This document shows, in pieces, positions 1 to 64,000 of a stretch of 64,000 bases of DNA (positions within the stretch are counted from its first letter, which is position 1; each line of letters opens with the position of its first letter). Below the pieces are notes generated by a model that was given only the letters and a program-made list of their open reading frames with translations, was not told where the DNA came from and made no database searches. The stretch comes from a bacterium (GTDB lineage Bacteria; UBP13; UBA5359). A program made the translations under genes and the position numbers. The stretch covers positions 7,559 through 71,558 of the forward strand of contig JAQUEL010000002.1 of NCBI GenBank assembly GCA_028685295.1. Direction: 5' to 3'.

Positions 1-886
1 AAATACGGCGATGTGGTATCTCAATCTTACTGGCTGCCGCTCTCACTTCTCCATCACTGATAGGCGAAGCTGATTCGGCTGCAGGAATAACGGCTTGCAG
101 CAGCATATGCCCTAATCTATTCACCTCTGAGAAGCCTCGTCCCTGTTCGGGATTATAGATATCTATATGGTTGATATTTCCGGTAGCACCGTTAAAGAAT
201 ATGGCTACACCACCAAAGTGCTTCTCCAGACCATCTATCAGAACACCGGGCCAGTCACGTGAGTAAAGAAAATTATCCCCGGCTAGAATAGCGGGATGGT
301 TGGCATAATTAACCAGCGTGGCTATACGTTCGCCTTCAGGAGAATCAAAATTCAGAACAATAATTTCCGAATCCTTCCTACCCACCGGCCCTTCTGCTTG
401 AGCAGGATCAAGCCCTTCCCAGTTCATACGAAGCGAGCCGTCCTTCATTCTGATGCGCCGAATATGTGCCATGTCATCGCATATACCCGTGCCCAGGCTG
501 ATAGTGACATCGGTCATGGAAGAGAACGCCGCCTCGCCGGCATCAGCGGCCGTCTTAAGCATATCGGCCATATATGCCGGATCACTTTTATAGAAAAGAT
601 CAGTAGCCGGTCCGGCGTGATTATGAATGGCCGCCACCAGAATATTGCCTTCCGGCAATCCAGTACGCCGAGCCAGGTCCTGCCTGATCTTTTTGACCTG
701 ATCATTCTTGATGGCGCAGATATCTAGAGAGATCAGCAGAGCGCTTTGCCTGCCGCCTCCTATAGCCAGCGCCCGGCAGAATAAGGGATCATGCACTCCT
801 TTGGCGCCTTCAACCCGTGTATTCCCCTCCATCATCAACCCCGGCGGCGGAGTAATATCCTTCTTCGCTATGCCTGCTTTATGCAT
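1..886 (-). CDS. Neutral/alkaline ceramidase N-terminal-like hydrolase (partial, runs off window start)
   Basis: Absent from the ORF track because there is no stop in the window. Manual translation from ATG at 886 (AGGGG upstream): MHKAGIAKKDITPPPG...GVHDPLFCRALA...LISLDIC...AIHNHAGP...LVNYANHPTIL...DWPG...FFNGATGNINH. This is the pattern of bacterial ceramidase-like proteins. Confidence 0.75.
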   Translation of the reverse strand, partial: MHKAGIAKKDITPPPGLMMEGNTRVEGAKGVHDPLFCRALAIGGGRQSALLISLDICAIKNDQVKKIRQDLARRTGLPEGNILVAAIHNHAGPATDLFYKSDPAYMADMLKTAADAGEAAFSSMTDVTISLGTGICDDMAHIRRIRMKDGSLRMNWEGLDPAQAEGPVGRKDSEIIVLNFDSPEGERIATLVNYANHPAILAGDNFLYSRDWPGVLIDGLEKHFGGVAIFFNGATGNINHIDIYNPEQGRGFSEVNRLGHMLLQAVIPAAESASPISDGEVRAAASKIEIPHRRI

Positions 887-938
887 CCAAGCTTTCCCCT
901 AACTTACCTACAAGCCTAGTAATAGAACCTTTACAGGC

Positions 939-967
939 AATTTATCAGATAATTTCCGATAAGTCAA
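939..967 (-). promoter_or_regulatory. Sigma70-type promoter for the ceramidase-like gene
   Basis: Minus strand TTGACT-17 nt-TAAATT; TTATC/GATAA repeats overlap the spacer. Confidence 0.5.
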
Positions 968-1353
968 TACAACACCATCAAAAGGCAACTCTTCAGGGCT
1001 TATTGCAACATAAACATATCCTGTGCACTGCTTTGGATAGGCGCTGGTCTCACTCAAAGATTAAAACGAAAAACAATTCTATTACTTATTCCGTGTACAC
1101 ACGATCTTGCGATAAGCAGAGGGTGTTATTTCCGTAATCCGTTTGAAATTATGATTAAATATGGGAATACCATTGAAGCCGATAATCCGTGGTGATATGT
1201 GTTTTGAAGAGCCTGGATAAATAGCCGGGTGATAAAGAAAAAGTCTTGGAGAAAGAGTTAAGGGCGATCTCTTGAGTGAACATGGTCTCTACGTAATTGA
1301 TCACGTTCCGCTTCTTTTATCTTTAGGGGCTGTAGCCAGGGGGCACCTCAAAG

Positions 1354-2532
1354 CTATATGGCCAGCACTCCTTCGACCTCGTAAACTTCTCTCAGAGCCA
1401 GGGCAGCCGCACCCAAAGCGGCTCCGTCATGCAGAGATGAAACCTGGACCGCCAGTTGGCGTAAAGAAGAGCTTAAAGTATGAACTGATAGATCCCGGCG
1501 TGCGCTTTCCACCAACGGAGAGTCTTCCCAGGCAAGGGGGCCGGCAAAGATCAACATACGTGGATTGAAGAGATTGACAGCATTGGCTACAGCCATGCCG
1601 ATATGCTCACCCGCCTGTTTAAGAAGATTTACAACCTCCGTATCGCCTACGGCAGCCGCCTCTTTCAACCTATTGAGATCCTCGGACGAATATCTGCCCG
1701 ATTGCCTGATGCCGGATATCTTTTCCAATAAGGCCCTGCCGGAGGCCAGAGTCTCCAGGCAGCCTCTGTTACCGCAATAACACAGCGGCCCGTCCCGCTT
1801 TATTACGGTATGCCCCATCTCCCCGGAACTGTTGCTCGTGCCACGATATATTCTGCCCTCACTGTAAATACCCAGGCCGATACCGATATCTATATCTACC
1901 AGTAGAAAGTTTTCCACTCCCCTTGCCCGGCCGAACCAGCTTTCGGCTATGGCCATGCTGCGGGAGGAATCCTCAATGCTTACCGGTATACCGTAGCGTT
2001 CGGCCAGCATATCGCCAACGGGAATATCTCTGAATCCCGGAATATTGACGCTCAATAGAAATCCGGAACCTTCCGGCATAATGACGCCGGGAGCAGCAAA
2101 GCCTATTTGCCTGGCAGCTCCGGATATTCCAATCAAGCTGTCTATCAGCCTAAAAACGGCTTCCATCAGGCTCTCTATGCCGGCATCGGGGCTTATATCC
2201 TGAGAACTTTCCGCCTGGATCGCTCCATCCAGACCGCATCGTACAGCTACAACCCTTCCCGGGCTCAAAGCCACTCCTATAAAAGACCCACTATTCGATC
2301 TGATTCTCAAAAGCTGCCTCGGCCGTCCTATAGCCGGATTGCTCAGACCACAGCTCTCCAGCCACCCTTCTGACAGCAACTCTCCGGTTATATTTGTAAG
2401 GCTCTTTGAATCCAGTCCCGTAGCCTCGGTCATTTCCGCCCGAGAGAGCGTGCCGTTGATACGCAATAGGTTCATGACCCTGGTCCGGTTGATGCGTTTC
2501 ATCAGGCTATGGTTGCCGATTAAATATTGCAA
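1354..2532 (-). CDS. ROK family transcriptional regulator (NagC/XylR-like)
   Basis: N-terminal HTH (LSRAEMTEATGL..IGRPR); ROK motifs GIGLGI, GEMGH and CYCGNRGCLE. Confidence 0.92.
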   Translation of the reverse strand: MQYLIGNHSLMKRINRTRVMNLLRINGTLSRAEMTEATGLDSKSLTNITGELLSEGWLESCGLSNPAIGRPRQLLRIRSNSGSFIGVALSPGRVVAVRCGLDGAIQAESSQDISPDAGIESLMEAVFRLIDSLIGISGAARQIGFAAPGVIMPEGSGFLLSVNIPGFRDIPVGDMLAERYGIPVSIEDSSRSMAIAESWFGRARGVENFLLVDIDIGIGLGIYSEGRIYRGTSNSSGEMGHTVIKRDGPLCYCGNRGCLETLASGRALLEKISGIRQSGRYSSEDLNRLKEAAAVGDTEVVNLLKQAGEHIGMAVANAVNLFNPRMLIFAGPLAWEDSPLVESARRDLSVHTLSSSLRQLAVQVSSLHDGAALGAAALALREVYEVEGVLAI

Positions 2533-2675
2533 GAGAATACTCCGTCAGTATATATGCTGACGATATTATATCACAAGATCGTCCTGAGCAGAGCAACGAT
2601 ACAGGCCAAGTCCTCTTCTGTCCGGTCACCGAAAGGAAGAGAGCTTTGCCGCCTATTATTTTCCTGATTGTTAGG

Positions 2676-3545
2676 TTATTTAATCCAGCCTTTGAGATAA
2701 GGAACAGGGTTTACGGCACTACCATTTTTACGCACCTCAAAGTGCAAATGCGGTCCGGTGGATACGCCCGTTGACCCACTCTTGGCTATGACCTGTCCTC
2801 GGGTGACCCTCTGTCCCGGCTTGACTAAGAGAACGGAATTATGGCCGTAACGGGTGGTTAACCCATTTCCGTGATCTATAATGACCAGATTGCCGTAACC
2901 ACCGGCCTTTCTGGCCAGGATAACCTTGCCGCCACGGCAGGCCTTGACCGTTGTTCCGGTAGATACCGCTATATCCAAACCGGCATGCAGACGCTTGCTT
3001 CTCGATACCGGATGTACCCTTAAGCCGAAACGCGATGTAATGCGTCCGCTGGAAACCGGCCGTAGAAAGCGTTGTGGTTTGGAAACCTGCTTCTTCGGCG
3101 ATGTAACCTGCAACCGGCCGCCCGGAACGATCAATCTGGCACCGGGTACTAATCCTTCATGATCATCGATATCAGGATTGGCATTCAGCAATGCCTCCAG
3201 AGGAATTTTATAAAGAGCAGCTATCTCATCAAGAGTCTGTCCCTCTTCCACATCGTGAATAACACCATCTACGGGTGGTAGATTGAGTATTTGATTTACC
3301 TTGATAAGGTCCGGATTCACAATATTATTGGACCATTGTAATGTGGTAAGCTGTAAACCGTGCATCTCGGCGATCTTACGTAGAGTATCGCCCTTTTTAA
3401 CTACATAGGTAGATATTATTCCCGGCTTAAGTGCCGCTTTACCGGAATTAACACCACCATCACTATCCTGAGCTTCGACCGGTTGCTGACCGCCGGCCAT
3501 GCCTAGATAGATAGCAGCCGCTGCTGCCAGCAGCTTGATATCCAT
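2676..3545 (-). CDS. Secreted LysM-domain M23 peptidase (cell-wall endopeptidase)
   Basis: Signal peptide; two LysM repeats (YVVKKGDTLRKIA, HDVEEGQTLDEIA); M23 motifs HAGLD, YGH and HLHFEV. Confidence 0.93.
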   Translation of the reverse strand: MDIKLLAAAAAIYLGMAGGQQPVEAQDSDGGVNSGKAALKPGIISTYVVKKGDTLRKIAEMHGLQLTTLQWSNNIVNPDLIKVNQILNLPPVDGVIHDVEEGQTLDEIAALYKIPLEALLNANPDIDDHEGLVPGARLIVPGGRLQVTSPKKQVSKPQRFLRPVSSGRITSRFGLRVHPVSRSKRLHAGLDIAVSTGTTVKACRGGKVILARKAGGYGNLVIIDHGNGLTTRYGHNSVLLVKPGQRVTRGQVIAKSGSTGVSTGPHLHFEVRKNGSAVNPVPYLKGWIK

Positions 3546-3561
3546 TTTTTACCTTCCCCCA

Positions 3562-3680
3562 TATTGCCGACGAGGTTAGCTGACGGGTAACGGCCGGTGG
3601 ATAGCCTATTCGCCCAAGCGAAATTCACCCCTAACAACGGTTCCCCCGTTCTTCTTGTGAAGATTAGGCTTTATTTGGGC
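3562..3680 (-). ncRNA. c-di-AMP (ydaO/yuaA) riboswitch
   Basis: Minus strand reads ...AATC...GAACGGGGGAACC...GGGGTGAAT...TAGG...CCCGTCAGCTAACCTCGTCGGC, the hallmark segments of the ydaO/yuaA aptamer. It lies directly upstream of a LysM/M23 gene, a typical target. Boundaries are approximate. Confidence 0.9.
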
Positions 3681-3836
3681 CTATGTTACATGATTGATAT
3701 TTTTGTGTCAAGAATAGCTGTAATAGCTATTGTATGCTTGTAACTCTAACAATTGCTTGGTATATATGATGAATTCACCACTGCAAAAACAGGCATTTAT
3801 GGATACTTTTTTGCTCTTCTTGGATCTTTCGTGTTT

Positions 3837-4763
3837 TTAAGACAAGGGTTCAACGCTGTAGCTTACTCTGATCGTCCTTGTCTCTCCAGGCTGCAGTATA
3901 TTGAGAGTGCCGGCACCCTCCCAGCCCGGCCGACATAAGGTTTCATAAGCGCCCAATCCTCTGGTCCAGGGTTCTATGCAGACAAAGGAGGCGCCGGCCG
4001 TGGAAAAAACTACCAGTGCTTCTATCCAATCATCGAAATCAATATGGATAACCCTGGCTGCACCGGTATCCGTAAGCGATGCCCTATGTCCGCACATGCC
4101 GCTGAAGACAGCATCATACTGTACGCCATCTTCCAGCATCAAAGTAGAGTCTACCGGCACAACAGCGCCTGTCGGTACAAGAGATTCCGGATCCAGTTGC
4201 AAGCGCTGGCTACAAGGCAGATCAATTTTTACTCCCTGCCGGGAATTGTCCGAGAGTGCAAAATAAGAATGATAACCAAAGGCTAAAGGTGCCGGTGTTG
4301 CTCCTGCATTCCTAAAAAATGCTGTTGCAGAAAGATTGCCTGGGACTATGGTATAAGCAAGCCTGAAATCGATATCAAAAGGGTAGTATCTCCCTCTTAT
4401 CTCCCTGGGTATGCAACATCCATACTCAACCCTGATAGTACTCTCTTTCACCTGTTCCGCCGTCTTTTTCCAAACGGCATCCGGTAGAATACCATGGATA
4501 GGCATTCTATACTCTTCTTCCAGGCCGTATATTCTATAACTCTCCGGCCGAGGTTTATCACCGCTCCTGTCCCAGGTGCGACCTACGGAAGGGAAGAGTA
4601 CCGGATTGCCGCCTTTGTAAAATTTTCCCCTCTCGCCCGGAACTCCTTTGGGACGGTAGAAAACCTCTCGGCCGCCGACATGCCAGGAGAAGAGGTTACA
4701 ACCAAAATCAGGAGCTATGGAAAATGAGCTTCCATCGTTAAGAGAATAACGATCGATCTTCAA
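3837..4763 (-). CDS. Aldose 1-epimerase family protein
   Basis: Motifs GGNPVLFP, HG, GYHSYF and VCIEPW. Confidence 0.88.
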   Translation of the reverse strand: MKIDRYSLNDGSSFSIAPDFGCNLFSWHVGGREVFYRPKGVPGERGKFYKGGNPVLFPSVGRTWDRSGDKPRPESYRIYGLEEEYRMPIHGILPDAVWKKTAEQVKESTIRVEYGCCIPREIRGRYYPFDIDFRLAYTIVPGNLSATAFFRNAGATPAPLAFGYHSYFALSDNSRQGVKIDLPCSQRLQLDPESLVPTGAVVPVDSTLMLEDGVQYDAVFSGMCGHRASLTDTGAARVIHIDFDDWIEALVVFSTAGASFVCIEPWTRGLGAYETLCRPGWEGAGTLNILQPGETRTIRVSYSVEPLS

Positions 4764-4775
4764 ATCCGCCTCCTC

Positions 4776-6080
4776 CTACTTTACCTTATCCGCCCAGGCA
4801 TCCCTGATAACATCCCAATAATTATAGCGCTCTATCCAGTAGAGATCGAATAACATCACACCCTGACCTTTGTGCCTGATCAACTTTATCGCCTGTTTCA
4901 GCCGCTCCGGCTTGTTCTTATACATCAGCATATAGAGCCCGCCTATCAATGGAGTTTTCTTCCGAGTTACCCAGTAAGCCATATCCATGGCCCCTTCCAC
5001 TGTGGGCAGATTGGGATTGTCATTGACCTCCGCCCTGGTAATACGGTCGAAATAATATCCCAGCATCATGCAATCGTAAATCTCTGCCATTCCAGTCTGG
5101 TGATAATCAGAAGAAGCCAGAGAACTGGTAGGTCTGAACTCATTGCTGGCCCAGTTAACGCCCATTCCCCAGTGATGCCTGTACCATCCGCCATAGTAGG
5201 CGCTAAAAGCGCATTTCTGGCGAGCCTTGGTTACCGTCACTTTGGCTTTCTCTGCAAAATCTCTGATTACCTGAGATCTCCATTTAAGCCACTTTGTCCT
5301 CCAGATCCCGCCACCAAAAACATCATCAGGCCATACGGCCACCCGGCAACCGATATATTGCTCAAAGGCCTGCCGGCTGGCCGGGCTGAAATCGGCGTTA
5401 AAATCAGCAAAGCGGCAATAATCAAGGCAAATGCCGTCAAGGGCATATTTTTCTGCAATCTCGCGAAGAAGGCTCAATTCATAATCCTGAACCTCTTTAA
5501 TTACCGGATTTACAAAAACAAAGGGATAGCTGGAGGATATCTTTTGCATCTTCTCACTTCTGTATATTACTGTTTCCCAATCAGGATGGAGAAAAACCGG
5601 ACCTATGCGATAATCAGCTCCGGCCCTGAGAGTGCCTTCTGTAAAGACGGGGAAGCCGGCATATACCTTAAGTCCAAAGCGACGTCCCGTCTCCAGAACA
5701 TCCTTTACGGCATCAAAACCGGCAGGAAAATTACAGGCCTGGGGCGTACCTTTGGCAAGCTCGCTCCAAAGGCTCATATGAGGTGCAATACGGCTGGGGT
5801 AGAGCACCAGCCCACTGACATCCTTTACACTCAGGACTACAGTATCAGCACCCGAGGCTTTTATCCTTGTCATAAAAGCCTCTATGTTTTCATGACTTGA
5901 TAAGCGCTGACAATTAGCATAGGCATCTATCCAGATCGCCTTAGCGGGCAATCTATTTCCAACAGCTGTAGGTGCTCCCGTTATATCTTCCGCCTGCGAC
6001 CATCCGGTAAAAAACATTCTACATGCTACAACGGCAACGATTATGGCCCTGAATATAGATCGTCTCATTAAGCATAACAT
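4776..6080 (-). CDS. Secreted glycoside hydrolase, GHL10/DUF187-like TIM barrel
   Basis: Signal peptide; VKDVSG..YPS, FVNP..KEVQDY, YALDGICLDYCRF and D..M.GYY patterns. Confidence 0.75.
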   Translation of the reverse strand: MLCLMRRSIFRAIIVAVVACRMFFTGWSQAEDITGAPTAVGNRLPAKAIWIDAYANCQRLSSHENIEAFMTRIKASGADTVVLSVKDVSGLVLYPSRIAPHMSLWSELAKGTPQACNFPAGFDAVKDVLETGRRFGLKVYAGFPVFTEGTLRAGADYRIGPVFLHPDWETVIYRSEKMQKISSSYPFVFVNPVIKEVQDYELSLLREIAEKYALDGICLDYCRFADFNADFSPASRQAFEQYIGCRVAVWPDDVFGGGIWRTKWLKWRSQVIRDFAEKAKVTVTKARQKCAFSAYYGGWYRHHWGMGVNWASNEFRPTSSLASSDYHQTGMAEIYDCMMLGYYFDRITRAEVNDNPNLPTVEGAMDMAYWVTRKKTPLIGGLYMLMYKNKPERLKQAIKLIRHKGQGVMLFDLYWIERYNYWDVIRDAWADKVK

Positions 6081-6199
6081 CCCTTACGAATTCCCTCTTG
6101 GTATTCAACGCAGACAAGCTGAAATCCTACCTGGTAAGGTTTACCGTCTGCCTGGTAAGGGTAGAATTTCAAAAGAGTGTATCATCAAGGAGGTTTCTC

Positions 6200-8671
6200 A
6201 TGAATAAAATCAATGAGGTTCCAGTAGAAAATCTGAGGCATTACGTAAACCCGGAGCAATTCGATTTTGAAACCACCAAGGATATAGCCCCGCTTACCGG
6301 CACCGTTGGCCAGGAGAGAGCTATCAGCGCTCTTAATTTCGGCTTTAACATCAAGACAGGAGGTTTTAATATCTATGCTGCCGGAGCCAAAGGAACGGGC
6401 AAAAATTCTACTATCAAGGCCTTTGTGCATGATAAGGCTCGACAGGAAGACCCTCATTGTGACTGGGTTTATGTTAACAATTTTAAGGAGACTGATAAAC
6501 CTAAGACCATCAGCGTTCCTACCGGCAAAGGTCCGGAACTGGCCGCAGATATGGACCAGTTGATAGCTGCCTGTAAAGAAGAGATCCCGCGTGCTTTTGA
6601 GAATGAAGATTATGATAAACGCAAGAGCGAGATCCTTAAGGATGTTCAAAAACGCCGCGACGAAATTCTTACGGAAATTCAGGCCATAGCTGAGAATAGC
6701 GGCTTCATAATAGAGATGACCAATATGGGGATTGTCACCGTTCCTGCCAAAAAAGGCAAACCTATGTCCAGAGATGAGTTTGAAGCTCTGGATAAAGATG
6801 AGAAGGACCGTTTGCAGGACAAGCTTATCAACCTTCAGACAGAGATCGGCCAGGCTCAGAATAAGGCCAGAAAGCTGGAACAAGAGGCAGAAGAGAAAAT
6901 ACGCAGCCTGGATAAAGAGGTGGCGCTCTTTGCTATTGGACATCTGCTGGATAGAATACGAGATGATTATAAAGAATGCTCCAAGGTAATAGATTATTTA
7001 GGCGAAGTGCAGAATGATATTATCGAACATCTGGATAATTTCAAACATGTCGCACGGCCGGAGGGAGCTACAGATGGCCAGCTTGCTTTGATGCAGGCGT
7101 TAGGACAGGGGGAGCCTACCTTCGATCAATATAAGGTCAACGTTTTTATAACCAACGGTCATGCTGAGGGTGCTCCTGTGGTTATTGAGAATAACCCGAC
7201 ATATTATAATCTGATAGGCCGGATAGATTACGATGCTAAGTTCGGCGTCATGACCACCAACTTCAATTTAGTCAAGCCTGGAGCTATTCACAGAGCCAAC
7301 GGTGGCTATCTGGTACTGCAGGCGCTGGATCTGCTGATGAACTTTCAATCATGGGACGCTTTAAAAAGAGTGTTGAGAAGCGGTGAGATTACCATAGAGA
7401 ATATCGGTGATCAATACCGTCCTATCCCCACTTCCACTCTAAAACCCGAACCTATTCCGGTCAATGTCAAGGTCATCCTCATCGGGAATCCGATGATCTA
7501 TCATCTGCTTTACGCCTATGACGAGGATTTTCCCAAACTTTTCAAGGTTAAGGCCGATTTCGGGCCGGATATGAATCGTAATGACGAGCATATACATGAA
7601 TATGCCTCGTTTATCACTGCCCGTGTCAATGAAGCCGGATTAAAGCATTTTCATAAGAGCGGTGTGGCCAGAATAGTGGAGTATGGCTCCCGTCTGATTG
7701 AGAACCAGAAGAAGCTCTCCACACGTTTTATCGAAATATCGGATATCATCAGCGAAGCCAGTTACTGGGCCGATAAGGATAACAGCGAGTATGTCATGGC
7801 CCGACATGTAGAAAAAGCGCTGTACGAGAAAAAATATCGCTCCAGCATGATAGAAGAACGCCTGCAGGAGATGATCAACGAAGGTACTCTGCTTATCGAT
7901 ACTGAGGGCGCTGTCGTGGGGCAGGTCAACGGTTTATCCGTGCTGGATATTGGAGATTATATGTTCGGCAAGCCTTCCCGCATCACCGCCAAGACATTTG
8001 TCGGACGGTCAGGAGTAACCAACATTGAGCGGGAAACAGCTATGGGCGGTCCGATACATAATAAAGGTGTCATGATCCTAACCGGATACCTGGGAAGCAA
8101 ATTCGCTGTTGATAAGCCCCTGGCTCTATCCGCCAGCATCACTTTCGAGCAGGAATATGGTGGAGTGGAAGGAGATAGCGCTTCCAGTACAGAGCTTTAT
8201 GCCATATTATCAAGCCTGGCGGAGGTGCCCATCAGACAAAATCTGGCGGTTACCGGATCCGTCAATCAAAAAGGAGAGATTCAGCCTATAGGAGGCGTCA
8301 ATCAGAAGATCGAAGGTTTTTTCGATGTCTGTCGCCTACGCGGCCTGACAGGAGATCAGGGCATTATGATCCCTCACCAGAATGTCAAGCATTTGATGTT
8401 GAGAAATGATATCATAGAAGCCGTTAAGAACGGAAGTTTTCATATCTTCCCCGTAAAATCCATAGATGAAGGCATCGAAATACTCACCGATATGGAAGCC
8501 GGGGCCAGAGATGAAAACGGGAAATATCCGGAGAACAGCATCTTTGGCAAAGCTGACAATAAGATCCAGCAATTTACCGATATCATGCGTATTTTTGGCG
8601 GCGGCGAAGATACGGAAGAGCGTAAGAAAGGTAAGATGGGCATGGCTGCAGAGGGAATAGACGAAGAATAA
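6200..8671 (+). CDS. Lon-like protease (LonC/AAA_32 plus S16 Lon_C domain)
   Basis: GQERA, GAKGTGK, coiled-coil insert, GAIHRANGGYL, catalytic GDSAS Ser and GGVNQKIEGF Lys. Start set at ATG 6200 after AGGAGG. Confidence 0.92.
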   Translation: MNKINEVPVENLRHYVNPEQFDFETTKDIAPLTGTVGQERAISALNFGFNIKTGGFNIYAAGAKGTGKNSTIKAFVHDKARQEDPHCDWVYVNNFKETDKPKTISVPTGKGPELAADMDQLIAACKEEIPRAFENEDYDKRKSEILKDVQKRRDEILTEIQAIAENSGFIIEMTNMGIVTVPAKKGKPMSRDEFEALDKDEKDRLQDKLINLQTEIGQAQNKARKLEQEAEEKIRSLDKEVALFAIGHLLDRIRDDYKECSKVIDYLGEVQNDIIEHLDNFKHVARPEGATDGQLALMQALGQGEPTFDQYKVNVFITNGHAEGAPVVIENNPTYYNLIGRIDYDAKFGVMTTNFNLVKPGAIHRANGGYLVLQALDLLMNFQSWDALKRVLRSGEITIENIGDQYRPIPTSTLKPEPIPVNVKVILIGNPMIYHLLYAYDEDFPKLFKVKADFGPDMNRNDEHIHEYASFITARVNEAGLKHFHKSGVARIVEYGSRLIENQKKLSTRFIEISDIISEASYWADKDNSEYVMARHVEKALYEKKYRSSMIEERLQEMINEGTLLIDTEGAVVGQVNGLSVLDIGDYMFGKPSRITAKTFVGRSGVTNIERETAMGGPIHNKGVMILTGYLGSKFAVDKPLALSASITFEQEYGGVEGDSASSTELYAILSSLAEVPIRQNLAVTGSVNQKGEIQPIGGVNQKIEGFFDVCRLRGLTGDQGIMIPHQNVKHLMLRNDIIEAVKNGSFHIFPVKSIDEGIEILTDMEAGARDENGKYPENSIFGKADNKIQQFTDIMRIFGGGEDTEERKKGKMGMAAEGIDEE

Positions 8672-8678
8672 GCTGTTA

Positions 8679-8712
8679 CCCCCTGGCACCCAAGCGCCAG
8701 GGGGCTTTCTTT
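8679..8712 (+). terminator. Intrinsic terminator between convergent lon-like and M50 genes
   Basis: 9-bp stem CCCCCTGGC/GCCAGGGGG followed by CTTTCTTT. Confidence 0.7.
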
Positions 8713-9871
8713 ATCCACCCATTTGCTGTTTCATACTGATCAATCCGGCAATATCCTTGCGGCTGACGATACCTTCAAGCCCATCATCGCCAATAACCAG
8801 CAAACGCCCCGTATCGCCCTGGGCAATTCTCTCCAGAGCTTCAAAAGCATCATCATCGGGAGCCACTTCAAGATCGGAGGTCAGTGGACGTGCTGCCTGC
8901 CCGGCAGTAGTGCTGGGCCAATGATCGCGAGACACATCCTTAATGTCATTGAAAACCACCAGGCCGACCAGCCGTTCATCTCTTAATACCGGAAATGCAG
9001 CGTGCTTGTAACGAAAAAAGTATTCCTCTACCAGGTGATCCAAAGTTATCTCAGCCGGAACTGTAATCACCTCTCTTGTCATAATCTGTCTTACCTTGAC
9101 CTCTCCAAGAGAGCGCCTGATCAGTAATTGCTGATAGCTTTGCTGAGCTGCATTCTGCAGAAACCAACCTATAAGAACCAGCCATATGCCGCTGAAATTC
9201 CCGGCCAGCACCGATAGGATACCGAAGAATATCAGAGTATAGGCCACGCCTATACCTACATAAGAGGCTATACGGGTAGACCGGGTCAGATCACCGGTAA
9301 CCCTCCATATAATAGATCTCAATACTCTGCCTCCATCCAGGGGAAAACCGGGCACAAGATTGAACACCGCCAGAACAAGATTGATAACGGTCAGATAAAT
9401 ACTTAGGCCTACCAGTAATACGCCCCAGTCCTGAGTAGCTGCCAGTCTGGCGATGGCATAGAAGATCACGGCCATCACCAGGCTTGTCAACGGCCCGACT
9501 ATAGCCATTTTGAATTCAGCAGCCGCAGAGCCGGGTTCATCCATCATCTGGGAAGCTCCGCCGAAAATAAAGAGTGTGATCCCTGATATGGGAATATTGT
9601 TGCGCCTAGCTACTACGGAATGCATCAATTCATGTATCAGTACCGAAGCAAAGAGCAGCAAGGAAGCAATGGCGCCCAGCAACCAATGTGCCACCGGGCT
9701 GCGGGTGGGAAATATCTGTGGAAAATATCCGGCAGCCAGTGCATAAGTCAAGAGAATGAAGATTATAAACCAGCTGTAATCAACATATATCGGTATACCG
9801 GCTACCCTACCCAAAAAAAACCCGTTCTGCAGCTGCAGCGGTTGCGCCGTCCCGCGGTTTTCACCATTCAT
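8711..9871 (-). CDS. Site-2 protease (M50) with tandem CBS domains
   Basis: HELMH zinc motif, AGP-like VGP, FNLVPGFPLDGG, C-terminal CBS pair. Start set after GGAGGT. Confidence 0.92.
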   Translation of the reverse strand: MNGENRGTAQPLQLQNGFFLGRVAGIPIYVDYSWFIIFILLTYALAAGYFPQIFPTRSPVAHWLLGAIASLLLFASVLIHELMHSVVARRNNIPISGITLFIFGGASQMMDEPGSAAAEFKMAIVGPLTSLVMAVIFYAIARLAATQDWGVLLVGLSIYLTVINLVLAVFNLVPGFPLDGGRVLRSIIWRVTGDLTRSTRIASYVGIGVAYTLIFFGILSVLAGNFSGIWLVLIGWFLQNAAQQSYQQLLIRRSLGEVKVRQIMTREVITVPAEITLDHLVEEYFFRYKHAAFPVLRDERLVGLVVFNDIKDVSRDHWPSTTAGQAARPLTSDLEVAPDDDAFEALERIAQGDTGRLLVIGDDGLEGIVSRKDIAGLISMKQQMGG

Positions 9872-9996
9872 CGGTAACACCTCCCGGGATATTCTTACCC
9901 GGAGGATTACGGTTCAAACACCAAGGATTATCCATAAATAAGTATAAAACCCTGGAGGTTATGCCTCCCTTTAGGTCAGGTGTCTAAAAGAGCTGC

Positions 9997-11031
9997 TCAC
10001 CGCTTATTAATTTTGCCGGATTCTCTGGTCACCAGCTTCGGCTGTATAGTCAGCTGTTCCGGCGGCCTGGCAAGATCCTCTATCCTGGCTGTAAGCAGAG
10101 AGAGTATTCCAGCGGCAATATCTCTGATCCGAAGATCGAACGTCATCAGTGACGGCTTATAAAAAAGACTTTCCGGAGTATTGCCGAAACCGCAAACCGC
10201 AATATCCTCCGGTATGGATAGAGGACTCTCCTCAACGGCTCTCATAGCGCCAAAGGCTATCTGATCAGTACAACAGAAAACAGCCTCCGGTATCTTCTCG
10301 GATTTGAGAAGCTCGTTCATTCCCTGATATCCACTCATGGAAGTATCTTCCCGCAATAAAGCCTGCCTGCAGAAGACTGGTAGGCTTTTACTCGCCAGAA
10401 CGGTTGTTATGCCTTGCATCGCAGAAGATTCCAGATGAGCATTGGATGAGCAGAGATAGGCAATATCGTAGCGTCCCATTTCGACAAAATGCTCTGCCGC
10501 CATTAAAGCTGCCGCTTCCATATCAGTAATTACGCAATCATACTCTATACCGAAACGATTATAAATCACAAAAGGAATCGCCTGCATCAGCAAACGATCA
10601 ATAACAATCTGATAGTCGTCAGGTAAAATCCCCCCGGCCATAACAACCATACCATCTACCTTTCCGGCTATAACAGGCTCCAGATGGTTTTCCATACGGG
10701 CAATATCCCGGTAGTAAAAAGCTATAGCGGTATATCCATACTCTGACAGCCCCTCATCGAGAGCATCAAACAGGCTGCTGGATATATAATTGCCTATGTT
10801 CGGCAGGATAACACCTATTCTATATCTACGCTTAAGAGCACGTTGCCGAGCTGCCAGATTAGGGCTGTAGTCCAGGCTGGCAGCTACTTCCCTTACCCTG
10901 CGCTTGGTATCCTCACCAATATCCGGCTTATCACGAAGAGCACGTGAAACAGTATTTATCGATAAACCCGTCATTTCAGCAATATCTTTAAGCGTAGCTC
11001 TCCTTTGCTGCGATGAAGCACCCATTACCAT
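9997..11031 (-). CDS. LacI family transcriptional regulator
   Basis: TLKDIAEMTGLSINTVSRAL HTH, YSPNLAAR hinge, sugar-binding domain ending LVTRES. Confidence 0.92.
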   Translation of the reverse strand: MVMGASSQQRRATLKDIAEMTGLSINTVSRALRDKPDIGEDTKRRVREVAASLDYSPNLAARQRALKRRYRIGVILPNIGNYISSSLFDALDEGLSEYGYTAIAFYYRDIARMENHLEPVIAGKVDGMVVMAGGILPDDYQIVIDRLLMQAIPFVIYNRFGIEYDCVITDMEAAALMAAEHFVEMGRYDIAYLCSSNAHLESSAMQGITTVLASKSLPVFCRQALLREDTSMSGYQGMNELLKSEKIPEAVFCCTDQIAFGAMRAVEESPLSIPEDIAVCGFGNTPESLFYKPSLMTFDLRIRDIAAGILSLLTARIEDLARPPEQLTIQPKLVTRESGKINKR

Positions 11032-11041
11032 GACCTCGCTT

Positions 11042-11911
11042 CTAAGAATCCATGACCGGTGCTATAAGCTTGAAAGCCACTTCGCCCAACCTGATCCCCA
11101 GAGAGGCAGCCACCAGAGGACATTTAGCCCGTAACAGACAGTATATACGTCTGGGAGTGGATGATGACAGGCTCTCATAATGCCCGTGCCCCTTGCCGAT
11201 AACAATGTCGGCGCTATCGAAGATAGCACGGAATTCACGGCTGACATCTGCCAGAGGCGTGCCTATGCCGTTGCTGCCGCTGGTAATCACCCGGCAAAGC
11301 TTGTCCAGGCCGACGTAAGAAGCATCTTCCAGCGTGGAATCGTTAATGATAGGCCCATCTTTAACGGCATAGGTTAAATCCAAGCCGTAAGGCTCCAGTT
11401 CCTCTGCCAGTATCTTATCAAAAACTATTTCGCCGGTGTTATCGCCCAAAATAAGAAGACTACGAGCCGTTTTCAGGTCTGATAGCAGGGTATTATAATC
11501 ATCCACGGCAAAATCGCCCTCGGCTACCTCCGCCACAACCTCGGCCAGATCAAACTTCATACCTATGCCCAGGTCTATAATGTTACCGGCTACTGCCAGC
11601 TTTAGGGCGGTATGTAAACGATCAGAGCAATTTATCAGTAAATCACGGGCCTTCGGATAAAGCTCCAGTGCCAGATCGTTATACTTTCGCTTCATAGAGG
11701 CATAGGGATCAGGATTACCGGAAAGCTTCTCTATCATACGGTAAAGAGGCGTACATAAGGCCGTCGGTGTCAGGGATAGATCCATATTGCGTGAGTAATC
11801 ATGGGCCGCCGCCATAATCCTGGCTATAGTATCCTGATCATCGGTAGCCAGTCTGGCGGTATTGAGCGCCTGAGTCAAAATACAAGGCATACATTCAAAT
11901 CCGGCTTTCAT
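11042..11911 (-). CDS. ARMT1/DUF89 family damage-control phosphatase
   Basis: N-terminal C..C, AGNIID, DNTGE, NDST, GKGHGHYESL, LRAKC. Confidence 0.88.
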   Translation of the reverse strand: MKAGFECMPCILTQALNTARLATDDQDTIARIMAAAHDYSRNMDLSLTPTALCTPLYRMIEKLSGNPDPYASMKRKYNDLALELYPKARDLLINCSDRLHTALKLAVAGNIIDLGIGMKFDLAEVVAEVAEGDFAVDDYNTLLSDLKTARSLLILGDNTGEIVFDKILAEELEPYGLDLTYAVKDGPIINDSTLEDASYVGLDKLCRVITSGSNGIGTPLADVSREFRAIFDSADIVIGKGHGHYESLSSSTPRRIYCLLRAKCPLVAASLGIRLGEVAFKLIAPVMDS

Positions 11912-12024
11912 CGTAGCTGCTACTCCGTTGATTGCTCCGACATAGTGATAAATGTGCCGGGCAAGGACATTTTACCATGATGAGAGTAAAATGAAAAATT
12001 CCGCCCAGCTCTTCCCATATGAAG

Positions 12025-12162
12025 GGGGTCAGGAGTTTACCTCACTCATCAAGGAGTTATCAAGCTCTTTTATCGCTCTGCTTACGGTGACATAGTTGCT
12101 ATTCTTAAATGCCTGCCTATGGCGCTATTAATGCTAAATGTTAAATGTAAACTCCTGACCCC
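12025..12162. repeat. Perfect 16-bp inverted repeat pair (REP/MITE-like) overlapping the hypB 3' end
   Basis: GGGGTCAGGAGTTTAC at 12025-12040 and its exact reverse complement GTAAACTCCTGACCCC at 12147-12162. Confidence 0.75.
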
Positions 12163-12803
12163 ATGCTCTTCTCCCGCAGCCACCGGACCGCCGTATCTAT
12201 GCCTTCTCCGGTAGTGCAGGAGATATTGATGATAGGAGCTTCCTCATTGACGGCCCTGACAGCGGCGGAAAAGGCCTGCAGATTAAAATCTATAAGGGGT
12301 AAGAGATCGATTTTATTAAGAATAATAATATCGGCCTGAGCAAAAATCGCCGGATACTTGATAGGTTTGTCGTCACCCTCCGGAACACTGGCCACTACCA
12401 TATTAGCCGTTTCTCCCAGCCTGAAGTCGGTAGGGCAGATCAGATTACCTATGTTCTCTATAAAAAGATATCCCGGCCCTGATAATTTAAGATCGTCCAT
12501 AGCCCGATCTACCATGAAGGCGTCCAGATGACATGCCCCGCCGGTATTGATCTGAGTAACAGGCACACCGACGGCGGCAATACGGTCAGCGTCAATAGAG
12601 GAGGCAACATCTCCTTCGATAACTCCTCTGGAGAGCTCTGAGGGAATATTTTCCAGCAGGCGCATGATCAGACTGGTCTTGCCGGCACCGGGAGAGGCCA
12701 TAACATTGATCACCATCAGCTGAGATGCCTTAAATCTGGCTTTATTCCGCTCAGCCTGCTCATCGTTGGCGCTGAGGATAGATTTACGCACGCTAACTCT
12801 CAA
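12141..12803 (-). CDS. hypB: Hydrogenase nickel incorporation GTPase HypB
   Basis: SPGAGKT, EGD, TGGACH, ENIGNLICP, EGDDKPIKYP and NKID motifs. Confidence 0.96.
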   Translation of the reverse strand: MRVSVRKSILSANDEQAERNKARFKASQLMVINVMASPGAGKTSLIMRLLENIPSELSRGVIEGDVASSIDADRIAAVGVPVTQINTGGACHLDAFMVDRAMDDLKLSGPGYLFIENIGNLICPTDFRLGETANMVVASVPEGDDKPIKYPAIFAQADIIILNKIDLLPLIDFNLQAFSAAVRAVNEEAPIINISCTTGEGIDTAVRWLREKSMGSGVYI

Positions 12804-13147
12804 GATTCCACCTCTACACTGTCCAGATAAAGCGCTTTCCCGCCTTCAAGGCGATTGAAACCACCACAGGCGGAGCATTGCAGCGCCAGGCGTCCGTCCC
12901 CGGCATAATTCGTCTGCTTATCGCACTCTTTGCATATCAAATGGGCAGGCTCTATCACCAATCGTAAACAGGCCCCTTCGGCTGCCGTACATTTGCATAG
13001 TTCATTGAAATAAGCCGTCAGGCATTCCTCTTCCACACCAGCAAGCACACCGGCTACCACGGTGATGGCGGTAATCCGGCTATCTTTATCGGGCAGAGCC
13101 TCCAGAGCAGTATCCAGAACAGCCTGAGCTATGGCCGCCTCATGCAA
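12800..13147 (-). CDS. hypA: Hydrogenase nickel metallochaperone HypA
   Basis: N-terminal MHE Ni motif and two CxxC (CKEC, CSAC). Confidence 0.95.
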   Translation of the reverse strand: MHEAAIAQAVLDTALEALPDKDSRITAITVVAGVLAGVEEECLTAYFNELCKCTAAEGACLRLVIEPAHLICKECDKQTNYAGDGRLALQCSACGGFNRLEGGKALYLDSVEVES

Positions 13148-13453
13148 TCAGATCCCCCCTGGCAGACCGTGATTGGGGTTCATGGAGATACTCTTCTTGG
13201 GACAGATATCCGCACAATAACCACAGACAATGCATTTGTAGGGTTCCAATGTCCATGACCTGGGATCCTTGGACACGGTCAGGGCATTGGCTGGGCACTT
13301 ACGAGCACAAACGCCACAGAAGGTACAGGTTGATGGATCCATTTCCACATGTCCTCTGGATCCTGCAAAGGGAGCGCGGCGCTCTACCGGATAACACCTT
13401 GTCTCAGGCTTGCGCAGCACATTATTAATAACGCTTTTCAGCAAACTAACCAT
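13148..13453 (-). CDS. echF: Ech hydrogenase ferredoxin-like subunit EchF
   Basis: Two [4Fe-4S] motifs CTFCGVCARKCP and CIVCGYCADICP; operon position. Confidence 0.9.
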   Translation of the reverse strand: MVSLLKSVINNVLRKPETRCYPVERRAPFAGSRGHVEMDPSTCTFCGVCARKCPANALTVSKDPRSWTLEPYKCIVCGYCADICPKKSISMNPNHGLPGGI

Positions 13454-13468
13454 CTTTTAAGACTCCCA

Positions 13469-14551
13469 TCATCTCTCCGTGCAGCTTATACACGGATCGA
13501 TCGAAAGAACTATAACCGGCACGTTGGCCAGTTCGCAACCCGGCAGCATGGTCAGCAATGGAGCCATGTTGGCAAAGGTTGGGGTCCGCACCCGCAGACG
13601 CTCCAGGTTCTTGGTGCCGTCACCTTTGATATAATAGATGACTTCACCTCTGGGCTGCTCCACCCTGGATATGACTTCGCCCTCAGGATTACCTCTGGCA
13701 GGCACGGCAATATCGCCGGCGGGTATATCCCTGACAGCCTGGCGAACAATATCTATGGATTGATACATCTCCCTTATCCTGACCCGAGCACGAGCATAAG
13801 CATCACCGCCGGTTTCCGTAACGGGAGTTACCTTGATCTCTTTGTAGGCGGCATATCCTGTTTCTCGAAAATCTCTGGCAATGCCGCAGGCTCGGGCCAC
13901 AGGCCCGACACTTCCCAGATCATAAGCCTGTTCTGAAGTTATACGACCGGTACCTACCAGGCGCTGTTTAACACTGTAATCATCAAAGACCACCGGCCGA
14001 ATAATCTCTAAATCACGCTCCAGAACATCTACCGTCTTCAGCACTTCAGCCATAAGCTCTTCGGAGATATCGCGTCTGACGCCTCCTATGATGCAGGTGG
14101 AAATAATTACACGCCCGCCTGCAGTAGCTTCCATAATATCCATTACGGCCTCACGGCTGCGCCAGGATTGCATGAAGAGACTCTCAAAACCGAAAGAATC
14201 CGCCAGCAGCCCCAACCAGAGCAGATGGCTGTGCAGCCGATGCAATTCACTCCAGATAACTCTTAGATAGCGAGCGCGATCGGGCACAGTTACATCCATC
14301 AGCATCTCTATGCCCTGGCAGTATGCCAGAGCATGCATGAAACTACAGATACCGCAAATTCGCTCTACCAGGAAGATATTCTGCGTATATTCCTTCTTCT
14401 CGGCCAGCTTCTCTATGCCTCTATGGACATAACCTATGGCCGGAAGAGCCTCCACAACTTTTTCATCCTCCAGCACCAACCGGAGCTGTAGCGGCTCTGG
14501 AAAAACGGGATGCTGTGGTCCAAAAGGTATTATCGACTTACTTCCGGGCAT
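13469..14551 (-). CDS. echE: Ech [NiFe]-hydrogenase large subunit EchE (group 4)
   Basis: FGPQHP, L1 RICGIC, L2 DPCISCTER ending at the terminus with no cleavable extension. Confidence 0.95.
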   Translation of the reverse strand: MPGSKSIIPFGPQHPVFPEPLQLRLVLEDEKVVEALPAIGYVHRGIEKLAEKKEYTQNIFLVERICGICSFMHALAYCQGIEMLMDVTVPDRARYLRVIWSELHRLHSHLLWLGLLADSFGFESLFMQSWRSREAVMDIMEATAGGRVIISTCIIGGVRRDISEELMAEVLKTVDVLERDLEIIRPVVFDDYSVKQRLVGTGRITSEQAYDLGSVGPVARACGIARDFRETGYAAYKEIKVTPVTETGGDAYARARVRIREMYQSIDIVRQAVRDIPAGDIAVPARGNPEGEVISRVEQPRGEVIYYIKGDGTKNLERLRVRTPTFANMAPLLTMLPGCELANVPVIVLSIDPCISCTER

Positions 14552-14956
14552 CTATTTATCCTCCTCTTCCGGAGCTCCCTGTAATCGAATATCTATAGCT
14601 CTGGAACACCCTTCTCTGCCCATGGGAGCTACGGGAGCATCCTCAGTTAGAAGAAATCTGCCGCCGTAATCTATGACCAGGTCCCTGATGGGAATGGAAA
14701 AAAGGTCCTTGATCTCATTCTCCACCAATAATGCGGCAAAGAAGATGGAAGATATACTGGGCAATTCTTCGCCTTTCTTCAAATACAGACGCAGATTACA
14801 AAGCTCATAATCCTTATCAAAATGGTATAGGATATCGTAACCATCCCCTATATCGGTGCAGGTCATAGTCGCAAAACGATATCTCTGTCTATATTTACCG
14901 GCGACTTCCTGCAGAAGCCTGTCCGGACTCACTGCTACCGTATTCATCAAACTCAT
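14552..14956 (-). CDS. echD: Ech hydrogenase subunit EchD (NuoC-like)
   Basis: YHFD, SISSIF..A.LVENEIKDLF patterns. Start set at ATG 14956 after AGGAG. Confidence 0.88.
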   Translation of the reverse strand: MSLMNTVAVSPDRLLQEVAGKYRQRYRFATMTCTDIGDGYDILYHFDKDYELCNLRLYLKKGEELPSISSIFFAALLVENEIKDLFSIPIRDLVIDYGGRFLLTEDAPVAPMGREGCSRAIDIRLQGAPEEEDK

Positions 14957-14984
14957 TTCATCTCTCCTATGCAAAACCGCTTCT

Positions 14985-15464
14985 TCAAACCTTTTCCGGC
15001 TCACTTACAGGCTGAAGCGTCAGCCGCACTTCAGCACCGGCATGGCGATCTTTCTGATGCACATTCAGAAGCCTGGCCGCCTGCAGTATGCCATCCATGA
15101 TAGCCTCCGGGCGAGGCGGACAGCCAGGTACAAGCACATCTACCGGAATGACCTGATTCACTCCACCCAACACGTTATAGCAATCGGCCATAATACCGCC
15201 GGTAGCGCCACAAGCTCCCAGAGCCACCACTGCTTTGGGAGAGGGCATTTGCTCATAAACGTTCTTCAAAACTCTGACATTGCGGTGATTCACCGCTCCA
15301 CTTACCACCAGGATATCAGCATGCTTAGGGTTTCCCACATGCACAATCCCAAAACGCTCAACATCATATATAGGTGTCAGGCAAGCTAAAAATTCTATAT
15401 CACATCCATTGCAGCTGTTGCAATTAAAATGGACTATCCAGGGTGATTTCTCCCGACAATTCAT
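14985..15464 (-). CDS. echC: Ech hydrogenase small subunit EchC
   Basis: KSPW..H.NCNSCNGCDIE, GACG and PGCPPRP. Confidence 0.95.
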   Translation of the reverse strand: MNCREKSPWIVHFNCNSCNGCDIEFLACLTPIYDVERFGIVHVGNPKHADILVVSGAVNHRNVRVLKNVYEQMPSPKAVVALGACGATGGIMADCYNVLGGVNQVIPVDVLVPGCPPRPEAIMDGILQAARLLNVHQKDRHAGAEVRLTLQPVSEPEKV

Positions 15465-15485
15465 AAGATAAGCACTCCTAAAGAT

Positions 15486-16340
15486 TTAAATATACAGCCA
15501 TAACACATTGGTAACTGCCAGGCCCAGGGCTACCGTCCACATAAACCTGAGCATCCACGGCCAGGTTAGCCTGGCCATAATGTTATCCAGCAGTATTTCA
15601 CAGAAAAAACAGACCGCCGCTATCAGCAGTCCAACCGGGATACTGGTGGCCCAGAACATCGTTATAATAAAGAAGAGCAGAAATATTTCATACCAATGCG
15701 TAATTTCCAGAATAGCCAGAAAGGGGCCTGAATATTCCAGGGTAATGCCTTTGATTATCTCCTGATGTCCGTGATGTGAAGTGGAAAAATCAAAGGGTGA
15801 TTTCTGCAGTTTTATAGCCATTACCATCAAAAAGGCCGGAAAAATAAGCGGTAAAGATAGAAGAAGCGGCTTGCCGGAAGCCAGGATATCTCGTGCCATG
15901 AAACTATCGTTAATCAGATATATACCTACAAGCATCAGAATTAAAATCGGCTCATAGGAGAGCATCTGCATGATCTCTCTCTGGCTTCCTATTCTGCTGT
16001 AAGGTGAGCGCACGCTCATTCCACCCAGGATCAAGGATATAGTGGAAAAAGCCAGAATAAAGAGCGCCATCAGCATATCCTGACCAAGGGCCAGCAGAAC
16101 CACACAGAGAACCATAAATATCAGATGAAGGCCGGCATAGATTATTTGCACTCTGTTGACAACAATGGGTTCCTTATGCAGCAGTTTGATAACATCATAG
16201 ATAGGCTGTAGTAATGGAGGACCGATCCTGCTCTGCATTCTGGCCGTAAGCTTGCGATCGAGCCCCACCAAAAATGCGCCTATAAACGGTACTGCGAATA
16301 TGGCCAGAAGAGCTGTAATTACCGGATCAATCATGATCAC
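15486..16340 (-). CDS. echB: Ech hydrogenase membrane subunit EchB (NuoH-like)
   Basis: DRKLTARMQSRIGPP, SYE, KSPFD and EYSG motifs; hydrophobic. Confidence 0.93.
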   Translation of the reverse strand: MIMIDPVITALLAIFAVPFIGAFLVGLDRKLTARMQSRIGPPLLQPIYDVIKLLHKEPIVVNRVQIIYAGLHLIFMVLCVVLLALGQDMLMALFILAFSTISLILGGMSVRSPYSRIGSQREIMQMLSYEPILILMLVGIYLINDSFMARDILASGKPLLLSLPLIFPAFLMVMAIKLQKSPFDFSTSHHGHQEIIKGITLEYSGPFLAILEITHWYEIFLLFFIITMFWATSIPVGLLIAAVCFFCEILLDNIMARLTWPWMLRFMWTVALGLAVTNVLWLYI

Positions 16341-18241
16341 TTACTTATCACCCCAAACATTATAAATATCAGCGCTATAGCTATCGGGTTGGCCCAGGCC
16401 GTAAGATGAGCTTCGCCGAAAAGCGGGTTCAGATAGTAGCTCCTGATACGAGCAGATTCCCCTTTATCCATCAGAGTTCTGAACTCAAAGGTGGTTTTTG
16501 CGCCCTCTAAATTCTCGCCACAGAGAAAGGGCTGCCGGATATGGCTTTTTTTGATGCCTCTAACCACCAAAAAAAGTACCGGCACCACCAGTGCCAGCAT
16601 GAAAAAAAGCGGCCACTCAATAAAGGCACTGGCGGAATTCATTAGATCCCAAGAACGGGAAGTTACCACTGTTTCGGAGAACATCGCCATGGCCATAGGG
16701 CTTATTACTCGCTTGAACAGTGGAACAACAACTGCAGCAGCAGCAATAATTCCCAGCAACAAAACACCCTTAGTAGCAAACATAGAGAAGGGAACATCTT
16801 CAATCTTATAAACGGGATGATAGGCCACCGTTTGTATTCTTCCTATCCATTTGGACCAGAACACCACTGTCAAAGCGCTGCCCATAATCAGCAAAAAGAG
16901 GACCAGCGGCGACATAATGACTGCTTCCAAAGCCATCCACTTGCCGATAAGCATACCAAAAGGAGGCATCATCATGGAAACCATACCGATTATGGCGATA
17001 ACGGTTGTTATAGGCATCTTCCGCATCAGCCCCTCCATATCCTCGATATCACGGCTACCTATACCCTGCTCTATCGTTCCCACACACAGAAAGAGCATCG
17101 CCTTGGAAATTGCATGGAAGCAGGTAAGCAGGATAGCTGCCGCATAAGCCAGAGGCGTATGGATAGCGGCACAAATAATTATAAGCCCAAGGTTGGCTAT
17201 GGTTGAATAAGCCAGAACCTTCTTCCCGTTGCTCTGGCTGATCGCCATGGCGGAAGCAAGAGCAAAAGTGAAAGCACCAGCTATAGCCACTACCTGTCCC
17301 ATCCTGGTGCCGCCCAGCCCCGGAGCCAGGCGAATGATGAGGTAGACACCGGCTTTGACCATGGTAGTGGAGTGAAGTAGAGCGGATACAGGTGTCGGCG
17401 CTACCATGGCCCCCAGCAGCCAGCTTTGGAAAGGCAATTGTGCCGATTTGGTAAAAGCGGCCAGGCAGATCAATGCCAGCGGCAGCAGAGAGCCAACAGC
17501 TACAAGCTCGTCCAAACTTGCCGAGCCACTGGCAGATATGCTGAGAAATGAAGCCAGCATCAACGCTGCGCCACCCAAAGAATTTATCCATAATGCTCTG
17601 TAGGCACTCTCTCCGGCATCCTCGGTCTTATCGTGACCGATAAGCATGAAGGAGCAGAGCGTCGTCAATTCCCAGAAGATAGCCAGTAATTTCAGATCAT
17701 TGGACATGACCAGGCCGTTCATCACTCCCAGAAAACCTATCAAAAAGAAAAAGAAAAGTCCGGTGCTTCTCATCTGCTCCGGACCATGCACTTCATACCG
17801 TTTCATATAGCCGATAGCATACATAACAATCAGAGGCCCGATGACGGAAACTATAAGCACCATAATCACAGCGAGAAGGTCCACCTTTAGCGTGGGCACA
17901 TGTGCCTGTACTGAGTGCGGCAGCATATCCGAAATAAGACCTATAGCCAACTGGAGAATCCCCAGACCGATAATCAGCATTTTTTTAATGGCAAAGCCTA
18001 TATAAATAATGATGGCGAGAATCAGCAATTCAATCAGCGGCAGAGCCTTCATCAAACCGCTATCAATAGAGAGTGTGAATGGGCCTTGCAAAGCTAGAAG
18101 AATACCGCCTGCCATTATTGTCAAAGCAGATAAAACGATCACAGGTGTCTTGTATCGCCAGCCGGGAGCCAGCATGACTAGCAAGCCAAAAATTAACGGA
18201 CCGAAAATTAACAATAAAGACAAAAAAGTGTACAAATGCAT
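16337..18241 (-). CDS. echA: Ech hydrogenase antiporter-like subunit EchA (NuoL/MrpA-like)
   Basis: WELTT, KSAQLPF..WL..AM.APTPVSALLHSTTMVKAGVY and LAYST motifs. Confidence 0.94.
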   Translation of the reverse strand: MHLYTFLSLLLIFGPLIFGLLVMLAPGWRYKTPVIVLSALTIMAGGILLALQGPFTLSIDSGLMKALPLIELLILAIIIYIGFAIKKMLIIGLGILQLAIGLISDMLPHSVQAHVPTLKVDLLAVIMVLIVSVIGPLIVMYAIGYMKRYEVHGPEQMRSTGLFFFFLIGFLGVMNGLVMSNDLKLLAIFWELTTLCSFMLIGHDKTEDAGESAYRALWINSLGGAALMLASFLSISASGSASLDELVAVGSLLPLALICLAAFTKSAQLPFQSWLLGAMVAPTPVSALLHSTTMVKAGVYLIIRLAPGLGGTRMGQVVAIAGAFTFALASAMAISQSNGKKVLAYSTIANLGLIIICAAIHTPLAYAAAILLTCFHAISKAMLFLCVGTIEQGIGSRDIEDMEGLMRKMPITTVIAIIGMVSMMMPPFGMLIGKWMALEAVIMSPLVLFLLIMGSALTVVFWSKWIGRIQTVAYHPVYKIEDVPFSMFATKGVLLLGIIAAAAVVVPLFKRVISPMAMAMFSETVVTSRSWDLMNSASAFIEWPLFFMLALVVPVLFLVVRGIKKSHIRQPFLCGENLEGAKTTFEFRTLMDKGESARIRSYYLNPLFGEAHLTAWANPIAIALIFIMFGVISK

Positions 18242-18263
18242 GGCCTTCTCCTAATAACGACAT

Positions 18264-18322
18264 AAAAAAACCTGTCACGGCCCACTCATTAAGAAGCCGA
18301 CAAGGTAGCGTAATACACCGCT
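18264..18322 (-). ncRNA. Structured ech leader with intrinsic terminator; candidate Na+-I (DUF1646) riboswitch
   Basis: Minus strand AGCGGTGTATTACGCT hairpin, then CCTTGTCGGCT...GAGTGGGCCGTGACAGG followed by T7. The GGTG / CGG / AGTGGGCC elements match my recollection of the DUF1646 motif; this was not checked with a covariance model. Confidence 0.5.
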
Positions 18323-18351
18323 ATTTTACCTTGCCGATGCAGCCGTGTCAA
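18323..18351 (-). promoter_or_regulatory. Sigma70-type promoter of the ech operon
   Basis: Minus strand TTGACA (18351-18346), 17-nt spacer, TAAAAT (18328-18323), directly after the upstream stop codon. Confidence 0.8.
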
Positions 18352-19668
18352 TTAAGACGCTGCATGGCTTACCCCTATATCGGTGGGTGCCCGACCAAGA
18401 TCTGAAAGAATATTCAGAAGATCGGAGATCTGATTTTCAAGGCTTTCATTCAAATGTGCTCGATCAGGGTAAAGCGTATATTCCCGGCGCAAAGCATCAG
18501 GTGTCAGGCTTATCATAACGGAATTGGCTCCGGCACTCAGGCCCTGCCGACGAGCATCCTTCTCCAGAGTTTCAAAGCTGGTAGTGACGACAATTTTAGC
18601 ATTTCGGGCATCGGCAATACGGGCAACGGCTAATGCCTTAAGCACCTCCACAGCAGCCGGACTATGCGAATTTGCCAATGGCGTCCCCGGATGTGGAATA
18701 AAGGGGCCGAAGGAATACATTTCAGCTTGCAGACTCCTGGTAAGAGAGATATCTCCGAGTATGTCCTCTCTCGTCTGGCCGGGAAGGCCTATAAGCCCTC
18801 CGGTTATAAGCAGATAGCCCATATCGAAAGCAACACGCAGATGCTCCAGACGGCTGTCCAGCCTGCGCCCGGGATGCAACTGCTCATAAAGATGCGGATT
18901 GCTCGTTTCAAACCGCATCAATAATCCTCTGGCACCGGCTTCATACAATCTTTGCACTCCGGGTAGGCCTACCTCACCGCAACTGATAAAGATCAACGCC
19001 GGCTCTCTCTCTCTGATGCCGCTGACTATTTGACAGAGATTATCGATTGAATATGCCGGATCTTCGCCGCTTTGCAGAACCAATGCCTTGAAACCGTACT
19101 TGCTTATGGCTTTGCAAGCGGCTTTCACCACTTCCTCCGGTGTCATCCTGTAAGGCTTCAGCCTCTTGTTACGAGCTGATATGCCGCAATAGCCACAGCT
19201 CTGTCTACAGTAATTGGAAAACTCTATTATGCCGTGGATGCAGCAAGAGTTACCCAGATGCTTATGGCGCAGATAATTGGCCGCCTGCATCAGTCGGGCT
19301 ACATCCTCTTTGCCTTCCAGATTGAGAAGATAAAGCAGATCCTCTTCCGTCACCTCTTCTTCATCGGCAACTATCCGTTCCAATATCAACGACAACCGAT
19401 CGCCGGCTGTTTTATCCATACGCTTGAAACCGGACAGATGCTGGTCTCTCTCCTGGAGTTCAAAGAAGAGCTCTTTCCAGAGTGCCAGCACCTCTTGTGC
19501 CTCGGCATCAGGAACAGCATCTATGACATATCCTCCCTGTGCATAGATATAATCGCCCTCTCTCAGGTTGCTGATCTCATTAACAGCCCGCCGCTGCTCA
19601 CCAAAATAATCTATAATGATGGTACGACCATCAATACTCACTACCCTGCCGGGAATGGAATAACACAT
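18352..19668 (-). CDS. HypC-like domain fused to a HydE-like radical SAM enzyme
   Basis: Residues 1-~67 MCYSIPGRVV...GDYIYAQGGYVI...EAQEVL are HypC/HupF-like. The remainder has IEFSNYCRQSCGYC (CxxxCxxC), VLQSGED, YEQLHP, GPFIPHPGTPL and YTLYPDR, as in the HydE/PylB/BioB subgroup. Confidence 0.85.
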   Translation of the reverse strand: MCYSIPGRVVSIDGRTIIIDYFGEQRRAVNEISNLREGDYIYAQGGYVIDAVPDAEAQEVLALWKELFFELQERDQHLSGFKRMDKTAGDRLSLILERIVADEEEVTEEDLLYLLNLEGKEDVARLMQAANYLRHKHLGNSCCIHGIIEFSNYCRQSCGYCGISARNKRLKPYRMTPEEVVKAACKAISKYGFKALVLQSGEDPAYSIDNLCQIVSGIREREPALIFISCGEVGLPGVQRLYEAGARGLLMRFETSNPHLYEQLHPGRRLDSRLEHLRVAFDMGYLLITGGLIGLPGQTREDILGDISLTRSLQAEMYSFGPFIPHPGTPLANSHSPAAVEVLKALAVARIADARNAKIVVTTSFETLEKDARRQGLSAGANSVMISLTPDALRREYTLYPDRAHLNESLENQISDLLNILSDLGRAPTDIGVSHAAS

Positions 19669-19911
19669 TTCATGCTCCGATATAACTTATGGCTATGCAA
19701 ACATATATAGCTCACTACAAGTAAACTATTTTGCATATTGCTGCAAACAAAGACTTTGTTTATGATCAGCTACCCCCGATACACACCGACATCTTTATAA
19801 CTCTCTCAGAAAAATATGAAAAAGCAATCAATAAAGCCCCATATATGCTAACTCTGCTGAACAAATGTGTCAAGAACTGTTCCCTTGAGTAAGATAGTAC
19901 GGTAAAATGGG

Positions 19912-20604
19912 ATGATGGTCATGAGCTTTTTAGAAATATTTCTCCATATCGATAAACATCTCCATACCATTGTGTCACAGTACGGTACCTGGACCTATTT
20001 TATTCTTTTCCTCATCGTCTTCTGTGAGACGGGGCTGGTGGTAACTCCCTTCCTGCCTGGTGATTGGTTGCTCTTCATAGCCGGCTCTCTGGCTGCGGCC
20101 GGCAGCCTTAAACTAGTGCCGTTGCTTATTATTTTCAATATCGCAGCCATTACCGGCAATGCCGTCAATTACTGGATCGGCTACTCTATCGGGCCGGGCA
20201 TGCTGAGCAAAAAATCTCGTTTTCTTAAACAGGAATATCTGGATAGAACCCACCAGTTTTATGAACGTTACGGCGGCAGGACCATCATCATAGCCAGATT
20301 CGTACCCATAATCAGAACCTTTGCGCCTTTCATGGCTGGAGTAGGGCAGATGACACCCTGGCGCTTTACCTATTACAATATCCTGGGCAGTATATCCTGG
20401 GTGATGATCTTTATACTGGGCGGCTATTACTTCAGCAATCTGCCGCTGATAAAAAACAATCTCTCGATCGTCGTTATTTTCATAACTCTCTTTTCCGTGG
20501 CGCCTATTGCTATGGATCTTCTGAAGCGAAGAAAAGAAACCGCTCGGTTAAAAAAACAGGCGGCTGTACCAACAGCTGCCAGGCCGGATCGAGACGAGGG
20601 ATAA
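19912..20604 (+). CDS. DedA family (VTT domain) membrane protein
   Basis: FCETGLVVTPFLPGD, GNAVNYWIG and ARFVPIIRTFAPFMAG. Confidence 0.93.
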   Translation: MMVMSFLEIFLHIDKHLHTIVSQYGTWTYFILFLIVFCETGLVVTPFLPGDWLLFIAGSLAAAGSLKLVPLLIIFNIAAITGNAVNYWIGYSIGPGMLSKKSRFLKQEYLDRTHQFYERYGGRTIIIARFVPIIRTFAPFMAGVGQMTPWRFTYYNILGSISWVMIFILGGYYFSNLPLIKNNLSIVVIFITLFSVAPIAMDLLKRRKETARLKKQAAVPTAARPDRDEG

Positions 20605-20610
20605 AGATCC

Positions 20611-22433
20611 TTACATTTCTACTCGGGTCACAACCCCCTGTATCTTGCCTGCAGGCAATTTATAAAACTGGACGAAAGTCGGTGCCAAACGTTTGAGCAT
20701 AGCAAAAACCGTCCAGAAAAAGTTATTGGTAGTTATATCTTCCACACCATAGAAAATGACTCTCTCCTCAATATCGTTCTGCTTCAGCAGGCTCTCTATA
20801 TCCAGAACCTCCCTGTAGCCGGCCCAGAACTCCAGAAGATCCATACCGGAAGCCCTATTGCGGTAGATTTCCGTTGTCAAGCCGTAAGGTTCGTCGGTCC
20901 TACGGACGGAGACCAGAATATTTCTGTCATAGATAATACCGCTATCCAGAATACAGTGCACCAGATATGGATGCACGATATCGACTGTTCTATTAAAGAA
21001 CAATGCCGCGCCCTCAAGCCTCTTCCCCTTCTCATATAATTTTTCATAGCGGCGTATGAAACTCTTCATATCCATGGGGCACATAGCATGGTAAAGTGCC
21101 TTCTGCCCACTAGTCCAGATCAGGATGGTAGCCAGAGGAATAGCAGCCAGAATCAGGGACCAGTAACCTCCATGACTGAGCTTGTTAAGGTTGGCAATCA
21201 GAAAGACGGCATCAACCACTGTCACCATAGCTGCAACAGGCGCCTTCCAGGAAGATGAGCGAGAGAAGATCATGGTCATCATTATCCCGGTTATAGTATT
21301 GTTCCTGTAACGGCCAGGCCATAAGCAGCCGCCAAATTTTCCGATCGGCGAAAAACAAGCATAATAAAAACAACAGCTACCATGAGGGACCAATTAACGG
21401 AACCTAGGTATATTTGCGATTTAAGCTTGCTGGAAGTATAGCTTATTCTCAACCAGGGCATGATACGAGTGGTAATTCCCTGATAAACTATGGAATAGAC
21501 ACCGCTGATCAAGGACTGGGAAGCAATGACAGTGGCAAGGATAGTCAGTATCAGAGTAGGTATGTAGAGTATATTCAACTCCTCGCGGAACATACCGAAG
21601 AGGATGTTCTGTGCTTCGGGATGCCGCAGGATAAAGGCACCCTGCCCAAGGTAATTGATAACCAGGGCAAGGAAGACGAAATACCAGGCCCTGATTATCG
21701 GACGTTTCCCCAGGTGTCCCATATCGGCATACAAAGCCTCCCCGCCGGTAGCACAAAGTATGACTTCCGAGAGAATCAATCCACCGGCAATTCCGTTATG
21801 CATAAGGAAGCTTAAAGCGTATAAAGGATTTACCGCCTTGATTACCCCGGGCAGGCTCTGTATGGAGATTATTCCGGAGACAGCTAAGGTTATGAACCAT
21901 ATCACCATCAACGGCCCAAATGCTCCGGCCACTTTATCCGTTCCCTTGTATTGGAAGAAAAAGAGGCTGATGGCTATCAATGCGGCAATAAGAATAATCA
22001 TCCATTGATGCATGCCGGCCAGGCCGGGTACCAGGCGCATACCTTCAACAGCGGAGAGAATAGTTATGGCCGGCGTTATGACGCCGTCTCCCAGTATCAA
22101 CGATATCCCCAGAAAGGATAAAAAGCCGACAAAGGCTATCTGCCGGTTGCTTTTCAGGAGTTTGACCAGAATCTCTTTGAGAACAACAGTTCCTCCCTGT
22201 CCATCTTGCTCCAAACTCATGGCCAGCCAGGCATACTCAATGGTAACTAGAAGAATTAGAGTCCAGACGATCAGCGACAGTATACCGAAAACGTTGCTCT
22301 CTGTAGGCTTTATCAAAGCCATGATAACCGTCAAGGTATATATGGGACTGGTACCGATATCGCCAAAGACCAACCCCATAGCTTTGACGATACCCTCCCA
22401 AAAAGAGTACCCCTCATTCCTGTGCCGAGACAT
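20611..22433 (-). pseudogene. kup: KUP/HAK/KT potassium transporter split by a 1-nt frameshift (true pseudogene or sequencing error)
   Basis: ORF 21291-22433 carries GDIGTSPIY, GDGVITPAI, TGGEALYADMGH and AAAYGLAVTG. ORF 20611-21393 continues in another frame (TITGIMM...KLSHGGY). One base is missing between 21298 and 21297. Confidence 0.85.
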
Positions 22434-22523
22434 GCCTATTCTTGATTACCGCCTATTTTCACTTAATACGGGGATTTGATAGCCTTACTAATCTATCATA
22501 AAGAGAGGAGCAACTCAATACTT

Positions 22524-23237
22524 TCAGAATTTATTCAAATAGCCGTCCACCTCACCGCTGATGATTACTCTTCTTTCCTGAAGGGCCAGCTTTCTAATGC
22601 GCATGGTAAAGGGGAGACTGGAAGCATCAAAAACGGGATTGTAACTTGCGAGAATCTTTTCTGCCAGCTTAGGAGGAAGAGGCAGCTTGCTGACATGAAG
22701 TTCGGTAAGATGGAAACTTACCTGTTGCTCGTTATCAGGTGCAAGGTAACCATTAGCGGTTATGCGTACTCTCAGCCCGGATATGGAACGTAAAGTAGAT
22801 AGGGTCAGACCACTCTCTTTGACCGTTACATCGGCCTGATCATCGTATTTACTGCGTAAGAAATCACGAAGATCGTCCTGGTCCAACTCAATTTGAAAAG
22901 TAGTTTCAGCAACGCTGTTAACAGCCCTTTGCTGCATATCTGCCTTGATATGCCTGGCATCGATAACCATATGCTTAATAACGGGCATATCTTTCGGCCG
23001 TACCCTGGTGCCTTCGATATGAATACGACCTACCTTTCCCCTGAGAAGAGAGAATGCCGAGGTATCTGCAAGATGAACCTCATAGTTATCAGCAGGACCG
23101 ATAGCTGACGGCAGCTTAGCCTTTATCTGCGCCTCAATGCAACCGGTAATAGGGCCGCAACCGGATTCTGCTACCAATGCAGCCAAGCCGGTAAGAATGG
23201 CAAAACCCATTAAAGCCTTACCTGACGCTAATCTCAT
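22524..23237 (-). CDS. DUF2993/LmeA-like protein
   Basis: N-terminal hydrophobic anchor; LLRGKVGRIHIEG and beta-rich repeats typical of DUF2993. Confidence 0.7.
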   Translation of the reverse strand: MRLASGKALMGFAILTGLAALVAESGCGPITGCIEAQIKAKLPSAIGPADNYEVHLADTSAFSLLRGKVGRIHIEGTRVRPKDMPVIKHMVIDARHIKADMQQRAVNSVAETTFQIELDQDDLRDFLRSKYDDQADVTVKESGLTLSTLRSISGLRVRITANGYLAPDNEQQVSFHLTELHVSKLPLPPKLAEKILASYNPVFDASSLPFTMRIRKLALQERRVIISGEVDGYLNKF

Positions 23238-23247
23238 CTTTTATCTT

Positions 23248-24489
23248 TCACTTCTTTTCCGGAGTTTTTATTTCAGGAACGCCCCACCTATAGCCTGCAG
23301 CAAGCTTACGCTGGACATTAGCCTGAATCTTATCATCAACCACTTTATCTCTTACTTGAGTTCTAACCTCTTTCAGGCTTTTCAAACGAGCTGGAATACA
23401 CTTTTCCATTTTTATTACATGATACCCAAACTTAGTCTTCACTATATCGCTGACCTGATTTTCTTTGAGAGCAAAGGCAGCCCGATCAAATTCCGGTACC
23501 ATTTGCCCTCTTGGGAAGAGTCCCAGACTGCCACCTGTTTCTTGCGTTCCCTTATCGATAGAGACTTTACTCGCCAAAGCAGCAAAGTCTTCGCCTTTTT
23601 TCAATCTCTCCAATACTCTTACTGCCGCCGCCCTATTGCTTAACAGAATGTGCCTGGCCTGAATCTTTTTCGGCTCCATGTAGAGATCCTTATGAGCGTT
23701 ATAATAAGCTTCGATCTCCGCTTCGGAAACCTGTATTTTGTCAGCCAAACACTTCTCCCACTCCTGACCTCTATTCCTCAACTTATATATAGGAACACCT
23801 ATGCGGCAATCGCCCTTTAACAGCCTGGAATAATTGCCAAAGGCCGGAGAGCAATCACCTTCATCTATACATTGCTTCCATAGCTTTTTAGTTTCCTCTA
23901 TGCGGCCAAGCCTCTCTAAGGTATGCGCTACCATATGGCGTACATAATGAGGATGATCTTTAATAGCATAGGCAGCCTTAATTTCCGGCAGCGCTCGCTG
24001 GTAATCCAGCTGCCGGTCAAAGCGGTTCCAGCCGAGCTCGAAGTGCAGATCATAAATATGAGGGTTATACCTGATGCCTTTTTCCAGGAATTCATCTCCT
24101 TGCCGGATCATCTGCTCTTTTACTTTTACACTGGAAGCCGGTACACTTATATTATATGCGAAATGCCAGGCGCCGACAGACCAGACTTGAATGAATTTGG
24201 GATCAAGACGGGCTACAAGGTCTATTGTGGGCACTAGACGCTGCCAATCTCCGGAATGAAAGAAGGAATCCATCGTTACCCAGAGATAATCGGCTGTAAT
24301 CTCCCTGAAAGCGCCTACCAGGCCGCCCAGAACCTGATCAGACGGAGATAGATTCTCCGGCAGCATATCATATTTGATACGGTCGGTTTCAATATCTTTT
24401 TTGACAAATACAGTTATGATAAAAATGCCGACCAAAACCAACAGATAAAATTTCTGCGCTTTACTTATGTTCCTTGACAGGCCCCTCAT
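23248..24489 (-). CDS. Membrane-anchored TPR-like (PilG/XapA-like) protein fused to a parvulin-type PPIase
   Basis: N-terminal TM; ADYLW..., LDPKF...GAW..AYN and GIRYNP helical domain; C-terminal ARHILL..GGSLG..MVPEFD.AAF..TKFGYHVIK PpiC domain. Confidence 0.72.
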   Translation of the reverse strand: MRGLSRNISKAQKFYLLVLVGIFIITVFVKKDIETDRIKYDMLPENLSPSDQVLGGLVGAFREITADYLWVTMDSFFHSGDWQRLVPTIDLVARLDPKFIQVWSVGAWHFAYNISVPASSVKVKEQMIRQGDEFLEKGIRYNPHIYDLHFELGWNRFDRQLDYQRALPEIKAAYAIKDHPHYVRHMVAHTLERLGRIEETKKLWKQCIDEGDCSPAFGNYSRLLKGDCRIGVPIYKLRNRGQEWEKCLADKIQVSEAEIEAYYNAHKDLYMEPKKIQARHILLSNRAAAVRVLERLKKGEDFAALASKVSIDKGTQETGGSLGLFPRGQMVPEFDRAAFALKENQVSDIVKTKFGYHVIKMEKCIPARLKSLKEVRTQVRDKVVDDKIQANVQRKLAAGYRWGVPEIKTPEKK

Positions 24490-24491
24490 GC

Positions 24492-25253
24492 TTACACTTC
24501 CTTTTCCTGGAAGAACATGCCGGCAACTATCAATAGCGCCGCCGAAAGTAGAAGGCCGTAGATCATAGCCTTAAAGATGTAAACCCACGGTACAGCTTCA
24601 TTATGCAAAACCTGGGATCTGATGTTAAAGACCTCAAAATTCGGTATCAGGTAACCAAAGCCTTTAACCGCAGCCTTGAGCAGCGGTGAATCCGAGCGTC
24701 CGCCCAGATATTGCAGTGAATCGGATGAACTGCCAAGAATATAGAAGAAAATAGTCAGCACCACACTAAGAGTGGAGGACGTAAAAGTCGAGAAGGTCAC
24801 GGCCATAGCCAGAACTACCAGAAGTTCAAAAAAGGTCAAAATTATAGCCAGGGCGGTAATAAGCGACAAGGTATGCTCCTTAAAGAATACCAGGCCCATA
24901 AAAACCAGACCCATGAGTAAAACCATAATCAGCACCGCCAGTGCCGCACCCAGATATTTACCTACAACTACTTCCAGGCGCCTGACAGGTTTTGATAAAA
25001 TGGTATAAATAATGCGCTTCTCTATCTCCGTCGGTATCAATGACATACCCAGAAATGTGGCTATAAGCAGACCAAAAACAAGCATGCCGGTTAGGCCCAC
25101 GTCCTTGACCATGCGTATCTCTTCGCCGCCGGAAAAATAGGTGAAAAGAAGAGAGCTGCCGATAAAAATAAAGGCGAAGACCAGAAGAACCAGAAGAACC
25201 TTCTTCCTGATGGCTTCCTTGAAGGTGGCCATGGCTAAAGCTACTGCCTTCAA
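24492..25253 (-). CDS. ABC-2 type permease (PilI-like)
   Basis: TFKEAIRKK, EIEKRIIYTILSKPVRR..VVGKYLG; about six TM segments. Confidence 0.85.
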   Translation of the reverse strand: MKAVALAMATFKEAIRKKVLLVLLVFAFIFIGSSLLFTYFSGGEEIRMVKDVGLTGMLVFGLLIATFLGMSLIPTEIEKRIIYTILSKPVRRLEVVVGKYLGAALAVLIMVLLMGLVFMGLVFFKEHTLSLITALAIILTFFELLVVLAMAVTFSTFTSSTLSVVLTIFFYILGSSSDSLQYLGGRSDSPLLKAAVKGFGYLIPNFEVFNIRSQVLHNEAVPWVYIFKAMIYGLLLSAALLIVAGMFFQEKEV

Positions 25254-26185
25254 CTTTCCTTACCTCCCTTGACGATGGAAACAAAGAGATCTTCCAGTGA
25301 CCGACGCCGATCAGTCATCGATACCAGGACCGCATTGTCGTTACTACGAACAATATCTATAACCTTATCCGCATGGATACGGCTGCCTACAGTCACCAGG
25401 GCTTCCTGGCTATCCAGAACCGATATGTCGACAGCCGCCTCTTTGATGCGGCTTAACAATTCCTCATTGAATCCCCTTACAACCATTTCCAACTCGCCCT
25501 CTATGCTGAGAAGCTCCTCCATTGTGCCCATGCGTAACAGGTTTCCCTTATGGATAACAGCTACACGGTCACAGACCATTTCAACCTCATTCAACAGGTG
25601 AGAACAGTAAAGGATACTCTTTCCTTCCTTCTTTAACCTGAGAACCAGATCTCTGATCTCGATACGGCCTAAAGGGTCCAACCCGGATGTGGGTTCATCC
25701 AATATCAAGAGTTTAGGATCACTGACCAAGGCCTGCGCCAGACCCACACGCTGCAGCATTCCCTTAGAGAATTTGCGCAGCTGCAGCTTGCGTGCGCCGG
25801 AAAGTCCCACTATCTCCAGAAGCTCATCCGACCTACGCTTTATTTTAGCGGGATCCAGGCCGGAGAGCTTGCCGTAAAACGATAAAAGCTCCTCGGGAGT
25901 AAGAAAATCGTAGTAATAAGGGCCTTCTGGAAGATAACCGATAAGATTCTTGACGCCAACATCTCCTGCAGGCCTATCATATATCCAGGCTCTGCCTTTG
26001 GAAGGCCTGTACAGACCTAAAAGAAGCTTAATAGTAGTGGTCTTTCCTGCTCCGTTAGGCCCCACAAACCCAAAGGTCTCTCCATCGGATATACTTATAT
26101 TCAAATCATTAAGGATGACTGTCTTGTTACCCCAGAAGTTGAGATAATACTTAGTCAATCCCTCGGTCCTGACTACATCAGCCAA
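25250..26185 (-). CDS. ABC transporter ATP-binding protein (PilH-like)
   Basis: GPNGAGKTT, FSKGMLQR, LILDEPTSGLD. Start set at TTG 26185 after GGAGGT. Confidence 0.92.
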   Translation of the reverse strand: MADVVRTEGLTKYYLNFWGNKTVILNDLNISISDGETFGFVGPNGAGKTTTIKLLLGLYRPSKGRAWIYDRPAGDVGVKNLIGYLPEGPYYYDFLTPEELLSFYGKLSGLDPAKIKRRSDELLEIVGLSGARKLQLRKFSKGMLQRVGLAQALVSDPKLLILDEPTSGLDPLGRIEIRDLVLRLKKEGKSILYCSHLLNEVEMVCDRVAVIHKGNLLRMGTMEELLSIEGELEMVVRGFNEELLSRIKEAAVDISVLDSQEALVTVGSRIHADKVIDIVRSNDNAVLVSMTDRRRSLEDLFVSIVKGGKES

Positions 26186-26367
26186 AGGGACAGCACCTCC
26201 CCCCAAAGATGACACCATCCACATAAGGCCCTAGCCCGCAGCATATACTACACCCGGGCATCAGAGCTATGTAATGACAAGCAAAAGTGTACTATCAGAC
26301 CTATCCTTTGTCAATAAGAAGCTGCCATGGGCCTGATGGTCCGTCAAGCCGCAAGTAATATATCCGC

Positions 26368-27405
26368 TTATTTGGTTAAAGTTACCTTGCGCAGGGAGCG
26401 CGGCTTATCAGGATCATATCCCTTGGAATATGAAAGATAATAAGCGAATAGCTGCCCCGCTACTATACCTACTAATGGAGACAGGCCCTCGTCCGCAATG
26501 GCAGGAAGACGAAAAGCCGTCTTGCCTAGATCCAGAGCCTCCGGCATATCGGAGATGACAATGGTTTCCGCCTTACGCTCATTAAGATCTTTCGTCAGTT
26601 GCAGCATATTGGGATATGTACGTCCTGATAAGGCAAAGAGTATGACGGGGAAACCCTCTTCCACTAATGCAATAGGTCCGTGCATAAGATCAGCGGCTGA
26701 GAAAGGTTCTGCTACCACATAACAGGTCTCCTTAAGCTTCAACGCCATTTCCAATGCTGTGGCATAATTCATTCCTCTGCCTATTACCATGCACTCATTC
26801 ATATATCGATACCGCTCACAACCGCACTCTATATCTTTCTCCGTCTCAAAGAGACGCTCCATTTTTTCACCGACACTCGCCAAGCGGCCTACCGCCTCCT
26901 TATCTCCCTTGAGCAACGAAGATAAAAGGTAAAAGATGGCCAGTTGCGACGTATACGTCTTCGTGGCGGCTACGCTAAGCTCTTTGCCTGCTCTGCAGTA
27001 AACCGCTCTCTCTGCCGCTACTGCCAGAGGCGAGCCCTCTTCATTGGTAATAGCTATCGTCATTGCTCCCTTTTGACGAGCATTCTCCACTACACTGATA
27101 ACATCCGGGGCTGCACCGGATTGGGATACGCCGATTATCAAGGTATTATCCATCCTTATATCAGCTTCGTAAAGAGTAAAAAGGGATGGTGCAGCCATGG
27201 CCACCGGTAGGCCGTTGTTTATCTGAAAAAGATACTTGGCATAGGTAGAGGCATTATCCGAGGTGCCCCTGGCAGCGATAATTATAAAACGTATATCCCT
27301 GGCCTTTATTTCCTCGCAGATAGAAGCTATGCCGGCTTCCTCCTGCTTGATAATCTGCTGCAGCACCTTAGGTTGCTCGTGAATCTCCTGTACCATCAAA
27401 TGCAT
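26368..27405 (-). CDS. Double-SIS sugar-phosphate isomerase/deaminase (GlmS C-terminal-like, probable NagB-II type)
   Basis: ARGTSDNA, SQSG, VAATKTY, ALKLKE, HGP and DKPRSLRKVT; no glutaminase domain. Confidence 0.85.
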   Translation of the reverse strand: MHLMVQEIHEQPKVLQQIIKQEEAGIASICEEIKARDIRFIIIAARGTSDNASTYAKYLFQINNGLPVAMAAPSLFTLYEADIRMDNTLIIGVSQSGAAPDVISVVENARQKGAMTIAITNEEGSPLAVAAERAVYCRAGKELSVAATKTYTSQLAIFYLLSSLLKGDKEAVGRLASVGEKMERLFETEKDIECGCERYRYMNECMVIGRGMNYATALEMALKLKETCYVVAEPFSAADLMHGPIALVEEGFPVILFALSGRTYPNMLQLTKDLNERKAETIVISDMPEALDLGKTAFRLPAIADEGLSPLVGIVAGQLFAYYLSYSKGYDPDKPRSLRKVTLTK

Positions 27406-27649
27406 TTGATTTGCCTTCCTTTGCTTGTTTTTGCTACCAAGCTACATCATAGCAGAAAACATGCCCTGTATTCAAGCGGTACTCCACACTCTCCGCAGAT
27501 CGTTACCGACCTCTTCTCTCGCGCTCCAAACCGCAATTTTACCTTGACTTGCAAGCGCACTCCAGGCTGCTTTCAGCATTACAACAGAAAAAGTCCTATG
27601 CAGGAGTAGCCCTGCATACCGGCGAATAATTAAGCAGGAGGAGCAATAT

Positions 27650-28177
27650 ATGAAACTGCTTCATGAATATCGTCGGGGCTTCACCCTGATAGAACTTCTC
27701 GTTATCCTGGCCGTTATCGCCATGCTGATAGCTATAGTCATGCCGGTATTCAGCAAGGTTAAGGCTCGATCTCGTCAGACTCAATGTATCTCCAATCTCC
27801 ATGCCATAGGACAGGCTCTAGCTATATACAGAATTGATTTCAAGGGGTATCCTCCAAGAAACAATACGAATTACAACAGCGTAAACGGCTTTTTGGCCCT
27901 AGCTGACCCTGATATCTACAGACCTAACCCGCCTTATCTTAATGATAAAAAGGCCTTTATCTGCCCTTCTGATGACAATGGCAGCACAGTAAGAGATGCG
28001 GTTGAAGAGAAGTACTCCTCGTATTCCTACGATCCCAATTATCCAGGTTTATTTACTTCTCTGACATACAACAAAGATGTAGGCGGCAACACTCCGGCAG
28101 CTCTATGCCCTAAATCCAGGCATGGCGTAGTGATTGAACTGAAAGTAAATGGAGAAGTCATTCTTAATAGAGAGTAA
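27650..28177 (+). CDS. Prepilin-type N-terminal cleavage/methylation protein (DUF1559-like)
   Basis: RRG|FTLIELLV..., CISNLHAIGQAL, FICPSD. Confidence 0.88.
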   Translation: MKLLHEYRRGFTLIELLVILAVIAMLIAIVMPVFSKVKARSRQTQCISNLHAIGQALAIYRIDFKGYPPRNNTNYNSVNGFLALADPDIYRPNPPYLNDKKAFICPSDDNGSTVRDAVEEKYSSYSYDPNYPGLFTSLTYNKDVGGNTPAALCPKSRHGVVIELKVNGEVILNRE

Positions 28178-28244
28178 ATAGGAGTTAGGCCTACACTCTT
28201 GGCACTACCCTAAGACTCTCGTATATAGATTTATGAGGATGCGG

Positions 28245-29174
28245 TCAGGTTTGAGCTGCCGCTGCATACTCCCGCTCAAATTTATCACCATCAAACCCCG
28301 GGTCATTCTCCGGTATATTCCTGAGCAAGACCTCCCTGCCTCCGTTTTCCCGGGACAGGCGCCCTGCCAGCATAATTTTAACCGCATGCGTCAGCCTTGA
28401 TACCGGTGCCAGCCTATTTGCTCCCGTTTCCATATAATCGCAAATCCTGTCCAACAACGCCCCATACAGCTTTTTATTATCTATTCCAAACTGATGAACC
28501 GTTTTAGTCGTCATGACGACCACTTCAAAGGGCTGCCAAAGGCCATGGCAGGTATTGTAAGCGGCCGTAATACCGTTATCGAAAGTCACAAAAAAAGTTT
28601 CACAGACTTTACCGTCGAGACGACCGCGACCGATGAATCTGGTTGAGAGGGCATCTGCGCCGGCTAAAGCATCTATGGCTTCCACAATATGAATAGCGTA
28701 ATTGAACTCATCCACCCCGGCCGTTCCGTAAATATTCAGGACCTTGCCTCTCTCCTCCTCCGGAATACTCATAAACTCTGTTATTTCGTTGGCATAACGA
28801 ACCGAGGAACTGCCCAGGACTACTGCTCCACCAGCTACAAGCTCCTCCAGCTTAAGGCAGTCGCTCAACGATCCCACTATCGGCTTATCTATAAAGACCG
28901 GCTTACCGCCGGCCAAAAAGAGCTTTGCCTGGCTCAAGTGCCTATCCCAGTTACATCCCTGCACAAACCCGATATCGACACAATCCGCCAATTCTTCAAT
29001 GCTGCTGCATCTCCTTTCCAGCCCATATTTACTGATAAAACCCTCTACCTCGGCCTCGCTCCGGAAGCCATCGTTGTAGATAGCCGTATAACGGGCTCTC
29101 TTGCCTTTCTTCAGATACTCAGCAAAAGTAATCGGGTGAGAAGTGTCGATATTTATTATTCCTATTTTAATCAT
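28245..29174 (-). CDS. Gfo/Idh/MocA-like NAD(P)-dependent oxidoreductase
   Basis: KIGII..DTSH, VFIDKP, GSSSVRYA and YAIH pattern. Confidence 0.75.
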   Translation of the reverse strand: MIKIGIINIDTSHPITFAEYLKKGKRARYTAIYNDGFRSEAEVEGFISKYGLERRCSSIEELADCVDIGFVQGCNWDRHLSQAKLFLAGGKPVFIDKPIVGSLSDCLKLEELVAGGAVVLGSSSVRYANEITEFMSIPEEERGKVLNIYGTAGVDEFNYAIHIVEAIDALAGADALSTRFIGRGRLDGKVCETFFVTFDNGITAAYNTCHGLWQPFEVVVMTTKTVHQFGIDNKKLYGALLDRICDYMETGANRLAPVSRLTHAVKIMLAGRLSRENGGREVLLRNIPENDPGFDGDKFEREYAAAAQT

Positions 29175-29941
29175 TACCTGTCACTCCTAAAGATGTTATT
29201 CGCATTATTGAAATATATACGCTCTATTGCATGTCTTGAGAACCTTCGAGGGCATAATTTCCTCAGGCCGGCTTCCATATAGAAAAAGGGATAGTTGCTG
29301 CCGTACAGGATTTTCTGCGCACCATATTTACCTATTATTTCTTCCAGCAATCCTTCGCCTTCCAGAAAAGAGGTCGTGACAAAGATATTCTTCCTGCCTG
29401 CGGCAAGCAACTCTATCGCTTCATAAGGTAATGGAGCGGAAAAAACGAAATTAACAGCCGGCCAGGCATCTGCTGTTTGCAGGAGTTCCTCTAACTTCAC
29501 TTCCCCAAGAAAATCAAAAGAACGCACAGCGGTCCTCTCTTCAAAGAGATGTAACGGTATGACAATGGGCTGCTGCGTGCTTTGGGCTGTCTGATATATT
29601 ATTTCCAATAGCGAATCGGACAGACTGTATCGCTGAAAGCGATGAAATAATTTGATACCAACGGCTTGATCGATATATCTTTCAATTGCTTTTTCAAGCC
29701 CAGGCTGCTGAGGGTTCAAAGCCAGTACAGGCCTTATCTGTGAAGCGCACCCTTCTGTTTCCTTGAAGAAATGGTAATTCACTTCGAGGTTATCCTCTGC
29801 CAGGATGCTTTCCAATGGGGTGGTTAAGCTGTATTCTATACCGTGACGGCGCATTTCCTCTTGTAATCGGCCTAAGCTGCTTTGAACAGCGCTGTTGTGC
29901 TGCCATCGTCCTATGTACAAATCTACGTCAATTATCTTCAT
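29174..29941 (-). CDS. Amidohydrolase_2 family protein (degenerate metal motif)
   Basis: MKIIDVDLYIG start (HxH replaced), GIKL, ILYGSNYP. Start set at ATG 29941. Confidence 0.7.
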   Translation of the reverse strand: MKIIDVDLYIGRWQHNSAVQSSLGRLQEEMRRHGIEYSLTTPLESILAEDNLEVNYHFFKETEGCASQIRPVLALNPQQPGLEKAIERYIDQAVGIKLFHRFQRYSLSDSLLEIIYQTAQSTQQPIVIPLHLFEERTAVRSFDFLGEVKLEELLQTADAWPAVNFVFSAPLPYEAIELLAAGRKNIFVTTSFLEGEGLLEEIIGKYGAQKILYGSNYPFFYMEAGLRKLCPRRFSRHAIERIYFNNANNIFRSDR

Positions 29942-30698
29942 ACCTGATAAACCCCTGAAAATTATTTCCCATGATCTGATGTTTAACGGCATCGGGTATA
30001 TTCGCAGCTGTAATCTTTGCCTGTTGTACGGTATAGCTTCTTCCCGGAGCATCACTGCCGAAAAGTACTCTTTGGGAGCCCAGTATCGCAACTGCATTCT
30101 CTACTACACCGCATTCAGGTACCCCTCCAGAGGTATCGACATAGATATTAGGCATAGGCGCAATGGCTTCCAAGCCTTCCCGCCTGTTTCCACCTGCGTG
30201 AGCCATAATAATCCTGGCCTGGGGATACTCTATTCCTAAACGAGCTACATCAAAGGGTTCTGATTCGTCGCTGTAGTTGCCTCTGTTCTTCAGGTAGGAA
30301 TGCTGCTGTATAAAAAGGTCCCTTTGCATAGCTGCTTCAATAACGGGGAAAAGTATAGCGGATGATGCCTTAACGGCTATCCAGAGCTTTATACCGATCA
30401 TGCCTCTATCATAACATCGCTGCATCTCTTCCCGCCAATCGGGATTCCTGGGGTTCAGATAACAAAGTCCGTATACCTCTTCAGGAAACTCCTGCATCAG
30501 CTTCAAAACATCATCATTAGCTTCTCTTACTTCTTGCGAGGATGGATAAGGCAAATACGCTGTTCGGCCCAATGATGAGATAACTATTCTATCTATGCCT
30601 GCTTCTCGGGCCCTGATGACGATCTCCTGAGAGCACCTGCTTCCCAGAAGGGCGTTATGAGATCTGTTGTAGGTATGAACATGAGCATCTATTATCAT
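29928..30698 (-). CDS. Amidohydrolase_2 family protein
   Basis: IIDAHVH, GIKL, IMAHAGG, YVDTSG and VLFGSD. Confidence 0.88.
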   Translation of the reverse strand: MIIDAHVHTYNRSHNALLGSRCSQEIVIRAREAGIDRIVISSLGRTAYLPYPSSQEVREANDDVLKLMQEFPEEVYGLCYLNPRNPDWREEMQRCYDRGMIGIKLWIAVKASSAILFPVIEAAMQRDLFIQQHSYLKNRGNYSDESEPFDVARLGIEYPQARIIMAHAGGNRREGLEAIAPMPNIYVDTSGGVPECGVVENAVAILGSQRVLFGSDAPGRSYTVQQAKITAANIPDAVKHQIMGNNFQGFIRYEDN

Positions 30699-32008
30699 GA
30701 TCTATATCTCGTAATAATGGATTCCATGGGAGTGCCGATGGCTGTTATCCTGGCGGACAGGTCTCCCTTTTCCAGAGCCTGGGCTATATTAAAGAAGACT
30801 TTATCGGATACGGCCAGGGTTTGCTCAAGGTCTCTTTCATTATGGGAGTATGAGATATATATGGGACCGCCTCGCCTGTAAAGAATACCGTTCTCAGCAT
30901 TATCCTGCAGGAAATACGTCATCAGATCAGCGTTCAGCCGGGCCTCCTCATAAGTAAAGTTAAAGGCTGTCAGCGGCGGATATCCAATGAAACAACATTT
31001 GATATTATAATTCTCAGCCTGCTTGTTCAACCCTTCCATCAGTCTGGCTCCATAGCTCCACATATGAGCTACTACAGGCTTGGTCCTGTACTCTTCACAT
31101 GCAGCTGTCAGAGCGGCCAGAGAGAGGGTCTCTCCTCCATATGTCGTGCTTATGGAAAGCTCTTCCATGCCTTGCATGATCTCTCTCTTTCCTGTCAGAA
31201 CGGATATGGGCATGCCGTTGGCTATTCCTTTAGCATAGCAGGCTAAATCAGGTATGACATTGAAATATTCCTGCGCCCCGCCGTTGGCCATACGAAAACC
31301 CGTAACTATCTCATCGAATACCAGAATAGCTTCATAGGCATTTGCCATCTCTCTGACATATTCAAGATATCCCTCTTTAGCTTTCTCCCAGTAATTGTTA
31401 GGGGTCATGACTATAGCGGCCACGGCTCCTTTATTCTCTTCCAACTTGCTTTTTAAGGATTGGGATGAGGTGAAATCATTGTAACTAAAGGGTATTATCA
31501 GGTCACGCTGATCTTGAGGCACACCCTTGTTTAAAGGCTGAGGCAATTGAGCGCACCACATATCATGCCAGCCGTGATACCCCCAAGACAGTATTTTCTC
31601 TCTGCCGGTGTATGCTCTGGCTACGCGTACTGCAGCCGATACAGCTTCAGCACCGGTCTTGAAAAAGCGCACCATATCGGCTCCGGGAATCATCTCTATC
31701 AACGCTTCTGCGGCCTCTATCTCCAGCGGGTGCGACAGGTTGAAAATGATGCCGCTTTTCAGTTGCCTGGCGATAGCCTGATCTACGGCAGGGTAGCAAT
31801 AGCCTAAATTTATCGGCCCCAGGGCCATTATGTAATCGATATACTCTTGTCCATCTGCATCAAAGATATGACTTCCTTTGCCAGAGACGGTAAACATGGG
31901 AAAGGCGCCGGGAGCAAAGGCTGATACCCTCTTGCTGCCTGTCTGTGAAGCGCCGGGAATAATTTCTATCGCTTTTTGATAAAGCTCTTTGGATTTTGTC
32001 AGTTGCAT
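30695..32008 (-). CDS. Class III PLP aminotransferase (glutamate-1-semialdehyde aminomutase-like)
   Basis: GKGSHIFDADG.EYID, FFKTG.EA, GYHGW, FDEIVTGFR and AKGIANG (PLP Lys). Confidence 0.88.
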   Translation of the reverse strand: MQLTKSKELYQKAIEIIPGASQTGSKRVSAFAPGAFPMFTVSGKGSHIFDADGQEYIDYIMALGPINLGYCYPAVDQAIARQLKSGIIFNLSHPLEIEAAEALIEMIPGADMVRFFKTGAEAVSAAVRVARAYTGREKILSWGYHGWHDMWCAQLPQPLNKGVPQDQRDLIIPFSYNDFTSSQSLKSKLEENKGAVAAIVMTPNNYWEKAKEGYLEYVREMANAYEAILVFDEIVTGFRMANGGAQEYFNVIPDLACYAKGIANGMPISVLTGKREIMQGMEELSISTTYGGETLSLAALTAACEEYRTKPVVAHMWSYGARLMEGLNKQAENYNIKCCFIGYPPLTAFNFTYEEARLNADLMTYFLQDNAENGILYRRGGPIYISYSHNERDLEQTLAVSDKVFFNIAQALEKGDLSARITAIGTPMESIITRYRS

Positions 32009-32109
32009 AACAACATACCTCTCAAATTCATTCTTACCAAAATATTATTCAACATTGCAAGGGTGTTTGCTTACAGCCTTGCAATGCATGATCATCATCA
32101 TCAAGCCAT

Positions 32110-33423
32110 CTAATCTCCAGCATGCTTCTTAAATAAAACCGTATTGAACTCCCTTTCAATATTTTTCAGAGCGGAGCTTACATCATCCTTTTCAAGCACT
32201 GTTGCTTCAATCTGATTTTTCCAAATACTTCCCAGTTCCTCCACATTACGCAAAGAGGGGACAGCACGGGCAAACTTGAGAGATTCGACCACTACTTCCT
32301 CCCGGCAGACTGTATCCGGTTTTATGAAGTCCGGAGATTTCAGCACGGAGATTCTTGCAGGGATCATATTTCTCTTTGCCAGTTCCCGGGCGACCTCTTT
32401 GGAACATAAGCGTTTGAGAAGCAGCCAAGCTTCCTTTGGATGCCCGGTTTTAGATGATATTGTCCAGCATTCTCCCGTATACCTGACAACCCTTTTGCCA
32501 AGCCGTGATTTAGGTACAGGAGCGATATCCCAGTCAAGATTTTTTACCTTGCTGAACTCCGTTAAAGCAACATAAGGAAGGCCTACAAACATGCCTAAAT
32601 TGCCACCCATAAATAGATCAGCAACAGAATTCTGCTTGGCATCCAACAGCTTTTTGGGAGTAACCCTGTACTTGCCGGTAAGGTCCGCCAAAAACTGTAT
32701 AGCTTCCCCGGCCTGTCTATTATCTACCACACATTTATTCAATTTATCATTGAAAACTTCGCCGCCGTTAGACCATATCCAGGCAATATCCTGTGCCCAC
32801 CAGCCAGGCACAATCGAAATGCCGAACTGATCGATTCTACCATCACCATTTGTATCCCGGGTCAGTTTAATGGAGGCTGCAAGCAGATCATCCCAACTCC
32901 ATCTTTCATCGGGATAGCTTAAAGAGAATTCATCAAACAGGCGTTTGTTATAGATCAGGACCTCGGGAGCGCCTGTAACGGGAATACCGTACACCTGTTC
33001 TTCAGATATGCCCCCTTCGATAAGTCCGAGTTCGTAAATGTCATCAAGATCGTATTTCTCTTTATTTATGAACGCTTTTAAATTTAAAAGCACGCCTCTA
33101 TCTCTGTAATCAGCCAGGCTTTTATTCTGTATATACATTACATCAGGCGCCGTTCCTGATGCCATCCGGGTCTGGAGTTTGGCATAGTAATTTGCCACTC
33201 CTCTTTCACTCTTAATCCGGATATACGGATAATCCTTTTCGAATTTCCGAAAAACGCTCAGATAGTAATCACTTATATGAAGCGGAGCATCGTAATAAAC
33301 TTCAAGTATGATCTTCTTCCCGGGATCACGACCTGTACAACCGACAAGCGAGCAGGTTAGCAGACATGTCATTAAGGCCAGGAGGAATAATCCAACCGAG
33401 GGTATTCTTCTTCGTTGTGACAT
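32110..33423 (-). CDS. ABC sugar-binding lipoprotein (SBP family 1)
   Basis: Lipobox-like LVGC; G.APDV, YNKRLFDE, W.WDDL patterns. Confidence 0.9.
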   Translation of the reverse strand: MSQRRRIPSVGLFLLALMTCLLTCSLVGCTGRDPGKKIILEVYYDAPLHISDYYLSVFRKFEKDYPYIRIKSERGVANYYAKLQTRMASGTAPDVMYIQNKSLADYRDRGVLLNLKAFINKEKYDLDDIYELGLIEGGISEEQVYGIPVTGAPEVLIYNKRLFDEFSLSYPDERWSWDDLLAASIKLTRDTNGDGRIDQFGISIVPGWWAQDIAWIWSNGGEVFNDKLNKCVVDNRQAGEAIQFLADLTGKYRVTPKKLLDAKQNSVADLFMGGNLGMFVGLPYVALTEFSKVKNLDWDIAPVPKSRLGKRVVRYTGECWTISSKTGHPKEAWLLLKRLCSKEVARELAKRNMIPARISVLKSPDFIKPDTVCREEVVVESLKFARAVPSLRNVEELGSIWKNQIEATVLEKDDVSSALKNIEREFNTVLFKKHAGD

Positions 33424-33511
33424 TGCCTTCTCCTTAAACAGAGCTACTGTTTCCCTTTTCTTAAATTCAACTTAGCCGTAGCAGAGACGATAACGGAAGC
33501 GACGGTTCCAT

Positions 33512-36500
33512 TTATTCCAGCATCCACAATCCCGTGGAGGCTGCCGGCAGATCAACTTTGAATTCTTGCACTTTTTTGGCGATATAATCTTTTTTGAATG
33601 GGTCATAAATATCGCATTTTTTAGGCAGTTTAATAATTCTCTCTCCAGCATATCTTGTATGGATTGCCAGCAATCTTTCGCTGGCAAAAACCTGGTCATC
33701 ACCCTTATCGTATATATGGACACCTGCATATCCGGCTATATTTCTTAACAAAGAGGAGGGAATATTGGGCACCGCAGACCAGACTGAAGTCCAATCTTTA
33801 AATTCCTTGACACAAAGACCTGCTTGTCTGAAAGTCCATACGGTCGAGCTGGTACTGGCCCCCTCTCCCAGAACGATAGCCTGCTTATCAATACAGGAAA
33901 ACACCGGCGACAGAGACTGTCTGAGGCCGTACCTTAAATCAGTGGCCAACCCTTTAGTCATTCTGTGCGCATAGTCAATGAGGTAAACATCCAATCCTTT
34001 TTGCAGTTCGACGGCTTTGGCATCCAATATATTATTCTGCTTTGAGCTTGTATAGTCAGTGGCCCCTCCCGGTAAATCCAAGTGCTTCATTTCCATACCT
34101 ATAGTATCCGACATGGCCTTTACTGATAACCCGTTATCCGTTATATAACCGGGAGCATATATCCATAACAGGACATTGCCGTTTCTCTTTATTCTCTGAT
34201 CAATAATCTCTCTTACCTTATCAGACAGGTAAAAGGTATTGGCGAAGATATACAGTTTGTACCGATCGAAAGGAAAGTCCGGGGATGTAAGATCGGTATC
34301 AAGATAATCATCAAAGGGAGCCCCTAACCTGGATATGCCTTCCACGCTCTGGCGAAAGATAAAATCTTCGCATGCGAAGCTGAATTTCTGATAATTGAAC
34401 GATTTATTGTTGTAAATTACTGCTATCTGGGCGTTATTGCGATCATTCTCCAGCAACCGATCCGCTATAGCGGAAAAATTCTTTATCGCCTTGAATATCT
34501 CCGGATGATCGAAGGATTTACCCCCGGGACTGCCCATACTAAACCAGCAGATACTACTCCCTACACGGGTATGTATGCCGGCAAAGTTGCGTTTGAGAAC
34601 GCTGATTGTTTCTTCCGGAGTTTTTGCCCAGCCGAAATTATCCCCTATGGATTCAGCAATTACGTAACTTGGATGGCCCAGAGTGGATGCGCAGGTCCGG
34701 CTATCATCCTCCACTATTGCCATTTTGCCATGCAATATGGCGGAAGGTAAAAGATATTGGGGTTGAAAGACACCACCTGCATGCCTCTCACGATAATTAA
34801 ATGGAGTAAAGAAGAAATCTATATTTTTATCATATATCAAACGCTCAAAAGCGCCGCGCCTTCTGGAAGCTACCAAACCCGCATAAGGCTGATCATGCCA
34901 CCCAGGATAGTAATTTGCGCCCACCCAAGTACCAACAAGACTCTCATTATTCGAAGCTTCTTTCATTGCTTTTGCAAAATCAGAAATAACTTCCGCTGCC
35001 AATTCATAATACTGTTCGAAAAAATCAGCCACTTTCCTACTCTTTACCGGGTTATAGAATATGCCGTCATCAGCGGTGAATAGCTCTTCAAAGCCAGGCA
35101 TAGAAATATTTTTGAAATCCAGCGTATTATCGTTCCAAGCATCTCTAAGCAATCCGATATCATTGTTGTACTTATTCGTAATATATCTTGCAAATGCTTT
35201 TTGTGCTACCGGGCTATAATCCCAATAATCTCCCCATTCACCGCCTCCACCGCAAATGATATAACCGATAATTCTGTCGGCAAAGGGGCTTTCCCTCAGA
35301 TAGCCTACCTGCGCTTTCAGGCACTTGATAGTTTCCTCCCGCCAAATTTCGGATGCTATAGATCCCCGGTTGCCTTTGGCCATATTAGGCGGCCATACGG
35401 CTATATGATCAGGATGCTGCGCAAACCAATCTTTTGTTTTTTGGACACGGGCAGTTGTATCCAATTGAATAATGAACTTTGCATCGGGAAAAGTCTTGAT
35501 GATTTCTCTCAAAACCGGGGCATTGAATTTCCCGCCCCAGTATTCCTTCTCAAAAAACTCCGGCAATGACCCGTAATTCTTTTGCGCCGGATGAAATGCT
35601 CCCGATGAAACACCCCAAAAGAATACGTTAACCCCGCTTGCCGCCAGATTTTTTATATATTCTTCCTTGCCTTTGTAATTATGTTCTCTATATATACGAA
35701 TCGATGTAGGCTTATCATTTAAAAACAGCATCGGTACCCCGTGGCTGCTTTTCACCTGCGCCTTAAGGGGGACAACGGGCAACGACATCTTGGTCGAGTT
35801 GCTATCTTCAGCCCGCTGCGGCGAAATCGTTGGTGCGGCAGGAACTTTTGCAGACGAGTGCATAACCCTGCCGTCATTACCTTTGCCGGAGGTATCTTTA
35901 TATAATCCTTCCTTTGTCATACCTCCAAAATCAAGATCAAGAACTAATCCGTCTCTATTATTTATTGCCCTTTTGCCATTGCGGCGGTTATCAAAGTTCC
36001 ACGCCACCTCATTTGAATCAATCGCTCTATCATAAATCCTTAAGGCGGCCATATCTCCTTTTAAGAGCGAGCTTCCCGGGCCTTTTCCTATTACCAGCCG
36101 ATTCTTATTTTTTATTATCGCTGTATCGGTAAAGGTCTTCCTTCCTCTTGACACACCATTTATATAAATGGTTGCGGCACCTTTATCATATACAGCGACT
36201 ATATGGTTATACTGCTTTTCCACTATCCCCGCACTAGACCAAATGGCGTTTTTATTGTCGCAGTTGTTTATGCCGAACTTCACCCTTGTGGATCTATACA
36301 AGAATAATGCAAAGCCGTCTTCTTTACCCAACGCAGAAACTATGACGTTATAGTCATGCTCTCCCAGAGGCTTAAGCCATGCTTCCAGCGTAAATGCATC
36401 CGTAATACCCAGTCTATCCAGGGTGCTGCATTCTATATGGACCCTACCGTCAAAATGAAACTCTGTGCCCGCAGGTGTGCCGGCCGTTCCGGCGCATCTG

Positions 36501-36595
36501 CCTTTACTTGCAAATATCCCCGTAAACACTATATAAACCAGCGCTATAAGCAAAGCCATTAACCGTTTAGTCACAGCAGTCTCCTCCATCCGCAT
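33512..36595 (-). CDS. Secreted LamG-domain glycoside hydrolase (GH42/beta-galactosidase-like fold)
   Basis: Signal peptide; LamG (FTLEAW, HIVAVYD, LRIYDRA); TIM-barrel with GGGGEWGDY and EDDSRT; C-terminal trimerisation-like region. Confidence 0.68.
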   Translation of the reverse strand: MRMEETAVTKRLMALLIALVYIVFTGIFASKGRCAGTAGTPAGTEFHFDGRVHIECSTLDRLGITDAFTLEAWLKPLGEHDYNVIVSALGKEDGFALFLYRSTRVKFGINNCDNKNAIWSSAGIVEKQYNHIVAVYDKGAATIYINGVSRGRKTFTDTAIIKNKNRLVIGKGPGSSLLKGDMAALRIYDRAIDSNEVAWNFDNRRNGKRAINNRDGLVLDLDFGGMTKEGLYKDTSGKGNDGRVMHSSAKVPAAPTISPQRAEDSNSTKMSLPVVPLKAQVKSSHGVPMLFLNDKPTSIRIYREHNYKGKEEYIKNLAASGVNVFFWGVSSGAFHPAQKNYGSLPEFFEKEYWGGKFNAPVLREIIKTFPDAKFIIQLDTTARVQKTKDWFAQHPDHIAVWPPNMAKGNRGSIASEIWREETIKCLKAQVGYLRESPFADRIIGYIICGGGGEWGDYWDYSPVAQKAFARYITNKYNNDIGLLRDAWNDNTLDFKNISMPGFEELFTADDGIFYNPVKSRKVADFFEQYYELAAEVISDFAKAMKEASNNESLVGTWVGANYYPGWHDQPYAGLVASRRRGAFERLIYDKNIDFFFTPFNYRERHAGGVFQPQYLLPSAILHGKMAIVEDDSRTCASTLGHPSYVIAESIGDNFGWAKTPEETISVLKRNFAGIHTRVGSSICWFSMGSPGGKSFDHPEIFKAIKNFSAIADRLLENDRNNAQIAVIYNNKSFNYQKFSFACEDFIFRQSVEGISRLGAPFDDYLDTDLTSPDFPFDRYKLYIFANTFYLSDKVREIIDQRIKRNGNVLLWIYAPGYITDNGLSVKAMSDTIGMEMKHLDLPGGATDYTSSKQNNILDAKAVELQKGLDVYLIDYAHRMTKGLATDLRYGLRQSLSPVFSCIDKQAIVLGEGASTSSTVWTFRQAGLCVKEFKDWTSVWSAVPNIPSSLLRNIAGYAGVHIYDKGDDQVFASERLLAIHTRYAGERIIKLPKKCDIYDPFKKDYIAKKVQEFKVDLPAASTGLWMLE

Positions 36596-36597
36596 AA

Positions 36598-37296
36598 TTA
36601 TCTGTGTTTTGATTCATCGAAAATATTTGCTAAATTATCCCCTATCGAGGCGCGCTGCCATTTCACATGGCCATCGCAGTAGAGAATATTCAAGCCCTCG
36701 GAGTGCCTGTTACGCAAGCGCTGGCTTGAAACTTTTTCACCCAGCACGCCTATACCGGCATTACTGGTGGGATTGCCCCATTCGGATCCCTCCGAATCCG
36801 CTACCACGCCTACCTCGCTCGGCTTCATAATCCTGGTCATATCATTATACTGCGCCCACTCATTTGTGCCCCCGCTCCAATATGCCCACAGCACCCGAAA
36901 ATAGAGATAATCCGTGGGAACGATAAGTTGGCTTTCCAGGGAGGAGCAATCAAAAATAGTGTTCGCATAGCAAGGACTTGCATTTTTATCGTATTTTCCT
37001 TTGACTCCGACATATGGAGCCAAAAAATCCGCCCAGTATCTGCTCTGGCCGGCTGTGCCGAAGGAATTATAAGCCGGTGGAAACCACTCGTCGTAGTCCT
37101 GCGCATACATCAACAATCCCTGCCCAATTTGCTTCAGATTACTCTGGCAGGTCGTCTGCCTGGCCTTCTCTCTCGATCTACTGAAAACCGGAAAAAGTAT
37201 GGCGCTAAGGATTGCTATAATAGCTATAACTACTAATAACTCGATAAGTGTAAATCCTCTTCTTTCCCTGCGACAGCCCTCGTATCTGATAATCAT
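36598..37296 (-). CDS. DUF1559-type prepilin protein with H-X9-DG motif
   Basis: RRG|[41 protein letters not shown]. Confidence 0.92.
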
Positions 37297-37359
37297 CTTG
37301 TACCTCCGATAGCCTTTTAGATTTTTATATCACGCTTTGTACTCTTATTTGCTATGCTG

Positions 37360-38454
37360 TCAACATACCGGTACATCGAATTCAACCGGCAAGATCTCCT
37401 TGCATTTAAAATCCGTGCTGTTGATTTGATCCATCAGCATTTTAAATACTCGCTTTCCTTGCAGCTTCAACGGCAAGTATATAGCTTCAGCGCCGGGTAT
37501 ATTTACAGAAACACCGGTAAGAATATAGAGGTCAACATCTTTACCTATGGCCCTGCCCTCCCGGCAAAGATAATCATAGACTTCCTGAGCCAGCCAATCT
37601 CCGGCTATGACCAGCGCCGTAGCTTCCTGCAAAACAGCATGTTTATCCGCTACAATATCGGCTATTCTCTTATCGTTATCTCTAACGTATTTAGTTACCA
37701 TTTCCAAAAAATCAAGCTTAGCCTCTTTTATCGCTCTCCTGTACCCCTCCCACATCCTCTCTCTGCCTCTCTCGATACGCAGATCAAGCGGCAACCTCTG
37801 GCTGACAATCAGAGCCGCTTTTTGATGGCCCTTCCGTATCAATTCCCTGGTAGCAAAATATGTTGTCTCTTCATCATTAAATAGAACCGCTGGGACTTTC
37901 ATATTAAGATAGACATCGTCAACAACAGCTAACGGGCAATTCAGCCTCTGCAACTCCCTGATATCGCTCTCTTCCATGGGACTAAGAAATATCAGCCCGG
38001 CTAAATGCCTTTTAAATATGTTTTCACGTAAAATGGCGCTACCGTCAAATATTTTACGCCCGTTGGTGGTAAAAACATGAATTTCATAACCGTATGCCTG
38101 TGCAGCTTCAGCAATCCCTTCAACTGTCCTGGCAATAGATGGATCCGTCACCGAAAAGATATTATGAAAAACTATACCGATATTTTTAGAATCTGAAAAA
38201 GGCCGATTGGCAGGAACCATATCCTGGGCAACAAATGTTCCTCTGCCGGGATAGCGCTCCAGATACCCTTCCTTAATTAACTCGCTGTACGCCTGCTTTA
38301 CCGTAGCGACACTTACCCCTAGCCTCTGGCAGACTTCATGATCAGTAGGCAGCCTTGTTCCACCGGCAAGAATACCGCTAGATATCTCTTTCTTCAAGTG
38401 TTCCCTTATCTGCATATAAATAGGCGTACCATTACTGAGCTCTATATCGAACAA
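37360..38454 (-). CDS. GntR-HTH / LacI-type sensor hybrid regulator
   Basis: PIYMQI...G.RLP...VS..TV..AY.EL..EG.LER..G.GTFV followed by a periplasmic-binding-protein-like domain. Confidence 0.88.
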   Translation of the reverse strand: MFDIELSNGTPIYMQIREHLKKEISSGILAGGTRLPTDHEVCQRLGVSVATVKQAYSELIKEGYLERYPGRGTFVAQDMVPANRPFSDSKNIGIVFHNIFSVTDPSIARTVEGIAEAAQAYGYEIHVFTTNGRKIFDGSAILRENIFKRHLAGLIFLSPMEESDIRELQRLNCPLAVVDDVYLNMKVPAVLFNDEETTYFATRELIRKGHQKAALIVSQRLPLDLRIERGRERMWEGYRRAIKEAKLDFLEMVTKYVRDNDKRIADIVADKHAVLQEATALVIAGDWLAQEVYDYLCREGRAIGKDVDLYILTGVSVNIPGAEAIYLPLKLQGKRVFKMLMDQINSTDFKCKEILPVEFDVPVC

Positions 38455-38699
38455 CTGAATACTACCTTTCTATTTAGATGTATTATTAGCAGGTTTAGAT
38501 GGTTCATGATGATAATATTCTACACCTTTTGAAATATTCCTTTTTTAGACGTGTATAAAGATTTTGAAAATTTAGGCGTCTTATGCAATTAAAAGATGAT
38601 CTCTAATGATGCTGCCGATGCGCTGTCACAAAGGATAAAAATACTGCACTGGCAGGGTGATGGATTTTTACCGGACTTCCGGATTCATTTGCAGATTCC

Positions 38700-40013
38700 C
38701 TAATCCCTGCTTTGGCGAAAACGGTTGGGGGTAGTGCCGGTATATTTCTTGAAAACTTTGCTGAAATAACTGGAATCGTTATATCCTACTTCCAGCGCCA
38801 CCTGGGTTATACTGCGAGAAGTTTGCTTGAGTATCTGCCTGGCCTTCTCTATGCGAACCCTGGAAAGACACTCCACCAGCGTGCTGTCCATCTCCTGCTT
38901 GAAGAGACGGCTAAGATAGAACGGGCTAAGATGAACGGCCCCGGCGATCTCCTCTATGGATAGATCGCGATTGTAATTCTGTTCAATATAATCTACCGTC
39001 TGCTTGATGACACGAAAGTTCTTAAGATCGCGTATATCATAAACAGCATCTATGAAGCCATCCAGAGCTTTGACTATCCAATGAGATAACTCGTCTAAAG
39101 AATCAATACTGTAAAGCTCCTGCAGATAGTAGAAATTAAGTCCCAGGAGCCGTTCCAGACCGGCTCCGCCCTCAACAGCAGCTCGCGATAGGACTACGAC
39201 CAGTTCCAGAATGCGGGCTTTGATGACCTCCGGATGTCCCGCACTCTTAAAGAAAATATCCCCCAGCAGATTGTTGAGGATCTCTTTGGCTCCAAGACGG
39301 TCTCCCATACGGACCCTGGACAGGAGCTCTCGCTCCTTCTCTATGGGATAAAGCGGTGAAATAACTGTGCTCTTACTCTGTTCCAGTTCCTCTTCCAGGC
39401 TCTTACGAGCCTGGATCTCATCATTTAGCCGTGACTGCTGTTCACTGATTTCACGTCGCTGTGTCAGGGTCACCAATCCTGTCCCGGCCAGGTGATTGGC
39501 AATAACGAAGATCAATTCGGCTGCAGCCCGAACCCTGGGTCCGGAAACAACCTTCAGCTCTCCGGCCGCCTCCATGAGTTCTTCATGATCGATACTCAGA
39601 TCTTTGTTCTTCTCTCTGATGTCATTGAGAAAGAACTCATCCGGTTGCCACATCAGGACCTGCCCGCAAGCGATGCAACCCAAATAGCGGTCTTCCACGA
39701 GGATAGGCGCCACCCACTCCACCAGGCCGCTGTGACAGAAGAAAATATATGGCTCTCCCAGTTTGGATGCCTGTAAACCTCCCTTAAGTATGGATTGCAG
39801 GCATCGATCTGCACCCTTGAGACAGGAATTCAGCAAACTACAGAAGCGGCAGTTATCCTCATAGCCCTCCGGCTCCACCAGCTTACAGCCATCGGCATCC
39901 AGTACCCTGGCCGTAAGCCCGGTAGCTTCACGAAAAGAAGCTAATACTTTATTCAACAACTTCCGGTCAATAAGCTCTTGTAGTTCGATCTTCTCCGGCC
40001 TACGCATATACAT
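38700..40013 (-). CDS. PocR ligand-binding domain / AraC family regulator
   Basis: N-terminal CxFC...C...CHSGL...GQV PocR domain; C-terminal AraC HTH (LSPFYLSRLFK, VGYNDSSYFSKVFKK). Start set at ATG 40013. Confidence 0.9.
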   Translation of the reverse strand: MYMRRPEKIELQELIDRKLLNKVLASFREATGLTARVLDADGCKLVEPEGYEDNCRFCSLLNSCLKGADRCLQSILKGGLQASKLGEPYIFFCHSGLVEWVAPILVEDRYLGCIACGQVLMWQPDEFFLNDIREKNKDLSIDHEELMEAAGELKVVSGPRVRAAAELIFVIANHLAGTGLVTLTQRREISEQQSRLNDEIQARKSLEEELEQSKSTVISPLYPIEKERELLSRVRMGDRLGAKEILNNLLGDIFFKSAGHPEVIKARILELVVVLSRAAVEGGAGLERLLGLNFYYLQELYSIDSLDELSHWIVKALDGFIDAVYDIRDLKNFRVIKQTVDYIEQNYNRDLSIEEIAGAVHLSPFYLSRLFKQEMDSTLVECLSRVRIEKARQILKQTSRSITQVALEVGYNDSSYFSKVFKKYTGTTPNRFRQSRD

Positions 40014-40029
40014 ATGCTTCCTTGCGAAC

Positions 40030-41418
40030 TTACTTATGAAGTGCCAATCCCAGAACATCCATAGCTGCTTCGTCTACAGCCTCGGGCAACGTCGGATGAG
40101 CATGAATAGTAGCGATTATCTCTTCCACCGTTACTTCGGCCTTCATGGCTAAAGCCAGTTCACTGATAAGACTGGTAGCCTGGGGCCCGATTATATGAGC
40201 ACCTAGCACCTCGCCGTAGCGAGCATCAGCGATGATCTTGATAAAGCCCTCACGCTCTCCCATAGCCAGAGCTCTTCCTATATTGCGGAAGGGGAAGCGG
40301 CCTACTTTGATGTCACGGCCCTCCTGGCAAGCCTGCTCTTCCGTCAAGCCAACGCTGGCTATCTCCGGTGATGCAAAAACACAACTGGGCACTACCTTGT
40401 AATCCATGCTTTCATCGCCGCCCATAGCATTGGCGGCTGCTACCAGTCCCTGAGCTGAGGCCACGTGCGCCAACTGAATAATAGCGGCGGCATCACCTAT
40501 GGCATAGATGCCCGGAGCCGTAGTTCTCATATGATCATCTACCATAATGCCACGCTTTTCTACCGCCACGCCTGCTTCTTCCAATCCCAACCCCTCGAGA
40601 CAAGCACGCCTGCCTACCGCCAAAAGAACGAGATCGGCACTCTCAACCTTGTTGCCGGAAAGCTGCACCCGGCAGCCTTCACCTTCACGCTCTACTCTCT
40701 GTACACTAGCAGAGGTCATGACCCGTATTCCTTCACGCCCCAGAGCTTTCTCCATCTCCGTGCTTATTTCAATATCTTCCGTGGGCAAAATATGCGGCAA
40801 CACTTCCACCAGAGTTACCTCGGAGCCAAACTGCCTGAATATGTAGGAGAATTCCACCCCCACTGCCCCCGCGCCTATGACCAGTAGCCGACCCGGTATC
40901 TGTTGCAGCTCCAGCATTTCATCGCTGGTGACTACATTGCCCTGATCCAGGCCGCATCCCTCTATGGGAATGCCGCAAGGATAGGAACCGATAGCAAGTA
41001 TGACGTTACGTCCCTGTACTTCCTGTTCTCCTTGCTCGCTGGAAACTATAACAGATGTGCCTCTGCCCAGGCGACCGTTTCCATTGTATATATCTACATT
41101 CCCTGCTTTACAAAGATGCTCTATCCCTCCCCGCAATTGCTTGATGATCTGCTCTTTGCGCTTCATGATAGCGGATAGATCAGGAGTTACTCCCTCTACT
41201 TTGATGCCAAAACGATCGGCTTTTCGGGTAGTCGCCAGCAGCTCGGCGCTGGCGATAAGCGCTTTGGTAGGTATACACCCTCTGTTAAGACAGGTGCCTC
41301 CCAGCTTGCCTCTCTCCACCAGAGCCACACGCCCTCCCAATCTTGCAGCACGAAGTGCGGCTACATAGCCGCCGGGACCGCCGCCGATAACGATGATATC
41401 GTAAATACTATTACTCAT
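40030..41418 (-). CDS. lpdA: Dihydrolipoyl dehydrogenase (E3)
   Basis: GGGPGG, GGTCLNRGCIPTK disulfide motif, HPTLPE. Confidence 0.96.
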   Translation of the reverse strand: MSNSIYDIIVIGGGPGGYVAALRAARLGGRVALVERGKLGGTCLNRGCIPTKALIASAELLATTRKADRFGIKVEGVTPDLSAIMKRKEQIIKQLRGGIEHLCKAGNVDIYNGNGRLGRGTSVIVSSEQGEQEVQGRNVILAIGSYPCGIPIEGCGLDQGNVVTSDEMLELQQIPGRLLVIGAGAVGVEFSYIFRQFGSEVTLVEVLPHILPTEDIEISTEMEKALGREGIRVMTSASVQRVEREGEGCRVQLSGNKVESADLVLLAVGRRACLEGLGLEEAGVAVEKRGIMVDDHMRTTAPGIYAIGDAAAIIQLAHVASAQGLVAAANAMGGDESMDYKVVPSCVFASPEIASVGLTEEQACQEGRDIKVGRFPFRNIGRALAMGEREGFIKIIADARYGEVLGAHIIGPQATSLISELALAMKAEVTVEEIIATIHAHPTLPEAVDEAAMDVLGLALHK

Positions 41419-41535
41419 TACTATCCCCCTGAGATCATTTGTTACATAAAGTTCCCATCTTCGCTCTTGCGGGCTTCAATGCGGCAAACACTAAAGTGCT
41501 GATTTGAGAGGTGAGCTGGTGGACCTGACCAAATC

Positions 41536-42183
41536 TTACTTCTTTACCAGGGCCACAATAAATGCCAGCCCCAGGAACACATTCGTACGCCGCTGTGATT
41601 TCTGCAGGCGCTGCTCCATCTCTTTGGAAGCCTTTATATTATCATTGGCATCGGACAGATCTTTTTTAAGTGCGGATACCTCCGAATTGGCTGCTACTAA
41701 TTCGGTTTTAGTCTTGGCTAAATCTATCTTCAGGCCATCGAGCTCTTTTTGCAGGCCCCTCATACCTACCGTCATTCTGGCAAAATCCTCATTCAGGACG
41801 ACCCTTTGCTTCTCCAGATTGGCTATCTTCTCATCAAGAGCCTTCATTTTATCCTGTGCATCCACCATCTCGTTGCGGAATTCGTTAATCAGCTTACGTA
41901 CGCCATCCAGATCTTCCCGCAGTGCCTGAACCTTGCCGCCCTCTATCTCTTTAAGCAATTTATCCACAGCCAAAGCAAACTCCATACGAGTAACCGGCTT
42001 GCCTGATCCTAAAACACCGCCTTCATAGCTGGACAGGTAACCCTTGCTGATAAGGTTTTGCATCGTCTTATAAGCCCAATGATCGGGGCTTATTTCATCT
42101 GCTTCCGCTGCCATAGCCGCAGTCGGCATTATGAACAGCATCAGTAGTACCAGCAACAGATATTTTCTCACTCCAAACCACAT
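41536..42183 (-). CDS. SLH domain + coiled coil + C-terminal hydrophobic helix (Omp-alpha-like architecture)
   Basis: Signal peptide; HWAY...GY...TRMEFA SLH domain; about 110-aa heptad region; NVFLGLAFIVALV C-terminus. Confidence 0.8.
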   Translation of the reverse strand: MWFGVRKYLLLVLLMLFIMPTAAMAAEADEISPDHWAYKTMQNLISKGYLSSYEGGVLGSGKPVTRMEFALAVDKLLKEIEGGKVQALREDLDGVRKLINEFRNEMVDAQDKMKALDEKIANLEKQRVVLNEDFARMTVGMRGLQKELDGLKIDLAKTKTELVAANSEVSALKKDLSDANDNIKASKEMEQRLQKSQRRTNVFLGLAFIVALVKK

Positions 42184-42195
42184 CCTTAATATTTA

Positions 42196-44238
42196 TTATT
42201 CAACAGAGATCTCCGCCCGGCAGCCAGGAAGCTCTATCTCCTTGCCCTTGCCGTCCTTTATGCTCTTTTCCACCAGTTGAACCGTAGCTACGCCCGTCTG
42301 CAGCGTTCTAAAATGCAGCACGCAAAGGCTGCCGCTGCCGGAGAACGGCTGGCTGCCGCTGCCGGATATTGTTATTCTGCCAGCTTGCCGGTCTATCGCC
42401 GGTTCTATCCACTCGGACAGGGATTCACCATGAACAAAGAGAGTACCCCGCGAGATAAAGACGGGTTCCATAATTACGGGATCGTAGGTTATCACTGCCT
42501 GCCCGCAAGTAAACTCCCTCAGCCTGTCCAGCATTAATTCAATATCGATAAATCCACCGGCCTCAATGCGGCTCTTACCGGGCTGGAAATACGTTGTGGG
42601 CCTGAAACGGGGAACGGATATTCTACCGGATACTTTTTGAGCATCTACACTGGTGGAGTATACCGCCACCTGATAGATCAGATCTCCTTCCGCCCATTTC
42701 GATGGCGAGAGGTTCCATTTGAATTCTATTTCCTGTCCCGGTCCCAGATAGGGAATGCTCTCCAACGGCAGTGAGCCGGAAATCAGCTTCAGCTCATCCC
42801 CGGGTATCATGTAAACCCTAACGTTGCCGGCTTCAGAGCCGCCCGTATTACTGAGAAGCGCCCTGACTTGAAGAGGATCAGGCTGCCTGATGCCGTCGAT
42901 ATCCAATATCTGAGCCTCCGGGGCCATTGTTTTGAGGACCAGCCTGGGAGGAGAGAGAATGTTTATTCCCCGATTTACTTTGTTGCTCTCAATATTAGAA
43001 GAGAACACCTCAAGCGTCAGTATCTGCTTGCCTCCAGAGAGACCACTGGCCTGCACACTCCAGACCATCTGCCTGACCTCGCCGATATCCATATTGCCGA
43101 TATCGCGCTCTGCCCTGTCATCGGCAAAGGCCAGCCCCTCCGGCAGCTTGAGGACAGCCTTGACGTCACGAGCTTCAAAGCCGCCGCTGTTCTCCAAATA
43201 GCCGATAATAGTGATTATCCCTTGCTTGTCCTTGCCGCTCTGTACTTCGGCTGGAGCAGTGATACCCAGGGTCAGACGGCCAGGCTGTATATCCACTCCA
43301 CCCAGCCCGTAGTAAGTCGTTACCGTTCGAGATGCCCCCGCTCCAAGCTCGACCGGATCCCAAAATAGCGCTACGGCACTATCAAGCTCCTCTTCATCCT
43401 TGCGGATAAAGGGCGTACCCGGTTCAACACTGATACTCCACATCTCATCGGCAGCGGTGCCCCAATCCGTAAAACAGACCCTATCGGGAGTTACGGCATG
43501 CAAACCGCGCAGCGTTCCCTGCGCCACGACATGAGGATCGCTGAGGGAATCAAAAGCCAGCCAGTAATCCGGGATCTCGGCCCCATAGAGCCAGGCAGCA
43601 CCTGTCAATGCCTTCTCTCCGACACGGAACGGTGCGCCGTCATTATCGCCCAGCATGGTATCCAGTAGTACCCGTATGCCTATGCTGTGAGGCTTATCAT
43701 CAAGATTGGATATTCTGTAAGTGATTTCAGCCGTATCCTCCATACGTGTAGTCAAGCTGCGAGCAAAGCTCAGGATTTGTGTTACCTCGACAGGGCCGAA
43801 ACGACAAGTGGTAACCAGTGCTCTGTTCTGGGCTCTGGGCAGGCCGGATATGACGCCGGTCGGTCCGCCCCTGCCGGAACGACGTTTGGTCGGTCCGCCG
43901 AAAATATAGTCCTGACCGTCTATGCGTATGGTAGTATATGAAGTCCAGGGAACAGGGCGCCCATATATCAAAGGTTTATCGTCGTCGCTATCGCGCCCTA
44001 TATCGCCGCCAGTGGTATCGACGGATATACGTCCGGTATCATAATCACCGGCATTGACACGTAAAGAGATGAATTCATTGGAGATTACAGCTACCGATCC
44101 TTCGTTCACTTCTGCTCGAGCAGCACAAGCGCCTGCCGCTAATAGGATAAATAACGCCGCTATCCAGAAAATGCGCTCTTTAAGCGAGGTTGTCGGTTGT
44201 CGGTTGTTGATTGTTGATTTCGGGATTCCCATATTCAT
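42196..44238 (-). CDS. Secreted multi-Ig-like protein with a C-terminal cohesin domain
   Basis: Signal peptide; two CARDB/NEW3-like repeats (LENSGG..A..V; LSNTGG..A..V); C-terminal ITYDP...GSGSLCVLHF cohesin pattern. Confidence 0.7.
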   Translation of the reverse strand: MNMGIPKSTINNRQPTTSLKERIFWIAALFILLAAGACAARAEVNEGSVAVISNEFISLRVNAGDYDTGRISVDTTGGDIGRDSDDDKPLIYGRPVPWTSYTTIRIDGQDYIFGGPTKRRSGRGGPTGVISGLPRAQNRALVTTCRFGPVEVTQILSFARSLTTRMEDTAEITYRISNLDDKPHSIGIRVLLDTMLGDNDGAPFRVGEKALTGAAWLYGAEIPDYWLAFDSLSDPHVVAQGTLRGLHAVTPDRVCFTDWGTAADEMWSISVEPGTPFIRKDEEELDSAVALFWDPVELGAGASRTVTTYYGLGGVDIQPGRLTLGITAPAEVQSGKDKQGIITIIGYLENSGGFEARDVKAVLKLPEGLAFADDRAERDIGNMDIGEVRQMVWSVQASGLSGGKQILTLEVFSSNIESNKVNRGINILSPPRLVLKTMAPEAQILDIDGIRQPDPLQVRALLSNTGGSEAGNVRVYMIPGDELKLISGSLPLESIPYLGPGQEIEFKWNLSPSKWAEGDLIYQVAVYSTSVDAQKVSGRISVPRFRPTTYFQPGKSRIEAGGFIDIELMLDRLREFTCGQAVITYDPVIMEPVFISRGTLFVHGESLSEWIEPAIDRQAGRITISGSGSQPFSGSGSLCVLHFRTLQTGVATVQLVEKSIKDGKGKEIELPGCRAEISVE
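44188..44215. repeat. Four imperfect heptamer tandem repeats
   Basis: GGTTGTC GGTTGTC GGTTGTT GATTGTT inside the 5' end of the cohesin gene. Confidence 0.7.
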
Positions 44239-44294
44239 TCCTTGTTATTCGTTATTCGGCTCAGATACGGATTACCGGCTCGATCTCCTAGCTT

Positions 44295-44332
44295 CTGCAT
44301 CTGCGCACACGCCCGGGTGTTTGCAGATGCAG
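44295..44332. other. Strong intergenic hairpin between tonB and the cohesin gene
   Basis: Perfect 10-bp CTGCATCTGC/GCAGATGCAG with an extendable inner stem; no U tract on the coding strand. Confidence 0.6.
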
Positions 44333-44344
44333 CCCCTGTTTCTG

Positions 44345-45073
44345 CTAGTCGCTCTCGCCGAACTTCACCGTTATCGTAATCCAATCCGCCACAGGATGCC
44401 CGCTCTTTAAACGCGGCTTAAAGCGCCATCTCCTGCTTATTTCTCGCAAGGCTCTGCTATCCAGCTCACTATAACCGGAACCTTCCTGCAATTCGATTTG
44501 AGCAGGAGTGCCATCTTCAGCTACCAGCACATTGAAAACCACTTTTGCCTTGATCACGCCCCGGTTTTCAAGCCCCTTGGGAATAGAGGGCCATCTGCCC
44601 GGGCCAATAGCTATAGGCGCTCCGGTATCACCTTCACCAGGGCCTTCTCGATGCCCCTGCGTTGTACCGGATCCCGGAATGCCGGATGTCGTCCTGTTTC
44701 CCTGTCCCTGGCCTTTAGCATCCGCCTGTGCATCTCCAGAATGTCTACCCGGAGTTTTAGAAGCTCCTGAAGCCTCTACCTGGCTGGGAACAGGCCTGGG
44801 CTGAACAGATTGCACCTGTTCACTATCTACGTTTTGACCAGGTGTTCTTTCTGCTATGGCCGGCTCCAAAAAGGCAGGATCTTCAATATCCGCCGGCGAA
44901 TTCTCACCAGAAACAGGCAAGACCAGCTCCTCCGCCTCCTCTAGCAGGGTAACGGGCACGAAAACCTCCATCGGCTGCAGCATTGTAACTCCGCCCTTTA
45001 TCACCAGAAAAAGCAGCGCATGCAACAGCATGGATATAAAGGTTGCTAAAATTATGGGACGATTCTTTCTCAA
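44345..45073 (-). CDS. tonB: Energy transducer TonB
   Basis: TM anchor with SMLLH, low-complexity linker, TonB_C (SGY..LD..A....RWRFKP). Confidence 0.88.
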   Translation of the reverse strand: MRKNRPIILATFISMLLHALLFLVIKGGVTMLQPMEVFVPVTLLEEAEELVLPVSGENSPADIEDPAFLEPAIAERTPGQNVDSEQVQSVQPRPVPSQVEASGASKTPGRHSGDAQADAKGQGQGNRTTSGIPGSGTTQGHREGPGEGDTGAPIAIGPGRWPSIPKGLENRGVIKAKVVFNVLVAEDGTPAQIELQEGSGYSELDSRALREISRRWRFKPRLKSGHPVADWITITVKFGESD

Positions 45074-45501
45074 CCGGTCTTCTCCTTGATGACAGCCAGG
45101 GATAGATTGCCCAGGCCGGCACCTCTGACTTCATCAAGCACACGCACAACAACATCATATATTACATTCTTATCGGCTCTGACGATCACTGCCGTAGCAG
45201 GCCTGTCCATACCGGCTTCCACCAGCCGGTTACGCATCTGATCCCATGTAACCTCATTATCGTTAATCTCAATTCTTCCATCCCGGCTCAGACTGATAAC
45301 TATATTGGCGTTCTGCTGAATAGTTGTCCTGGCTTTAGGCAGATTCACTTTCATGCTGGCCGATGAAGAAGCAACCGTCATAGTAACAGCAAAGAAAATC
45401 AACAGATTGAAAACAGCATCGATCAACGGTGTCGTTTCCAAAAAGGGACGGCGCTTAGTGGAACGACGATAATTCCGCAACTCAAACTGCATCCGTCTCA
45501 C
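45070..45501 (-). CDS. exbD: Biopolymer transporter ExbD/TolR
   Basis: TPLIDAVFNLLIFF (conserved Asp), VNLPKA, VIVRAD. Confidence 0.92.
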   Translation of the reverse strand: MRRMQFELRNYRRSTKRRPFLETTPLIDAVFNLLIFFAVTMTVASSSASMKVNLPKARTTIQQNANIVISLSRDGRIEINDNEVTWDQMRNRLVEAGMDRPATAVIVRADKNVIYDVVVRVLDEVRGAGLGNLSLAVIKEKTG

Positions 45502-46102
45502 CCCGGCTCTTCATGTAATTCATCAATTCTGTGGCTCTTTTTTCCATCTCATTAAGAATGTCATCAATTTTGCCGGAGAGAGCATTGTAAACAATCATAA
45601 AGGGTATGGCTATAAGCAATCCGGTAAAGGTAGTGATTAGCGCTTCGGCAATTCCAGCCGATAGGGCTGTGTAATTGCCGATTTCTTCACCGGAAATGAC
45701 ATTGAATATCTTTATCAGGCCTGATATCGTCCCCAGCAGGCCCAGCATAGGAGAAATGGTTATTATAGTGGAGAGCAAGCCCATAAAACGCTCCAGGCGA
45801 GGAATCTCTATCAGCGCCGCTTCTTTCACCGCTTCCCGGAGCTCCTCGCGGTTGCGATCATGTGCCGCCAAGCTAACGGCAAGCACTCTGGCTACCGGCC
45901 CCGGTGTTTCTTCACAGAGGCTCAAAGCCTCCTCAACCCCTCCCCGTGCTACCTTGGCTTTAACCAGGTTCATCAATCTGGAGGTATTGATCCCGGCCCG
46001 CCCCAGATGATAGAAGCGCTCAAGACTTACCGCCAGGGCTATAACCGAACAGACCACCAATGGATACATCACCGGCCCGCCCTTGAGGAAATACTGCAAC
46101 AT
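45482..46102 (-). CDS. exbB: MotA/TolQ/ExbB proton channel
   Basis: KGGPVM, SPMLGLLGTI.G, GIAEALITT. Start set at ATG 46102. Confidence 0.92.
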   Translation of the reverse strand: MLQYFLKGGPVMYPLVVCSVIALAVSLERFYHLGRAGINTSRLMNLVKAKVARGGVEEALSLCEETPGPVARVLAVSLAAHDRNREELREAVKEAALIEIPRLERFMGLLSTIITISPMLGLLGTISGLIKIFNVISGEEIGNYTALSAGIAEALITTFTGLLIAIPFMIVYNALSGKIDDILNEMEKRATELMNYMKSRGETDAV

Positions 46103-46303
46103 AATCGTCCCCCATCCCTTCACCATGTTTGACATTACAATAGCCTGTCCTGTCCATATACGAACAAGGCAGGCAAAACGTTTCGGGGAGAGCTTGCTAC
46201 AAAGCGTTCCTCGGCAGTACCTTCCAGCCGGCACCTGCTTCAACGCCTCCCCCTCCTTGGGTATTCGTTACCAGCCGGATATTTCCCTTCCTATGCCGAA
46301 AAC

Positions 46304-47092
46304 TCAATACATCTGCTGCCCGCCTGTAACGTTGATAGCCTGTCCTGTAATATATGAGGCTTCATCCGAAACTAGAAAAACCACCACATTGGCCACGTCC
46401 TGCAGGTCACAGGAGCGCCCTAACGGTACCTTCTCCACATATTTGGCTCTTACTTGCTCTGGCGGAATACCCAGCTTTTTAGCGTATTCCTTGTCCAATC
46501 TATCCCAAAGAGGCGTTTCAAAGACATTTCCCGGGCAGACAGCGTTAACCGTTATTCCGAACGGCGCCAGATCAAGGGCTGCGCTCTGTGTCATACCAAT
46601 GATGCCGAATTTCGAGGTGCTGTAAGCCGCCAGCCAAAGCCCACCCTTCTTGCCCGATTTGGAACTCATATTGATGATGCGGCCACTCTTTTGCTCAATC
46701 ATAATCCTGGCTGCTTCACGAGTGCAAAGCATCGTGCCTCTGAGATTTACGGACATAGAGAGATCCCAGTCCTTGAGCTCCATATCGAATATTGGCTTGC
46801 TATGCAGAATACCGGCATTATTGACCAGGATATCCAGACGACCGAATTTATCTATAACAGCCTTGAAGGCATCTGCTACCTGCGCTTCATCAGAAATATC
46901 CACTCCCAGAGCCAGCGAACGCCTCCCTCCAGCCTCTATCTCCTCTGTCACAGCCTGCGCATTATGATAATTAAGATCAGCTACAGCTACATGACAACCC
47001 TCCTCAGCCAGGCGAAGGGCTAATCCTCTGCCTATGCCCTGTCCTGCCCCAGTCGCCAAAGCGATTTTATTTTCCAATCTGTTGCAACACAT
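46304..47092 (-). CDS. SDR oxidoreductase, sorbitol-6-phosphate dehydrogenase (SrlD)-like
   Basis: TGAGQGIG, NNAG, SKSGK, YSTSK; C-terminal YAKKLGI...KVPL.R.C..QDV...GQAINVTGGQ resembling SrlD. Confidence 0.8.
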   Translation of the reverse strand: MCCNRLENKIALATGAGQGIGRGLALRLAEEGCHVAVADLNYHNAQAVTEEIEAGGRRSLALGVDISDEAQVADAFKAVIDKFGRLDILVNNAGILHSKPIFDMELKDWDLSMSVNLRGTMLCTREAARIMIEQKSGRIINMSSKSGKKGGLWLAAYSTSKFGIIGMTQSAALDLAPFGITVNAVCPGNVFETPLWDRLDKEYAKKLGIPPEQVRAKYVEKVPLGRSCDLQDVANVVVFLVSDEASYITGQAINVTGGQQMY

Positions 47093-47205
47093 TTTACTTC
47101 TGCCTCCTTATTCCAGCCAAAATCTGAAGCCTGAAGTAGTTCACGCTCAGACAGTCTACTGGAGTGTTCTACTTCAGACTATCCGCTAAATTACCTGCCC
47201 GAACA

Positions 47206-48525
47206 TTAGACCAGCATCAACTCCGGTTGCTCCAGCAGAGATTTGATCCGTTGCAGGAAACGAGCAGCATCAGCCCCATCCATAACCCGATGATCGAAGA
47301 CCATGCTCAAATACATCATGGAGCGCGAAACGATCTGACCATCGACCACTGCCGGCTTCTCCTTGATAGCACCGACTCCCAGGATTCCGGTCTGGGGCGG
47401 ATTGATGATGGGCGTAAAGGCCTCCACACCAAAAGCACCGAGATTGGTTACAGTAAAGGTGCCGCCGTTCATCTCGGCTGCACCGAGCTTGCCCTGCCGG
47501 GCTTTCTCTACCAACCCCTTGATGGAAGCCGATATGGCTGCCAGACCCAGTGCATCAGCCTCTCTGATAACCGGAACAACCAGGCCCTGTTCCAGAGCTA
47601 CGGCCACCCCCAGATTGACATCTTTGTGCAGTGTTATTTCCTCCCCGTCAAAGGTGGAATTAATCAACGACATTTCCGATAGCGCCAGAGCTGTGGCCTT
47701 GGCGATAATATCGGTGAATGTCAGACGCACACCAGCGGCCTTTTCCACCACGGGCAATAGCCGTCCTCTCATAGCTACTGCAGCCGTCATATCCACTTCG
47801 CTGATCAGAGTAACCTGCACAGCGGTATGAGCACTCTGCGATAACCTGTCGGCAATGATCTTCCTCATACCGGCCAGCTTAATGACCTCTCCCACAGCGG
47901 ATGCCGATACTGCCGCCGGGATATCCCGGCTGTAAATCTTGCCTCCGGGCCCGCTTCCGATTATACCGGACAAGTCCGTGCCTTCGACAGCGGCCATCCT
48001 GGCAGCCAGGGGAGTAACCGAAGGTTTTTCCAACAGATAGGCTTTCACATCCCTCTCTACTATTCTTCCACCCGGACCACTGCCTCTGCCGGCTAATACT
48101 TCTACGGATACTCCGCGATCATTGGCCAGCCTTCTGGCCCGTGGCGATATCTTTATCCGCGCTTCTTCCGGCACCACCGTCTCCACGTCTTCCGGCAATG
48201 TTACAGGGGTTTGCTCTTTCAGCGTTTTCTTCGGCCCCGCCGTTTCCTGAGCCTTGCTGCCGGTGTTTAATTCCGGAAGCTTCTCTCCGGCTTCACCGAT
48301 AACGGCTATAGGTTCATAAACCGGCACGGTAGTTCCCTCTGAAGCTACTATCTTTAGTATGACGCCGGAAGCAACAGCCACAACTTCCATATTAGCTTTA
48401 TCTGTTTCTACTTCTACAATAGGATCGCCCCTCTTGACTGTATCACCCTCTTTGACCATCCATCTGGCTATAGTGCCTTCATCCATAGTCTCAGCCAGCA
48501 AGGGCATTATCATAATATGAGCCAT
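47206..48525 (-). CDS. acoC: Dihydrolipoamide acyltransferase (E2) of an acetoin/2-oxoacid dehydrogenase complex
   Basis: Lipoyl domain ETDKAN, two E3-binding repeats, catalytic DHRVMDG. The aco versus pdh assignment is by context. Confidence 0.88.
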   Translation of the reverse strand: MAHIMIMPLLAETMDEGTIARWMVKEGDTVKRGDPIVEVETDKANMEVVAVASGVILKIVASEGTTVPVYEPIAVIGEAGEKLPELNTGSKAQETAGPKKTLKEQTPVTLPEDVETVVPEEARIKISPRARRLANDRGVSVEVLAGRGSGPGGRIVERDVKAYLLEKPSVTPLAARMAAVEGTDLSGIIGSGPGGKIYSRDIPAAVSASAVGEVIKLAGMRKIIADRLSQSAHTAVQVTLISEVDMTAAVAMRGRLLPVVEKAAGVRLTFTDIIAKATALALSEMSLINSTFDGEEITLHKDVNLGVAVALEQGLVVPVIREADALGLAAISASIKGLVEKARQGKLGAAEMNGGTFTVTNLGAFGVEAFTPIINPPQTGILGVGAIKEKPAVVDGQIVSRSMMYLSMVFDHRVMDGADAARFLQRIKSLLEQPELMLV

Positions 48526-48540
48526 TATTCAGCGTCCTCC

Positions 48541-49512
48541 TCAGATTATTTCTTTTACAGCCCCGATTATATCGCTGATCTGAGGCACAGCGGCCTCTTC
48601 CAGAACAGGACTGCAGGGCATGGGACAGTTCTTGCCGGACAACCGCTTCACGGGAGCATCCAGGTAATCAAAGGCCTCTTCCATAATACGGGTGGCTATC
48701 TCAGCCCCAGGGCCGCCGCGTTCCACCGATTCATGAACTACAATAACCCGCCCGGTCTTTTTGACGGAGCTGCAAATGCTCTCCATGTCCAGCGGCACCA
48801 GGCTGCGAGGATCTATAACCTCCACCTCGATGCCCTCAACGGCCAATTCTTCGGCTGCCTTGAGAGCCCTCTGCACCATAGTGGAGATAGCAATTACGGT
48901 TACATCTCCACCCGAACGCTTGACATCAGCCTGCCCCAGCGGAATCAAATACTCTTCTTTCGGCACCTGGCCTTTCATCTTATACGACATCTTATGTTCA
49001 ATGAAAATAACCGGGTTATCATCTCTGATGCAAGTCTTAAGAAGACCCTTGGCATCATACGGATTTGAAGGCATGACTACGTAAAGCCCCGGCACATGCA
49101 TAAACCAGGCCTCCAGGCACTGAGAATGTTGAGCAGCAAAGGAACGTCCGCTACCGCAACTGGTGCGTATCACCAGCGGCACCCTGGCCTTGCCGCCGAA
49201 CATATAACGGACCTTGGCTGCCTGGTTGGCAATCTGATCCATGGCAATACCAGTAAAATCGATATACATTATTTCCGCTATGGGGCGCATGCCCGTCAGC
49301 GCAGCACCTACTCCGGCACCCACAATAGCTGCCTCTGAGATGGCTGTATCTCTGATGCGCTCCGGCCCGAACTCATTAAAAAGGCCTCTGCTGGCGCCGT
49401 AAGCACCACCGTAGAGCCCTACATCCTCGCCCATCAGGAAAACCCTCTCATCGCGAAGCATCTCTTCGCGCATAGCCTCAATCAAAGCCTGTTGAAAAGT
49501 TATCTCTCTCAT
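48541..49512 (-). CDS. acoB: TPP-dependent dehydrogenase E1 beta subunit
   Basis: GEDVG..GG, DTAISE, AQHSQ..EAW, EVIDPRSL. Confidence 0.9.
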   Translation of the reverse strand: MREITFQQALIEAMREEMLRDERVFLMGEDVGLYGGAYGASRGLFNEFGPERIRDTAISEAAIVGAGVGAALTGMRPIAEIMYIDFTGIAMDQIANQAAKVRYMFGGKARVPLVIRTSCGSGRSFAAQHSQCLEAWFMHVPGLYVVMPSNPYDAKGLLKTCIRDDNPVIFIEHKMSYKMKGQVPKEEYLIPLGQADVKRSGGDVTVIAISTMVQRALKAAEELAVEGIEVEVIDPRSLVPLDMESICSSVKKTGRVIVVHESVERGGPGAEIATRIMEEAFDYLDAPVKRLSGKNCPMPCSPVLEEAAVPQISDIIGAVKEII

Positions 49513-49611
49513 AATCTAAAGCTCCTTTAATTTAACTTTAGCTCAACTGCTCAAGCATTAGAGAATTCAGCAATCATAATTCCGACCTCTATTGCGAGAG
49601 AGCAATTATCT

Positions 49612-50577
49612 TTAGTCTACATAAACGTCCTCAAGAAGTTCTGAAACGTCGGGGTACGGGCTCTCTTCGGCAAAACGGGCGGATGCCTCGATATACTCAT
49701 AGGCTTCATTATTAATGCGCTCCGCCTCTTTTTCGGTTAGAACATCCTTTTCCACCAGCTTTTTGCGAAAGCTGAGAATAGCATCTCTTGCCTGCCATTC
49801 CGCCTCTTCCTCCCGTGTACGATAGGCCCTGGGATCACTCTTGGAATGACCTTTATAACGATAAGTTTTACACTCTATCAGCGTAGGCCCGCTTCCCTTT
49901 CTAGCTTTATCCACTGCCTTCCTTACCGCTTCATATACAGCCAGAACATCCATACCGTCCACCACCTGACCGGGCATACCGTAGGAAGTAGCCCTGATGG
50001 CGATATCTGGCTGGGCTGCACAGGCCCTGGCAGCAGGAACGGACATACCATAAAGGTTGTTTTCACAGATATAAACCACCGGCAGCTTCCAGACACCGCC
50101 CATGTTGAGCGATTCATGGAAAGATCCGGTGTTGCTGGCTCCGTCTCCAAAGAAGCAGAGAACAACCTGCTTGCTCTTTTTCATCTGAATAGACAGCCCT
50201 GCTCCGGTAGCTATAGGAATACCGCCGCCGACTATACCATTGGCTCCCAGGTTATTTGAACTGAGATCGGCAATATGCAACGATCCTCCTTTGCCCTTGC
50301 AATAACCGGTTTTCTTGCCCCACAGCTCAGCCATCATCAGCTTTGGATCTCCACCCTTGCCGACACAGTGTCCGTGCCCTCTGTGAGTGCTGGTAATATA
50401 ATCATCGGGCTTGATAGCGGCGCAGGCTCCAATGGCCACCGCTTCCTCTCCTGCATAAAGGTGGGTGCCGCCTTTGATCTTACCCAGACCATAGAGTTCG
50501 TCCACCTTCTCTTCAAAGTAGCGTACCAGCAGCATTCTGCGGTACATCTCCACCATATCCTTTTTACTCAATGCCAC
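49612..50577 (-). CDS. acoA: TPP-dependent dehydrogenase E1 alpha subunit
   Basis: HLYAGEEA, HRGHGH, GDGASN..NN TPP motif, YRYKGHS. Confidence 0.9.
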   Translation of the reverse strand: MALSKKDMVEMYRRMLLVRYFEEKVDELYGLGKIKGGTHLYAGEEAVAIGACAAIKPDDYITSTHRGHGHCVGKGGDPKLMMAELWGKKTGYCKGKGGSLHIADLSSNNLGANGIVGGGIPIATGAGLSIQMKKSKQVVLCFFGDGASNTGSFHESLNMGGVWKLPVVYICENNLYGMSVPAARACAAQPDIAIRATSYGMPGQVVDGMDVLAVYEAVRKAVDKARKGSGPTLIECKTYRYKGHSKSDPRAYRTREEEAEWQARDAILSFRKKLVEKDVLTEKEAERINNEAYEYIEASARFAEESPYPDVSELLEDVYVD

Positions 50578-50610
50578 TTGCTGTTCCCCCTCTAATTAGC
50601 TTTTTAGGCT

Positions 50611-51573
50611 CTAGGCTGACTTGGAGCTATGCTCCAACACTCTTTCGGCAGTCAGCTCATCTGTCACCAGAATATTGATGAATCCACCTCGCAAAGCACC
50701 GGTTATGGCCTCTATCTTATCAGCTCCTCCAGCCATCCCTATCACCGTGTCGATATTACGCAGCGCCTGCGGCGATATACCTACCACCCTATCATGCAGC
50801 GATGTGCGACAAACCCGCCCTTCGATATCAAAGAAGCAGGAGCAGACATCGCCTACTGCATCGAAACAAGCCAGTTCCTTTCCTTCTTCATCAGAAAGAT
50901 AACCGGTTTTCTTAAGAATGGAATCCGCCAGGCAGCCTATACCTACAAGAGCCGTATCTATGCGATGAAAGTTATCAAATATTTCTGCCAGCCGCTTCTC
51001 CGCCAGCAAAGCATCGCGCACCTGGCTGCTGGAGACCACCACCGGAGCCGGCAACGGATACCAGCGTCCTCCAAAGGCTTCGGCAATACGGCGAGCCAGT
51101 TCATTGGCATGATAATCTCCCTCCGCCTGGCCAACACCGCCCAGCATCTGAAAAACCGTTAGATCGGGGCATCTTCCATCCGGATGAAGGCAATTCACCA
51201 TCTCCTGCAGTGTCGTCCCCCAGGATACACCCAGGATATTGCCGGCGCAAACATTCCTTTCCAGATATGCTGCAGCGGCCTCTCCAATAGCTCTCTTGGA
51301 ATCACGGCCCCCGCCACAAAGAGCCACCACCGCTTCCTTCAGGTTGAACCTTCGGCAGAGCTCTTCCTCCAGCGCCGAAGTTTCGCCCAAAGGATTGATT
51401 ATCCTAATCTGGACTATGCCTCTATCCTCAGCAGCCTTGAGCAATCGTGATATCTTGGGACGAGAAAGCCCTAATGCAGCCGCAATCTGCTGCTGCGTCA
51501 ATTTCTCCTGATAATACATCTCAGATACCCTGACAAGCAGACGCAATCCATTCTTTACAGCGGACATCAACAT
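50611..51573 (-). CDS. SorC/DeoR family sugar-binding transcriptional regulator
   Basis: YYQEKLTQQQIA..LGLSRPKISRLL, GVSWGTT, AGGADK..AI..ALRGG.INILVTD. Confidence 0.93.
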   Translation of the reverse strand: MLMSAVKNGLRLLVRVSEMYYQEKLTQQQIAAALGLSRPKISRLLKAAEDRGIVQIRIINPLGETSALEEELCRRFNLKEAVVALCGGGRDSKRAIGEAAAAYLERNVCAGNILGVSWGTTLQEMVNCLHPDGRCPDLTVFQMLGGVGQAEGDYHANELARRIAEAFGGRWYPLPAPVVVSSSQVRDALLAEKRLAEIFDNFHRIDTALVGIGCLADSILKKTGYLSDEEGKELACFDAVGDVCSCFFDIEGRVCRTSLHDRVVGISPQALRNIDTVIGMAGGADKIEAITGALRGGFINILVTDELTAERVLEHSSKSA

Positions 51574-51777
51574 CCTCCCGGCTCAGCGCTGTTTGCACAA
51601 ATGTTCAAATATAGAAACTTTGTTCACTATTACTTCTTCTACACTGGAATAAAGATTCCTGCAAAAGAGAAGGAATGTATACCAAAACCGAATTTGTGTT
51701 TAGGCAATTATAAATTGTGGTAAAATAAATCAAGCATGCCGTTACTATCCCGGGTAACGGAAATACTATAAATAATT

Positions 51778-52692
51778 ATGGAGGTGATCAGAGTGTTTGC
51801 TTGCAAAGCTAGAAAAACAATAATAGTAGTGGTCTGTCTATTTCTCATGATTCTAGCTATTGGTTCACTTGCCAGCGCAGAGGATTTTGCCTTTATGGTC
51901 ATCGCTGATCCTCATATAGACGGAACGGCGGCACATGCCACCAGGCTCCAATCATGTATCAATTGGATAAATGCCAATAAAACAACCAAAAAGATCGAAC
52001 TGGTATTCGTAGTAGGCGATATCGGATGGAGCGGTCGCCTATCTGAGGCCAAGACTTTACTGGACGGGCTGACCGTGCCTTATATTCCTCTCATGGGGGA
52101 TAACGAGTTCCAGGCGGGCTCCGAAGTGGAATTCAACAATGTGTTTTCCCCGCAATACGCATACCTGGCCGGTATTTTAACTAATTGGCAAAAAGCATCC
52201 GTGCCGGTTTGGAACCCACAAATAAGTGCGGAGAGTTATTTGCAAAACTTTTCCTTTGACCACCATGCCTGCCACTTCATTTGTGCCGATTTTGCCGCCA
52301 GATACACGGGGACCGAAACCGCAGAATTACACAATTTCACCGGCGGCACCTGGCCATGGTTCAAAAATGATGTAATTAATTGCCAAAAAACTAAAACCGA
52401 GAATATCGTATCTCTTTCGCATCACGGCATGTTTATCAACCCTTACCTTTTCAACAGCTCGCAGATGAGTACCATAACGGCTTTCACCGGTGGATATAAA
52501 AGTTATCTCCATGCCAACTACTCCGGTCATGTTCATCTTAACTGGACACAAGGGGTTCCTCTGTTTTTCTCTCATTACACGGGCATAACGACGGACGCCA
52601 CTTTCGAGGATGATAATACTATGCGGAGAGTAGCTGTTACGATCGGTTCCCTTGCAGTTTCATATGCGCAAGAGCTTGTTGTCATTCCGTAA
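51778..52692 (+). CDS. Secreted calcineurin-like metallophosphoesterase
   Basis: Signal peptide; DPH, VGD, GDNE, SHH and GHVH motifs. Confidence 0.82.
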   Translation: MEVIRVFACKARKTIIVVVCLFLMILAIGSLASAEDFAFMVIADPHIDGTAAHATRLQSCINWINANKTTKKIELVFVVGDIGWSGRLSEAKTLLDGLTVPYIPLMGDNEFQAGSEVEFNNVFSPQYAYLAGILTNWQKASVPVWNPQISAESYLQNFSFDHHACHFICADFAARYTGTETAELHNFTGGTWPWFKNDVINCQKTKTENIVSLSHHGMFINPYLFNSSQMSTITAFTGGYKSYLHANYSGHVHLNWTQGVPLFFSHYTGITTDATFEDDNTMRRVAVTIGSLAVSYAQELVVIP

Positions 52693-52750
52693 AAATCGAT
52701 ATGGTGCCTTCCTGCTGCCGGGGCGCAACGCACCCCGGCAGCAGGTCTTC

Positions 52751-53020
52751 TCATTCTTCCGCTTTGCTGTGCCGGTCTCTTAAATCGGATACTCTTATTC
52801 TTTTGGGGGTGAAAAGATACATCATCCTATCCAGGCGCTCGAATCCGCCTTCAAGGCCCAGGACTGCGCCACGGAGAAAATCGAATATTCTTATCGCGCT
52901 CTCTTCATCATAGGGCAGTCTGACAAAGACGGCTATGCCGTCCTTGAGGCAATCCGTAATGAGGCAGGCATCATCCATATTCTTCGGATCCTCCACAAGG
53001 AGTTCGGCCAACATAAACAT
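52751..53020 (-). CDS. sepF: Cell division protein SepF (C-terminal domain only)
   Basis: P..MDDA..I.D.LK.G..V......RI.DFL.GA...L.G......YLFTP..I.V SepF pattern. Confidence 0.8.
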   Translation of the reverse strand: MFMLAELLVEDPKNMDDACLITDCLKDGIAVFVRLPYDEESAIRIFDFLRGAVLGLEGGFERLDRMMYLFTPKRIRVSDLRDRHSKAEE

Positions 53021-53170
53021 TCCCCCCTCAGCTTACCGACAAACGGTCATCTTTATTAAATTCATTTTACACAATATCCGCATCAGCTACAACAGGTGCT
53101 TGACACCGTTGCCGGCGGCAGGTAATATACGGTTAAAGTAATTTATAATTTATTTGAGGTTCGATTTCTT

Positions 53171-53272
53171 ATGGACCGTTACACAAATAACATATATACC
53201 CTTCCGGTAACCCGCCTCGTAGTGGTAGAGCTGGGCGTAGTAGTACGCACTGCAAATACCAATGCGCCATAG
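53171..53272 (+). CDS. ilvBN leader peptide (IvbL-like), 33 aa
   Basis: MDRYTNNIYTLPVTRLVVVELGVVVRTANTNAP* with 7 Val and 3 Leu codons. It ends in NAP like E. coli IvbL. Confidence 0.85.
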   Translation: MDRYTNNIYTLPVTRLVVVELGVVVRTANTNAP

Positions 53273-53302
53273 CGGGATAAACTGAAATCAAAACAGAGAT
53301 CT

Positions 53303-53338
53303 TAAGCCCCGTCGGCGCTCCGACGGGGCTTATTTTTT
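53303..53338 (+). terminator. Attenuator terminator of ilvBN
   Basis: 13-bp perfect stem TAAGCCCCGTCGG/CCGACGGGGCTTA, 4-nt loop, T6. Confidence 0.92.
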
Positions 53339-53350
53339 GAGGTGATGATA

Positions 53351-55015
53351 ATGAAGATAACCGGAGCTCAGTTGATAATCCATCTGTTGGAAAGACAGGG
53401 AATACGGACCATTGCCGGCATTCCTGGTGGAGCCAACCTGCCGCTCTACGATGCCCTCTCCCAAAGCGACAAAATCCGTCACATATTGACGCGACATGAA
53501 CAAGGAGCCGCCTTCATTGCCCAGGGCATGGCACGCGTCAGCGGCCGACCGGCTGTTTGCTTTGCCACCTCCGGCCCCGGCGCCGTTAACACGCTGACAG
53601 CTATAGCTGATGCCAGGATGGATTCTATCCCGGTAATCTGTATCACCGGTCAGGTCTCCGGCGGAATGATAGGAACAGATGCTTTCCAGGAGATAGATAC
53701 CTACGGCATGAGCATTCCCATCACAAAACACAATTTCCTGGTACGCTCAGTAGATGAGTTATTAGAAGTGATACCAAAAGCCTTCTGCATTGCTGCCTCT
53801 GGAAGGCCCGGTCCGGTGCTGATCGATATCCCCAGAGATGTTCAAAGCGGATTTCTGGAATTTGAGGAATGGCCTGAGCCAGGCCGGCCGAGCTCGCTGC
53901 CGCAATTTAAAATGCAGGATATCAAAGAAGCGGCAAAAATGATCAATAACGCCCGGCGGCCTGTTCTATATCTCGGCGGCGGCATTATTCACGCCGAAGC
54001 CGGGAATACTGCACTTCGGCTGATGGAGAAGGCCTCTCTGCCGGCCGTTGCCACCTTAATGGGCCTGGGTGCCGTACCGAGCGACCACCCACTCTTTATG
54101 GGCATGCTGGGCATGCACGCAGCCCGCTATACCAACCTGGCCCTTGAAGAGTGTGACTTGCTGATAGCCGTCGGCGTTCGCTTTGATGACCGGGCCACCG
54201 GCAGAGTGGAGCGCTTTTGCTCCAAAGCAGCAATTATCCATATCGATATCGATCCTGCTGAAATCGGTAAACTCAAATTAGCTCATACCGGCATTGCCGG
54301 TGATGCCGGACAGGTAATGGAAGCCTTGTTGCCGTTGATAGATAGTAATCTCCGCCGGGAATGGCTTGGTCATATTGAAGAGTTAAAGAGGCATTACCCT
54401 CTGCAAATGCCAGGCAAAGACGATCCGAGCACGCCTTACGGTTTGATAACTCAAGTGGCTGCTTTCTTAGATGATAATGCCGTCATCACCACTGACGTCG
54501 GACAGCATCAGATGTGGACAGCTCAGGCCTATCCGCTTAGCCGGCCGCGTTGCTGGCTTACCTCTGGTGGCCTGGGAACTATGGGCTTCGGTCTGCCGGC
54601 GGCCATAGGCGCAGCCCTTGCCCTGCCCGATCGGACCGTAGTCTGCTTCAGTGGCGACGGCAGCCTGATGATGAACATTCAGGAACTGGCCACCGCTGTG
54701 GAAGAGAATATCAACGTAAAAATCGTTCTGCTGGACAACAACGCCCTGGGGCTGGTACGCCAGCAACAGGACCTCTTTTTTGACGGGCGCTTTTTCGCCT
54801 CAGATTATCGCTACCGGCCGGATTTTGTCAGAATAGCCGAGGGCTTCGGCATGAGAGCTGTCAGCCTGGGAAGTGCTGTTGATCCGGCAGCAACTCTGGC
54901 CGATGCTCTGAGCACGCCGGGACCGTACCTTATTCATGCCCCGATAAGTGCAGATGAGAGAGTCTACCCCATGGTGCCTCCCGGAGGCGCCAACATAGAT
55001 ATGATTGGAGATTAA
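53351..55015 (+). CDS. ilvB: Acetohydroxyacid synthase large subunit (AHAS I-like)
   Basis: TGAQLI..LLE.QGI, RHEQGAAF, GTDAFQE, DVGQHQMW, GDGS.MMN. Start set after GAGGTG. Confidence 0.96.
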   Translation: MKITGAQLIIHLLERQGIRTIAGIPGGANLPLYDALSQSDKIRHILTRHEQGAAFIAQGMARVSGRPAVCFATSGPGAVNTLTAIADARMDSIPVICITGQVSGGMIGTDAFQEIDTYGMSIPITKHNFLVRSVDELLEVIPKAFCIAASGRPGPVLIDIPRDVQSGFLEFEEWPEPGRPSSLPQFKMQDIKEAAKMINNARRPVLYLGGGIIHAEAGNTALRLMEKASLPAVATLMGLGAVPSDHPLFMGMLGMHAARYTNLALEECDLLIAVGVRFDDRATGRVERFCSKAAIIHIDIDPAEIGKLKLAHTGIAGDAGQVMEALLPLIDSNLRREWLGHIEELKRHYPLQMPGKDDPSTPYGLITQVAAFLDDNAVITTDVGQHQMWTAQAYPLSRPRCWLTSGGLGTMGFGLPAAIGAALALPDRTVVCFSGDGSLMMNIQELATAVEENINVKIVLLDNNALGLVRQQQDLFFDGRFFASDYRYRPDFVRIAEGFGMRAVSLGSAVDPAATLADALSTPGPYLIHAPISADERVYPMVPPGGANIDMIGD

Positions 55016-55019
55016 AACC

Positions 55020-55343
55020 ATGATTGAAGCAACTTATGAACGTCCAAACACCTTACTGAGCCGAGAGCGGCATACCATCCTGGAGTTGATAGTAAATAAT
55101 CATCCCGGAGTTATGTCGCATATCTGCGGGCTCTTCGCTCGCCGAGCTTATAATATGAACGGCATATTCTGTCTGCCCTTCGGCAACGGCAGCCGGAGCC
55201 GTATCTGGCTGCTGGTGGATAAAGATCAACGGCTGGAGCAAATGATTAAACAGATGCTGAAGCTTGAAGATGTGCTCCGTGTGCAGCAGCATGACGGCAA
55301 TCATGAGGTATTCGTACAGCTAGAGAGGTTTTTTTACTTCTGA
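55020..55343 (+). CDS. ilvN: Acetohydroxyacid synthase small subunit (IlvN type)
   Basis: ILEL.VNNHPGVMSHICGLFARRAYN...IWLLV..DQRLEQM..Q..KLEDV, the short E. coli IlvN type. Confidence 0.93.
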   Translation: MIEATYERPNTLLSRERHTILELIVNNHPGVMSHICGLFARRAYNMNGIFCLPFGNGSRSRIWLLVDKDQRLEQMIKQMLKLEDVLRVQQHDGNHEVFVQLERFFYF

Positions 55344-56206
55344 ACCTCTCTTATCAGGGAGATCATTCTGCGGCCGTACTCTACATAGTTGGCGTATCTT
55401 ACCTCCTCTGAGGACTGCATGGAGGAATCGTGATAAACCACCGCCAGATGGGGCTCTATGGAGATGCCGCCGTTATAGCCTCCGTCCAGCAGGTCTTTGA
55501 TGATTCTCCTCACATCTCCATCTCCCTCTCCAGGGAAGGTATACTCCGTCTTGCTTTCCGCCGCATTCCATCTACCGTCTTTGATATGGATATAGGCTAT
55601 ATGCTCTTTGACATGATTGTAGAACTCCCAGGAGGACTGTTTGGGGTACGGCGCAATTTTAGTCCTGTCATCGGTAAAAATCGGGTTACCGGTATCGAAT
55701 ACCAGCTTCAAACCGGGCACATTCTCTATCAGCCGCAGAGTATAGGTCCAACCCATGCCACCGTAGTTCATGCAATTTTCATGCACCGCCTCTATTCCGG
55801 CATCAGCAAACATACGGTGCAGTATCCTCATCCGCCTGAACCGCTCCTCCTCCATCTGGTCTTCCGGCCCTCTATCTGATAGAACGGCAAAGCTCATGAT
55901 ACGAATAAGCTTCGTTCCCAACCGCTGCATCCTGGGGATAGCTCTTTCGACTTCCTTCAGGGATATATCAAAGGGCCCATCTATTCTCTTGCTCCAGTTG
56001 GCTATGGTAGAGCCAAAACAATTTATTTTTACTCCTGCCTCTTCCAGCTTCAGGCATACCTCTTCGAATCTATCCTCAGGCAGATCATGGATATTGGCTC
56101 CATCCACATTTCTGGCTTCTATATTCTCCCACCCCAACTCCTTGGTGGCTCTTATCTGCTGTTCAATCCCTGCTGCCGCCTCATCGGCAAATCCTGTCAA
56201 ATACAT
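55334..56206 (-). CDS. Sugar phosphate isomerase/epimerase (xylose-isomerase-like TIM barrel)
   Basis: TGFADE, HEN, FDTGN, HIKD and SIEPH metal ligands. Confidence 0.9.
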   Translation of the reverse strand: MYLTGFADEAAAGIEQQIRATKELGWENIEARNVDGANIHDLPEDRFEEVCLKLEEAGVKINCFGSTIANWSKRIDGPFDISLKEVERAIPRMQRLGTKLIRIMSFAVLSDRGPEDQMEEERFRRMRILHRMFADAGIEAVHENCMNYGGMGWTYTLRLIENVPGLKLVFDTGNPIFTDDRTKIAPYPKQSSWEFYNHVKEHIAYIHIKDGRWNAAESKTEYTFPGEGDGDVRRIIKDLLDGGYNGGISIEPHLAVVYHDSSMQSSEEVRYANYVEYGRRMISLIREVQK

Positions 56207-56225
56207 CTTTACACTCCTTTACACT

Positions 56226-57371
56226 TTAAAAAGATTTATCCATATTTTCATCTGGTTTTTTCACAACCCTCTTCTGATAAACCGATTCGGCTATCAGCCT
56301 TTGTAATTCCTTCTCATACTCTCTTCCATCCATAGGTAGATCTACTATTTCGGATTTCAATGACGAGTAGAGAATGGCATTGGCCAATTCTACAGATTTG
56401 ATGCCTTCCTCGGCAGGTGCTATCAAAGAAGCGCCCTCCAGGACGGCATCAACGAAATTCTGCATAATCTCCGTATGCCGGCCGGCTGTTCCTTCTATAG
56501 GTATATCTATATTCCATACTTCAGGCTTAGTGAAACCGGAGGCAAAATTACGACTATGCTCAATAGAGGATTCCTCATTGCGGATAAAGATCAGCCTCTC
56601 GTTCTCCACCACCATCTTGCCCATCTCTCCGGCTATCTCCAGGCGATTGGTGCCGGGCGCCTCCCCGGTGGTAGTCACGAAAACGCCGGTGGCACCATTA
56701 GAATACTCCATATAGGCGGTCACCTGGTCCTCTACCTCTATATCATGCCACCTGCCCAGACCACAGAAACCTTGCACCTTTGCCGGCATTCCACATAGCC
56801 ACTGCAACAGATCCAATTGATGAGGGCACTGATTGAGCAACACGCCTCCACCCTCTCCCTTCCAGGAAGCACGCCAGGCACCGTCGGCGTAGTAGGCTTC
56901 CGTTCGATACCAATCCGTCACTATCCAGTTGACCCTGGATATCTTTCCTAATTCACCCTTATCTATGAGTTGCTTTAGCTTCTTATAGCATGAACTAGTC
57001 CGCTGCTGAAACATAGCAGCAAAGACCTGGTCTTTATTCCTATGGGCCGCTATCAATCTCTCGGCATCGGCCTTGTGTACAGAGATAGGCTTTTCCATCA
57101 ATACATGCAATCCGCTCTCCAGCGCATCTATGCCGATGGTGGTATGAGAGTAGTGCGGAGTAGCTATAAGGACGGCATCCACCTCTCCGGAAATAATCAG
57201 CTCATGGCTATCCGCGAAGCATCTCAATTCTTTGAACTTCGTCAATGAACTCTCATCGATATCGCAAACCGCCGTTAATTTACACTCTCTTACATCACCT
57301 GCGATTATCTTCTCAGCATGGTTCCGCCCCATGCTTCCAAGCCCTATTATACCTATCCTCAACTCATTCAC
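56226..57371 (-). CDS. Gfo/Idh/MocA family oxidoreductase
   Basis: IGIIGLGSMG, TPHYSH, HVLMEKP, GGGVLLNQCPHQLD. Confidence 0.92.
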   Translation of the reverse strand: MNELRIGIIGLGSMGRNHAEKIIAGDVRECKLTAVCDIDESSLTKFKELRCFADSHELIISGEVDAVLIATPHYSHTTIGIDALESGLHVLMEKPISVHKADAERLIAAHRNKDQVFAAMFQQRTSSCYKKLKQLIDKGELGKISRVNWIVTDWYRTEAYYADGAWRASWKGEGGGVLLNQCPHQLDLLQWLCGMPAKVQGFCGLGRWHDIEVEDQVTAYMEYSNGATGVFVTTTGEAPGTNRLEIAGEMGKMVVENERLIFIRNEESSIEHSRNFASGFTKPEVWNIDIPIEGTAGRHTEIMQNFVDAVLEGASLIAPAEEGIKSVELANAILYSSLKSEIVDLPMDGREYEKELQRLIAESVYQKRVVKKPDENMDKSF

Positions 57372-57611
57372 GGCTCTCCTCCATTTGCTGTAACCCTTCC
57401 TTAAAACTCATACGTTCGATCTTTTTATAGATCAATGGATTACATTACTTACTTACAACTATATTACATATATTAAGAGCTATTTATAAGCACATATATT
57501 GCTAAGAAACAGTTATTGTACATATATTGCGTTTACTTAAGCGCTGCTGCTATAATCTCTATAGGAATAATCGGCCTTTCCCGGTTTAACACCCCCGCAA
57601 AGGAGGATGCC

Positions 57612-58490
57612 TTGTTTAATATATGCACCGGTAATTTTGAGAATCCTCCGCTTTCCGTAAGCCGGCAGATTATGCCCAAAGACTTTGCCGGCGTACCTAA
57701 CGGGCACCATCATGAATGTTATGAGATTTTCTATGTAATCCAAGGTCACATCGATGCCTTTATCAACAATAAGACATATCATGCCAGCGACGGATGCATG
57801 ATAATTCTGAATTCTCTCATCCCCCACGCACATATCTATCCGCAGAATATCGAGGTGGAGAGGATCTGTATAAGCTTTGAACGGGAGTTTGCCGCCGGAA
57901 TGGCCCGTTTTGCAAAGGATACTGATATTCTGGAAGCTTTTCATTCCGATATCAATGTGATCAGTTGCCCGATCAGCCTGCGTAATTTTATCACGGATAT
58001 CGTCGATAAAATGCTTATGGAGATGAAAAAGGGAAATCAGGGAGCCATAAGCATAGCTGCTGCCTTACTGATGCATATGCTTATAATCATCAATAGGAAC
58101 TTCCGTAATTTTGAGCTGAAACAGCAAGTGCTGAATACTCCGGCATATTCCCGAGTCACCGAGATGATAGAATATATAAGATCTAGTTATAACAATGATA
58201 TCTCTCTGGATAACATATCGAAAAAGTTTAATATAAGCCGCTATTATATAATCAGGATTTTCAAAAAACATACCGGCTTTACACCCATAGAATATGTGAA
58301 TAATATCAGAGTTCTAAAGGCTATCGAGCTGCTTACGGGAGCAGAACGGAAAACGGTGAGCGATATAGGTGAACTTGTCGGCTTTAACAGTATAACGCAT
58401 TTCGGCAGAGTCTTTAAAAAGATTACCGGCATATCGCCGCAAAAGTACCGTGCCGCCAAAAAAACCTCTGCATTTTTGCAACATAATTAA
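57612..58490 (+). CDS. AraC family regulator with cupin sensor
   Basis: HHHECYEI cupin; C-terminal HTH VGFNSITHFGRVFKK. Start set at TTG after AGGAGG. Confidence 0.9.
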   Translation: MFNICTGNFENPPLSVSRQIMPKDFAGVPNGHHHECYEIFYVIQGHIDAFINNKTYHASDGCMIILNSLIPHAHIYPQNIEVERICISFEREFAAGMARFAKDTDILEAFHSDINVISCPISLRNFITDIVDKMLMEMKKGNQGAISIAAALLMHMLIIINRNFRNFELKQQVLNTPAYSRVTEMIEYIRSSYNNDISLDNISKKFNISRYYIIRIFKKHTGFTPIEYVNNIRVLKAIELLTGAERKTVSDIGELVGFNSITHFGRVFKKITGISPQKYRAAKKTSAFLQHN

Positions 58491-58491
58491 C

Positions 58492-58519
58492 GGGCGGAGC
58501 CTCTTCCCAGGCTTCGCCC
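58492..58519. terminator. Hairpin between convergent araC-type and serC genes
   Basis: 10-bp stem GGGCGGAGCC/GGCTTCGCCC (one G-U). Confidence 0.6.
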
Positions 58520-58572
58520 TTCACTTCACCGGCTGCACCCTGCCTCCGGCAGTTCCTTTGCTCCGATTTATA

Positions 58573-59652
58573 TCAGCCATTACGCCTCTCGAAATCCTTC
58601 ATGAAGCCTATCAGAGCCTGCACAGCTTCCATGGTCACGGCATTGTAGATGCTGGCCCTGATGCCGCCTACGGAGCGGTGTCCCTTTAAGCCTATCAAAC
58701 CGGCCTTTTTAGATTCAGCTACAAACTTCTCTTCCAGCTCCTCGGATGGCAGGCGCCAGACTATATTCATGATGGAACGGCTTTTCTTATCGGCTATAGT
58801 ACGCCAGAAACCGCTGCTGTCCAGGGTGCCATAAAGCAGGGCGGCCTTTTCCTCATTGATTCTCTGTACAGCCGGTATACCTCCACCGGCAAGCAACCTG
58901 TCCGTAACCAGTTTCAAAACGTAGATACCCCAGGTGTTGGGAGTATTATACAGGCTCTTCTCCTTGGCGTGAGTGGTATATCGTAGAAATATCGGCACGG
59001 CATCCGTGACGCGTTCGATCAGATCCTTCCTAATGATAACCAGCGCCATTCCTGAAGGACCGATGTTCTTCTGAGCGCCACCGTAGATCATACCAAAACG
59101 GTTTACATCCACCACCCTTGACATAATTTCGCTGGACATATCTGCTACCAAAGGTACATCGGTAACGGGAAACTCAGCAAAGCGTATGCCGCCGATGGTC
59201 TCATTGGAACAGATATGAAGGTACTCCGCTCCGGCAGGAACCTTAAGCTCTTCCGGCTGCGGCGCTCTGGTGTAATTGCATTCGCCACCATCCCAGATTA
59301 CCTCTACATCACCGGTTATCCCGGCCTCCTTAATAGCTTTGCCCGCCCAGCTACCGGTATTCACAAAGGCGGCGCTCTTACCGGGACGACGCAAATTGAG
59401 AGGAATCATGGCAAACTGCAGGCTGGCTCCACCCTGTAAGAAGAGAACCGCGTAATCGTCGCTCACACCCATCAACTTTCTGACATTGGCCTCTGCAGTA
59501 TCATTTACGGCCTGAAACTCCTTGGAACGATGGCTGATCTCTATAACGGACATGCCGCCGCCGGCATAATCCAGCATCTCTTCACGAGCCTTCTCCAGCA
59601 CTTCCACCGGAAGAGCAGCCGGCCCTGCATTGAAATTATAAACCCTGCTCAT
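58573..59652 (-). CDS. serC: Phosphoserine aminotransferase
   Basis: YNFNAGPAALP, SHRS, NETI.G, DMSS, GAQKNIGP, GHRSVGGIRASIYNA. Confidence 0.96.
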   Translation of the reverse strand: MSRVYNFNAGPAALPVEVLEKAREEMLDYAGGGMSVIEISHRSKEFQAVNDTAEANVRKLMGVSDDYAVLFLQGGASLQFAMIPLNLRRPGKSAAFVNTGSWAGKAIKEAGITGDVEVIWDGGECNYTRAPQPEELKVPAGAEYLHICSNETIGGIRFAEFPVTDVPLVADMSSEIMSRVVDVNRFGMIYGGAQKNIGPSGMALVIIRKDLIERVTDAVPIFLRYTTHAKEKSLYNTPNTWGIYVLKLVTDRLLAGGGIPAVQRINEEKAALLYGTLDSSGFWRTIADKKSRSIMNIVWRLPSEELEEKFVAESKKAGLIGLKGHRSVGGIRASIYNAVTMEAVQALIGFMKDFERRNG

Positions 59653-59910
59653 TCGTATCACTCTCGCTTACTGTTAACTTCTTAGAAAGTTTAACACAGG
59701 ATGAGTTATTCTGCCAGAGGAACGATGCAATTGCATTATATGTTATTCGGCAATCACTAGAAAGCCGTTGCTCTCCATTGCTCGCTATCTCTGATAGCCA
59801 CCTGCTTAGTGTCATGCAACCAGAAACTGAACCGCCTTTATATAATCCCCAAATAAAATCGGTTTCAATTTCGCTATATTGGGAAAGTTATCATAAAACC
59901 TATAAAGGAG

Positions 59911-60231
59911 ATGATGAGAATGCCCCGTCTGCCGAGGATCAAAGAATGTGACGTCATTGATTGCTTTTATAATACTGATAAATTATGCCACGCATCAGCC
60001 ATAACCGTAGGTTCGCCCTGCCCGAAATGTGATACTTATTTATCATCTTCAGAACATGGGAAGCCGGCGGATATGGGGCAGGTCGGCGCCTGCCATGAAG
60101 ATGATTGCCGCTTTAACCATGAGCTTACCTGTCATGCTCAGGAAATAGTAGTCGGACATCATCAGAGGCATGCCGATTGTTTTACTTACAGTCCTGAAGA
60201 GGGCAAGAGAGAAATATCCGGGTTGGCATAA
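59911..60231 (+). CDS. DUF1540-like Cys-rich protein (two repeats)
   Basis: C...C.YN....CHA..I.VG...CDT repeated twice. Confidence 0.75.
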   Translation: MMRMPRLPRIKECDVIDCFYNTDKLCHASAITVGSPCPKCDTYLSSSEHGKPADMGQVGACHEDDCRFNHELTCHAQEIVVGHHQRHADCFTYSPEEGKREISGLA

Positions 60232-60239
60232 AATATATT

Positions 60240-61151
60240 TTATGATTTACCAAATGTAGACCTGGCTCCTTGCAATGCTTCGGCTATGGCGGCTATGTGC
60301 TCCGGAGTGGTACCACAACAGCCCCCAATAATGCCGGCCCCTGCCGCAATTAATTTAGCTACATATCCTGCCATCGCTTCCGGGGTCTCTTTGAAAACTG
60401 TTCGGCCGTTTTCAAAGATTGGCATCCCGGCGTTGGCATGGATGAGAATCGGCATATCCGGCGCCGTTGCACGCATCGCTTTAGTAATCTCAATCATGTC
60501 GGCGATACCGTTGCCGCAATTAGCACCGATGATATCCGCACCGGCGGCTACAGCTTCCTGAGCTGCACGAGAGGGATCAACGCCCATCATGGTGCGAAAG
60601 CCTCTGGCACCCGGCTCAAAGGTGAAGGTACAGATTATCGGTAAGTTGGTATTTTCTTTGGCTGCCCTGATCGCCTGAGAGGCTTCGATAACAGAGGACA
60701 TGGTCTCAATACACAATGCATCGGCTCCGCCCTGTTCCAGTGCAATTACCTGGTCCTTGAAGGCATTGTAGAGCTCCTGTTCACTTGCCGTGCCACCCTC
60801 ATTCGCCACTATCTGGCCGGTAGGCCCTACCGCTGCCGCCACAAAGCCCTTATCATCCATAGCCTCTTTAGCCAGCCTGGCCGCAGCTGCGTTGAATTCA
60901 GCCACTTTATCACCTAGTCCAAACTCCTTCAATTTATACCAGGTGCCGCCAAAGGAGTTGGTTCCCACTATATTACTGCCGGCATTTATATAAGCTTCTG
61001 CAATCTCCTTCACCACATCCGGATGTGAAATACACCAGGCTTCAGGACATTCACCTTGTTGCAATCCTTTAGCCTGGAGAAAAGTTCCCATCGCCCCATC
61101 GGATACCAATATTTCCCTTCCGGCTATCCTTTCCAGCAATCCGCTCACCAT
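60240..61151 (-). CDS. Stand-alone homocysteine S-methyltransferase domain protein
   Basis: DGAMGT.L, TNSFG, GANCG, NAG.P and GGCCGTTPEHI Zn motifs; no pterin or B12 domains. Confidence 0.9.
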   Translation of the reverse strand: MVSGLLERIAGREILVSDGAMGTFLQAKGLQQGECPEAWCISHPDVVKEIAEAYINAGSNIVGTNSFGGTWYKLKEFGLGDKVAEFNAAAARLAKEAMDDKGFVAAAVGPTGQIVANEGGTASEQELYNAFKDQVIALEQGGADALCIETMSSVIEASQAIRAAKENTNLPIICTFTFEPGARGFRTMMGVDPSRAAQEAVAAGADIIGANCGNGIADMIEITKAMRATAPDMPILIHANAGMPIFENGRTVFKETPEAMAGYVAKLIAAGAGIIGGCCGTTPEHIAAIAEALQGARSTFGKS

Positions 61152-61446
61152 ATCCTCCTGCTTCCTCCAAACAGGCTAAGCCTATTTTTTATCGTTCTTT
61201 TTATCCCGCTTGCTTATAGATATACCGCCCTCGGGCCTGTTCTTCTCATCTCATTAATCTTACTCTGGCTAGATTATACTACCTGTGCATCATTAATTGC
61301 AAAAAACAGACCCGGAACCTCAGCGCCTGCAAGTACACAGAATCTTATAGAGCAAAGGCAAATGCCTTGATTTGCAAATTCACCCATTGCAGACGGCCTT
61401 GTTATCAAATGCTGAATATGGGTAAGAACCAGCAGGAGGTAAAACC

Positions 61447-62145
61447 TTGAAAATAAGCTCTATTCATACCTGGGATATGTCTCCGGTCGAGGCGATAAAG
61501 CTGCAGAACCGGCTTCGAGATATGGTATCGGCAGAGGATGGCCCGGACGAGATACAGTATGTAGCAGGCCTGGATGTTTCCATCAAAGAGAACAGAGGTA
61601 TCGGTGCCGCCGTCATACTGGACTATCCCGACTTGCAACCGGTGGAGACTGCCATTGCTAAAAAGGACATTGCCTTTCCCTATGTTCCAGGCCTGCTATC
61701 CTTTCGTGAAGCACCGGTATTGATTGCTGCTTTGAAGAAGCTCTCTCTGACACCTGACCTGGTATTGGTGGATGGACAAGGTATTGCCCATCCCAGACGT
61801 CTGGGCATAGCTGCTCACCTGGGTGTGCTTACCGGATTGCCTACAATAGGCTGCGGTAAAACCAGACTCTATGGTAAATACGAGGGGCCGGGACCGAGAC
61901 GGGGTGATTACAGCTGGCTCTATGCCGGCAGTGAGATAATAGGTGCTGTCGTCAGAACCAAAGAGAGAACCAATCCCATCTTTATCTCGGTAGGAAATAA
62001 CATTAGCCTGGACAGAGCTATACGGTACATACTTCTTTGCACAACTACATACCGCCTGCCGGAACCGATAAGGATAGCTCATCTAACAGCCGGCAAAGAA
62101 TCCCCCGGCGGATCTGATTGGCATGCAAATGCCTTAATGCTTTAG
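61447..62145 (+). CDS. nfi: Endonuclease V
   Basis: AGLDVS, YVPGLLSFRE, VDGQGIAHPRRLG, PEPIRIAH. Confidence 0.95.
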   Translation: MKISSIHTWDMSPVEAIKLQNRLRDMVSAEDGPDEIQYVAGLDVSIKENRGIGAAVILDYPDLQPVETAIAKKDIAFPYVPGLLSFREAPVLIAALKKLSLTPDLVLVDGQGIAHPRRLGIAAHLGVLTGLPTIGCGKTRLYGKYEGPGPRRGDYSWLYAGSEIIGAVVRTKERTNPIFISVGNNISLDRAIRYILLCTTTYRLPEPIRIAHLTAGKESPGGSDWHANALML

Positions 62146-62191
62146 CACCGGAGATCTTCCTATCCTGATGCCGATTATCAAATATTCGCTC

Positions 62192-62908
62192 TCATTTTTT
62201 TAATATAGTGTCCATCAGTTTCTCTTTATCAATTTTTTTGGTGCAGAAGAACCAATCATAGCAGGTCATATCCTGCTTTCCTTCCATACGTTTTCCGGCC
62301 TCTTCAGATGAACCGGCCGCCGGAATGATTGCTTCATCCCCTGGCTGCCAATTTGCCGGGGTGGAGACAGAAAAGGCATCGGATGTCTGGAGTGCGATAA
62401 TTATCCGATACAATTCATCTATGTTCCTACCCAGGCTGAGAGGGTAATAGATGATCGTCCGGATAATCCCCTCGGGATCAATGACAAATACAGCCCTGAC
62501 AGCCTTGGTGGAACTCTCATTCGGCTGAATCATGCCGTATTTTCCGGCAATTCTCATGGTGATATCTTCGATTAGAGGAAACTTTATTTCAATATTCTTC
62601 ATTCCCTTATATTCGATTTTTTCTTTAATGGTACGCAGCCAGGCTATATGGCTGTAAAGACCATCTACAGAAAGCCCGACCAGTTTGCAGTTTGCCTCCG
62701 AAAACCGATCTGCCATAGAGGCAAAGGTTATAAACTCTGAGGTACATACCGGAGTAAAATCAGCCGGATGACTGAAGAGGATAACCCAGCTTCCCGAATA
62801 CTGCTCCGGGAAATTTATCTCTCCCTGCGTCGTGATCGCTTTGAATGATGGAGCTTTATCTCCTATACGCGGCATTGATACTGCTTCGGCCATATTTTGA
62901 GCATCCAT
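62192..62908 (-). CDS. Peroxiredoxin (Prx6/TDXH type)
   Basis: FSHPADFTPVCTSEF, GRNIDE, C-terminal CYDWFFC. Confidence 0.93.
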   Translation of the reverse strand: MDAQNMAEAVSMPRIGDKAPSFKAITTQGEINFPEQYSGSWVILFSHPADFTPVCTSEFITFASMADRFSEANCKLVGLSVDGLYSHIAWLRTIKEKIEYKGMKNIEIKFPLIEDITMRIAGKYGMIQPNESSTKAVRAVFVIDPEGIIRTIIYYPLSLGRNIDELYRIIIALQTSDAFSVSTPANWQPGDEAIIPAAGSSEEAGKRMEGKQDMTCYDWFFCTKKIDKEKLMDTILKK

Positions 62909-62942
62909 AATAGCTCCCTCCTCTTGAATTACGTATTTTAGA

Positions 62943-62974
62943 TATATCAGATTAGATATATCTACTCTGATATA
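62943..62974. promoter_or_regulatory. 32-bp near-perfect palindrome upstream of the peroxiredoxin gene
   Basis: TATATCAGATTAGATATATCTACTCTGATATA; 15 of 16 pairs are complementary. Confidence 0.6.
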
Positions 62975-63013
62975 CCCAAAAACAAGATCGCAAACTCCAG
63001 CGGTAATATTACT

Positions 63014-63787
63014 TTAAAGCATCTCCACCAGCAGCGCTCCACTATGGCGACTACGCTCCACTACGATCTGAATGCCGAAGGTCCGATAGATATTATCAGG
63101 CGTCAACACCTCTTCCGGCGTGCCCCAGGCCAGGACATGGCCGTCACACAGCAACAACAGCCTGTCACAGATGCGGGCGGCCAGGTTAAGATCATGAAAG
63201 ACACCCAGCACAGCTATGGCTTTCTCTGCCGCCAAATGTCGTAACAAACGAGCTGTCCCAACCTGATGGCGAATATCCAGATGAGAAGTAGGTTCGTCCA
63301 GCAACAGCAGTTCGGCCTGCTGCGCCAGAGCCCTGGCCAGCAGGACTCTCTGTCTTTCGCCACCGCTGATGGTGGTGACAGAACGATCGGCCAAATGCAA
63401 AGTATCGGTCTCCACCATGGCCCGCTCCGTTATTTCTTTATCAGAAAGGCCCTCACGCTGCACTCGGCCCAGAAAGGGATGACGGCCCATAGCCACTATC
63501 TCTCTGACGGTGAATTCAAACTCGATATGAATATCCTGGGCCAGCACGGCCAGGCAGCAGGCCAGAGCCCGAGGGGTATAATTGCACAACCGGCGACCGC
63601 CCAGGCATATCTCTCCACTGCTTAAGCTCAGCAATCCGGAAACGGCTTTGATCAGCGTGGATTTGCCGGAGCCGTTGGGGCCGATTACGCCGGTCAGCAA
63701 TCCCCGGTCAGCGGTAAGCGATAGCCCGTTAAGCACCGGCTTGCCACCGTAGCCGCAAACGATACCTTTTACTTCCAGCAGGCTCAT
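63014..63787 (-). CDS. Iron-siderophore/heme/cobalamin ABC transporter ATPase
   Basis: [33 protein letters not shown]. Confidence 0.92.
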
Positions 63788-64000
63788 CTTCCCCTCCTAT
63801 AAAGAAGATAGATAAAAAAGGGGGCTCCCAGCATAGCGGTTATAAGGCCGACAGGCACCTCGGACGGTGCCAACAAGGTCCGGGCCAGGATATCGGAGAT
63901 GATCATAACCAACGCGCCCAGCAAGAGAGAACCCCAGAGCAAGCGCCTATGATCCGGTCCAATCAGCAACCTGGCGGCATGCGGTACGATCAGGCCCACA
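63784..64000 (-). CDS. FecCD/BtuC family ABC permease (partial, C-terminal end)
   Basis: GLIVPH.AR...GPDHR.LL...EVPVG.ITA.LGAPFF. Confidence 0.9.

Follow-up and report, generated by a model that had tools for sequence, protein, structure and literature searches.

The ech leader lies on the minus strand of a 64,000-nucleotide stretch of bacterial DNA, referred to here as the window, and all its features fall between two co-oriented genes separated by an intergenic spacer of 110 nt. The upstream gene (18352..19668, minus strand) joins a HypC/HupF N-terminal domain to a HydE-like radical-SAM domain (Pfam HupF_HypC, Radical_SAM and BATS), scores 232.9 bits against NCBIfam HydE, under the cutoff of 254.6, and ends in a TAA stop codon at 18354-18352. 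This HypC/HupF-HydE fusion is unusual in that it sets a maturase of the [FeFe]-hydrogenase type beside a [NiFe] Ech operon, and the relatives at 94% and 82% identity have kept it. Downstream, on the same strand, the operon echA-B-C-D-E-F, hypA, hypB occupies 12141..18241 (Pfam). Its first gene, echA (16337-18241, Proton_antipo_M), encodes a Mrp/NuoL-type antiporter-like subunit according to both Pfam and NCBIfam, and echE encodes the NiFe large subunit (Pfam). The Shine-Dalgarno (SD) sequence AGGAG at 18252-18248 and the echA start codon ATG at 18241-18239 close the spacer (18239..18252), and the block TTAGGAGAAGGCCATGCA around them is invariant across all relatives in the alignment. Farther upstream on the minus strand, at 20611-22433, a Kup-type K+ transporter is divided in the window into two overlapping ORFs (380 aa and 260 aa) and forms one gene of 589-607 aa in related contigs; the split in the window reflects a frameshift (pseudogene) or an error in the sequence.

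To place the leader in an evolutionary context, we used relatives identified through EchA. A search of genomes and metagenomes returned mostly relatives at ≤56% identity, among which the closest named ones belong to Candidatus Ozemobacteraceae (50-56%), plus one metagenome contig, L090, at 82%. A large protein collection supplied contigs with an identical EchA (L081-L088), a 94% clade (L171-L173) and an 82% clade (L089, L090 and L174). The hypC/hydE-to-echA layout is shared by all of these except L088, whose sequence ahead of echA is limited to 87 nt, and L087, where an IS element stands in place of the 3' end of hypC/hydE. Since their intergenic DNA is identical, the eight contigs with an identical EchA are uninformative except for the IS variant L087, and ech loci at ≤50% identity were uninformative.

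The sequence-only reading of this locus had proposed that ech has its own promoter, and the comparison supports this. The −35 hexamer TTGACA (18346..18351) starts one base past the upstream stop codon and is followed, after a 17-nt spacer, by the −10 hexamer TAAAAT (18323..18328), which together give an 11/12 match. No other site in the 64-kb window reaches 11/12; chance alone would give about 1.3 sites of this quality in a window of this size, so the weight of the promoter comes from its position and conservation and not from the match itself. The −35 hexamer is identical in L089, L090, L174, L171 and L173. In the 82% clade, both hexamers are identical at 12/12 positions and the 17-nt spacing is unchanged, whereas the spacer is identical at 6/17 positions and the part of the ech leader region outside the hexamers and the ribosome-binding site at only 28/69 (41%). 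With the latter rate, the naive probability of 12/12 identical positions is ~2e-5; the promoter, with its hexamers unchanged amid 41% identity, thus appears to be under selection. The hexamers, a spacing in the 16-18-nt class and the conservation among relatives support the assignment of a candidate σ70-type promoter to ech. From the promoter geometry, transcription is predicted to start 5-9 nt past the −10 hexamer (18314..18318), at about position 18316.

The IS variant provides a natural rearrangement of the same region. In L087, a JGI metagenome contig, an IS element of ~1.1 kb with an rve transposase (712-1842) sits precisely where the hypC/hydE stop codon meets the −35 hexamer of ech and is flanked by a 6-bp duplication, CTTAAT. 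The junction corresponds to window positions 18356-18351, and TTGACA and the whole leader are intact, consistent with an autonomous promoter. In the same contig, the first 590 nt are an inverted piece of hypC/hydE, reflecting a rearrangement or a misassembly. In L172 (266-403, coverage 2.2), T-to-G changes are found in the −10 hexamer (GAAAAT) and in the leader, and these are probably assembly errors rather than real variants.

Between the predicted start and the SD, we found a terminator-type hairpin followed by a U-tract. The hairpin (18271..18306; 5' arm ACCTTGTCGGCTT, 3' arm GGGCCGTGACAGG) was obtained from both the individual folds and the consensus fold; it is imperfect, spans 35-37 nt, contains three bulges and adjoins the U-tract, and its folding energy in the promoter-derived RNA is about −11 to −12 kcal/mol. 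The U-tract is T7 in the window (18264..18270) and TTCTTTAT in the 82% clade, and the leader from the predicted start to its end measures ~53 nt. A stem containing G-C pairs directly before a U-run on the transcribed strand, the arrangement of an intrinsic terminator, is present in the window and in L089 and L090. A built-in terminator scanner missed the ech hairpin because it limits loops to 8 nt and the loop here exceeds that length. Taken alone, the ech leader folds no better than its shuffled counterparts (z = +0.46), so the evidence for the hairpin is comparative and not thermodynamic.

The comparative evidence comes from the 82% clade. Its stem has a wholly different sequence from the window's (CCCCACCGGCUUG...CAAGC...GGUGGGG), and the pairing is kept in the consensus fold. 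In L089 and L090, CCCCACC pairs with GGUGGGG, UUCUUUAU follows directly, and the folding energy is −17.6 to −18.6 kcal/mol; the inner stem differs between the two by a register shift, with the hairpin retained. Three of the six basal pairs are compensatory between the window and the 82% clade (UA to CG, GC to AU and UA to CG), and several further pairs of the hairpin are changed on one side only with pairing kept. In the hairpin consensus, 100% of cells are paired, compared with 46-56% when the 3' partners are slid, and in the folds of all four lineages, whether of the short or the long transcript, a helix adjoins the U-tract. A hairpin whose sequence is replaced while its pairing is kept appears to be under selection. 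We interpret the covariation, which comes from only two independent clades and is supportive rather than statistically strong, as indicating that the leader hairpin has probably been maintained in evolution.

In addition to pairing, parts of the leader are conserved in sequence. These are the 5' leader, GGUGURUU.CG in RNA; the motif CGGCTTSTT within the hairpin (CGGCUUSUU in RNA), which belongs to the 5' arm; and the stretch that runs from the U-tract up to the start codon. In two alignments, the conserved 5' leader segment is GGTGTATTACGCT in the window (18307..18319) and GGTGTGTT-CGTCT in L089. The conservation of sequence in the 5' leader and the 5' arm hints that these segments may have an additional partner.

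The sequence-only reading had described a leader of ~60 nt with two hairpins ending in T7. One hairpin with T7 was recovered and is conserved, as described above; the other, a 4-bp pairing of AGCG (18322-18319) with CGCT (18310-18307), did not stand. Its first strand falls between the −10 hexamer and the predicted start, so the pairing would be absent from the promoter-derived RNA, and it is not part of the consensus fold. Within the promoter-derived RNA, neither the folds nor the consensus fold contain a pairing alternative to the terminator. The sole mini-ORF of the leader, AUG-AGU-GGG-CCG-UGA (4 codons, within the hairpin), lacks an SD and is missing from L089 and L090. A leader-peptide attenuator was rejected at ech, since no leader ORF bears an SD and none is conserved.

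From these observations, our best explanation is that the ech leader consists of a σ70-type promoter and a promoter-proximal intrinsic terminator, with no ligand-sensing aptamer, which would both end upstream transcripts and attenuate ech; we give this explanation about an even chance of being correct. RNA polymerase would start at ~18316, and ~46 nt further on the nascent RNA would fold into the imperfect, GC-containing hairpin followed by U7. A fraction of the polymerases would stop before echA, and the remainder would yield an echABCDEF-hypAB mRNA. The gap between the U-tract and the SD is only ~17 nt, too short for a promoter beyond the terminator, so that all ech transcripts would pass the element. 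The same hairpin and U-tract would end transcripts arriving from the hypC/hydE-like gene, thereby shielding ech from transcription that begins upstream. Within the clade of the window, RNA copied from the −35 region and the spacer would pair with both arms and thus strengthen the structure in upstream transcripts. We infer termination itself, and likewise that read-through would be set by the leakiness of the terminator and not by a cis-acting sensor; this leakiness may arise from the weak, bulged stem in the window's clade and from the interrupted U-tract in the 82% clade. In its widest form, this reading has read-through set either by terminator leakiness or by a trans-acting factor. Against this explanation, the hairpin in the short transcript of the window is weak (−11 to −12 kcal/mol with three bulges) and the leader folds at the level of shuffles. 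A terminator behind a promoter with no sensor also seems wasteful. Further points against it are the conservation of the 5' leader and 5' arm in sequence and not just in pairing, the two-clade basis of the covariation, and the finding that a hairpin and T-run before echA does not characterise ech operons in general.

The window itself contains a comparable arrangement at ilvB. The ilvB leader (53100-53340, plus strand) has a TTGACA-17-TAATAT promoter, an SD, a Val/Leu-rich leader ORF of 33 codons (53171-53272, MDRYTNNIYTLPVTRLVVVELGVVVRTANTNAP) and a hairpin, TAAGCCCCGTCGGCGCTCCGACGGGGCTTA, followed by T6 with a folding energy of −24.7 kcal/mol, 12 nt before the SD of the gene. That gene (53351-55015, plus strand) encodes the large subunit of acetolactate synthase (975 bits against a cutoff of 870). 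Its attenuator shows that the organism uses σ70-like promoters and has leader terminators within a few nucleotides upstream of an SD, and canonical terminators are also found at gene ends in the window, for example at 8706. Like the ilv, leu and trp leader-peptide attenuators, ilvB included, the ech leader has a promoter and then a hairpin and U-run that precede the first gene's SD by a few nucleotides. Unlike ilvB, it has neither an SD-bearing leader ORF nor an alternative antiterminator pairing, and its length to the end of the U-tract is ~53 nt compared with ~210 nt. The rplL-rpoB attenuator of E. coli is a constitutive partial terminator between co-oriented genes, where a fixed fraction of polymerases passes and sets the relative expression of the two. 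The ech terminator resembles it in being an intrinsic terminator between two co-oriented genes, with a predicted fraction of read-through. In contrast to rplL-rpoB, ech has a conserved promoter right after the upstream stop codon and before the terminator, which would give two transcript classes.

The main rival to a leaky terminator is a terminator controlled in trans. Here the leader would be a conditional attenuator: a protein or sRNA would bind the GGUGURUU.CG leader, the CGGCUUSUU arm or both, block the hairpin and switch ech on, in response to signals such as redox state, H2 or nickel. The sequences of the 5' leader and 5' arm are conserved and the 3' arm changes to follow; all ech transcripts must pass the terminator, and neither a cis aptamer nor a leader peptide is present to control it. 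Protein-mediated antitermination leaders include the RAT targets of BglG/SacY, the two-hairpin targets of ANTAR proteins, and the PyrR and TRAP leaders. The ech leader is similar to these in being short and in having a terminator and a conserved sequence that overlaps its 5' arm; it differs in that no Rfam match to the RAT, ANTAR, PyrR or TRAP leaders was found there. Neither a dual hexaloop nor a RAT-like element is conserved, and the UUGUUAC in the loop of L089 is lost in L090. The neighbours scanned include no cognate antitermination regulator gene and no antiterminator-type RNA-binding gene of any other kind. A search for the conserved leader motifs as a regulon signal, in the rest of the window and in 171 other loci, found no recurrence. 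Conservation beside a start site can also reflect promoter function, and the comparators are few. For these reasons, we consider trans control possible but doubtful.

A broader alternative, which we think rather unlikely, is that the ech leader acts as a genuine switch of a type not described before. It would be either a tiny cis element, made up of the 5' leader and the 5' arm and antiterminated by a protein or sRNA, or, in the window's clade, a promoter embedded in the terminator of the upstream gene, with the fate of the polymerase decided by the origin of the transcript and by whether a ribosome is just completing the upstream ORF.

The second form of such a switch turns on RNA that enters from upstream. 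The sequence-only reading had pointed out a complementarity between the promoter spacer and a terminator arm, and we confirmed it: the element CGGCAAGGTA (18327..18336), which is present as RNA only in transcripts from upstream, is complementary to part of the 5' arm, TACCTTGTCG (18307-18298), through 9 Watson-Crick pairs and 1 G.U pair. In the 94% clade, two A-to-G changes, one on each side, keep this pairing as G.U, a slight argument for a role at the RNA level there; the 82% clade lacks the complementarity. In the long transcript of the window's clade, the hairpin between the spacer and the 5' arm forms, and the freed 3' arm pairs with RNA of the −35 region (UUGACACGGCU with GGCCGUGACAG), so that a helix still ends 1 nt before the U-tract. 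The long transcript folds at −30.4 kcal/mol (z = −2.9), and 2/200 shuffles fold as well. The six nucleotides adjoining the U-tract are paired with a probability of about 0.7 in short and long transcripts alike, and for the 82% clade every transcript context gives the local hairpin with P = 1.0. The long-transcript structure of the window's clade is thus predicted to be, at equilibrium, a larger terminator and not an antiterminator. The further proposal that read-through transcripts form an antiterminator finds no support at equilibrium, where this helix persists, and the pairing it needs is absent in the 82% clade.

An antiterminating role for the same pairing would be kinetic or ribosome-dependent. 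In RNA derived from hypC/hydE, the spacer would sequester the 5' arm, and a ribosome terminating on the upstream gene would mask UUGACACGGCU, the only other partner of the 3' arm; we judge this unlikely. Improbable to the same degree is its consequence, that translated upstream transcripts would read into ech while promoter-derived transcripts are attenuated. The 10-bp spacer:arm pairing does exist, the long transcript folds better than shuffles, the G.U substitutions of the 94% clade suit RNA rather than a DNA palindrome, and the distal partner begins right after the stop codon, with UAA 1 nt before the −35 region. However, the 3' arm is still paired beside the U-tract at equilibrium, the 82% clade has one strong local hairpin in every context instead, and the ribosome-masking step is conjectural.

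We also considered whether the element acts at the level of the 5' UTR and not as a terminator in vivo. It could be a stabiliser of the 5' UTR, or it could control translation by drawing the SD and start codon into pairs with the U-tract and 5' leader. In its favour, the consensus fold contains a pairing of the U-tract and GGAGAA and another between the 5' leader and the AUG region, and these pairs survive several one-sided changes. The pairing probability of the SD and AUG is nevertheless no higher than when the upstream part is shuffled, and the helices involved are almost invariant and hence carry no covariation. SD/AUG sequestration was rejected because it did not rise above shuffled controls, and we hold that the element is quite improbably a stabiliser or translational control of this kind.

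At the DNA level, the inverted repeat formed by CGGCAAGGTA, N19 and TACCTTGTCG could represent widely spaced half-sites for a repressor, and it straddles the −10 hexamer and the start site as an operator might. This is very unlikely, given that the repeat is absent in the 82% clade, that the two changes of the 94% clade break the DNA symmetry and keep the RNA pairing, and that a 19-bp spacing is unusual.

The weakest alternative is the one the sequence-only reading had favoured, in which the leader belongs to the Na+-I (DUF1646) riboswitches, intact or degenerate, and Na+ would block the terminator and switch on a Na+-linked Ech; on the evidence below we find it hardly credible. Two extended stems, P1 and P2, make up the Na+-I aptamer, whose conserved nucleotide clusters lie at the P1 base and within the P2 loop (White et al. 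2022, PMC9337991). It comprises 66 nt, in-line probing used constructs of 53-66 nt, and P2 is given up when the terminator forms (PMC9337991). Two representatives are given in the supplement, the validated kefB RNA of C. acetobutylicum and the mgtA RNA of L. garvieae (an in-line probing construct), and GGUUGRGC and UUCAAGAG are common to both (PMC9337991). The ech leader does share with Na+-I RNAs a promoter followed by a 5' leader in which an intrinsic terminator with a U-run serves as the platform, located before genes for a putative cation-translocating membrane complex (PMC9337991), and the short elements proposed as similar, GGTG, CGG and AGTGGGCC, are present. However, the Rfam search of 18100-18500 (401 nt) at E≤10 gave three noise hits and no DUF1646, and no relevant match was found in L089, L090, L092, L001 and L003 at E≤1. 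GGUUGRGC and UUCAAGAG are absent from all four ech leader types. The nearest approaches to them have 2-3 mismatches per block and 4-5 for the ordered pair and are equally frequent in shuffles, and local alignments of the ech leaders with the two Na+-I RNAs are no better than those of shuffles. From the predicted start to the hairpin base there are only ~10-13 nt, which leaves no room for an aptamer of ~50-66 nt with P1 and P2; the GGG-loop context is likewise missing. We therefore rejected membership of the ech leader in the Na+-I/DUF1646 class.

The Rfam pipeline works in the window sequence, as its only match at the gathering threshold across the whole window, a c-di-AMP riboswitch at 3550-3680 (minus strand), makes clear. 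A plasmid collection scanned as a positive control for the DUF1646 model contained no match, which is a caveat on the negative result with that model. The c-di-AMP riboswitch scores 80.8 bits against a gathering threshold of 38 and immediately precedes a gene for a LysM/M23 peptidoglycan hydrolase (2676-3545), an association typical for this class.

The words "hydrogenase" and "NADH" occur 0 times each in the text of PMC9337991, so hydrogenase genes are not mentioned there, and a literature search on ech and riboswitches gave no relevant precedent. A Na+ riboswitch would have implied regulation of Ech by Na+ and suggested Na+ coupling; once the riboswitch reading failed, no evidence for a Na+-regulated or Na+-pumping Ech was left, and that inference is now to be dropped.

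With the leaky terminator as the preferred reading, the ech leader is a clean case of a conserved promoter upstream of a predicted intrinsic terminator, serving an energy-converting hydrogenase operon from an uncultured lineage about which little has been learned. Because ech transcription must pass the terminator, ech expression can be tested by Term-seq or by read-through ratios in metatranscriptomes. Beyond ech expression in the host organism, the element is of local interest only.

Finally, we surveyed ech loci more widely. A hairpin and T-run 12-70 nt before echA was found at 28/151 ech loci drawn from genomes and metagenomes (18.5%) and at 92/770 random positions (12%), which indicates that it is not a family-wide trait of ech. 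Among the distant loci, L001, from a PVC-group MAG, has a strong look-alike hairpin and T-run at −29 from echA. L001 (3810-3945), L092 and L003 each contain a TTGACA or TTGACT box and then a small hairpin and T-run overlapping the putative −10 hexamer, and L001 and L092 have a second hairpin with T6-7 ~20-35 nt before echA. A terminator overlapping the ech promoter may thus recur independently in distant loci.

Follow-up and report, generated by a model that had tools for sequence, protein, structure and literature searches.

A HypC-like/HydE-like radical-SAM fusion protein encoded beside an Ech-type [NiFe] hydrogenase operon, a candidate hydrogenase maturation factor

Textbook schemes keep the maturation of [NiFe] hydrogenases (HypA–F) apart from that of [FeFe] hydrogenases (HydE, HydF and HydG). 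From tyrosine, HydG builds the [Fe(Cys)(CO)2(CN)] synthon, and HydE brings two Fe(I) units together as a dimer in a cavity that R54, T134 and R155 line. Stand-alone HypC uses a conserved His for its own Fe/CO2 binding. In HydE, the three cavity residues touch the di-iron product at its CN ligands, the product lying between M224 and M291 (PMC11826987), and mutations at this product site impair maturation (review PMC10114646). According to a 2025 review, it is still unknown where [NiFe] enzymes obtain their CO ligand under anoxic conditions. One protein that joins parts of both pathways, a HydE-HypC fusion called unusual, was mentioned in passing in Candidatus Centrionella anaeramoebae, in which its gene is part of a [NiFe] operon that also encodes HybD, HypA and HypB (bioRxiv 10.64898/2026.04.11.717937). 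Our literature search for a characterization of a HypC-HydE fusion found none, the passing mention in this 2026 preprint being the only record. The original prediction, which knew of no characterized protein with this architecture, therefore stands as far as characterization is concerned, but the architecture itself had already been mentioned once.

Here we describe a fusion of this kind encoded in a 64-kb stretch of bacterial DNA (hereafter, the window). Our best reading of the sequence evidence is that its product is a [NiFe]-hydrogenase maturation factor, in which a neofunctionalized HydE paralog is joined to a HypC-type iron carrier.

The fusion gene and the Ech operon

The features of the locus are summarized in Table 1. 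The original prediction gave the coordinates of the gene correctly and left the strand unstated; the ORF lies on the minus strand, and a plus-strand reading of 18352-19668 was rejected because its translation is full of stops. The ORF starts with ATG, its first residues are MCYSIPGRV, and its frame is uninterrupted, so that the single ORF with a ribosome-binding site and a Met-Cys start that had been predicted was recovered on translation. Sigma-70-like matches around the gene, the number of which in this region is not above chance, include one (10/12) in the 243-nt gap that separates the gene from the divergent dedA, and another (11/12) that begins 1 nt past the fusion stop codon and 82 nt upstream of echA. 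No terminator-like site was found between the fusion gene and echA.

On the same strand, 3' of the fusion gene, Pfam and NCBIfam assign echABCDEF-hypA-hypB, which agrees with the predicted placement of the gene directly upstream of an Ech [NiFe] operon. The neighboring operon encodes an Ech-type (group 4) energy-converting [NiFe] hydrogenase, with all six subunits in the order echABCDEF. EchE has the Ni-Fe cysteine motifs RICGICS and, at its C-terminus, DPCISCTER, and because it has no C-terminal extension, no protease should be needed. Elsewhere in the window, a Pfam search of the main ORFs (up to 55 kb) found no hypC, hypD, hypE, hypF, hydG, hydF or hydA.

Table 1. Features of the fusion gene and the adjoining Ech operon (positions in the window).
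Feature	Position	Strand	Basis
HypC-like/HydE-like radical-SAM fusion gene	18352..19668	minus	438-aa ORF; Pfam, NCBIfam, homologs, AF2
Ribosome-binding site GGAG	19675..19678	minus	6 nt 5' of the fusion ATG
Sigma-70-like promoter match, 10/12	19845..19873	minus	Consensus match only; upstream of the fusion gene
Sigma-70-like promoter match, 11/12	18323..18351	minus	Consensus match only
HypC/HupF-like domain, aa 1-77	19438..19668	minus	Pfam PF01455; five beta strands and a long helix (AF2)
Cys2 codon	19663-19665	minus	Iron-ligand position of HypC
Gln44 codon	19537-19539	minus	At the HypC His position
HydE-like radical-SAM (beta-alpha)8 barrel, aa 141-430	18379..19248	minus	Alignment to TmHydE, Foldseek
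CX3CX2C, C154/C158/C161	19186-19209	minus	Motif
Clade-specific Cys143	19240-19242	minus	Alignment
Clade-specific His145	19234-19236	minus	Alignment
Met317 (TmHydE M224)	18718-18720	minus	Alignment
Met385 (TmHydE M291)	18514-18516	minus	Alignment
echA, 634 aa, antiporter-like membrane subunit	16337..18241	minus	Pfam, NCBIfam
echB, 284 aa, NuoH-like membrane subunit	15486..16340	minus	Pfam, NCBIfam
echC, 159 aa, [NiFe] hydrogenase small subunit, NuoB-like	14985..15464	minus	Pfam, NCBIfam
echD, 150 aa, NuoC-like	14552..15004	minus	Pfam
echE, 360 aa, [NiFe] large subunit	13469..14551	minus	Pfam, NCBIfam, motifs
echF, 101 aa, 2x[4Fe-4S] ferredoxin-like subunit	13148..13453	minus	Pfam, NCBIfam
hypA, 115 aa, nickel metallochaperone	12800..13147	minus	Pfam, NCBIfam
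hypB, 220 aa, nickel-insertion GTPase	12141..12803	minus	TIGR00073, 256 bits vs. cutoff 121

The two domains of the fusion protein

The N-terminal part matches Pfam HupF_HypC (PF01455) over residues 1–64 with 42.4 bits (cutoff, 28.5), and it scores 39.5 bits against the NCBIfam HypC model TIGR00074 (cutoff, 48). It also aligns with solved HypC chains (2z1c, E=1e-8; also 3vyr, 3d3r and 2ot2). The proposed HypC-type N-terminus with Cys2 is thus supported by the Pfam match and the 2z1c alignment, although the TIGR00074 score is under its cutoff, and the concern that it might not score or fold as HypC is largely answered by the Pfam match together with the AF2 secondary structure, which fits. In the same alignments, Gln44 falls exactly at the conserved His of the solved chains (IYAQGGY vs. 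VIVHTGF), as had been suspected, and 119 full-length homologs show no variation at Cys2 or Gln44. The HypC His (E. coli His51, VxVHxGF) is missing from all fused HypC domains; it is replaced by Gln in the main clade, and by T, Y, A or M in divergent fusions. A solo HypC adjoining a fusion retains the His, as do stand-alone HypCs.

In the remainder of the protein, Pfam identifies Radical_SAM (PF04055; residues 148–305, 60.2 bits vs. a cutoff of 29.5) and BATS (residues 323–388). LQSGED (198–203), GPFIPHPGTPL and YTLY (397–400) all align to Thermotoga maritima HydE (TmHydE), and the HydE-like motifs originally noted (CxxxCxxC, LQSGED, GPFIPHPxTPL and YxLY) were confirmed in this way. The AF2 model of the fusion (pLDDT 91.2, pTM 0.90) suggests, by these values, a fixed packing of the HypC-like and radical-SAM domains, and Foldseek superposed it on TmHydE (3iiz) with a TM score of 0.92, an rmsd of 1.7 A and 37% identity. 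The best NCBIfam match is HydE (TIGR03956), with 232.9 bits, which is under the equivalog cutoff of 254.6; relatives of the fusion score 228–239 bits against the same model. The other families also score under their cutoffs: PylB (143.7 vs. 348), BioB (101.7 vs. 225) and HmdB (68.4 vs. 321).

In a neighbor-joining tree, all proteins with “C-x-H-G” form one clade, apart from the canonical “H-L-R-G” HydE proteins, including TmHydE. We compared the residues of 108 HydE representatives with those of 20 fusion-clade representatives. R54 is R in 108/108 HydE and H (His145) in 20/20 of the fusion clade; T134 is T in 103/108 and F (Phe227) in 18/20; and R155 is R in 101/108 and G or A (Gly248 here) in 20/20. 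H52 of HydE has become C in 20/20 clade representatives, and Cys143 and His145 are invariant in the 119 full-length homologs. M224, M291, Q107, R159, R180, Y303 and Y306, on the other hand, are kept in both groups, and M317, M385, Q199, R252, R273, Y397 and Y400 of the fusion are retained in 20/20. Judged from these comparisons, the radical-SAM part is a monophyletic HydE paralog (“HydE-prime”) and not HydE itself. The description of this part as HydE-like consequently holds for the fold and the motifs, but not for the product site, where R54, T134 and R155 are replaced in a separate clade.

Distribution of the family and its gene neighborhoods

Full-length homologs at 54–95% identity bear both domains, and by this measure the co-occurrence of HypC and radical-SAM domains in one ORF is far beyond chance. 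Relatives are encoded in at least 299 species-representative genomes, and the closed genomes NZ_CP189974.1 (Ca. Caldatribacterium SIUC1) and CP070797.1 (Omnitrophota bin140) are among those with the fusion. By an HMM check, 162 of the 169 members of the clade found in the fetched loci carry the fusion, including the short-linker class. These fused homologs, at least 162 in number, occur in Omnitrophota, Margulisiibacteriota/Saganbacteria, Spirochaetota, Atribacterota, Planctomycetota, Riflebacteria and others. Together with the 119 aligned homologs, these numbers show that the fusion is not a chimera unique to this assembly, a possibility raised in the original prediction. Triple fusions of HypC, HydE-prime and HydG were also found (L051, 921 aa; L161, 895 aa; P0122, 906 aa; P0131, 881 aa), and in L051 Pfam identifies HupF_HypC, two Radical_SAM and two BATS domains. 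The gene of one unfused clade member begins within a [NiFe] large-subunit gene, 4 nt before that gene ends, with hydG coming next. Homologs of the fusion are currently labeled “HydE,” “biotin synthase” or “HypC,” which, if the fusion serves [NiFe] hydrogenases, would inflate counts of [FeFe] maturases.

Neighboring genes were counted only in loci extending 3 kb or more in each direction (genome set, n = 50; metagenome set, n = 30). HydA was sought by phmmer seeded with Pfam-verified HydA, because the motif regex TSCCP misses real [FeFe] hydrogenases, and HydF was recognized via Pfam in L024, a regex search for HydF being ineffective. In the genome set, a [NiFe] large subunit was present within 10 kb in 42/50 loci and HydG in 29/50 (adjacent in 22/50), compared with 5/50 for [FeFe] HydA and 2/50 for HydF; the corresponding numbers in the metagenome set were 17/30 for the large subunit, 20/30 for HydG (adjacent in 17/30) and 1/30 for HydA. 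HypD, HypE and HypF were found within 10 kb in 0/50 and 0/30 loci, respectively, and phmmer and motif searches detected no hypD, hypE or hypF within 10 kb in about 160 loci.

The usual gene order is [NiFe] genes, the protease gene hycI, hypA, fusion and, in some loci, hydG, and HydG is the commonest maturase neighbor apart from HycI and HypA. Both Ni-Fe cysteine motifs are intact in 63/63 neighboring large subunits, and the neighboring HydG proteins are bona fide (TIGR03955, 504–521 bits vs. a cutoff of 312). A dedicated HydG paralog for the fusion was considered and rejected, because the HydGs beside canonical HydE nest among those beside fusions. The homologs are thus tightly tied to hydrogenase genes, contrary to the case, also considered in the original prediction, in which no such association would exist.

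Several loci include [FeFe] genes. L024, L034 and L054 encode, besides the fusion, a canonical hydE that adjoins hydG and [FeFe] hydABC or hydF. In several Omnitrophota loci, [FeFe] hydABC lie 2–6 kb downstream of the fusion, and in L058, fusion-hydG is followed by a weak hydF-like match. No hydG was found within 10 kb in the closest fusion-ech-hypAB relatives (L007, L008, L056 and L069) or in the Riflebacteria-type relatives. The supplement of an Omnitrophota paper lists at least one Omnitrophota genome with hypA and hypC–F, which is not linkable to the fusion.

Proposed function and comparison with known systems

We propose, and regard as somewhat probable, that the Fe(CO)2(CN)-cysteine synthon of HydG is processed to a mono-iron unit, which reaches the [NiFe] large subunit by way of Cys2. 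HydG would supply [Fe(Cys)(CO)2(CN)], which the fusion would presumably use. The barrel would bind this synthon, and a 5'-deoxyadenosyl radical would attack its cysteine sulfur, as in HydE; we infer a step of this type because CX3CX2C, Q199, R252, R273, Y397/Y400, M385 and M317 are conserved. Since the cavity residues are replaced and Cys143 has been gained, the rebuilt cavity (His145, Phe227, Gly248 and Cys143) may hold a single Fe(CO)x(CN) on Cys/His/Met ligands. The Fe unit would then move onto Cys2 in the HypC-like domain, which would dock on the large subunit in its apo form (EchE at this locus) and give over the unit, and HypA and HypB would subsequently insert nickel. The docking and nickel steps are proposed because the roles of HypC, HypA and HypB are established. 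As the HydG synthon carries Fe(CO)2(CN) and the [NiFe] site Fe(CO)(CN)2, this route presupposes an additional exchange of ligands. A broader claim, that HydG and the fusion constitute a second, tyrosine-based Fe-CO/CN route to [NiFe] enzymes that would provide CO anaerobically and, in some genomes, replace HypC/D/E/F, appears unlikely at present. Candidate genomes for such a replacement are, for example, those of reduced endosymbionts, or those in which the structural genes are accompanied only by hycI, hypA, hypB and the fusion.

Two other functions were weighed against this proposal. We consider it doubtful that the HypC-like domain would only target the apo large subunit or HypD, with the barrel performing a reaction on something other than the HydG product, e.g., the synthesis of CO or another ligand, or the modification of a subunit. 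The missing hydG in the window and, for the Ech-linked and Riflebacteria-type relatives, within 10 kb, the description of the endosymbiont, which lists no HydG, the anaerobic CO source listed as unknown in the 2025 review, and the score under the HydE equivalog cutoff are all consistent with this idea. However, the residues in common with HydE are exactly those of the substrate pocket and the methionine relay, hydG is adjacent in 22/50 and 17/30 loci, and HydG is covalently joined to the fusion in at least four cases; moreover, the HydGs beside fusions and those beside canonical HydE are the same ortholog.

Less probable still is the explanation that the fusion serves as the HydE of its lineage for an [FeFe] hydrogenase, with the HypC-like domain shuttling the synthon between HydG, HydE and HydF. 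HydE is indeed the best family match and TmHydE the best structural match, HydG is a frequent neighbor, and the L058 locus and the Omnitrophota loci with hydABC downstream would fit such a role. Against it, the product-site residues that are invariant or nearly so in the 108 HydE representatives are all replaced, at a site where mutation of HydE impairs maturation (PMC10114646), and a canonical hydE lies beside hydG in three loci that also encode a fusion (L024, L034 and L054). HydA occurs within 10 kb in 5/50 and 1/30 loci, as opposed to 42/50 and 17/30 for the [NiFe] large subunit; the window contains an Ech operon with hypAB and no [FeFe] gene (main ORFs up to 55 kb), and HypC otherwise acts only in [NiFe] maturation. 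Of the two alternatives offered in the original prediction, we accordingly favor, on the evidence of the neighboring genes, the delivery of an Fe-CO/CN unit to the [NiFe] enzyme over a synthon-carrier role in [FeFe] maturation. The possibility that a hypC and a hydE-like gene were joined by a sequencing error, in gene calling or in a chimeric contig is practically negligible, being refuted by the intact frame, the conserved linker WKExFFELQExD, an AF2 model that is confident across the junction, and 162 independent fused homologs from many studies and phyla.

The fusion family physically unites one part from each pathway, and it makes the idea that an Fe carbonyl cyanide derived from HydG reaches [NiFe] enzymes testable. 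If delivery to the [NiFe] enzyme is correct, the annotation of hydrogenase maturation genes would change, there would be consequences for producing group 3 and group 4 hydrogenases in heterologous hosts, and HydE chemistry would prove retunable, with a mono-iron product in place of the di-iron one. Even if the HypC-like domain were instead a carrier for the H-cluster, this would be an unexpected reuse of HypC.

Among known systems, the Centrionella fusion has, by its description, the same architecture and context; no sequence analysis, mechanism or distribution was given for it. With HydE (TIGR03956; 3iiz, 7o1o and 7o1t), the fusion has in common the (beta-alpha)8 fold, CX3CX2C, the pocket residues and both methionines that carry Fe(CO)2CN, and it is often encoded beside HydG. 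It differs from HydE in its separate clade and sub-cutoff score, the replaced contacts to the di-iron product, the invariant Cys in place of H52, the additional N-terminal HypC domain, the absence of the auxiliary-cluster cysteines, and its neighbors, which are [NiFe] and not [FeFe] genes. The N-terminal domain resembles HypC/HybG/HupF in its Pfam domain, alignment and MCxxxPG motif with an N-terminal Met-Cys, in the predicted beta-barrel and C-terminal helix, and in being encoded with hypA, hypB, hycI and [NiFe] structural genes. In contrast, HypC is a free protein of ~75–90 aa that keeps the conserved His and works with HypD, to the gene of which it is usually linked, whereas the domain described here is joined to an enzyme, every fused version is without the His, and hypD is never adjacent to the fusion.

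At the level of pathways, the fusion probably shares its first enzyme, HydG, and its first radical step with the HydG-HydE-HydF pathway, and the HydG ortholog is common to both. The two diverge thereafter: HydF is beside the fusion in only 2/50 loci, the dimerization site is absent from the fusion, and the likely recipient is the [NiFe] large subunit rather than HydF/HydA. HypX is similar in concept, as an accessory enzyme that provides a dedicated route to the CO ligand in some lineages only; however, it belongs to an unrelated family and is aerobic and formyl-THF/CoA-dependent, whereas the fusion is a radical-SAM protein of strictly anaerobic lineages.

Fusion gene, its domains and its surroundings

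The fusion is encoded by a single frame of 438 codons that begins MCYSIPGRV, with GGAG located 6 bases 5' of the ATG. The original prediction of one uninterrupted ORF was correct in its coordinates, its length and its RBS-supported start, and the strand is minus; a plus-strand reading of the same interval was ruled out by its many stops. The HypC-like N-terminus that had been proposed was borne out. Pfam assigned HupF_HypC to residues 1–64 (42.4 bits; cutoff 28.5), and residues 1–70 matched solved HypC chains end to end (top match, Thermococcus kodakarensis 2z1c, E = 1e-8), with Gln44 aligned to the conserved His of these chains, as predicted. The remainder was equally HydE-like: it carries Radical_SAM (148–305) and BATS (323–388) domains, aligned with Thermotoga maritima HydE (TmHydE) over ~330 residues (E = 1e-61), and contains the HydE motifs CX3CX2C (C154/C158/C161), LQSGED, GPFIPHPxTPL and YxLY. 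The top NCBIfam family was HydE at 232.9 bits, which is under the equivalog cutoff of 254.6, followed by PylB (143.7), BioB (101.7) and HmdB (68.4). A confident AlphaFold2 model, built with 119 homologues as input (mean pLDDT 91.2, pTM 0.90), was placed on TmHydE by Foldseek with a TM score of 0.92 and an rmsd of 1.7 Å. Because the pTM was high, the model suggests that the HypC and barrel domains pack in a single fixed arrangement.

The gene lies directly upstream of an Ech operon, as first noted. EchE has both Ni-Fe cysteine motifs (RICGICS and DPCISCTER) and lacks a C-terminal extension, which fits the lack of a maturation protease gene in this locus. Pfam searches of the main ORFs of the 64-kb window, up to 55 kb, found no hydG, hydF, hydA or hypC–F. 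The region's best sigma-70-like match (TTGACA-17-TAAAAT, 11/12) starts 1 base past the fusion stop, just 5' of echA, so the ech genes may be driven by a separate predicted promoter.

Elsewhere in the window, the split Kup ORFs look like a frameshift, i.e., a pseudogene or a sequencing error. Two proteins combine a prepilin N-methylation motif with DUF1559 (SBP_bac_10), a pair typical of Planctomycetota/PVC-type genomes that hints at the affinities of the UBP13 organism. The complete 2-oxoacid (acetoin/pyruvate-type) dehydrogenase set is unusual to find together with Ech in an organism presumed to be anaerobic; 6 kb from it, beside a PocR/AraC regulator, is the gene for an E3-like dihydrolipoamide dehydrogenase. 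The gene for a Lon-like protease is overlapped by an antisense 252-aa ORF that has no family match.

Coordinates of features in the window and in related loci
Feature	Location	Strand	Description
Fusion gene	window, 18352–19668	minus	ATG at 19668, stop at 18352
echA, echB, echC, echD, echE, echF, then hypA, hypB	window	minus	immediately downstream of fusion (Pfam, NCBIfam)
Sigma-70-like match	window, 18323–18351	minus	
Kup-type K+ transporter	window, 20611–22433	minus	two overlapping ORFs instead of one
Kup ORF	window, 21291–22433	minus	K_trans profile positions 2–365
Kup ORF	window, 20611–21393	minus	K_trans positions 366–443 and K_trans_C domain
Prepilin-motif/DUF1559 protein	window, 27650–28177	plus	
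Prepilin-motif/DUF1559 protein	window, 36598–37296	minus	
2-oxoacid dehydrogenase set	window, 40030–41418 and 46304–50577	minus	E1 alpha, E1 beta, lipoyl-E2, short-chain dehydrogenase
Lon-like protease	window, 6098–8671	plus	857 aa, TTG start; LonC helical domain, LonB-type AAA, Lon_C
Triple fusion L051	9998–12763		921 aa; closed Omnitrophota chromosome CP070797.1; Pfam-confirmed
Triple fusion L161	from 189 onward		895 aa
Unfused Cys-x-His member and HydG, L089	4766–7208		
[NiFe] small subunit, L048	12852–14834		660 aa; NiFe_hyd_SSU_C and bacterial Ig-like domains

Distribution and gene neighbourhoods

Among 5.8 billion proteins searched, there were at least 120 full-length relatives (54–95% identity), nearly all with both Pfam domains; their source annotations are “HydE,” “radical SAM protein,” “biotin synthase,” or “HypC family chaperone.” The closest, from “bacterium UBP13_UBA5359,” had 95% amino-acid identity and an identical gene order (fusion, ech, hypA, hypB). 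When one genome per species was scanned (185,579 species), 299 loci encoded a relative. The best 80 of these 299 were mostly from Omnitrophota, and the others included Margulisiibacteriota/Saganbacteria/WOR-1, Brevinematales and other Spirochaetota, Planctomycetia/Brocadiaceae, Riflebacteria/Ozemobacteraceae, one clostridial MAG, and Atribacterota, including the closed genome Ca. Caldatribacterium SIUC1. A metagenome scan added 80 loci, with identity as low as 40%. The fusion therefore occurs well beyond this assembly, and the full-length relatives and species-level loci rule out a chimera unique to it. The fusion is real and beyond ordinary annotation noise.

The usual gene order is [NiFe] structural genes, hycI, hypA and the fusion, often with hydG next, and start and stop codons overlap. 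The neighboring [NiFe] sets were group-3b-like (Fer4_22, FAD/NAD-binding, small and large subunits), group-4 Mrp/Mbh- or FHL-like, or Ech like that of the window. When the ORFs flanking 78 species-level loci were clustered without bias, the top families were the [NiFe] large subunit (58), HycI (57) and a short HypA (56), followed by two diaphorase-type subunits (40 and 38), the small subunit (38) and a Rex redox regulator (29). This Rex-type repressor (Put_DNA-bind_N and CoA_binding), the commonest non-hydrogenase neighbor, lies directly 3' of the fusion or HydG in ~29 species-level loci (e.g., L001, L004 and L032); in Saganbacteria, the gene after HydG encodes a stand-alone response regulator.

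Neighbors of fusion loci with at least 3 kb on each side
Neighbor	Genome set	Metagenome set
[NiFe] large subunit within 10 kb	42/50	17/30
HydG within 10 kb	29/50	20/30
HydG adjacent	22/50	17/30
[FeFe] HydA	5/50	1/30
HydF	2/50	0/30
Stand-alone HypC	0/50	1/30
HypD, HypE or HypF (phmmer with E. coli queries and signature-motif search)	0/50	0/30

The association with hydrogenase genes that had been looked for was thus found. Both Ni-Fe motifs were present in 63 of 63 neighboring large subunits, and the adjacent HydGs are genuine (TIGR03955, 504–521 bits vs. a cutoff of 312). HydG even forms a single chain with HypC and the barrel (HydE') in four proteins: L051, L161, P0122 (906 aa) and P0131 (881 aa). 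Judging from gene order, the fusion is genetically tied to [NiFe] hydrogenases and HydG. The Ech-linked relatives (UBP13, Ozemobacteraceae) and Riflebacteria (fusion-hypA-hypB) had no hydG, hydF, hydA or hypC–F within 10 kb. In the Omnitrophota MAG locus L048, the Ig-containing small-subunit gene directly follows fusion-hydG.

About 15 fusion-adjacent HydGs (~498 aa; e.g., L029, L031, L035, L037, L043, L044, L048, L060, L063 and L073) lack the C-terminal CX2CX22C and carry FCTAGYRCGRTGKC...KFC, roughly CX5CX5CX13C, in its place. They form one clade, which includes a HydG adjoining a canonical HydE.

The rebuilt barrel and the His-less HypC domain

In a library of 50%-identity representatives, the ~25 top matches were fusions and the others were stand-alone HydE-like proteins. 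At 11 residues ahead of the cluster motif, canonical HydEs read (V/I)-(H/Y/F)-(L/I)-R-(G/A) and fusions x-C-(V/I)-H-G. A neighbor-joining tree of 137 barrels placed every C-x-H protein in one clade, with TmHydE among the x-x-R proteins. The predicted HydE-like identity therefore stood as regards fold, motifs and top family, and was modified in that the fusions form their own clade with a rebuilt product site.

Product-site residues in 108 HydE and 20 clade representatives
TmHydE	HydE	Window	Clade
R54	R 108/108	His145	H 20/20
T134	T 103/108	Phe227	F 18/20
R155	R 101/108	Gly248	G or A 20/20
H52	H, Y or F; C in none	Cys143	C 20/20

Common to both groups (TmHydE/window) are the cluster cysteines, Q107/Q199, R159/R252, R180/R273, Y303/Y397, Y306/Y400, both methionines (M224/M317 and M291/M385), V105 and L157. 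In TmHydE, M224 binds the Fe(CO)2(CN) species derived from the HydG product, M291 is the proposed holder of another copy, the pair dimerises in the cavity that separates M224 from M291, and the cyanides of the dimer are contacted by R54, T134, R155 and T269 (PMC11826987; PMC10114646). The clade thus retains the residues that bind and attack the synthon, Fe(CO)2(CN)-cysteine, has lost the holders of the di-iron product, and has gained Cys and His at the same site. On this basis, we propose that the product of HydE' would be a mono-iron unit held by protein ligands.

The signature and the fusion are coupled almost perfectly, since 162 of 169 C-x-H proteins from all fetched loci have a HypC domain. 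Contig ends truncate five of the remaining seven, which leaves L088 and L089 as the only truly unfused members. One of these two genes overlaps the 3' end of a [NiFe] large-subunit gene (…DPCMSCAAH…), with its start 4 bases inside, and hydG comes next. L089 has archaeal-type neighbors (a histone-fold protein and DUF359) and no hydrogenase gene within 10 kb.

In the HypC half, Cys2 and the MCxxxPG start are invariant, and the linker WKExFFELQExDLRLS is strongly conserved. The His common to all stand-alone HypCs is missing in every fused HypC, its position being occupied by an invariant Gln (YAQGG) in the main clade and by T, Y, A or M in divergent subclades; the stand-alone HypC adjoining a divergent fusion in L090 retains it.

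Proposed role and comparison with known systems

We propose that the radical-SAM barrel would process the synthon made by HydG into a carbonyl-cyanide unit with a single iron, which would move to Cys2 of the fused HypC domain and be delivered by that domain to the [NiFe] large subunit. This candidate mechanism is backed by patterns of conservation, by gene order and by the Rosetta-stone fusions. It would need an additional step, because HydG makes Fe(CO)2(CN) and the [NiFe] site contains Fe(CO)(CN)2. In our main reading, the fusion would be a supplementary route supplying Fe-CO(-CN), to which HypD/E/F may still contribute cyanide.

The idea that the fusion serves [FeFe] maturation is still alive: in L058, fusion-hydG is followed by a weak hydF-like match. 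Against this, canonical HydE lies near the fusion in some Omnitrophota loci. In these, an [FeFe] system is encoded within a few kb 3' of the fusion, with bifurcating hydB, hydA and hydC, then hydG and an Arg-signature hydE (L034, L054 and L040, where the hydE signature is unreadable; partial in L057 and L061), and L024 has hydF-hydG-hydE, with a canonical hydE, upstream of [NiFe]-hycI-fusion. Since normal HydE and the fusion share these genomes, the fusion is, by gene content, something other than their HydE. In a HydG tree, canonical-HydE-adjacent HydGs nest among fusion-adjacent ones; there is one HydG orthologue, presumably common to the [FeFe] and fusion branches. Full replacement of HypCDEF is unlikely, a minority reading, because one Omnitrophota genome listed in a published table has hypA and hypC–F, which therefore exist in that phylum.

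A full-text literature search found no study of the fusion protein. According to a 2025 review of how the [NiFe] cofactor is made, the origin of CO under anoxia is unknown; radical SAM and HydG are both missing from that review, and the fusion is absent from a 2024 survey of archaeal hydrogenases and maturases. The architecture had been described as uncharacterised, which held; the sole mention found is one clause in an April 2026 preprint on a Legionellales endosymbiont (bioRxiv 10.64898/2026.04.11.717937), and HypD, HypE, HypF and HydG are absent from the main text of this preprint.

The fusion clearly appears to work with components of both the HydE and HypC pathways. It differs from HydE proper in its score, which is under the cutoff, its product-site residues and its gene context, and from classical HypC in the His, stand-alone size and HypD linkage. 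From these features, it is best regarded as a new variant with a wide distribution, in which a radical-SAM enzyme, putatively derived from HydE and with its product site rebuilt, is joined to a His-less HypC carrier.

Follow-up and report, generated by a model that had tools for sequence, protein, structure and literature searches.

An ExbB-ExbD-TonB-type motor encoded with two exported partners across bacterial phyla, a possible undescribed energised envelope machine

We identified five co-oriented genes on the minus strand, between positions 41536 and 46102, of the window (the whole 64-kb stretch of DNA analysed here). These are exbB, exbD, a tonB-like gene and the genes for a 680-aa protein and a 215-aa protein. 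The earlier note had described five co-oriented reading frames here, with exbB, exbD and tonB overlapping; all five are present, and the overlaps measure 20 nt (exbB-exbD) and 4 nt (exbD-tonB). In the window's lineage the block is embedded in an acetoin dehydrogenase (aco) operon, to which it is metabolically unrelated, and the neighbours of the 215-aa gene are the 680-aa gene and lpdA. A scan for promoters and terminators found no pattern above chance marking the limits of the block. Four sequencing runs of unrecorded kind, considered as possible RNA data, contain records as long as 215 kb and yielded low-depth fragments only; they resemble DNA metagenomes and are uninformative on transcription. 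The 106-nt spacer between tonB and the 680-aa gene carries a stable hairpin (44295..44332, minus strand; MFE -45.8 kcal/mol for a 136-nt region, z -3.7 against shuffles), which is no canonical terminator because no U tract follows it. The 680-aa gene and the 215-aa gene lie in a common reading frame.

The first three genes encode the components of a Ton/Tol-type motor. The product of exbB (45482..46102, minus strand) is a 206-aa proton-channel subunit of the ExbB/TolQ family (PF01618, E 1e-31); its start is the ATG at 46102, with a GGGGGA ribosome-binding site, and its orthologues have 204-212 aa. It scores below both equivalog models, with 82 bits for TolQ (TIGR02796, cut-off 221) and 69 bits for ExbB (cut-off 206). 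The 143-aa ExbD/TolR-family subunit (45070..45501, minus strand; PF02472, E 3e-29) bears an Asp in its membrane helix, within PLIDAVFNLLIFF, and with 67 bits against the TolR equivalog (TIGR02801, cut-off 127) it is matched at family level only. For both subunits the TolQ/TolR models score slightly higher than the ExbB/ExbD models. The tonB-like gene (44345..45073, minus strand), which has a TTG start overlapping the exbD stop, encodes a 242-aa transducer comprising an N-terminal helix with the SxxxH motif (SMLLH, residues 14-18), a low-complexity linker and a TonB_C domain (PF03544, E 6e-13). This protein exceeds the cut-off of TIGR01352 (37 bits, cut-off 27), and its closest solved chains are the TonB C-terminal domains 6i97 and 6fip, not TolA. 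The SxxxH motif is found in every complete copy among the matches listed. In addition, the window's TonB has a D-box-like FVPVTLLEE 25 residues past SxxxH; the strict form of this pattern is present in only 26 of 75 TonB copies.

The 680-aa gene (42196..44238, minus strand) encodes a secreted protein with a signal peptide and a four-domain architecture. The signal peptide region (residues 1-46; 44101..44238, minus strand) has a hydrophobic helix at residues 19-38 in the model, followed by ARA/EV, and all homologues carry a signal peptide. Residues 47-320 (43279..44100, minus strand) are predicted to form a galactose-mutarotase-like beta-supersandwich (AF2 pLDDT 90, pTM 0.90), for which Foldseek returned the N-domains of GH94 phosphorylases and cyclic glucan synthases (TMq 0.5-0.6), GH116 and the P1 domain of YidC. 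A profile search of this domain against PDB and Pfam gave no sequence match; it represents a well-defined family that has no Pfam or NCBIfam model. It is followed by two Ig-like domains of the CARDB/NPCBM_assoc type (residues 321-545; 42604..43278, minus strand), seen in the AF2 model and matched by PF10633 (E 1.5e-4, slightly under the Pfam cut-off); precomputed matches to PF10633 and PF07705 exist for many homologues. The protein ends in a cohesin-like beta-jelly-roll (residues 546-680; 42199..42603, minus strand; PF00963, E 2.9e-4, 21.5 bits against a cut-off of 24.1), and PF00963 is precomputed in about one third of the homologues. Compared over its whole length, the model resembles the type II cohesin dyad 3l8q (E 1e-8). 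Other full-length Foldseek matches (integrins, PrgB; TM-score at most 0.26) were set aside as generic multi-Ig similarities that are uninformative, and the N-domain was therefore modelled on its own.

The earlier note had called this protein a cohesin-bearing multi-Ig partner. Two Ig domains are indeed there, as is a domain with a weak likeness to cohesins, but the best-conserved module is the N-terminal supersandwich, whose median identity to distant homologues is 50%, whereas the C-terminal domains reach 24%. The invariant positions of the supersandwich are often Asp, Asn, Trp or Arg. Most of the shorter proteins that match the N-domain are gene fragments; a few are true paralogues, which carry it in unrelated contexts with no Ton genes nearby. 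Judged by its predicted fold, the conserved core of the 680-aa protein is a supersandwich of glycan-binding type rather than the cohesin domain. In the model, the mature protein has about five free residues ahead of its first strand, and thus appears to have no obvious disordered TonB or TolA box of the kind found in TolB or in receptors.

The fifth gene (41536..42183, minus strand) encodes a 215-aa protein with a signal peptide, an SLH domain, a coiled coil and a C-terminal hydrophobic helix. The single SLH domain (residues 33-70; 41974..42087, minus strand), with HWAY and TRME motifs, is matched by PF00395 above the cut-off (E 1.7e-5). Residues 19-124 match the stalks of Veillonella parvula OmpM (8bys, E 1.5e-6; 8bz2, E 4.4e-5; also 8bym) and Deinococcus radiodurans SlpA (7zgx, E 4.7e-6), and the N-terminus matches the NCBIfam model por_somb (E 4e-10). 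A coiled-coil rod at about residues 75-195 (41599..41961, minus strand), which has many coiled-coil family matches, ranges among orthologues from about 60 to more than 1000 residues. The C-terminal anchor helix NVFLGLAFIVALV (41545..41595, minus strand), followed by KK, is found in all 70 complete orthologues, with a median tail of one residue beyond it; basic residues flank it on both sides, a charge bias that fits neither inner- nor outer-membrane anchoring preferentially. These features bear out the Omp-alpha-type layout and the barrel-less OmpM-type stalk that had been claimed for this protein. Most lineages, this one included, have such an OmpM-type SLH domain at the tip of the rod. In Armatimonadota/Hebobacteria the fifth-gene product lacks it, which indicates that not every version of the module would bind the wall through SLH. 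The lengths of the TonB linker and of the rod are only weakly correlated (Spearman 0.27, p 0.03, uncorrected for phylogeny), and we draw no conclusion from this.

We also found that the block is widely conserved. A scan of collections holding one genome per species returned 478 loci for the 680-aa family, and in the best 80 of these the order exbB-exbD-tonB-680aa-anchor is retained wherever the contig permits. Among 82 non-redundant loci, the 680-aa gene has as same-strand neighbours, in the same order, a TonB-like gene (80/82), exbD (74/82), exbB (72/82) and the anchor gene (71/82), and conservation does not extend to a sixth gene in all of them. One Armatimonadota genome has non-adjacent exbBD genes. 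The block is shared by at least three lineages of phylum rank, whose proteins are 35-42% identical, its carriers being Halanaerobiales, Limnochordia-type Bacillota, Armatimonadota/Hebobacteria and the window's own lineage. The earlier note had named non-conservation of the neighbourhood as grounds for abandoning its proposal; the block is kept across phyla. It had also placed the system in a diderm Terrabacterium, and named Bacillota first among the groups to compare. The Halanaerobiales, Limnochordia and Armatimonadota carriers are indeed described as diderm Terrabacteria, but the window's lineage is not clearly Bacillota: the nearest named relative of its organism is the unplaced candidate lineage UBP13 (UBA5359), at 92% identity, and in the tree of the 680-aa protein this lineage is sister to Armatimonadota. 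Halanaerobiales (support 100), Armatimonadota/Hebobacteria and the window's clade each form a coherent group in the tree, a pattern consistent with ancient vertical inheritance. The wider setting of the block differs between lineages. A SleB/CwlJ-type wall hydrolase gene lies 3' of it in all ten Halanaerobiales loci, and in 27-29 Limnochordia-type loci it stands directly after spoIIAA-spoIIAB-sigF and ahead of spoVA genes. That no TonB-dependent receptor accompanies the motor, as the earlier note had remarked, holds for the 64-kb window, where every ORF of at least 550 aa is accounted for (ilvB included), and no receptor or barrel gene occurs within the 6-kb flanks on either side of 80 related loci. 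A search of the literature returned no published description of this gene cluster.

An ExbB/ExbD-type channel and a TonB-family transducer are thus encoded together with two exported partners, and this linkage extends across phyla. The arrangement follows the order logic of tolQ-tolR-tolA-tolB-pal-cpoB in Gracilicutes (a channel pair, an SxxxH transducer, an exported beta-rich protein and a wall-binding, membrane-attached protein), a likeness that is one of analogy only. TolB combines TolB_N with a beta-propeller, whereas the 680-aa protein has no TolB or PD40 match and no evident free N-terminal tail resembling a TolA box. Pal is an OmpA-like lipoprotein, and the 215-aa protein has neither an OmpA domain nor a lipobox. 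TolA possesses domain III, whereas the transducer here matches the TonB_C model only, and a CpoB counterpart is absent. Tol-Pal has been reported in Gracilicutes only (PMC12204202), and the present module occurs in outer-membrane-bearing lineages reported to be without it. With the Ton system the module shares the motor families, the SxxxH helix, the ExbD Asp, the D-box-like strand and TonB_C. However, its motor proteins fall far under the equivalog cut-offs, and in no locus is a plug-and-barrel receptor linked, its place being taken by two conserved non-barrel partners. Among Firmicutes, Ton systems consisting of tonB and a receptor were detected in Negativicutes only (PMC12204202).

The 215-aa protein has relatives of its own. 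Thermotoga Omp-alpha has the same layout of N-terminal SLH domain, coiled-coil rod and C-terminal hydrophobic segment (10.1101/2021.05.31.446380), a likeness in architecture only, but the Omp-beta barrel is encoded next door to it and no barrel gene is adjacent or conserved here. OmpM and SlpA match it in sequence over the SLH domain and stalk, but where they continue into a C-terminal beta-barrel the 215 aa end in one helix. The present anchor differs from all three in always being encoded with a Ton-type motor. A Terrabacterial precedent for TonB-like proteins outside uptake is offered by Anabaena TonB2 and SjdR, which have roles in outer-membrane integrity or peptidoglycan structuring; mutation of cyanobacterial TonB2 affects outer-membrane integrity and not siderophore uptake (PMC8597729). 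Each of these is encoded by a lone gene, with neither a 680-aa nor a rod partner, and is likened to the present system by role.

The gene set may represent an energised envelope machine that has not been described before. Judging by the order of the genes, their domains and their distribution among lineages, we infer, at a confidence that falls a little short of an even chance, a five-gene module dedicated to the envelope of diderm Terrabacteria, largely inherited vertically, with a role as a force-driven tether. The motor would use the proton-motive force and the TonB C-terminal domain to pull on the 680-aa protein, either by itself or in complex with the rod, and this pull might load, release or reposition a tether between wall and membrane. 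Its job would then be energised maintenance of the envelope, as performed by TolQRA on TolB-Pal, rather than the opening of a plugged receptor barrel.

One alternative is energised uptake or processing of a glycan or another substrate. Here the 680-aa protein would bind its ligand in the periplasm or at the surface and supply it to an outer-membrane channel whose gene lies elsewhere, either an OmpM porin or a TonB-dependent receptor, and TonB would be a normal Ton transducer. GH94 and GH116 enzymes have carbohydrate-binding modules with the fold of the N-domain, the TonB_C domain resembles TonB and not TolA, and the nearest NCBIfam model of the N-terminus of the SLH protein is named "iron uptake porin". 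TonB has also been reported in Armatimonadetes, and receptors may exist elsewhere in the carrier genomes. Nevertheless, we consider uptake unlikely, since a barrel or receptor gene is linked in 0 of 80 loci and the module appears housekeeping-like, the 680-aa gene being duplicated in no locus and no uptake or catabolic gene being conserved alongside. Its setting is tied to no single nutrient either (the aco operon here, the sigF/spoVA region in Limnochordia-type genomes). The cohesin-like domain could instead suggest a static display scaffold, at the surface or in the periplasm, in which it docks dockerin-type partners while the SLH rod anchors to the wall and the motor aids assembly or is unrelated. 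Pfam Cohesin matches in about a third of the homologues, the fold match to 3l8q and database names such as "cellulosome anchor protein" are in keeping with this, but the domain is the least conserved (24% identity) and falls below threshold in the window's protein. Carriers such as Halanaerobium are not known to produce cellulosomes. A scaffold would moreover leave the strict exbB-exbD-tonB linkage across phyla unexplained, and it seems to us quite improbable.

The Limnochordia-type loci, with the block between spoIIAA-spoIIAB-sigF and spoVA, and the Halanaerobiales loci, with their SleB/CwlJ-type hydrolase gene, point to a remodelling device of diderm spore-formers linked to sporulation or germination, for example one converting or attaching the outer spore membrane. 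Such synteny is lineage-specific, however; the window's block lies in the acetoin dehydrogenase operon, and the Armatimonadota locus examined has no sporulation neighbours. Sporulation is not known from Armatimonadota, and we give this explanation even less weight than the scaffold. Chance adjacency or local operon shuffling, with no joint function, might be argued from the lack of a bounding promoter or terminator pattern and from the unrelated metabolic operon around the block, but the same order recurs in 70-80 of 82 loci, although these span at least three phylum-level lineages and their proteins are only 35-42% identical, and the reading frames overlap or are closely spaced. It is effectively refuted by the conservation data.

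The force-driven tether may also be put in a stronger form, with the module taking the functional place of Tol-Pal in Terrabacteria. An ancient machine powered by protons would then have a TonB-family arm working on a periplasmic adaptor that binds glycans and on a coiled-coil anchor resembling the OmpM stalk, parts unrelated to TolB and Pal, and it would set or relocate the attachment of the outer membrane to the wall, for example at the division site. We regard this stronger form as doubtful, albeit a serious possibility.

In diderm Terrabacteria the outer membrane is tethered by OmpM-type proteins. According to published surveys these bacteria lack Tol-Pal, and how energy from the inner membrane is coupled to the outer envelope, or how the outer membrane is constricted at division, is an open question. 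A strictly conserved operon of motor and putative tether supplies named genes for this question. If the proposed role is true, the Ton/Tol motor family would gain a third kind of target beside plugged barrels and TolB-Pal, and the module would provide an extra character for tracing what the envelope of ancestral bacteria was like and how diderm cells became monoderm.

The interval 41536-46102 is filled by five ORFs, all on the minus strand and in the same orientation. ExbB (45482-46102; PF01618, E 1e-31), which starts from an ATG at 46102 with GGGGGA 5' of it and then has the length of its orthologues, overlaps ExbD (45070-45501; PF02472, E 3e-29) by 20 nt. The gene for a TonB-like protein (44345-45073; TonB_C, E 6e-13) begins with a TTG codon and has a 4-nt overlap with the exbD stop, so that the five co-oriented genes and overlapping exbB, exbD and tonB described in an earlier note are borne out. 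The fourth gene encodes a 680-aa protein (42196-44238) with NPCBM_assoc and Cohesin matches that are both sub-threshold, and the fifth a 215-aa anchor (41536-42183) whose SLH domain (E 1.7e-5) precedes its coiled-coil matches. tonB and the 680-aa gene are separated by 106 nt, and this spacer contains a stable hairpin (44295-44332; z -3.7) with no U tract after it, which could set motor-to-partner stoichiometry as an element of processing or stability. At 42184-42198, only a stop codon and four codons separate the 680-aa gene from the SLH-rod gene, which share one frame; translating through the stop codon would yield both proteins as a single chain, suitable for modelling the pair in one fold.

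Homologues of the 680-aa protein make up a large full-length family, and named proteins from Halanaerobiales, Limnochordia and Armatimonadota are 35-42% identical to it. Scanning prokaryotes at one genome per species identified 478 loci encoding a relative, and gene order was examined in the best 80 of these together with four loci found by protein look-up. The order ExbB, ExbD, TonB-like protein, 680-aa protein and anchor recurred in this set wherever the contig was long enough. When all flanking ORFs from 82 non-redundant loci were clustered, the 680-aa protein was found in 82/82, the TonB-like protein in 80, ExbD in 74, ExbB in 72 and the anchor in 71, always with the five genes on the same strand, and the next commonest neighbours were lineage-specific. 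The order and these counts (71-82 of 82 loci per gene) therefore establish that the block is conserved, a point on which the earlier note had staked its proposal of a motor for envelope tethering or remodelling.

Maximum-likelihood phylogeny of the 680-aa protein united Halanaerobiales in one clade (100). The window grouped with UBP13 UBA5359, to which it is 92-93% identical, and with a second MAG, and these three were the sister group of Armatimonadota/Hebobacteria (96), a topology expected under old vertical inheritance. Two further loci, L016 and L083, place the block on contigs labelled Betaproteobacteria and Bacteroidota and are nested within Bacillota clades on the tree; mis-binning or mislabelling of MAG contigs is a more probable explanation for them than transfer. 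Elsewhere in the window (33512-37296), the gene for a DUF1559/prepilin-type N-methylation protein (232 aa) immediately precedes that for a 1027-aa LamG-domain protein. As a kind of protein characteristic of PVC-type and Armatimonadota-like genomes, the DUF1559 protein fits the non-Bacillota placement of the organism. The window also encodes an 857-aa LonC/LonB-like protease (6098-8671) with AAA_32, LonB lid, LonC helical and Lon_C domains.

In the AF2 model of the 680-aa protein (pLDDT 88), a signal helix is followed by a domain of about 275 residues and then by two Ig domains, with a jelly roll at the C-terminus. Modelled alone, the N-domain was confident (pLDDT 90, pTM 0.90) and resembled a galactose-mutarotase-like supersandwich (TMq 0.5-0.6), of the kind found N-terminally in GH94 phosphorylases and cyclic glucan synthase, and also in GH116 glucosidases and the P1 domain of YidC; no Pfam model or PDB sequence match was found for it. 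Conservation among distant homologues was by far the highest in this domain, with a median identity of 50% versus 24% for the cohesin-like domain. Asp, Asn, Trp and Arg are frequent among its invariant positions, from which we infer a putative sugar-binding site. The cohesin label of the earlier note has weak support: about one-third of the homologues have precomputed Pfam cohesin matches and the fold matches a type II cohesin dyad, but the window protein itself reaches 21.5 bits where the cut-off is 24.1. Shorter paralogues of the N-domain (423-469 aa, 34-36% identity) occur in two loci, L085 (6001-7410) and L086 (6001-7272), in contexts lacking Ton genes; a GGDEF protein adjoins one, and Ser/Thr kinase, FHA, PP2C and VWA genes surround the other.

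The anchor starts with a signal peptide and an SLH domain that carries HWAY and TRME motifs; a rod about 120 residues long comes next, and the helix NVFLGLAFIVALV-KK ends the protein. A sugar-binding Trp and a TRAE/TRYE motif are treated in a section of PMC10628300. Residues 19-124 match the solved stalks of OmpM (Veillonella parvula) and SlpA (Deinococcus), and the anchor is, as the earlier note proposed, an OmpM-type stalk that lacks the barrel. Across 70 complete orthologues the signal peptide, rod and C-terminal hydrophobic helix were invariant and the tail after the helix had a median of 1 residue, while total length ranged from 127 to 1447 aa as the rod varied; the Armatimonadota/Hebobacteria anchors had no SLH domain. 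Charge around the C-terminal helix did not discriminate between membranes in the orthologue comparison.

While the five genes are constant, their neighbourhood differs between lineages. An acetoin-dehydrogenase-type operon surrounds the block in the window and in the two relatives closest to it, with the SDR gene on one side and the E3 gene on the other. The order across 40030-51573 is SorC-type regulator, E1 alpha, E1 beta, E2, SDR, block, E3 lpdA and PocR-AraC regulator, and this acetoin/2-oxoacid dehydrogenase-type embedding is kept in those two relatives, L005 and L006, and in no other lineage. In 27-29 Limnochordia-type loci the block sits between spoIIAA-spoIIAB-sigF and spoVA genes; in L003 (1585-13340) and about 28 loci like it, dacF-spoIIAA-spoIIAB-sigF, plus PHP and GNAT genes, precede the block and spoVAC-spoVAD-spoVAEB follow. 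A PHP-domain gene also lies 5' of exbB in Halanaerobiales (26 loci overall have one). A SleB/CwlJ-type cell-wall hydrolase gene follows the block in 10/10 Halanaerobiales loci; in L002 (10729-11316) and nine others this Hydrolase_2 gene is directly 3' of the anchor on the same strand. As the earlier note had claimed, no TonB-dependent receptor is co-encoded in the 64-kb window, and the flanks of related loci contained none either.

The order of the block follows the logic of tolQ-tolR-tolA-tolB-pal (channel pair, transducer, beta-rich periplasmic protein, wall-binding anchor), and its ExbB and ExbD score marginally better on TolQ/TolR models than on ExbB/ExbD models. Neither the fourth nor the fifth protein is homologous to TolB or Pal, which makes the resemblance one of analogy and not of membership. 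A strict Tol-Pal counterpart appears rather unlikely. Tol-Pal is confined to Gracilicutes in published surveys, and tonB-plus-receptor systems among Firmicutes were detected in Negativicutes only (PMC12204202). Halanaerobiales, Limnochordia and Armatimonadetes have been treated as OmpM-tethered, outer-membrane-bearing lineages (10.1101/2021.05.31.446380). A full-text literature search found no published description of the five-gene set, and we regard the block as a Ton/Tol-type motor whose conserved set of partners is new.

ExbD has its membrane Asp, SMLLH lies within the membrane helix of the TonB-like protein, and a D-box-like strand (as defined in PMC10907165) is located where ExbD would grip. 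The motor proteins have what proton-driven force generation and coupling to a TonB-family arm require, and the C-terminal domain of this arm is TonB-like. Several points weaken a tethering role: the AF2 model shows no free tail at the N-terminus of the mature 680-aa protein, the SLH domain is not universal among anchors, exbBD is unlinked in one Armatimonadota genome, and N-domain paralogues exist outside any Ton context. The motor features, the Tol-Pal-like order and the published envelope surveys together lead us, tentatively, to energised control of wall-to-membrane tethering as the most likely role of the block, in which the arm would act on the two exported partners, the only conserved candidates for its targets.
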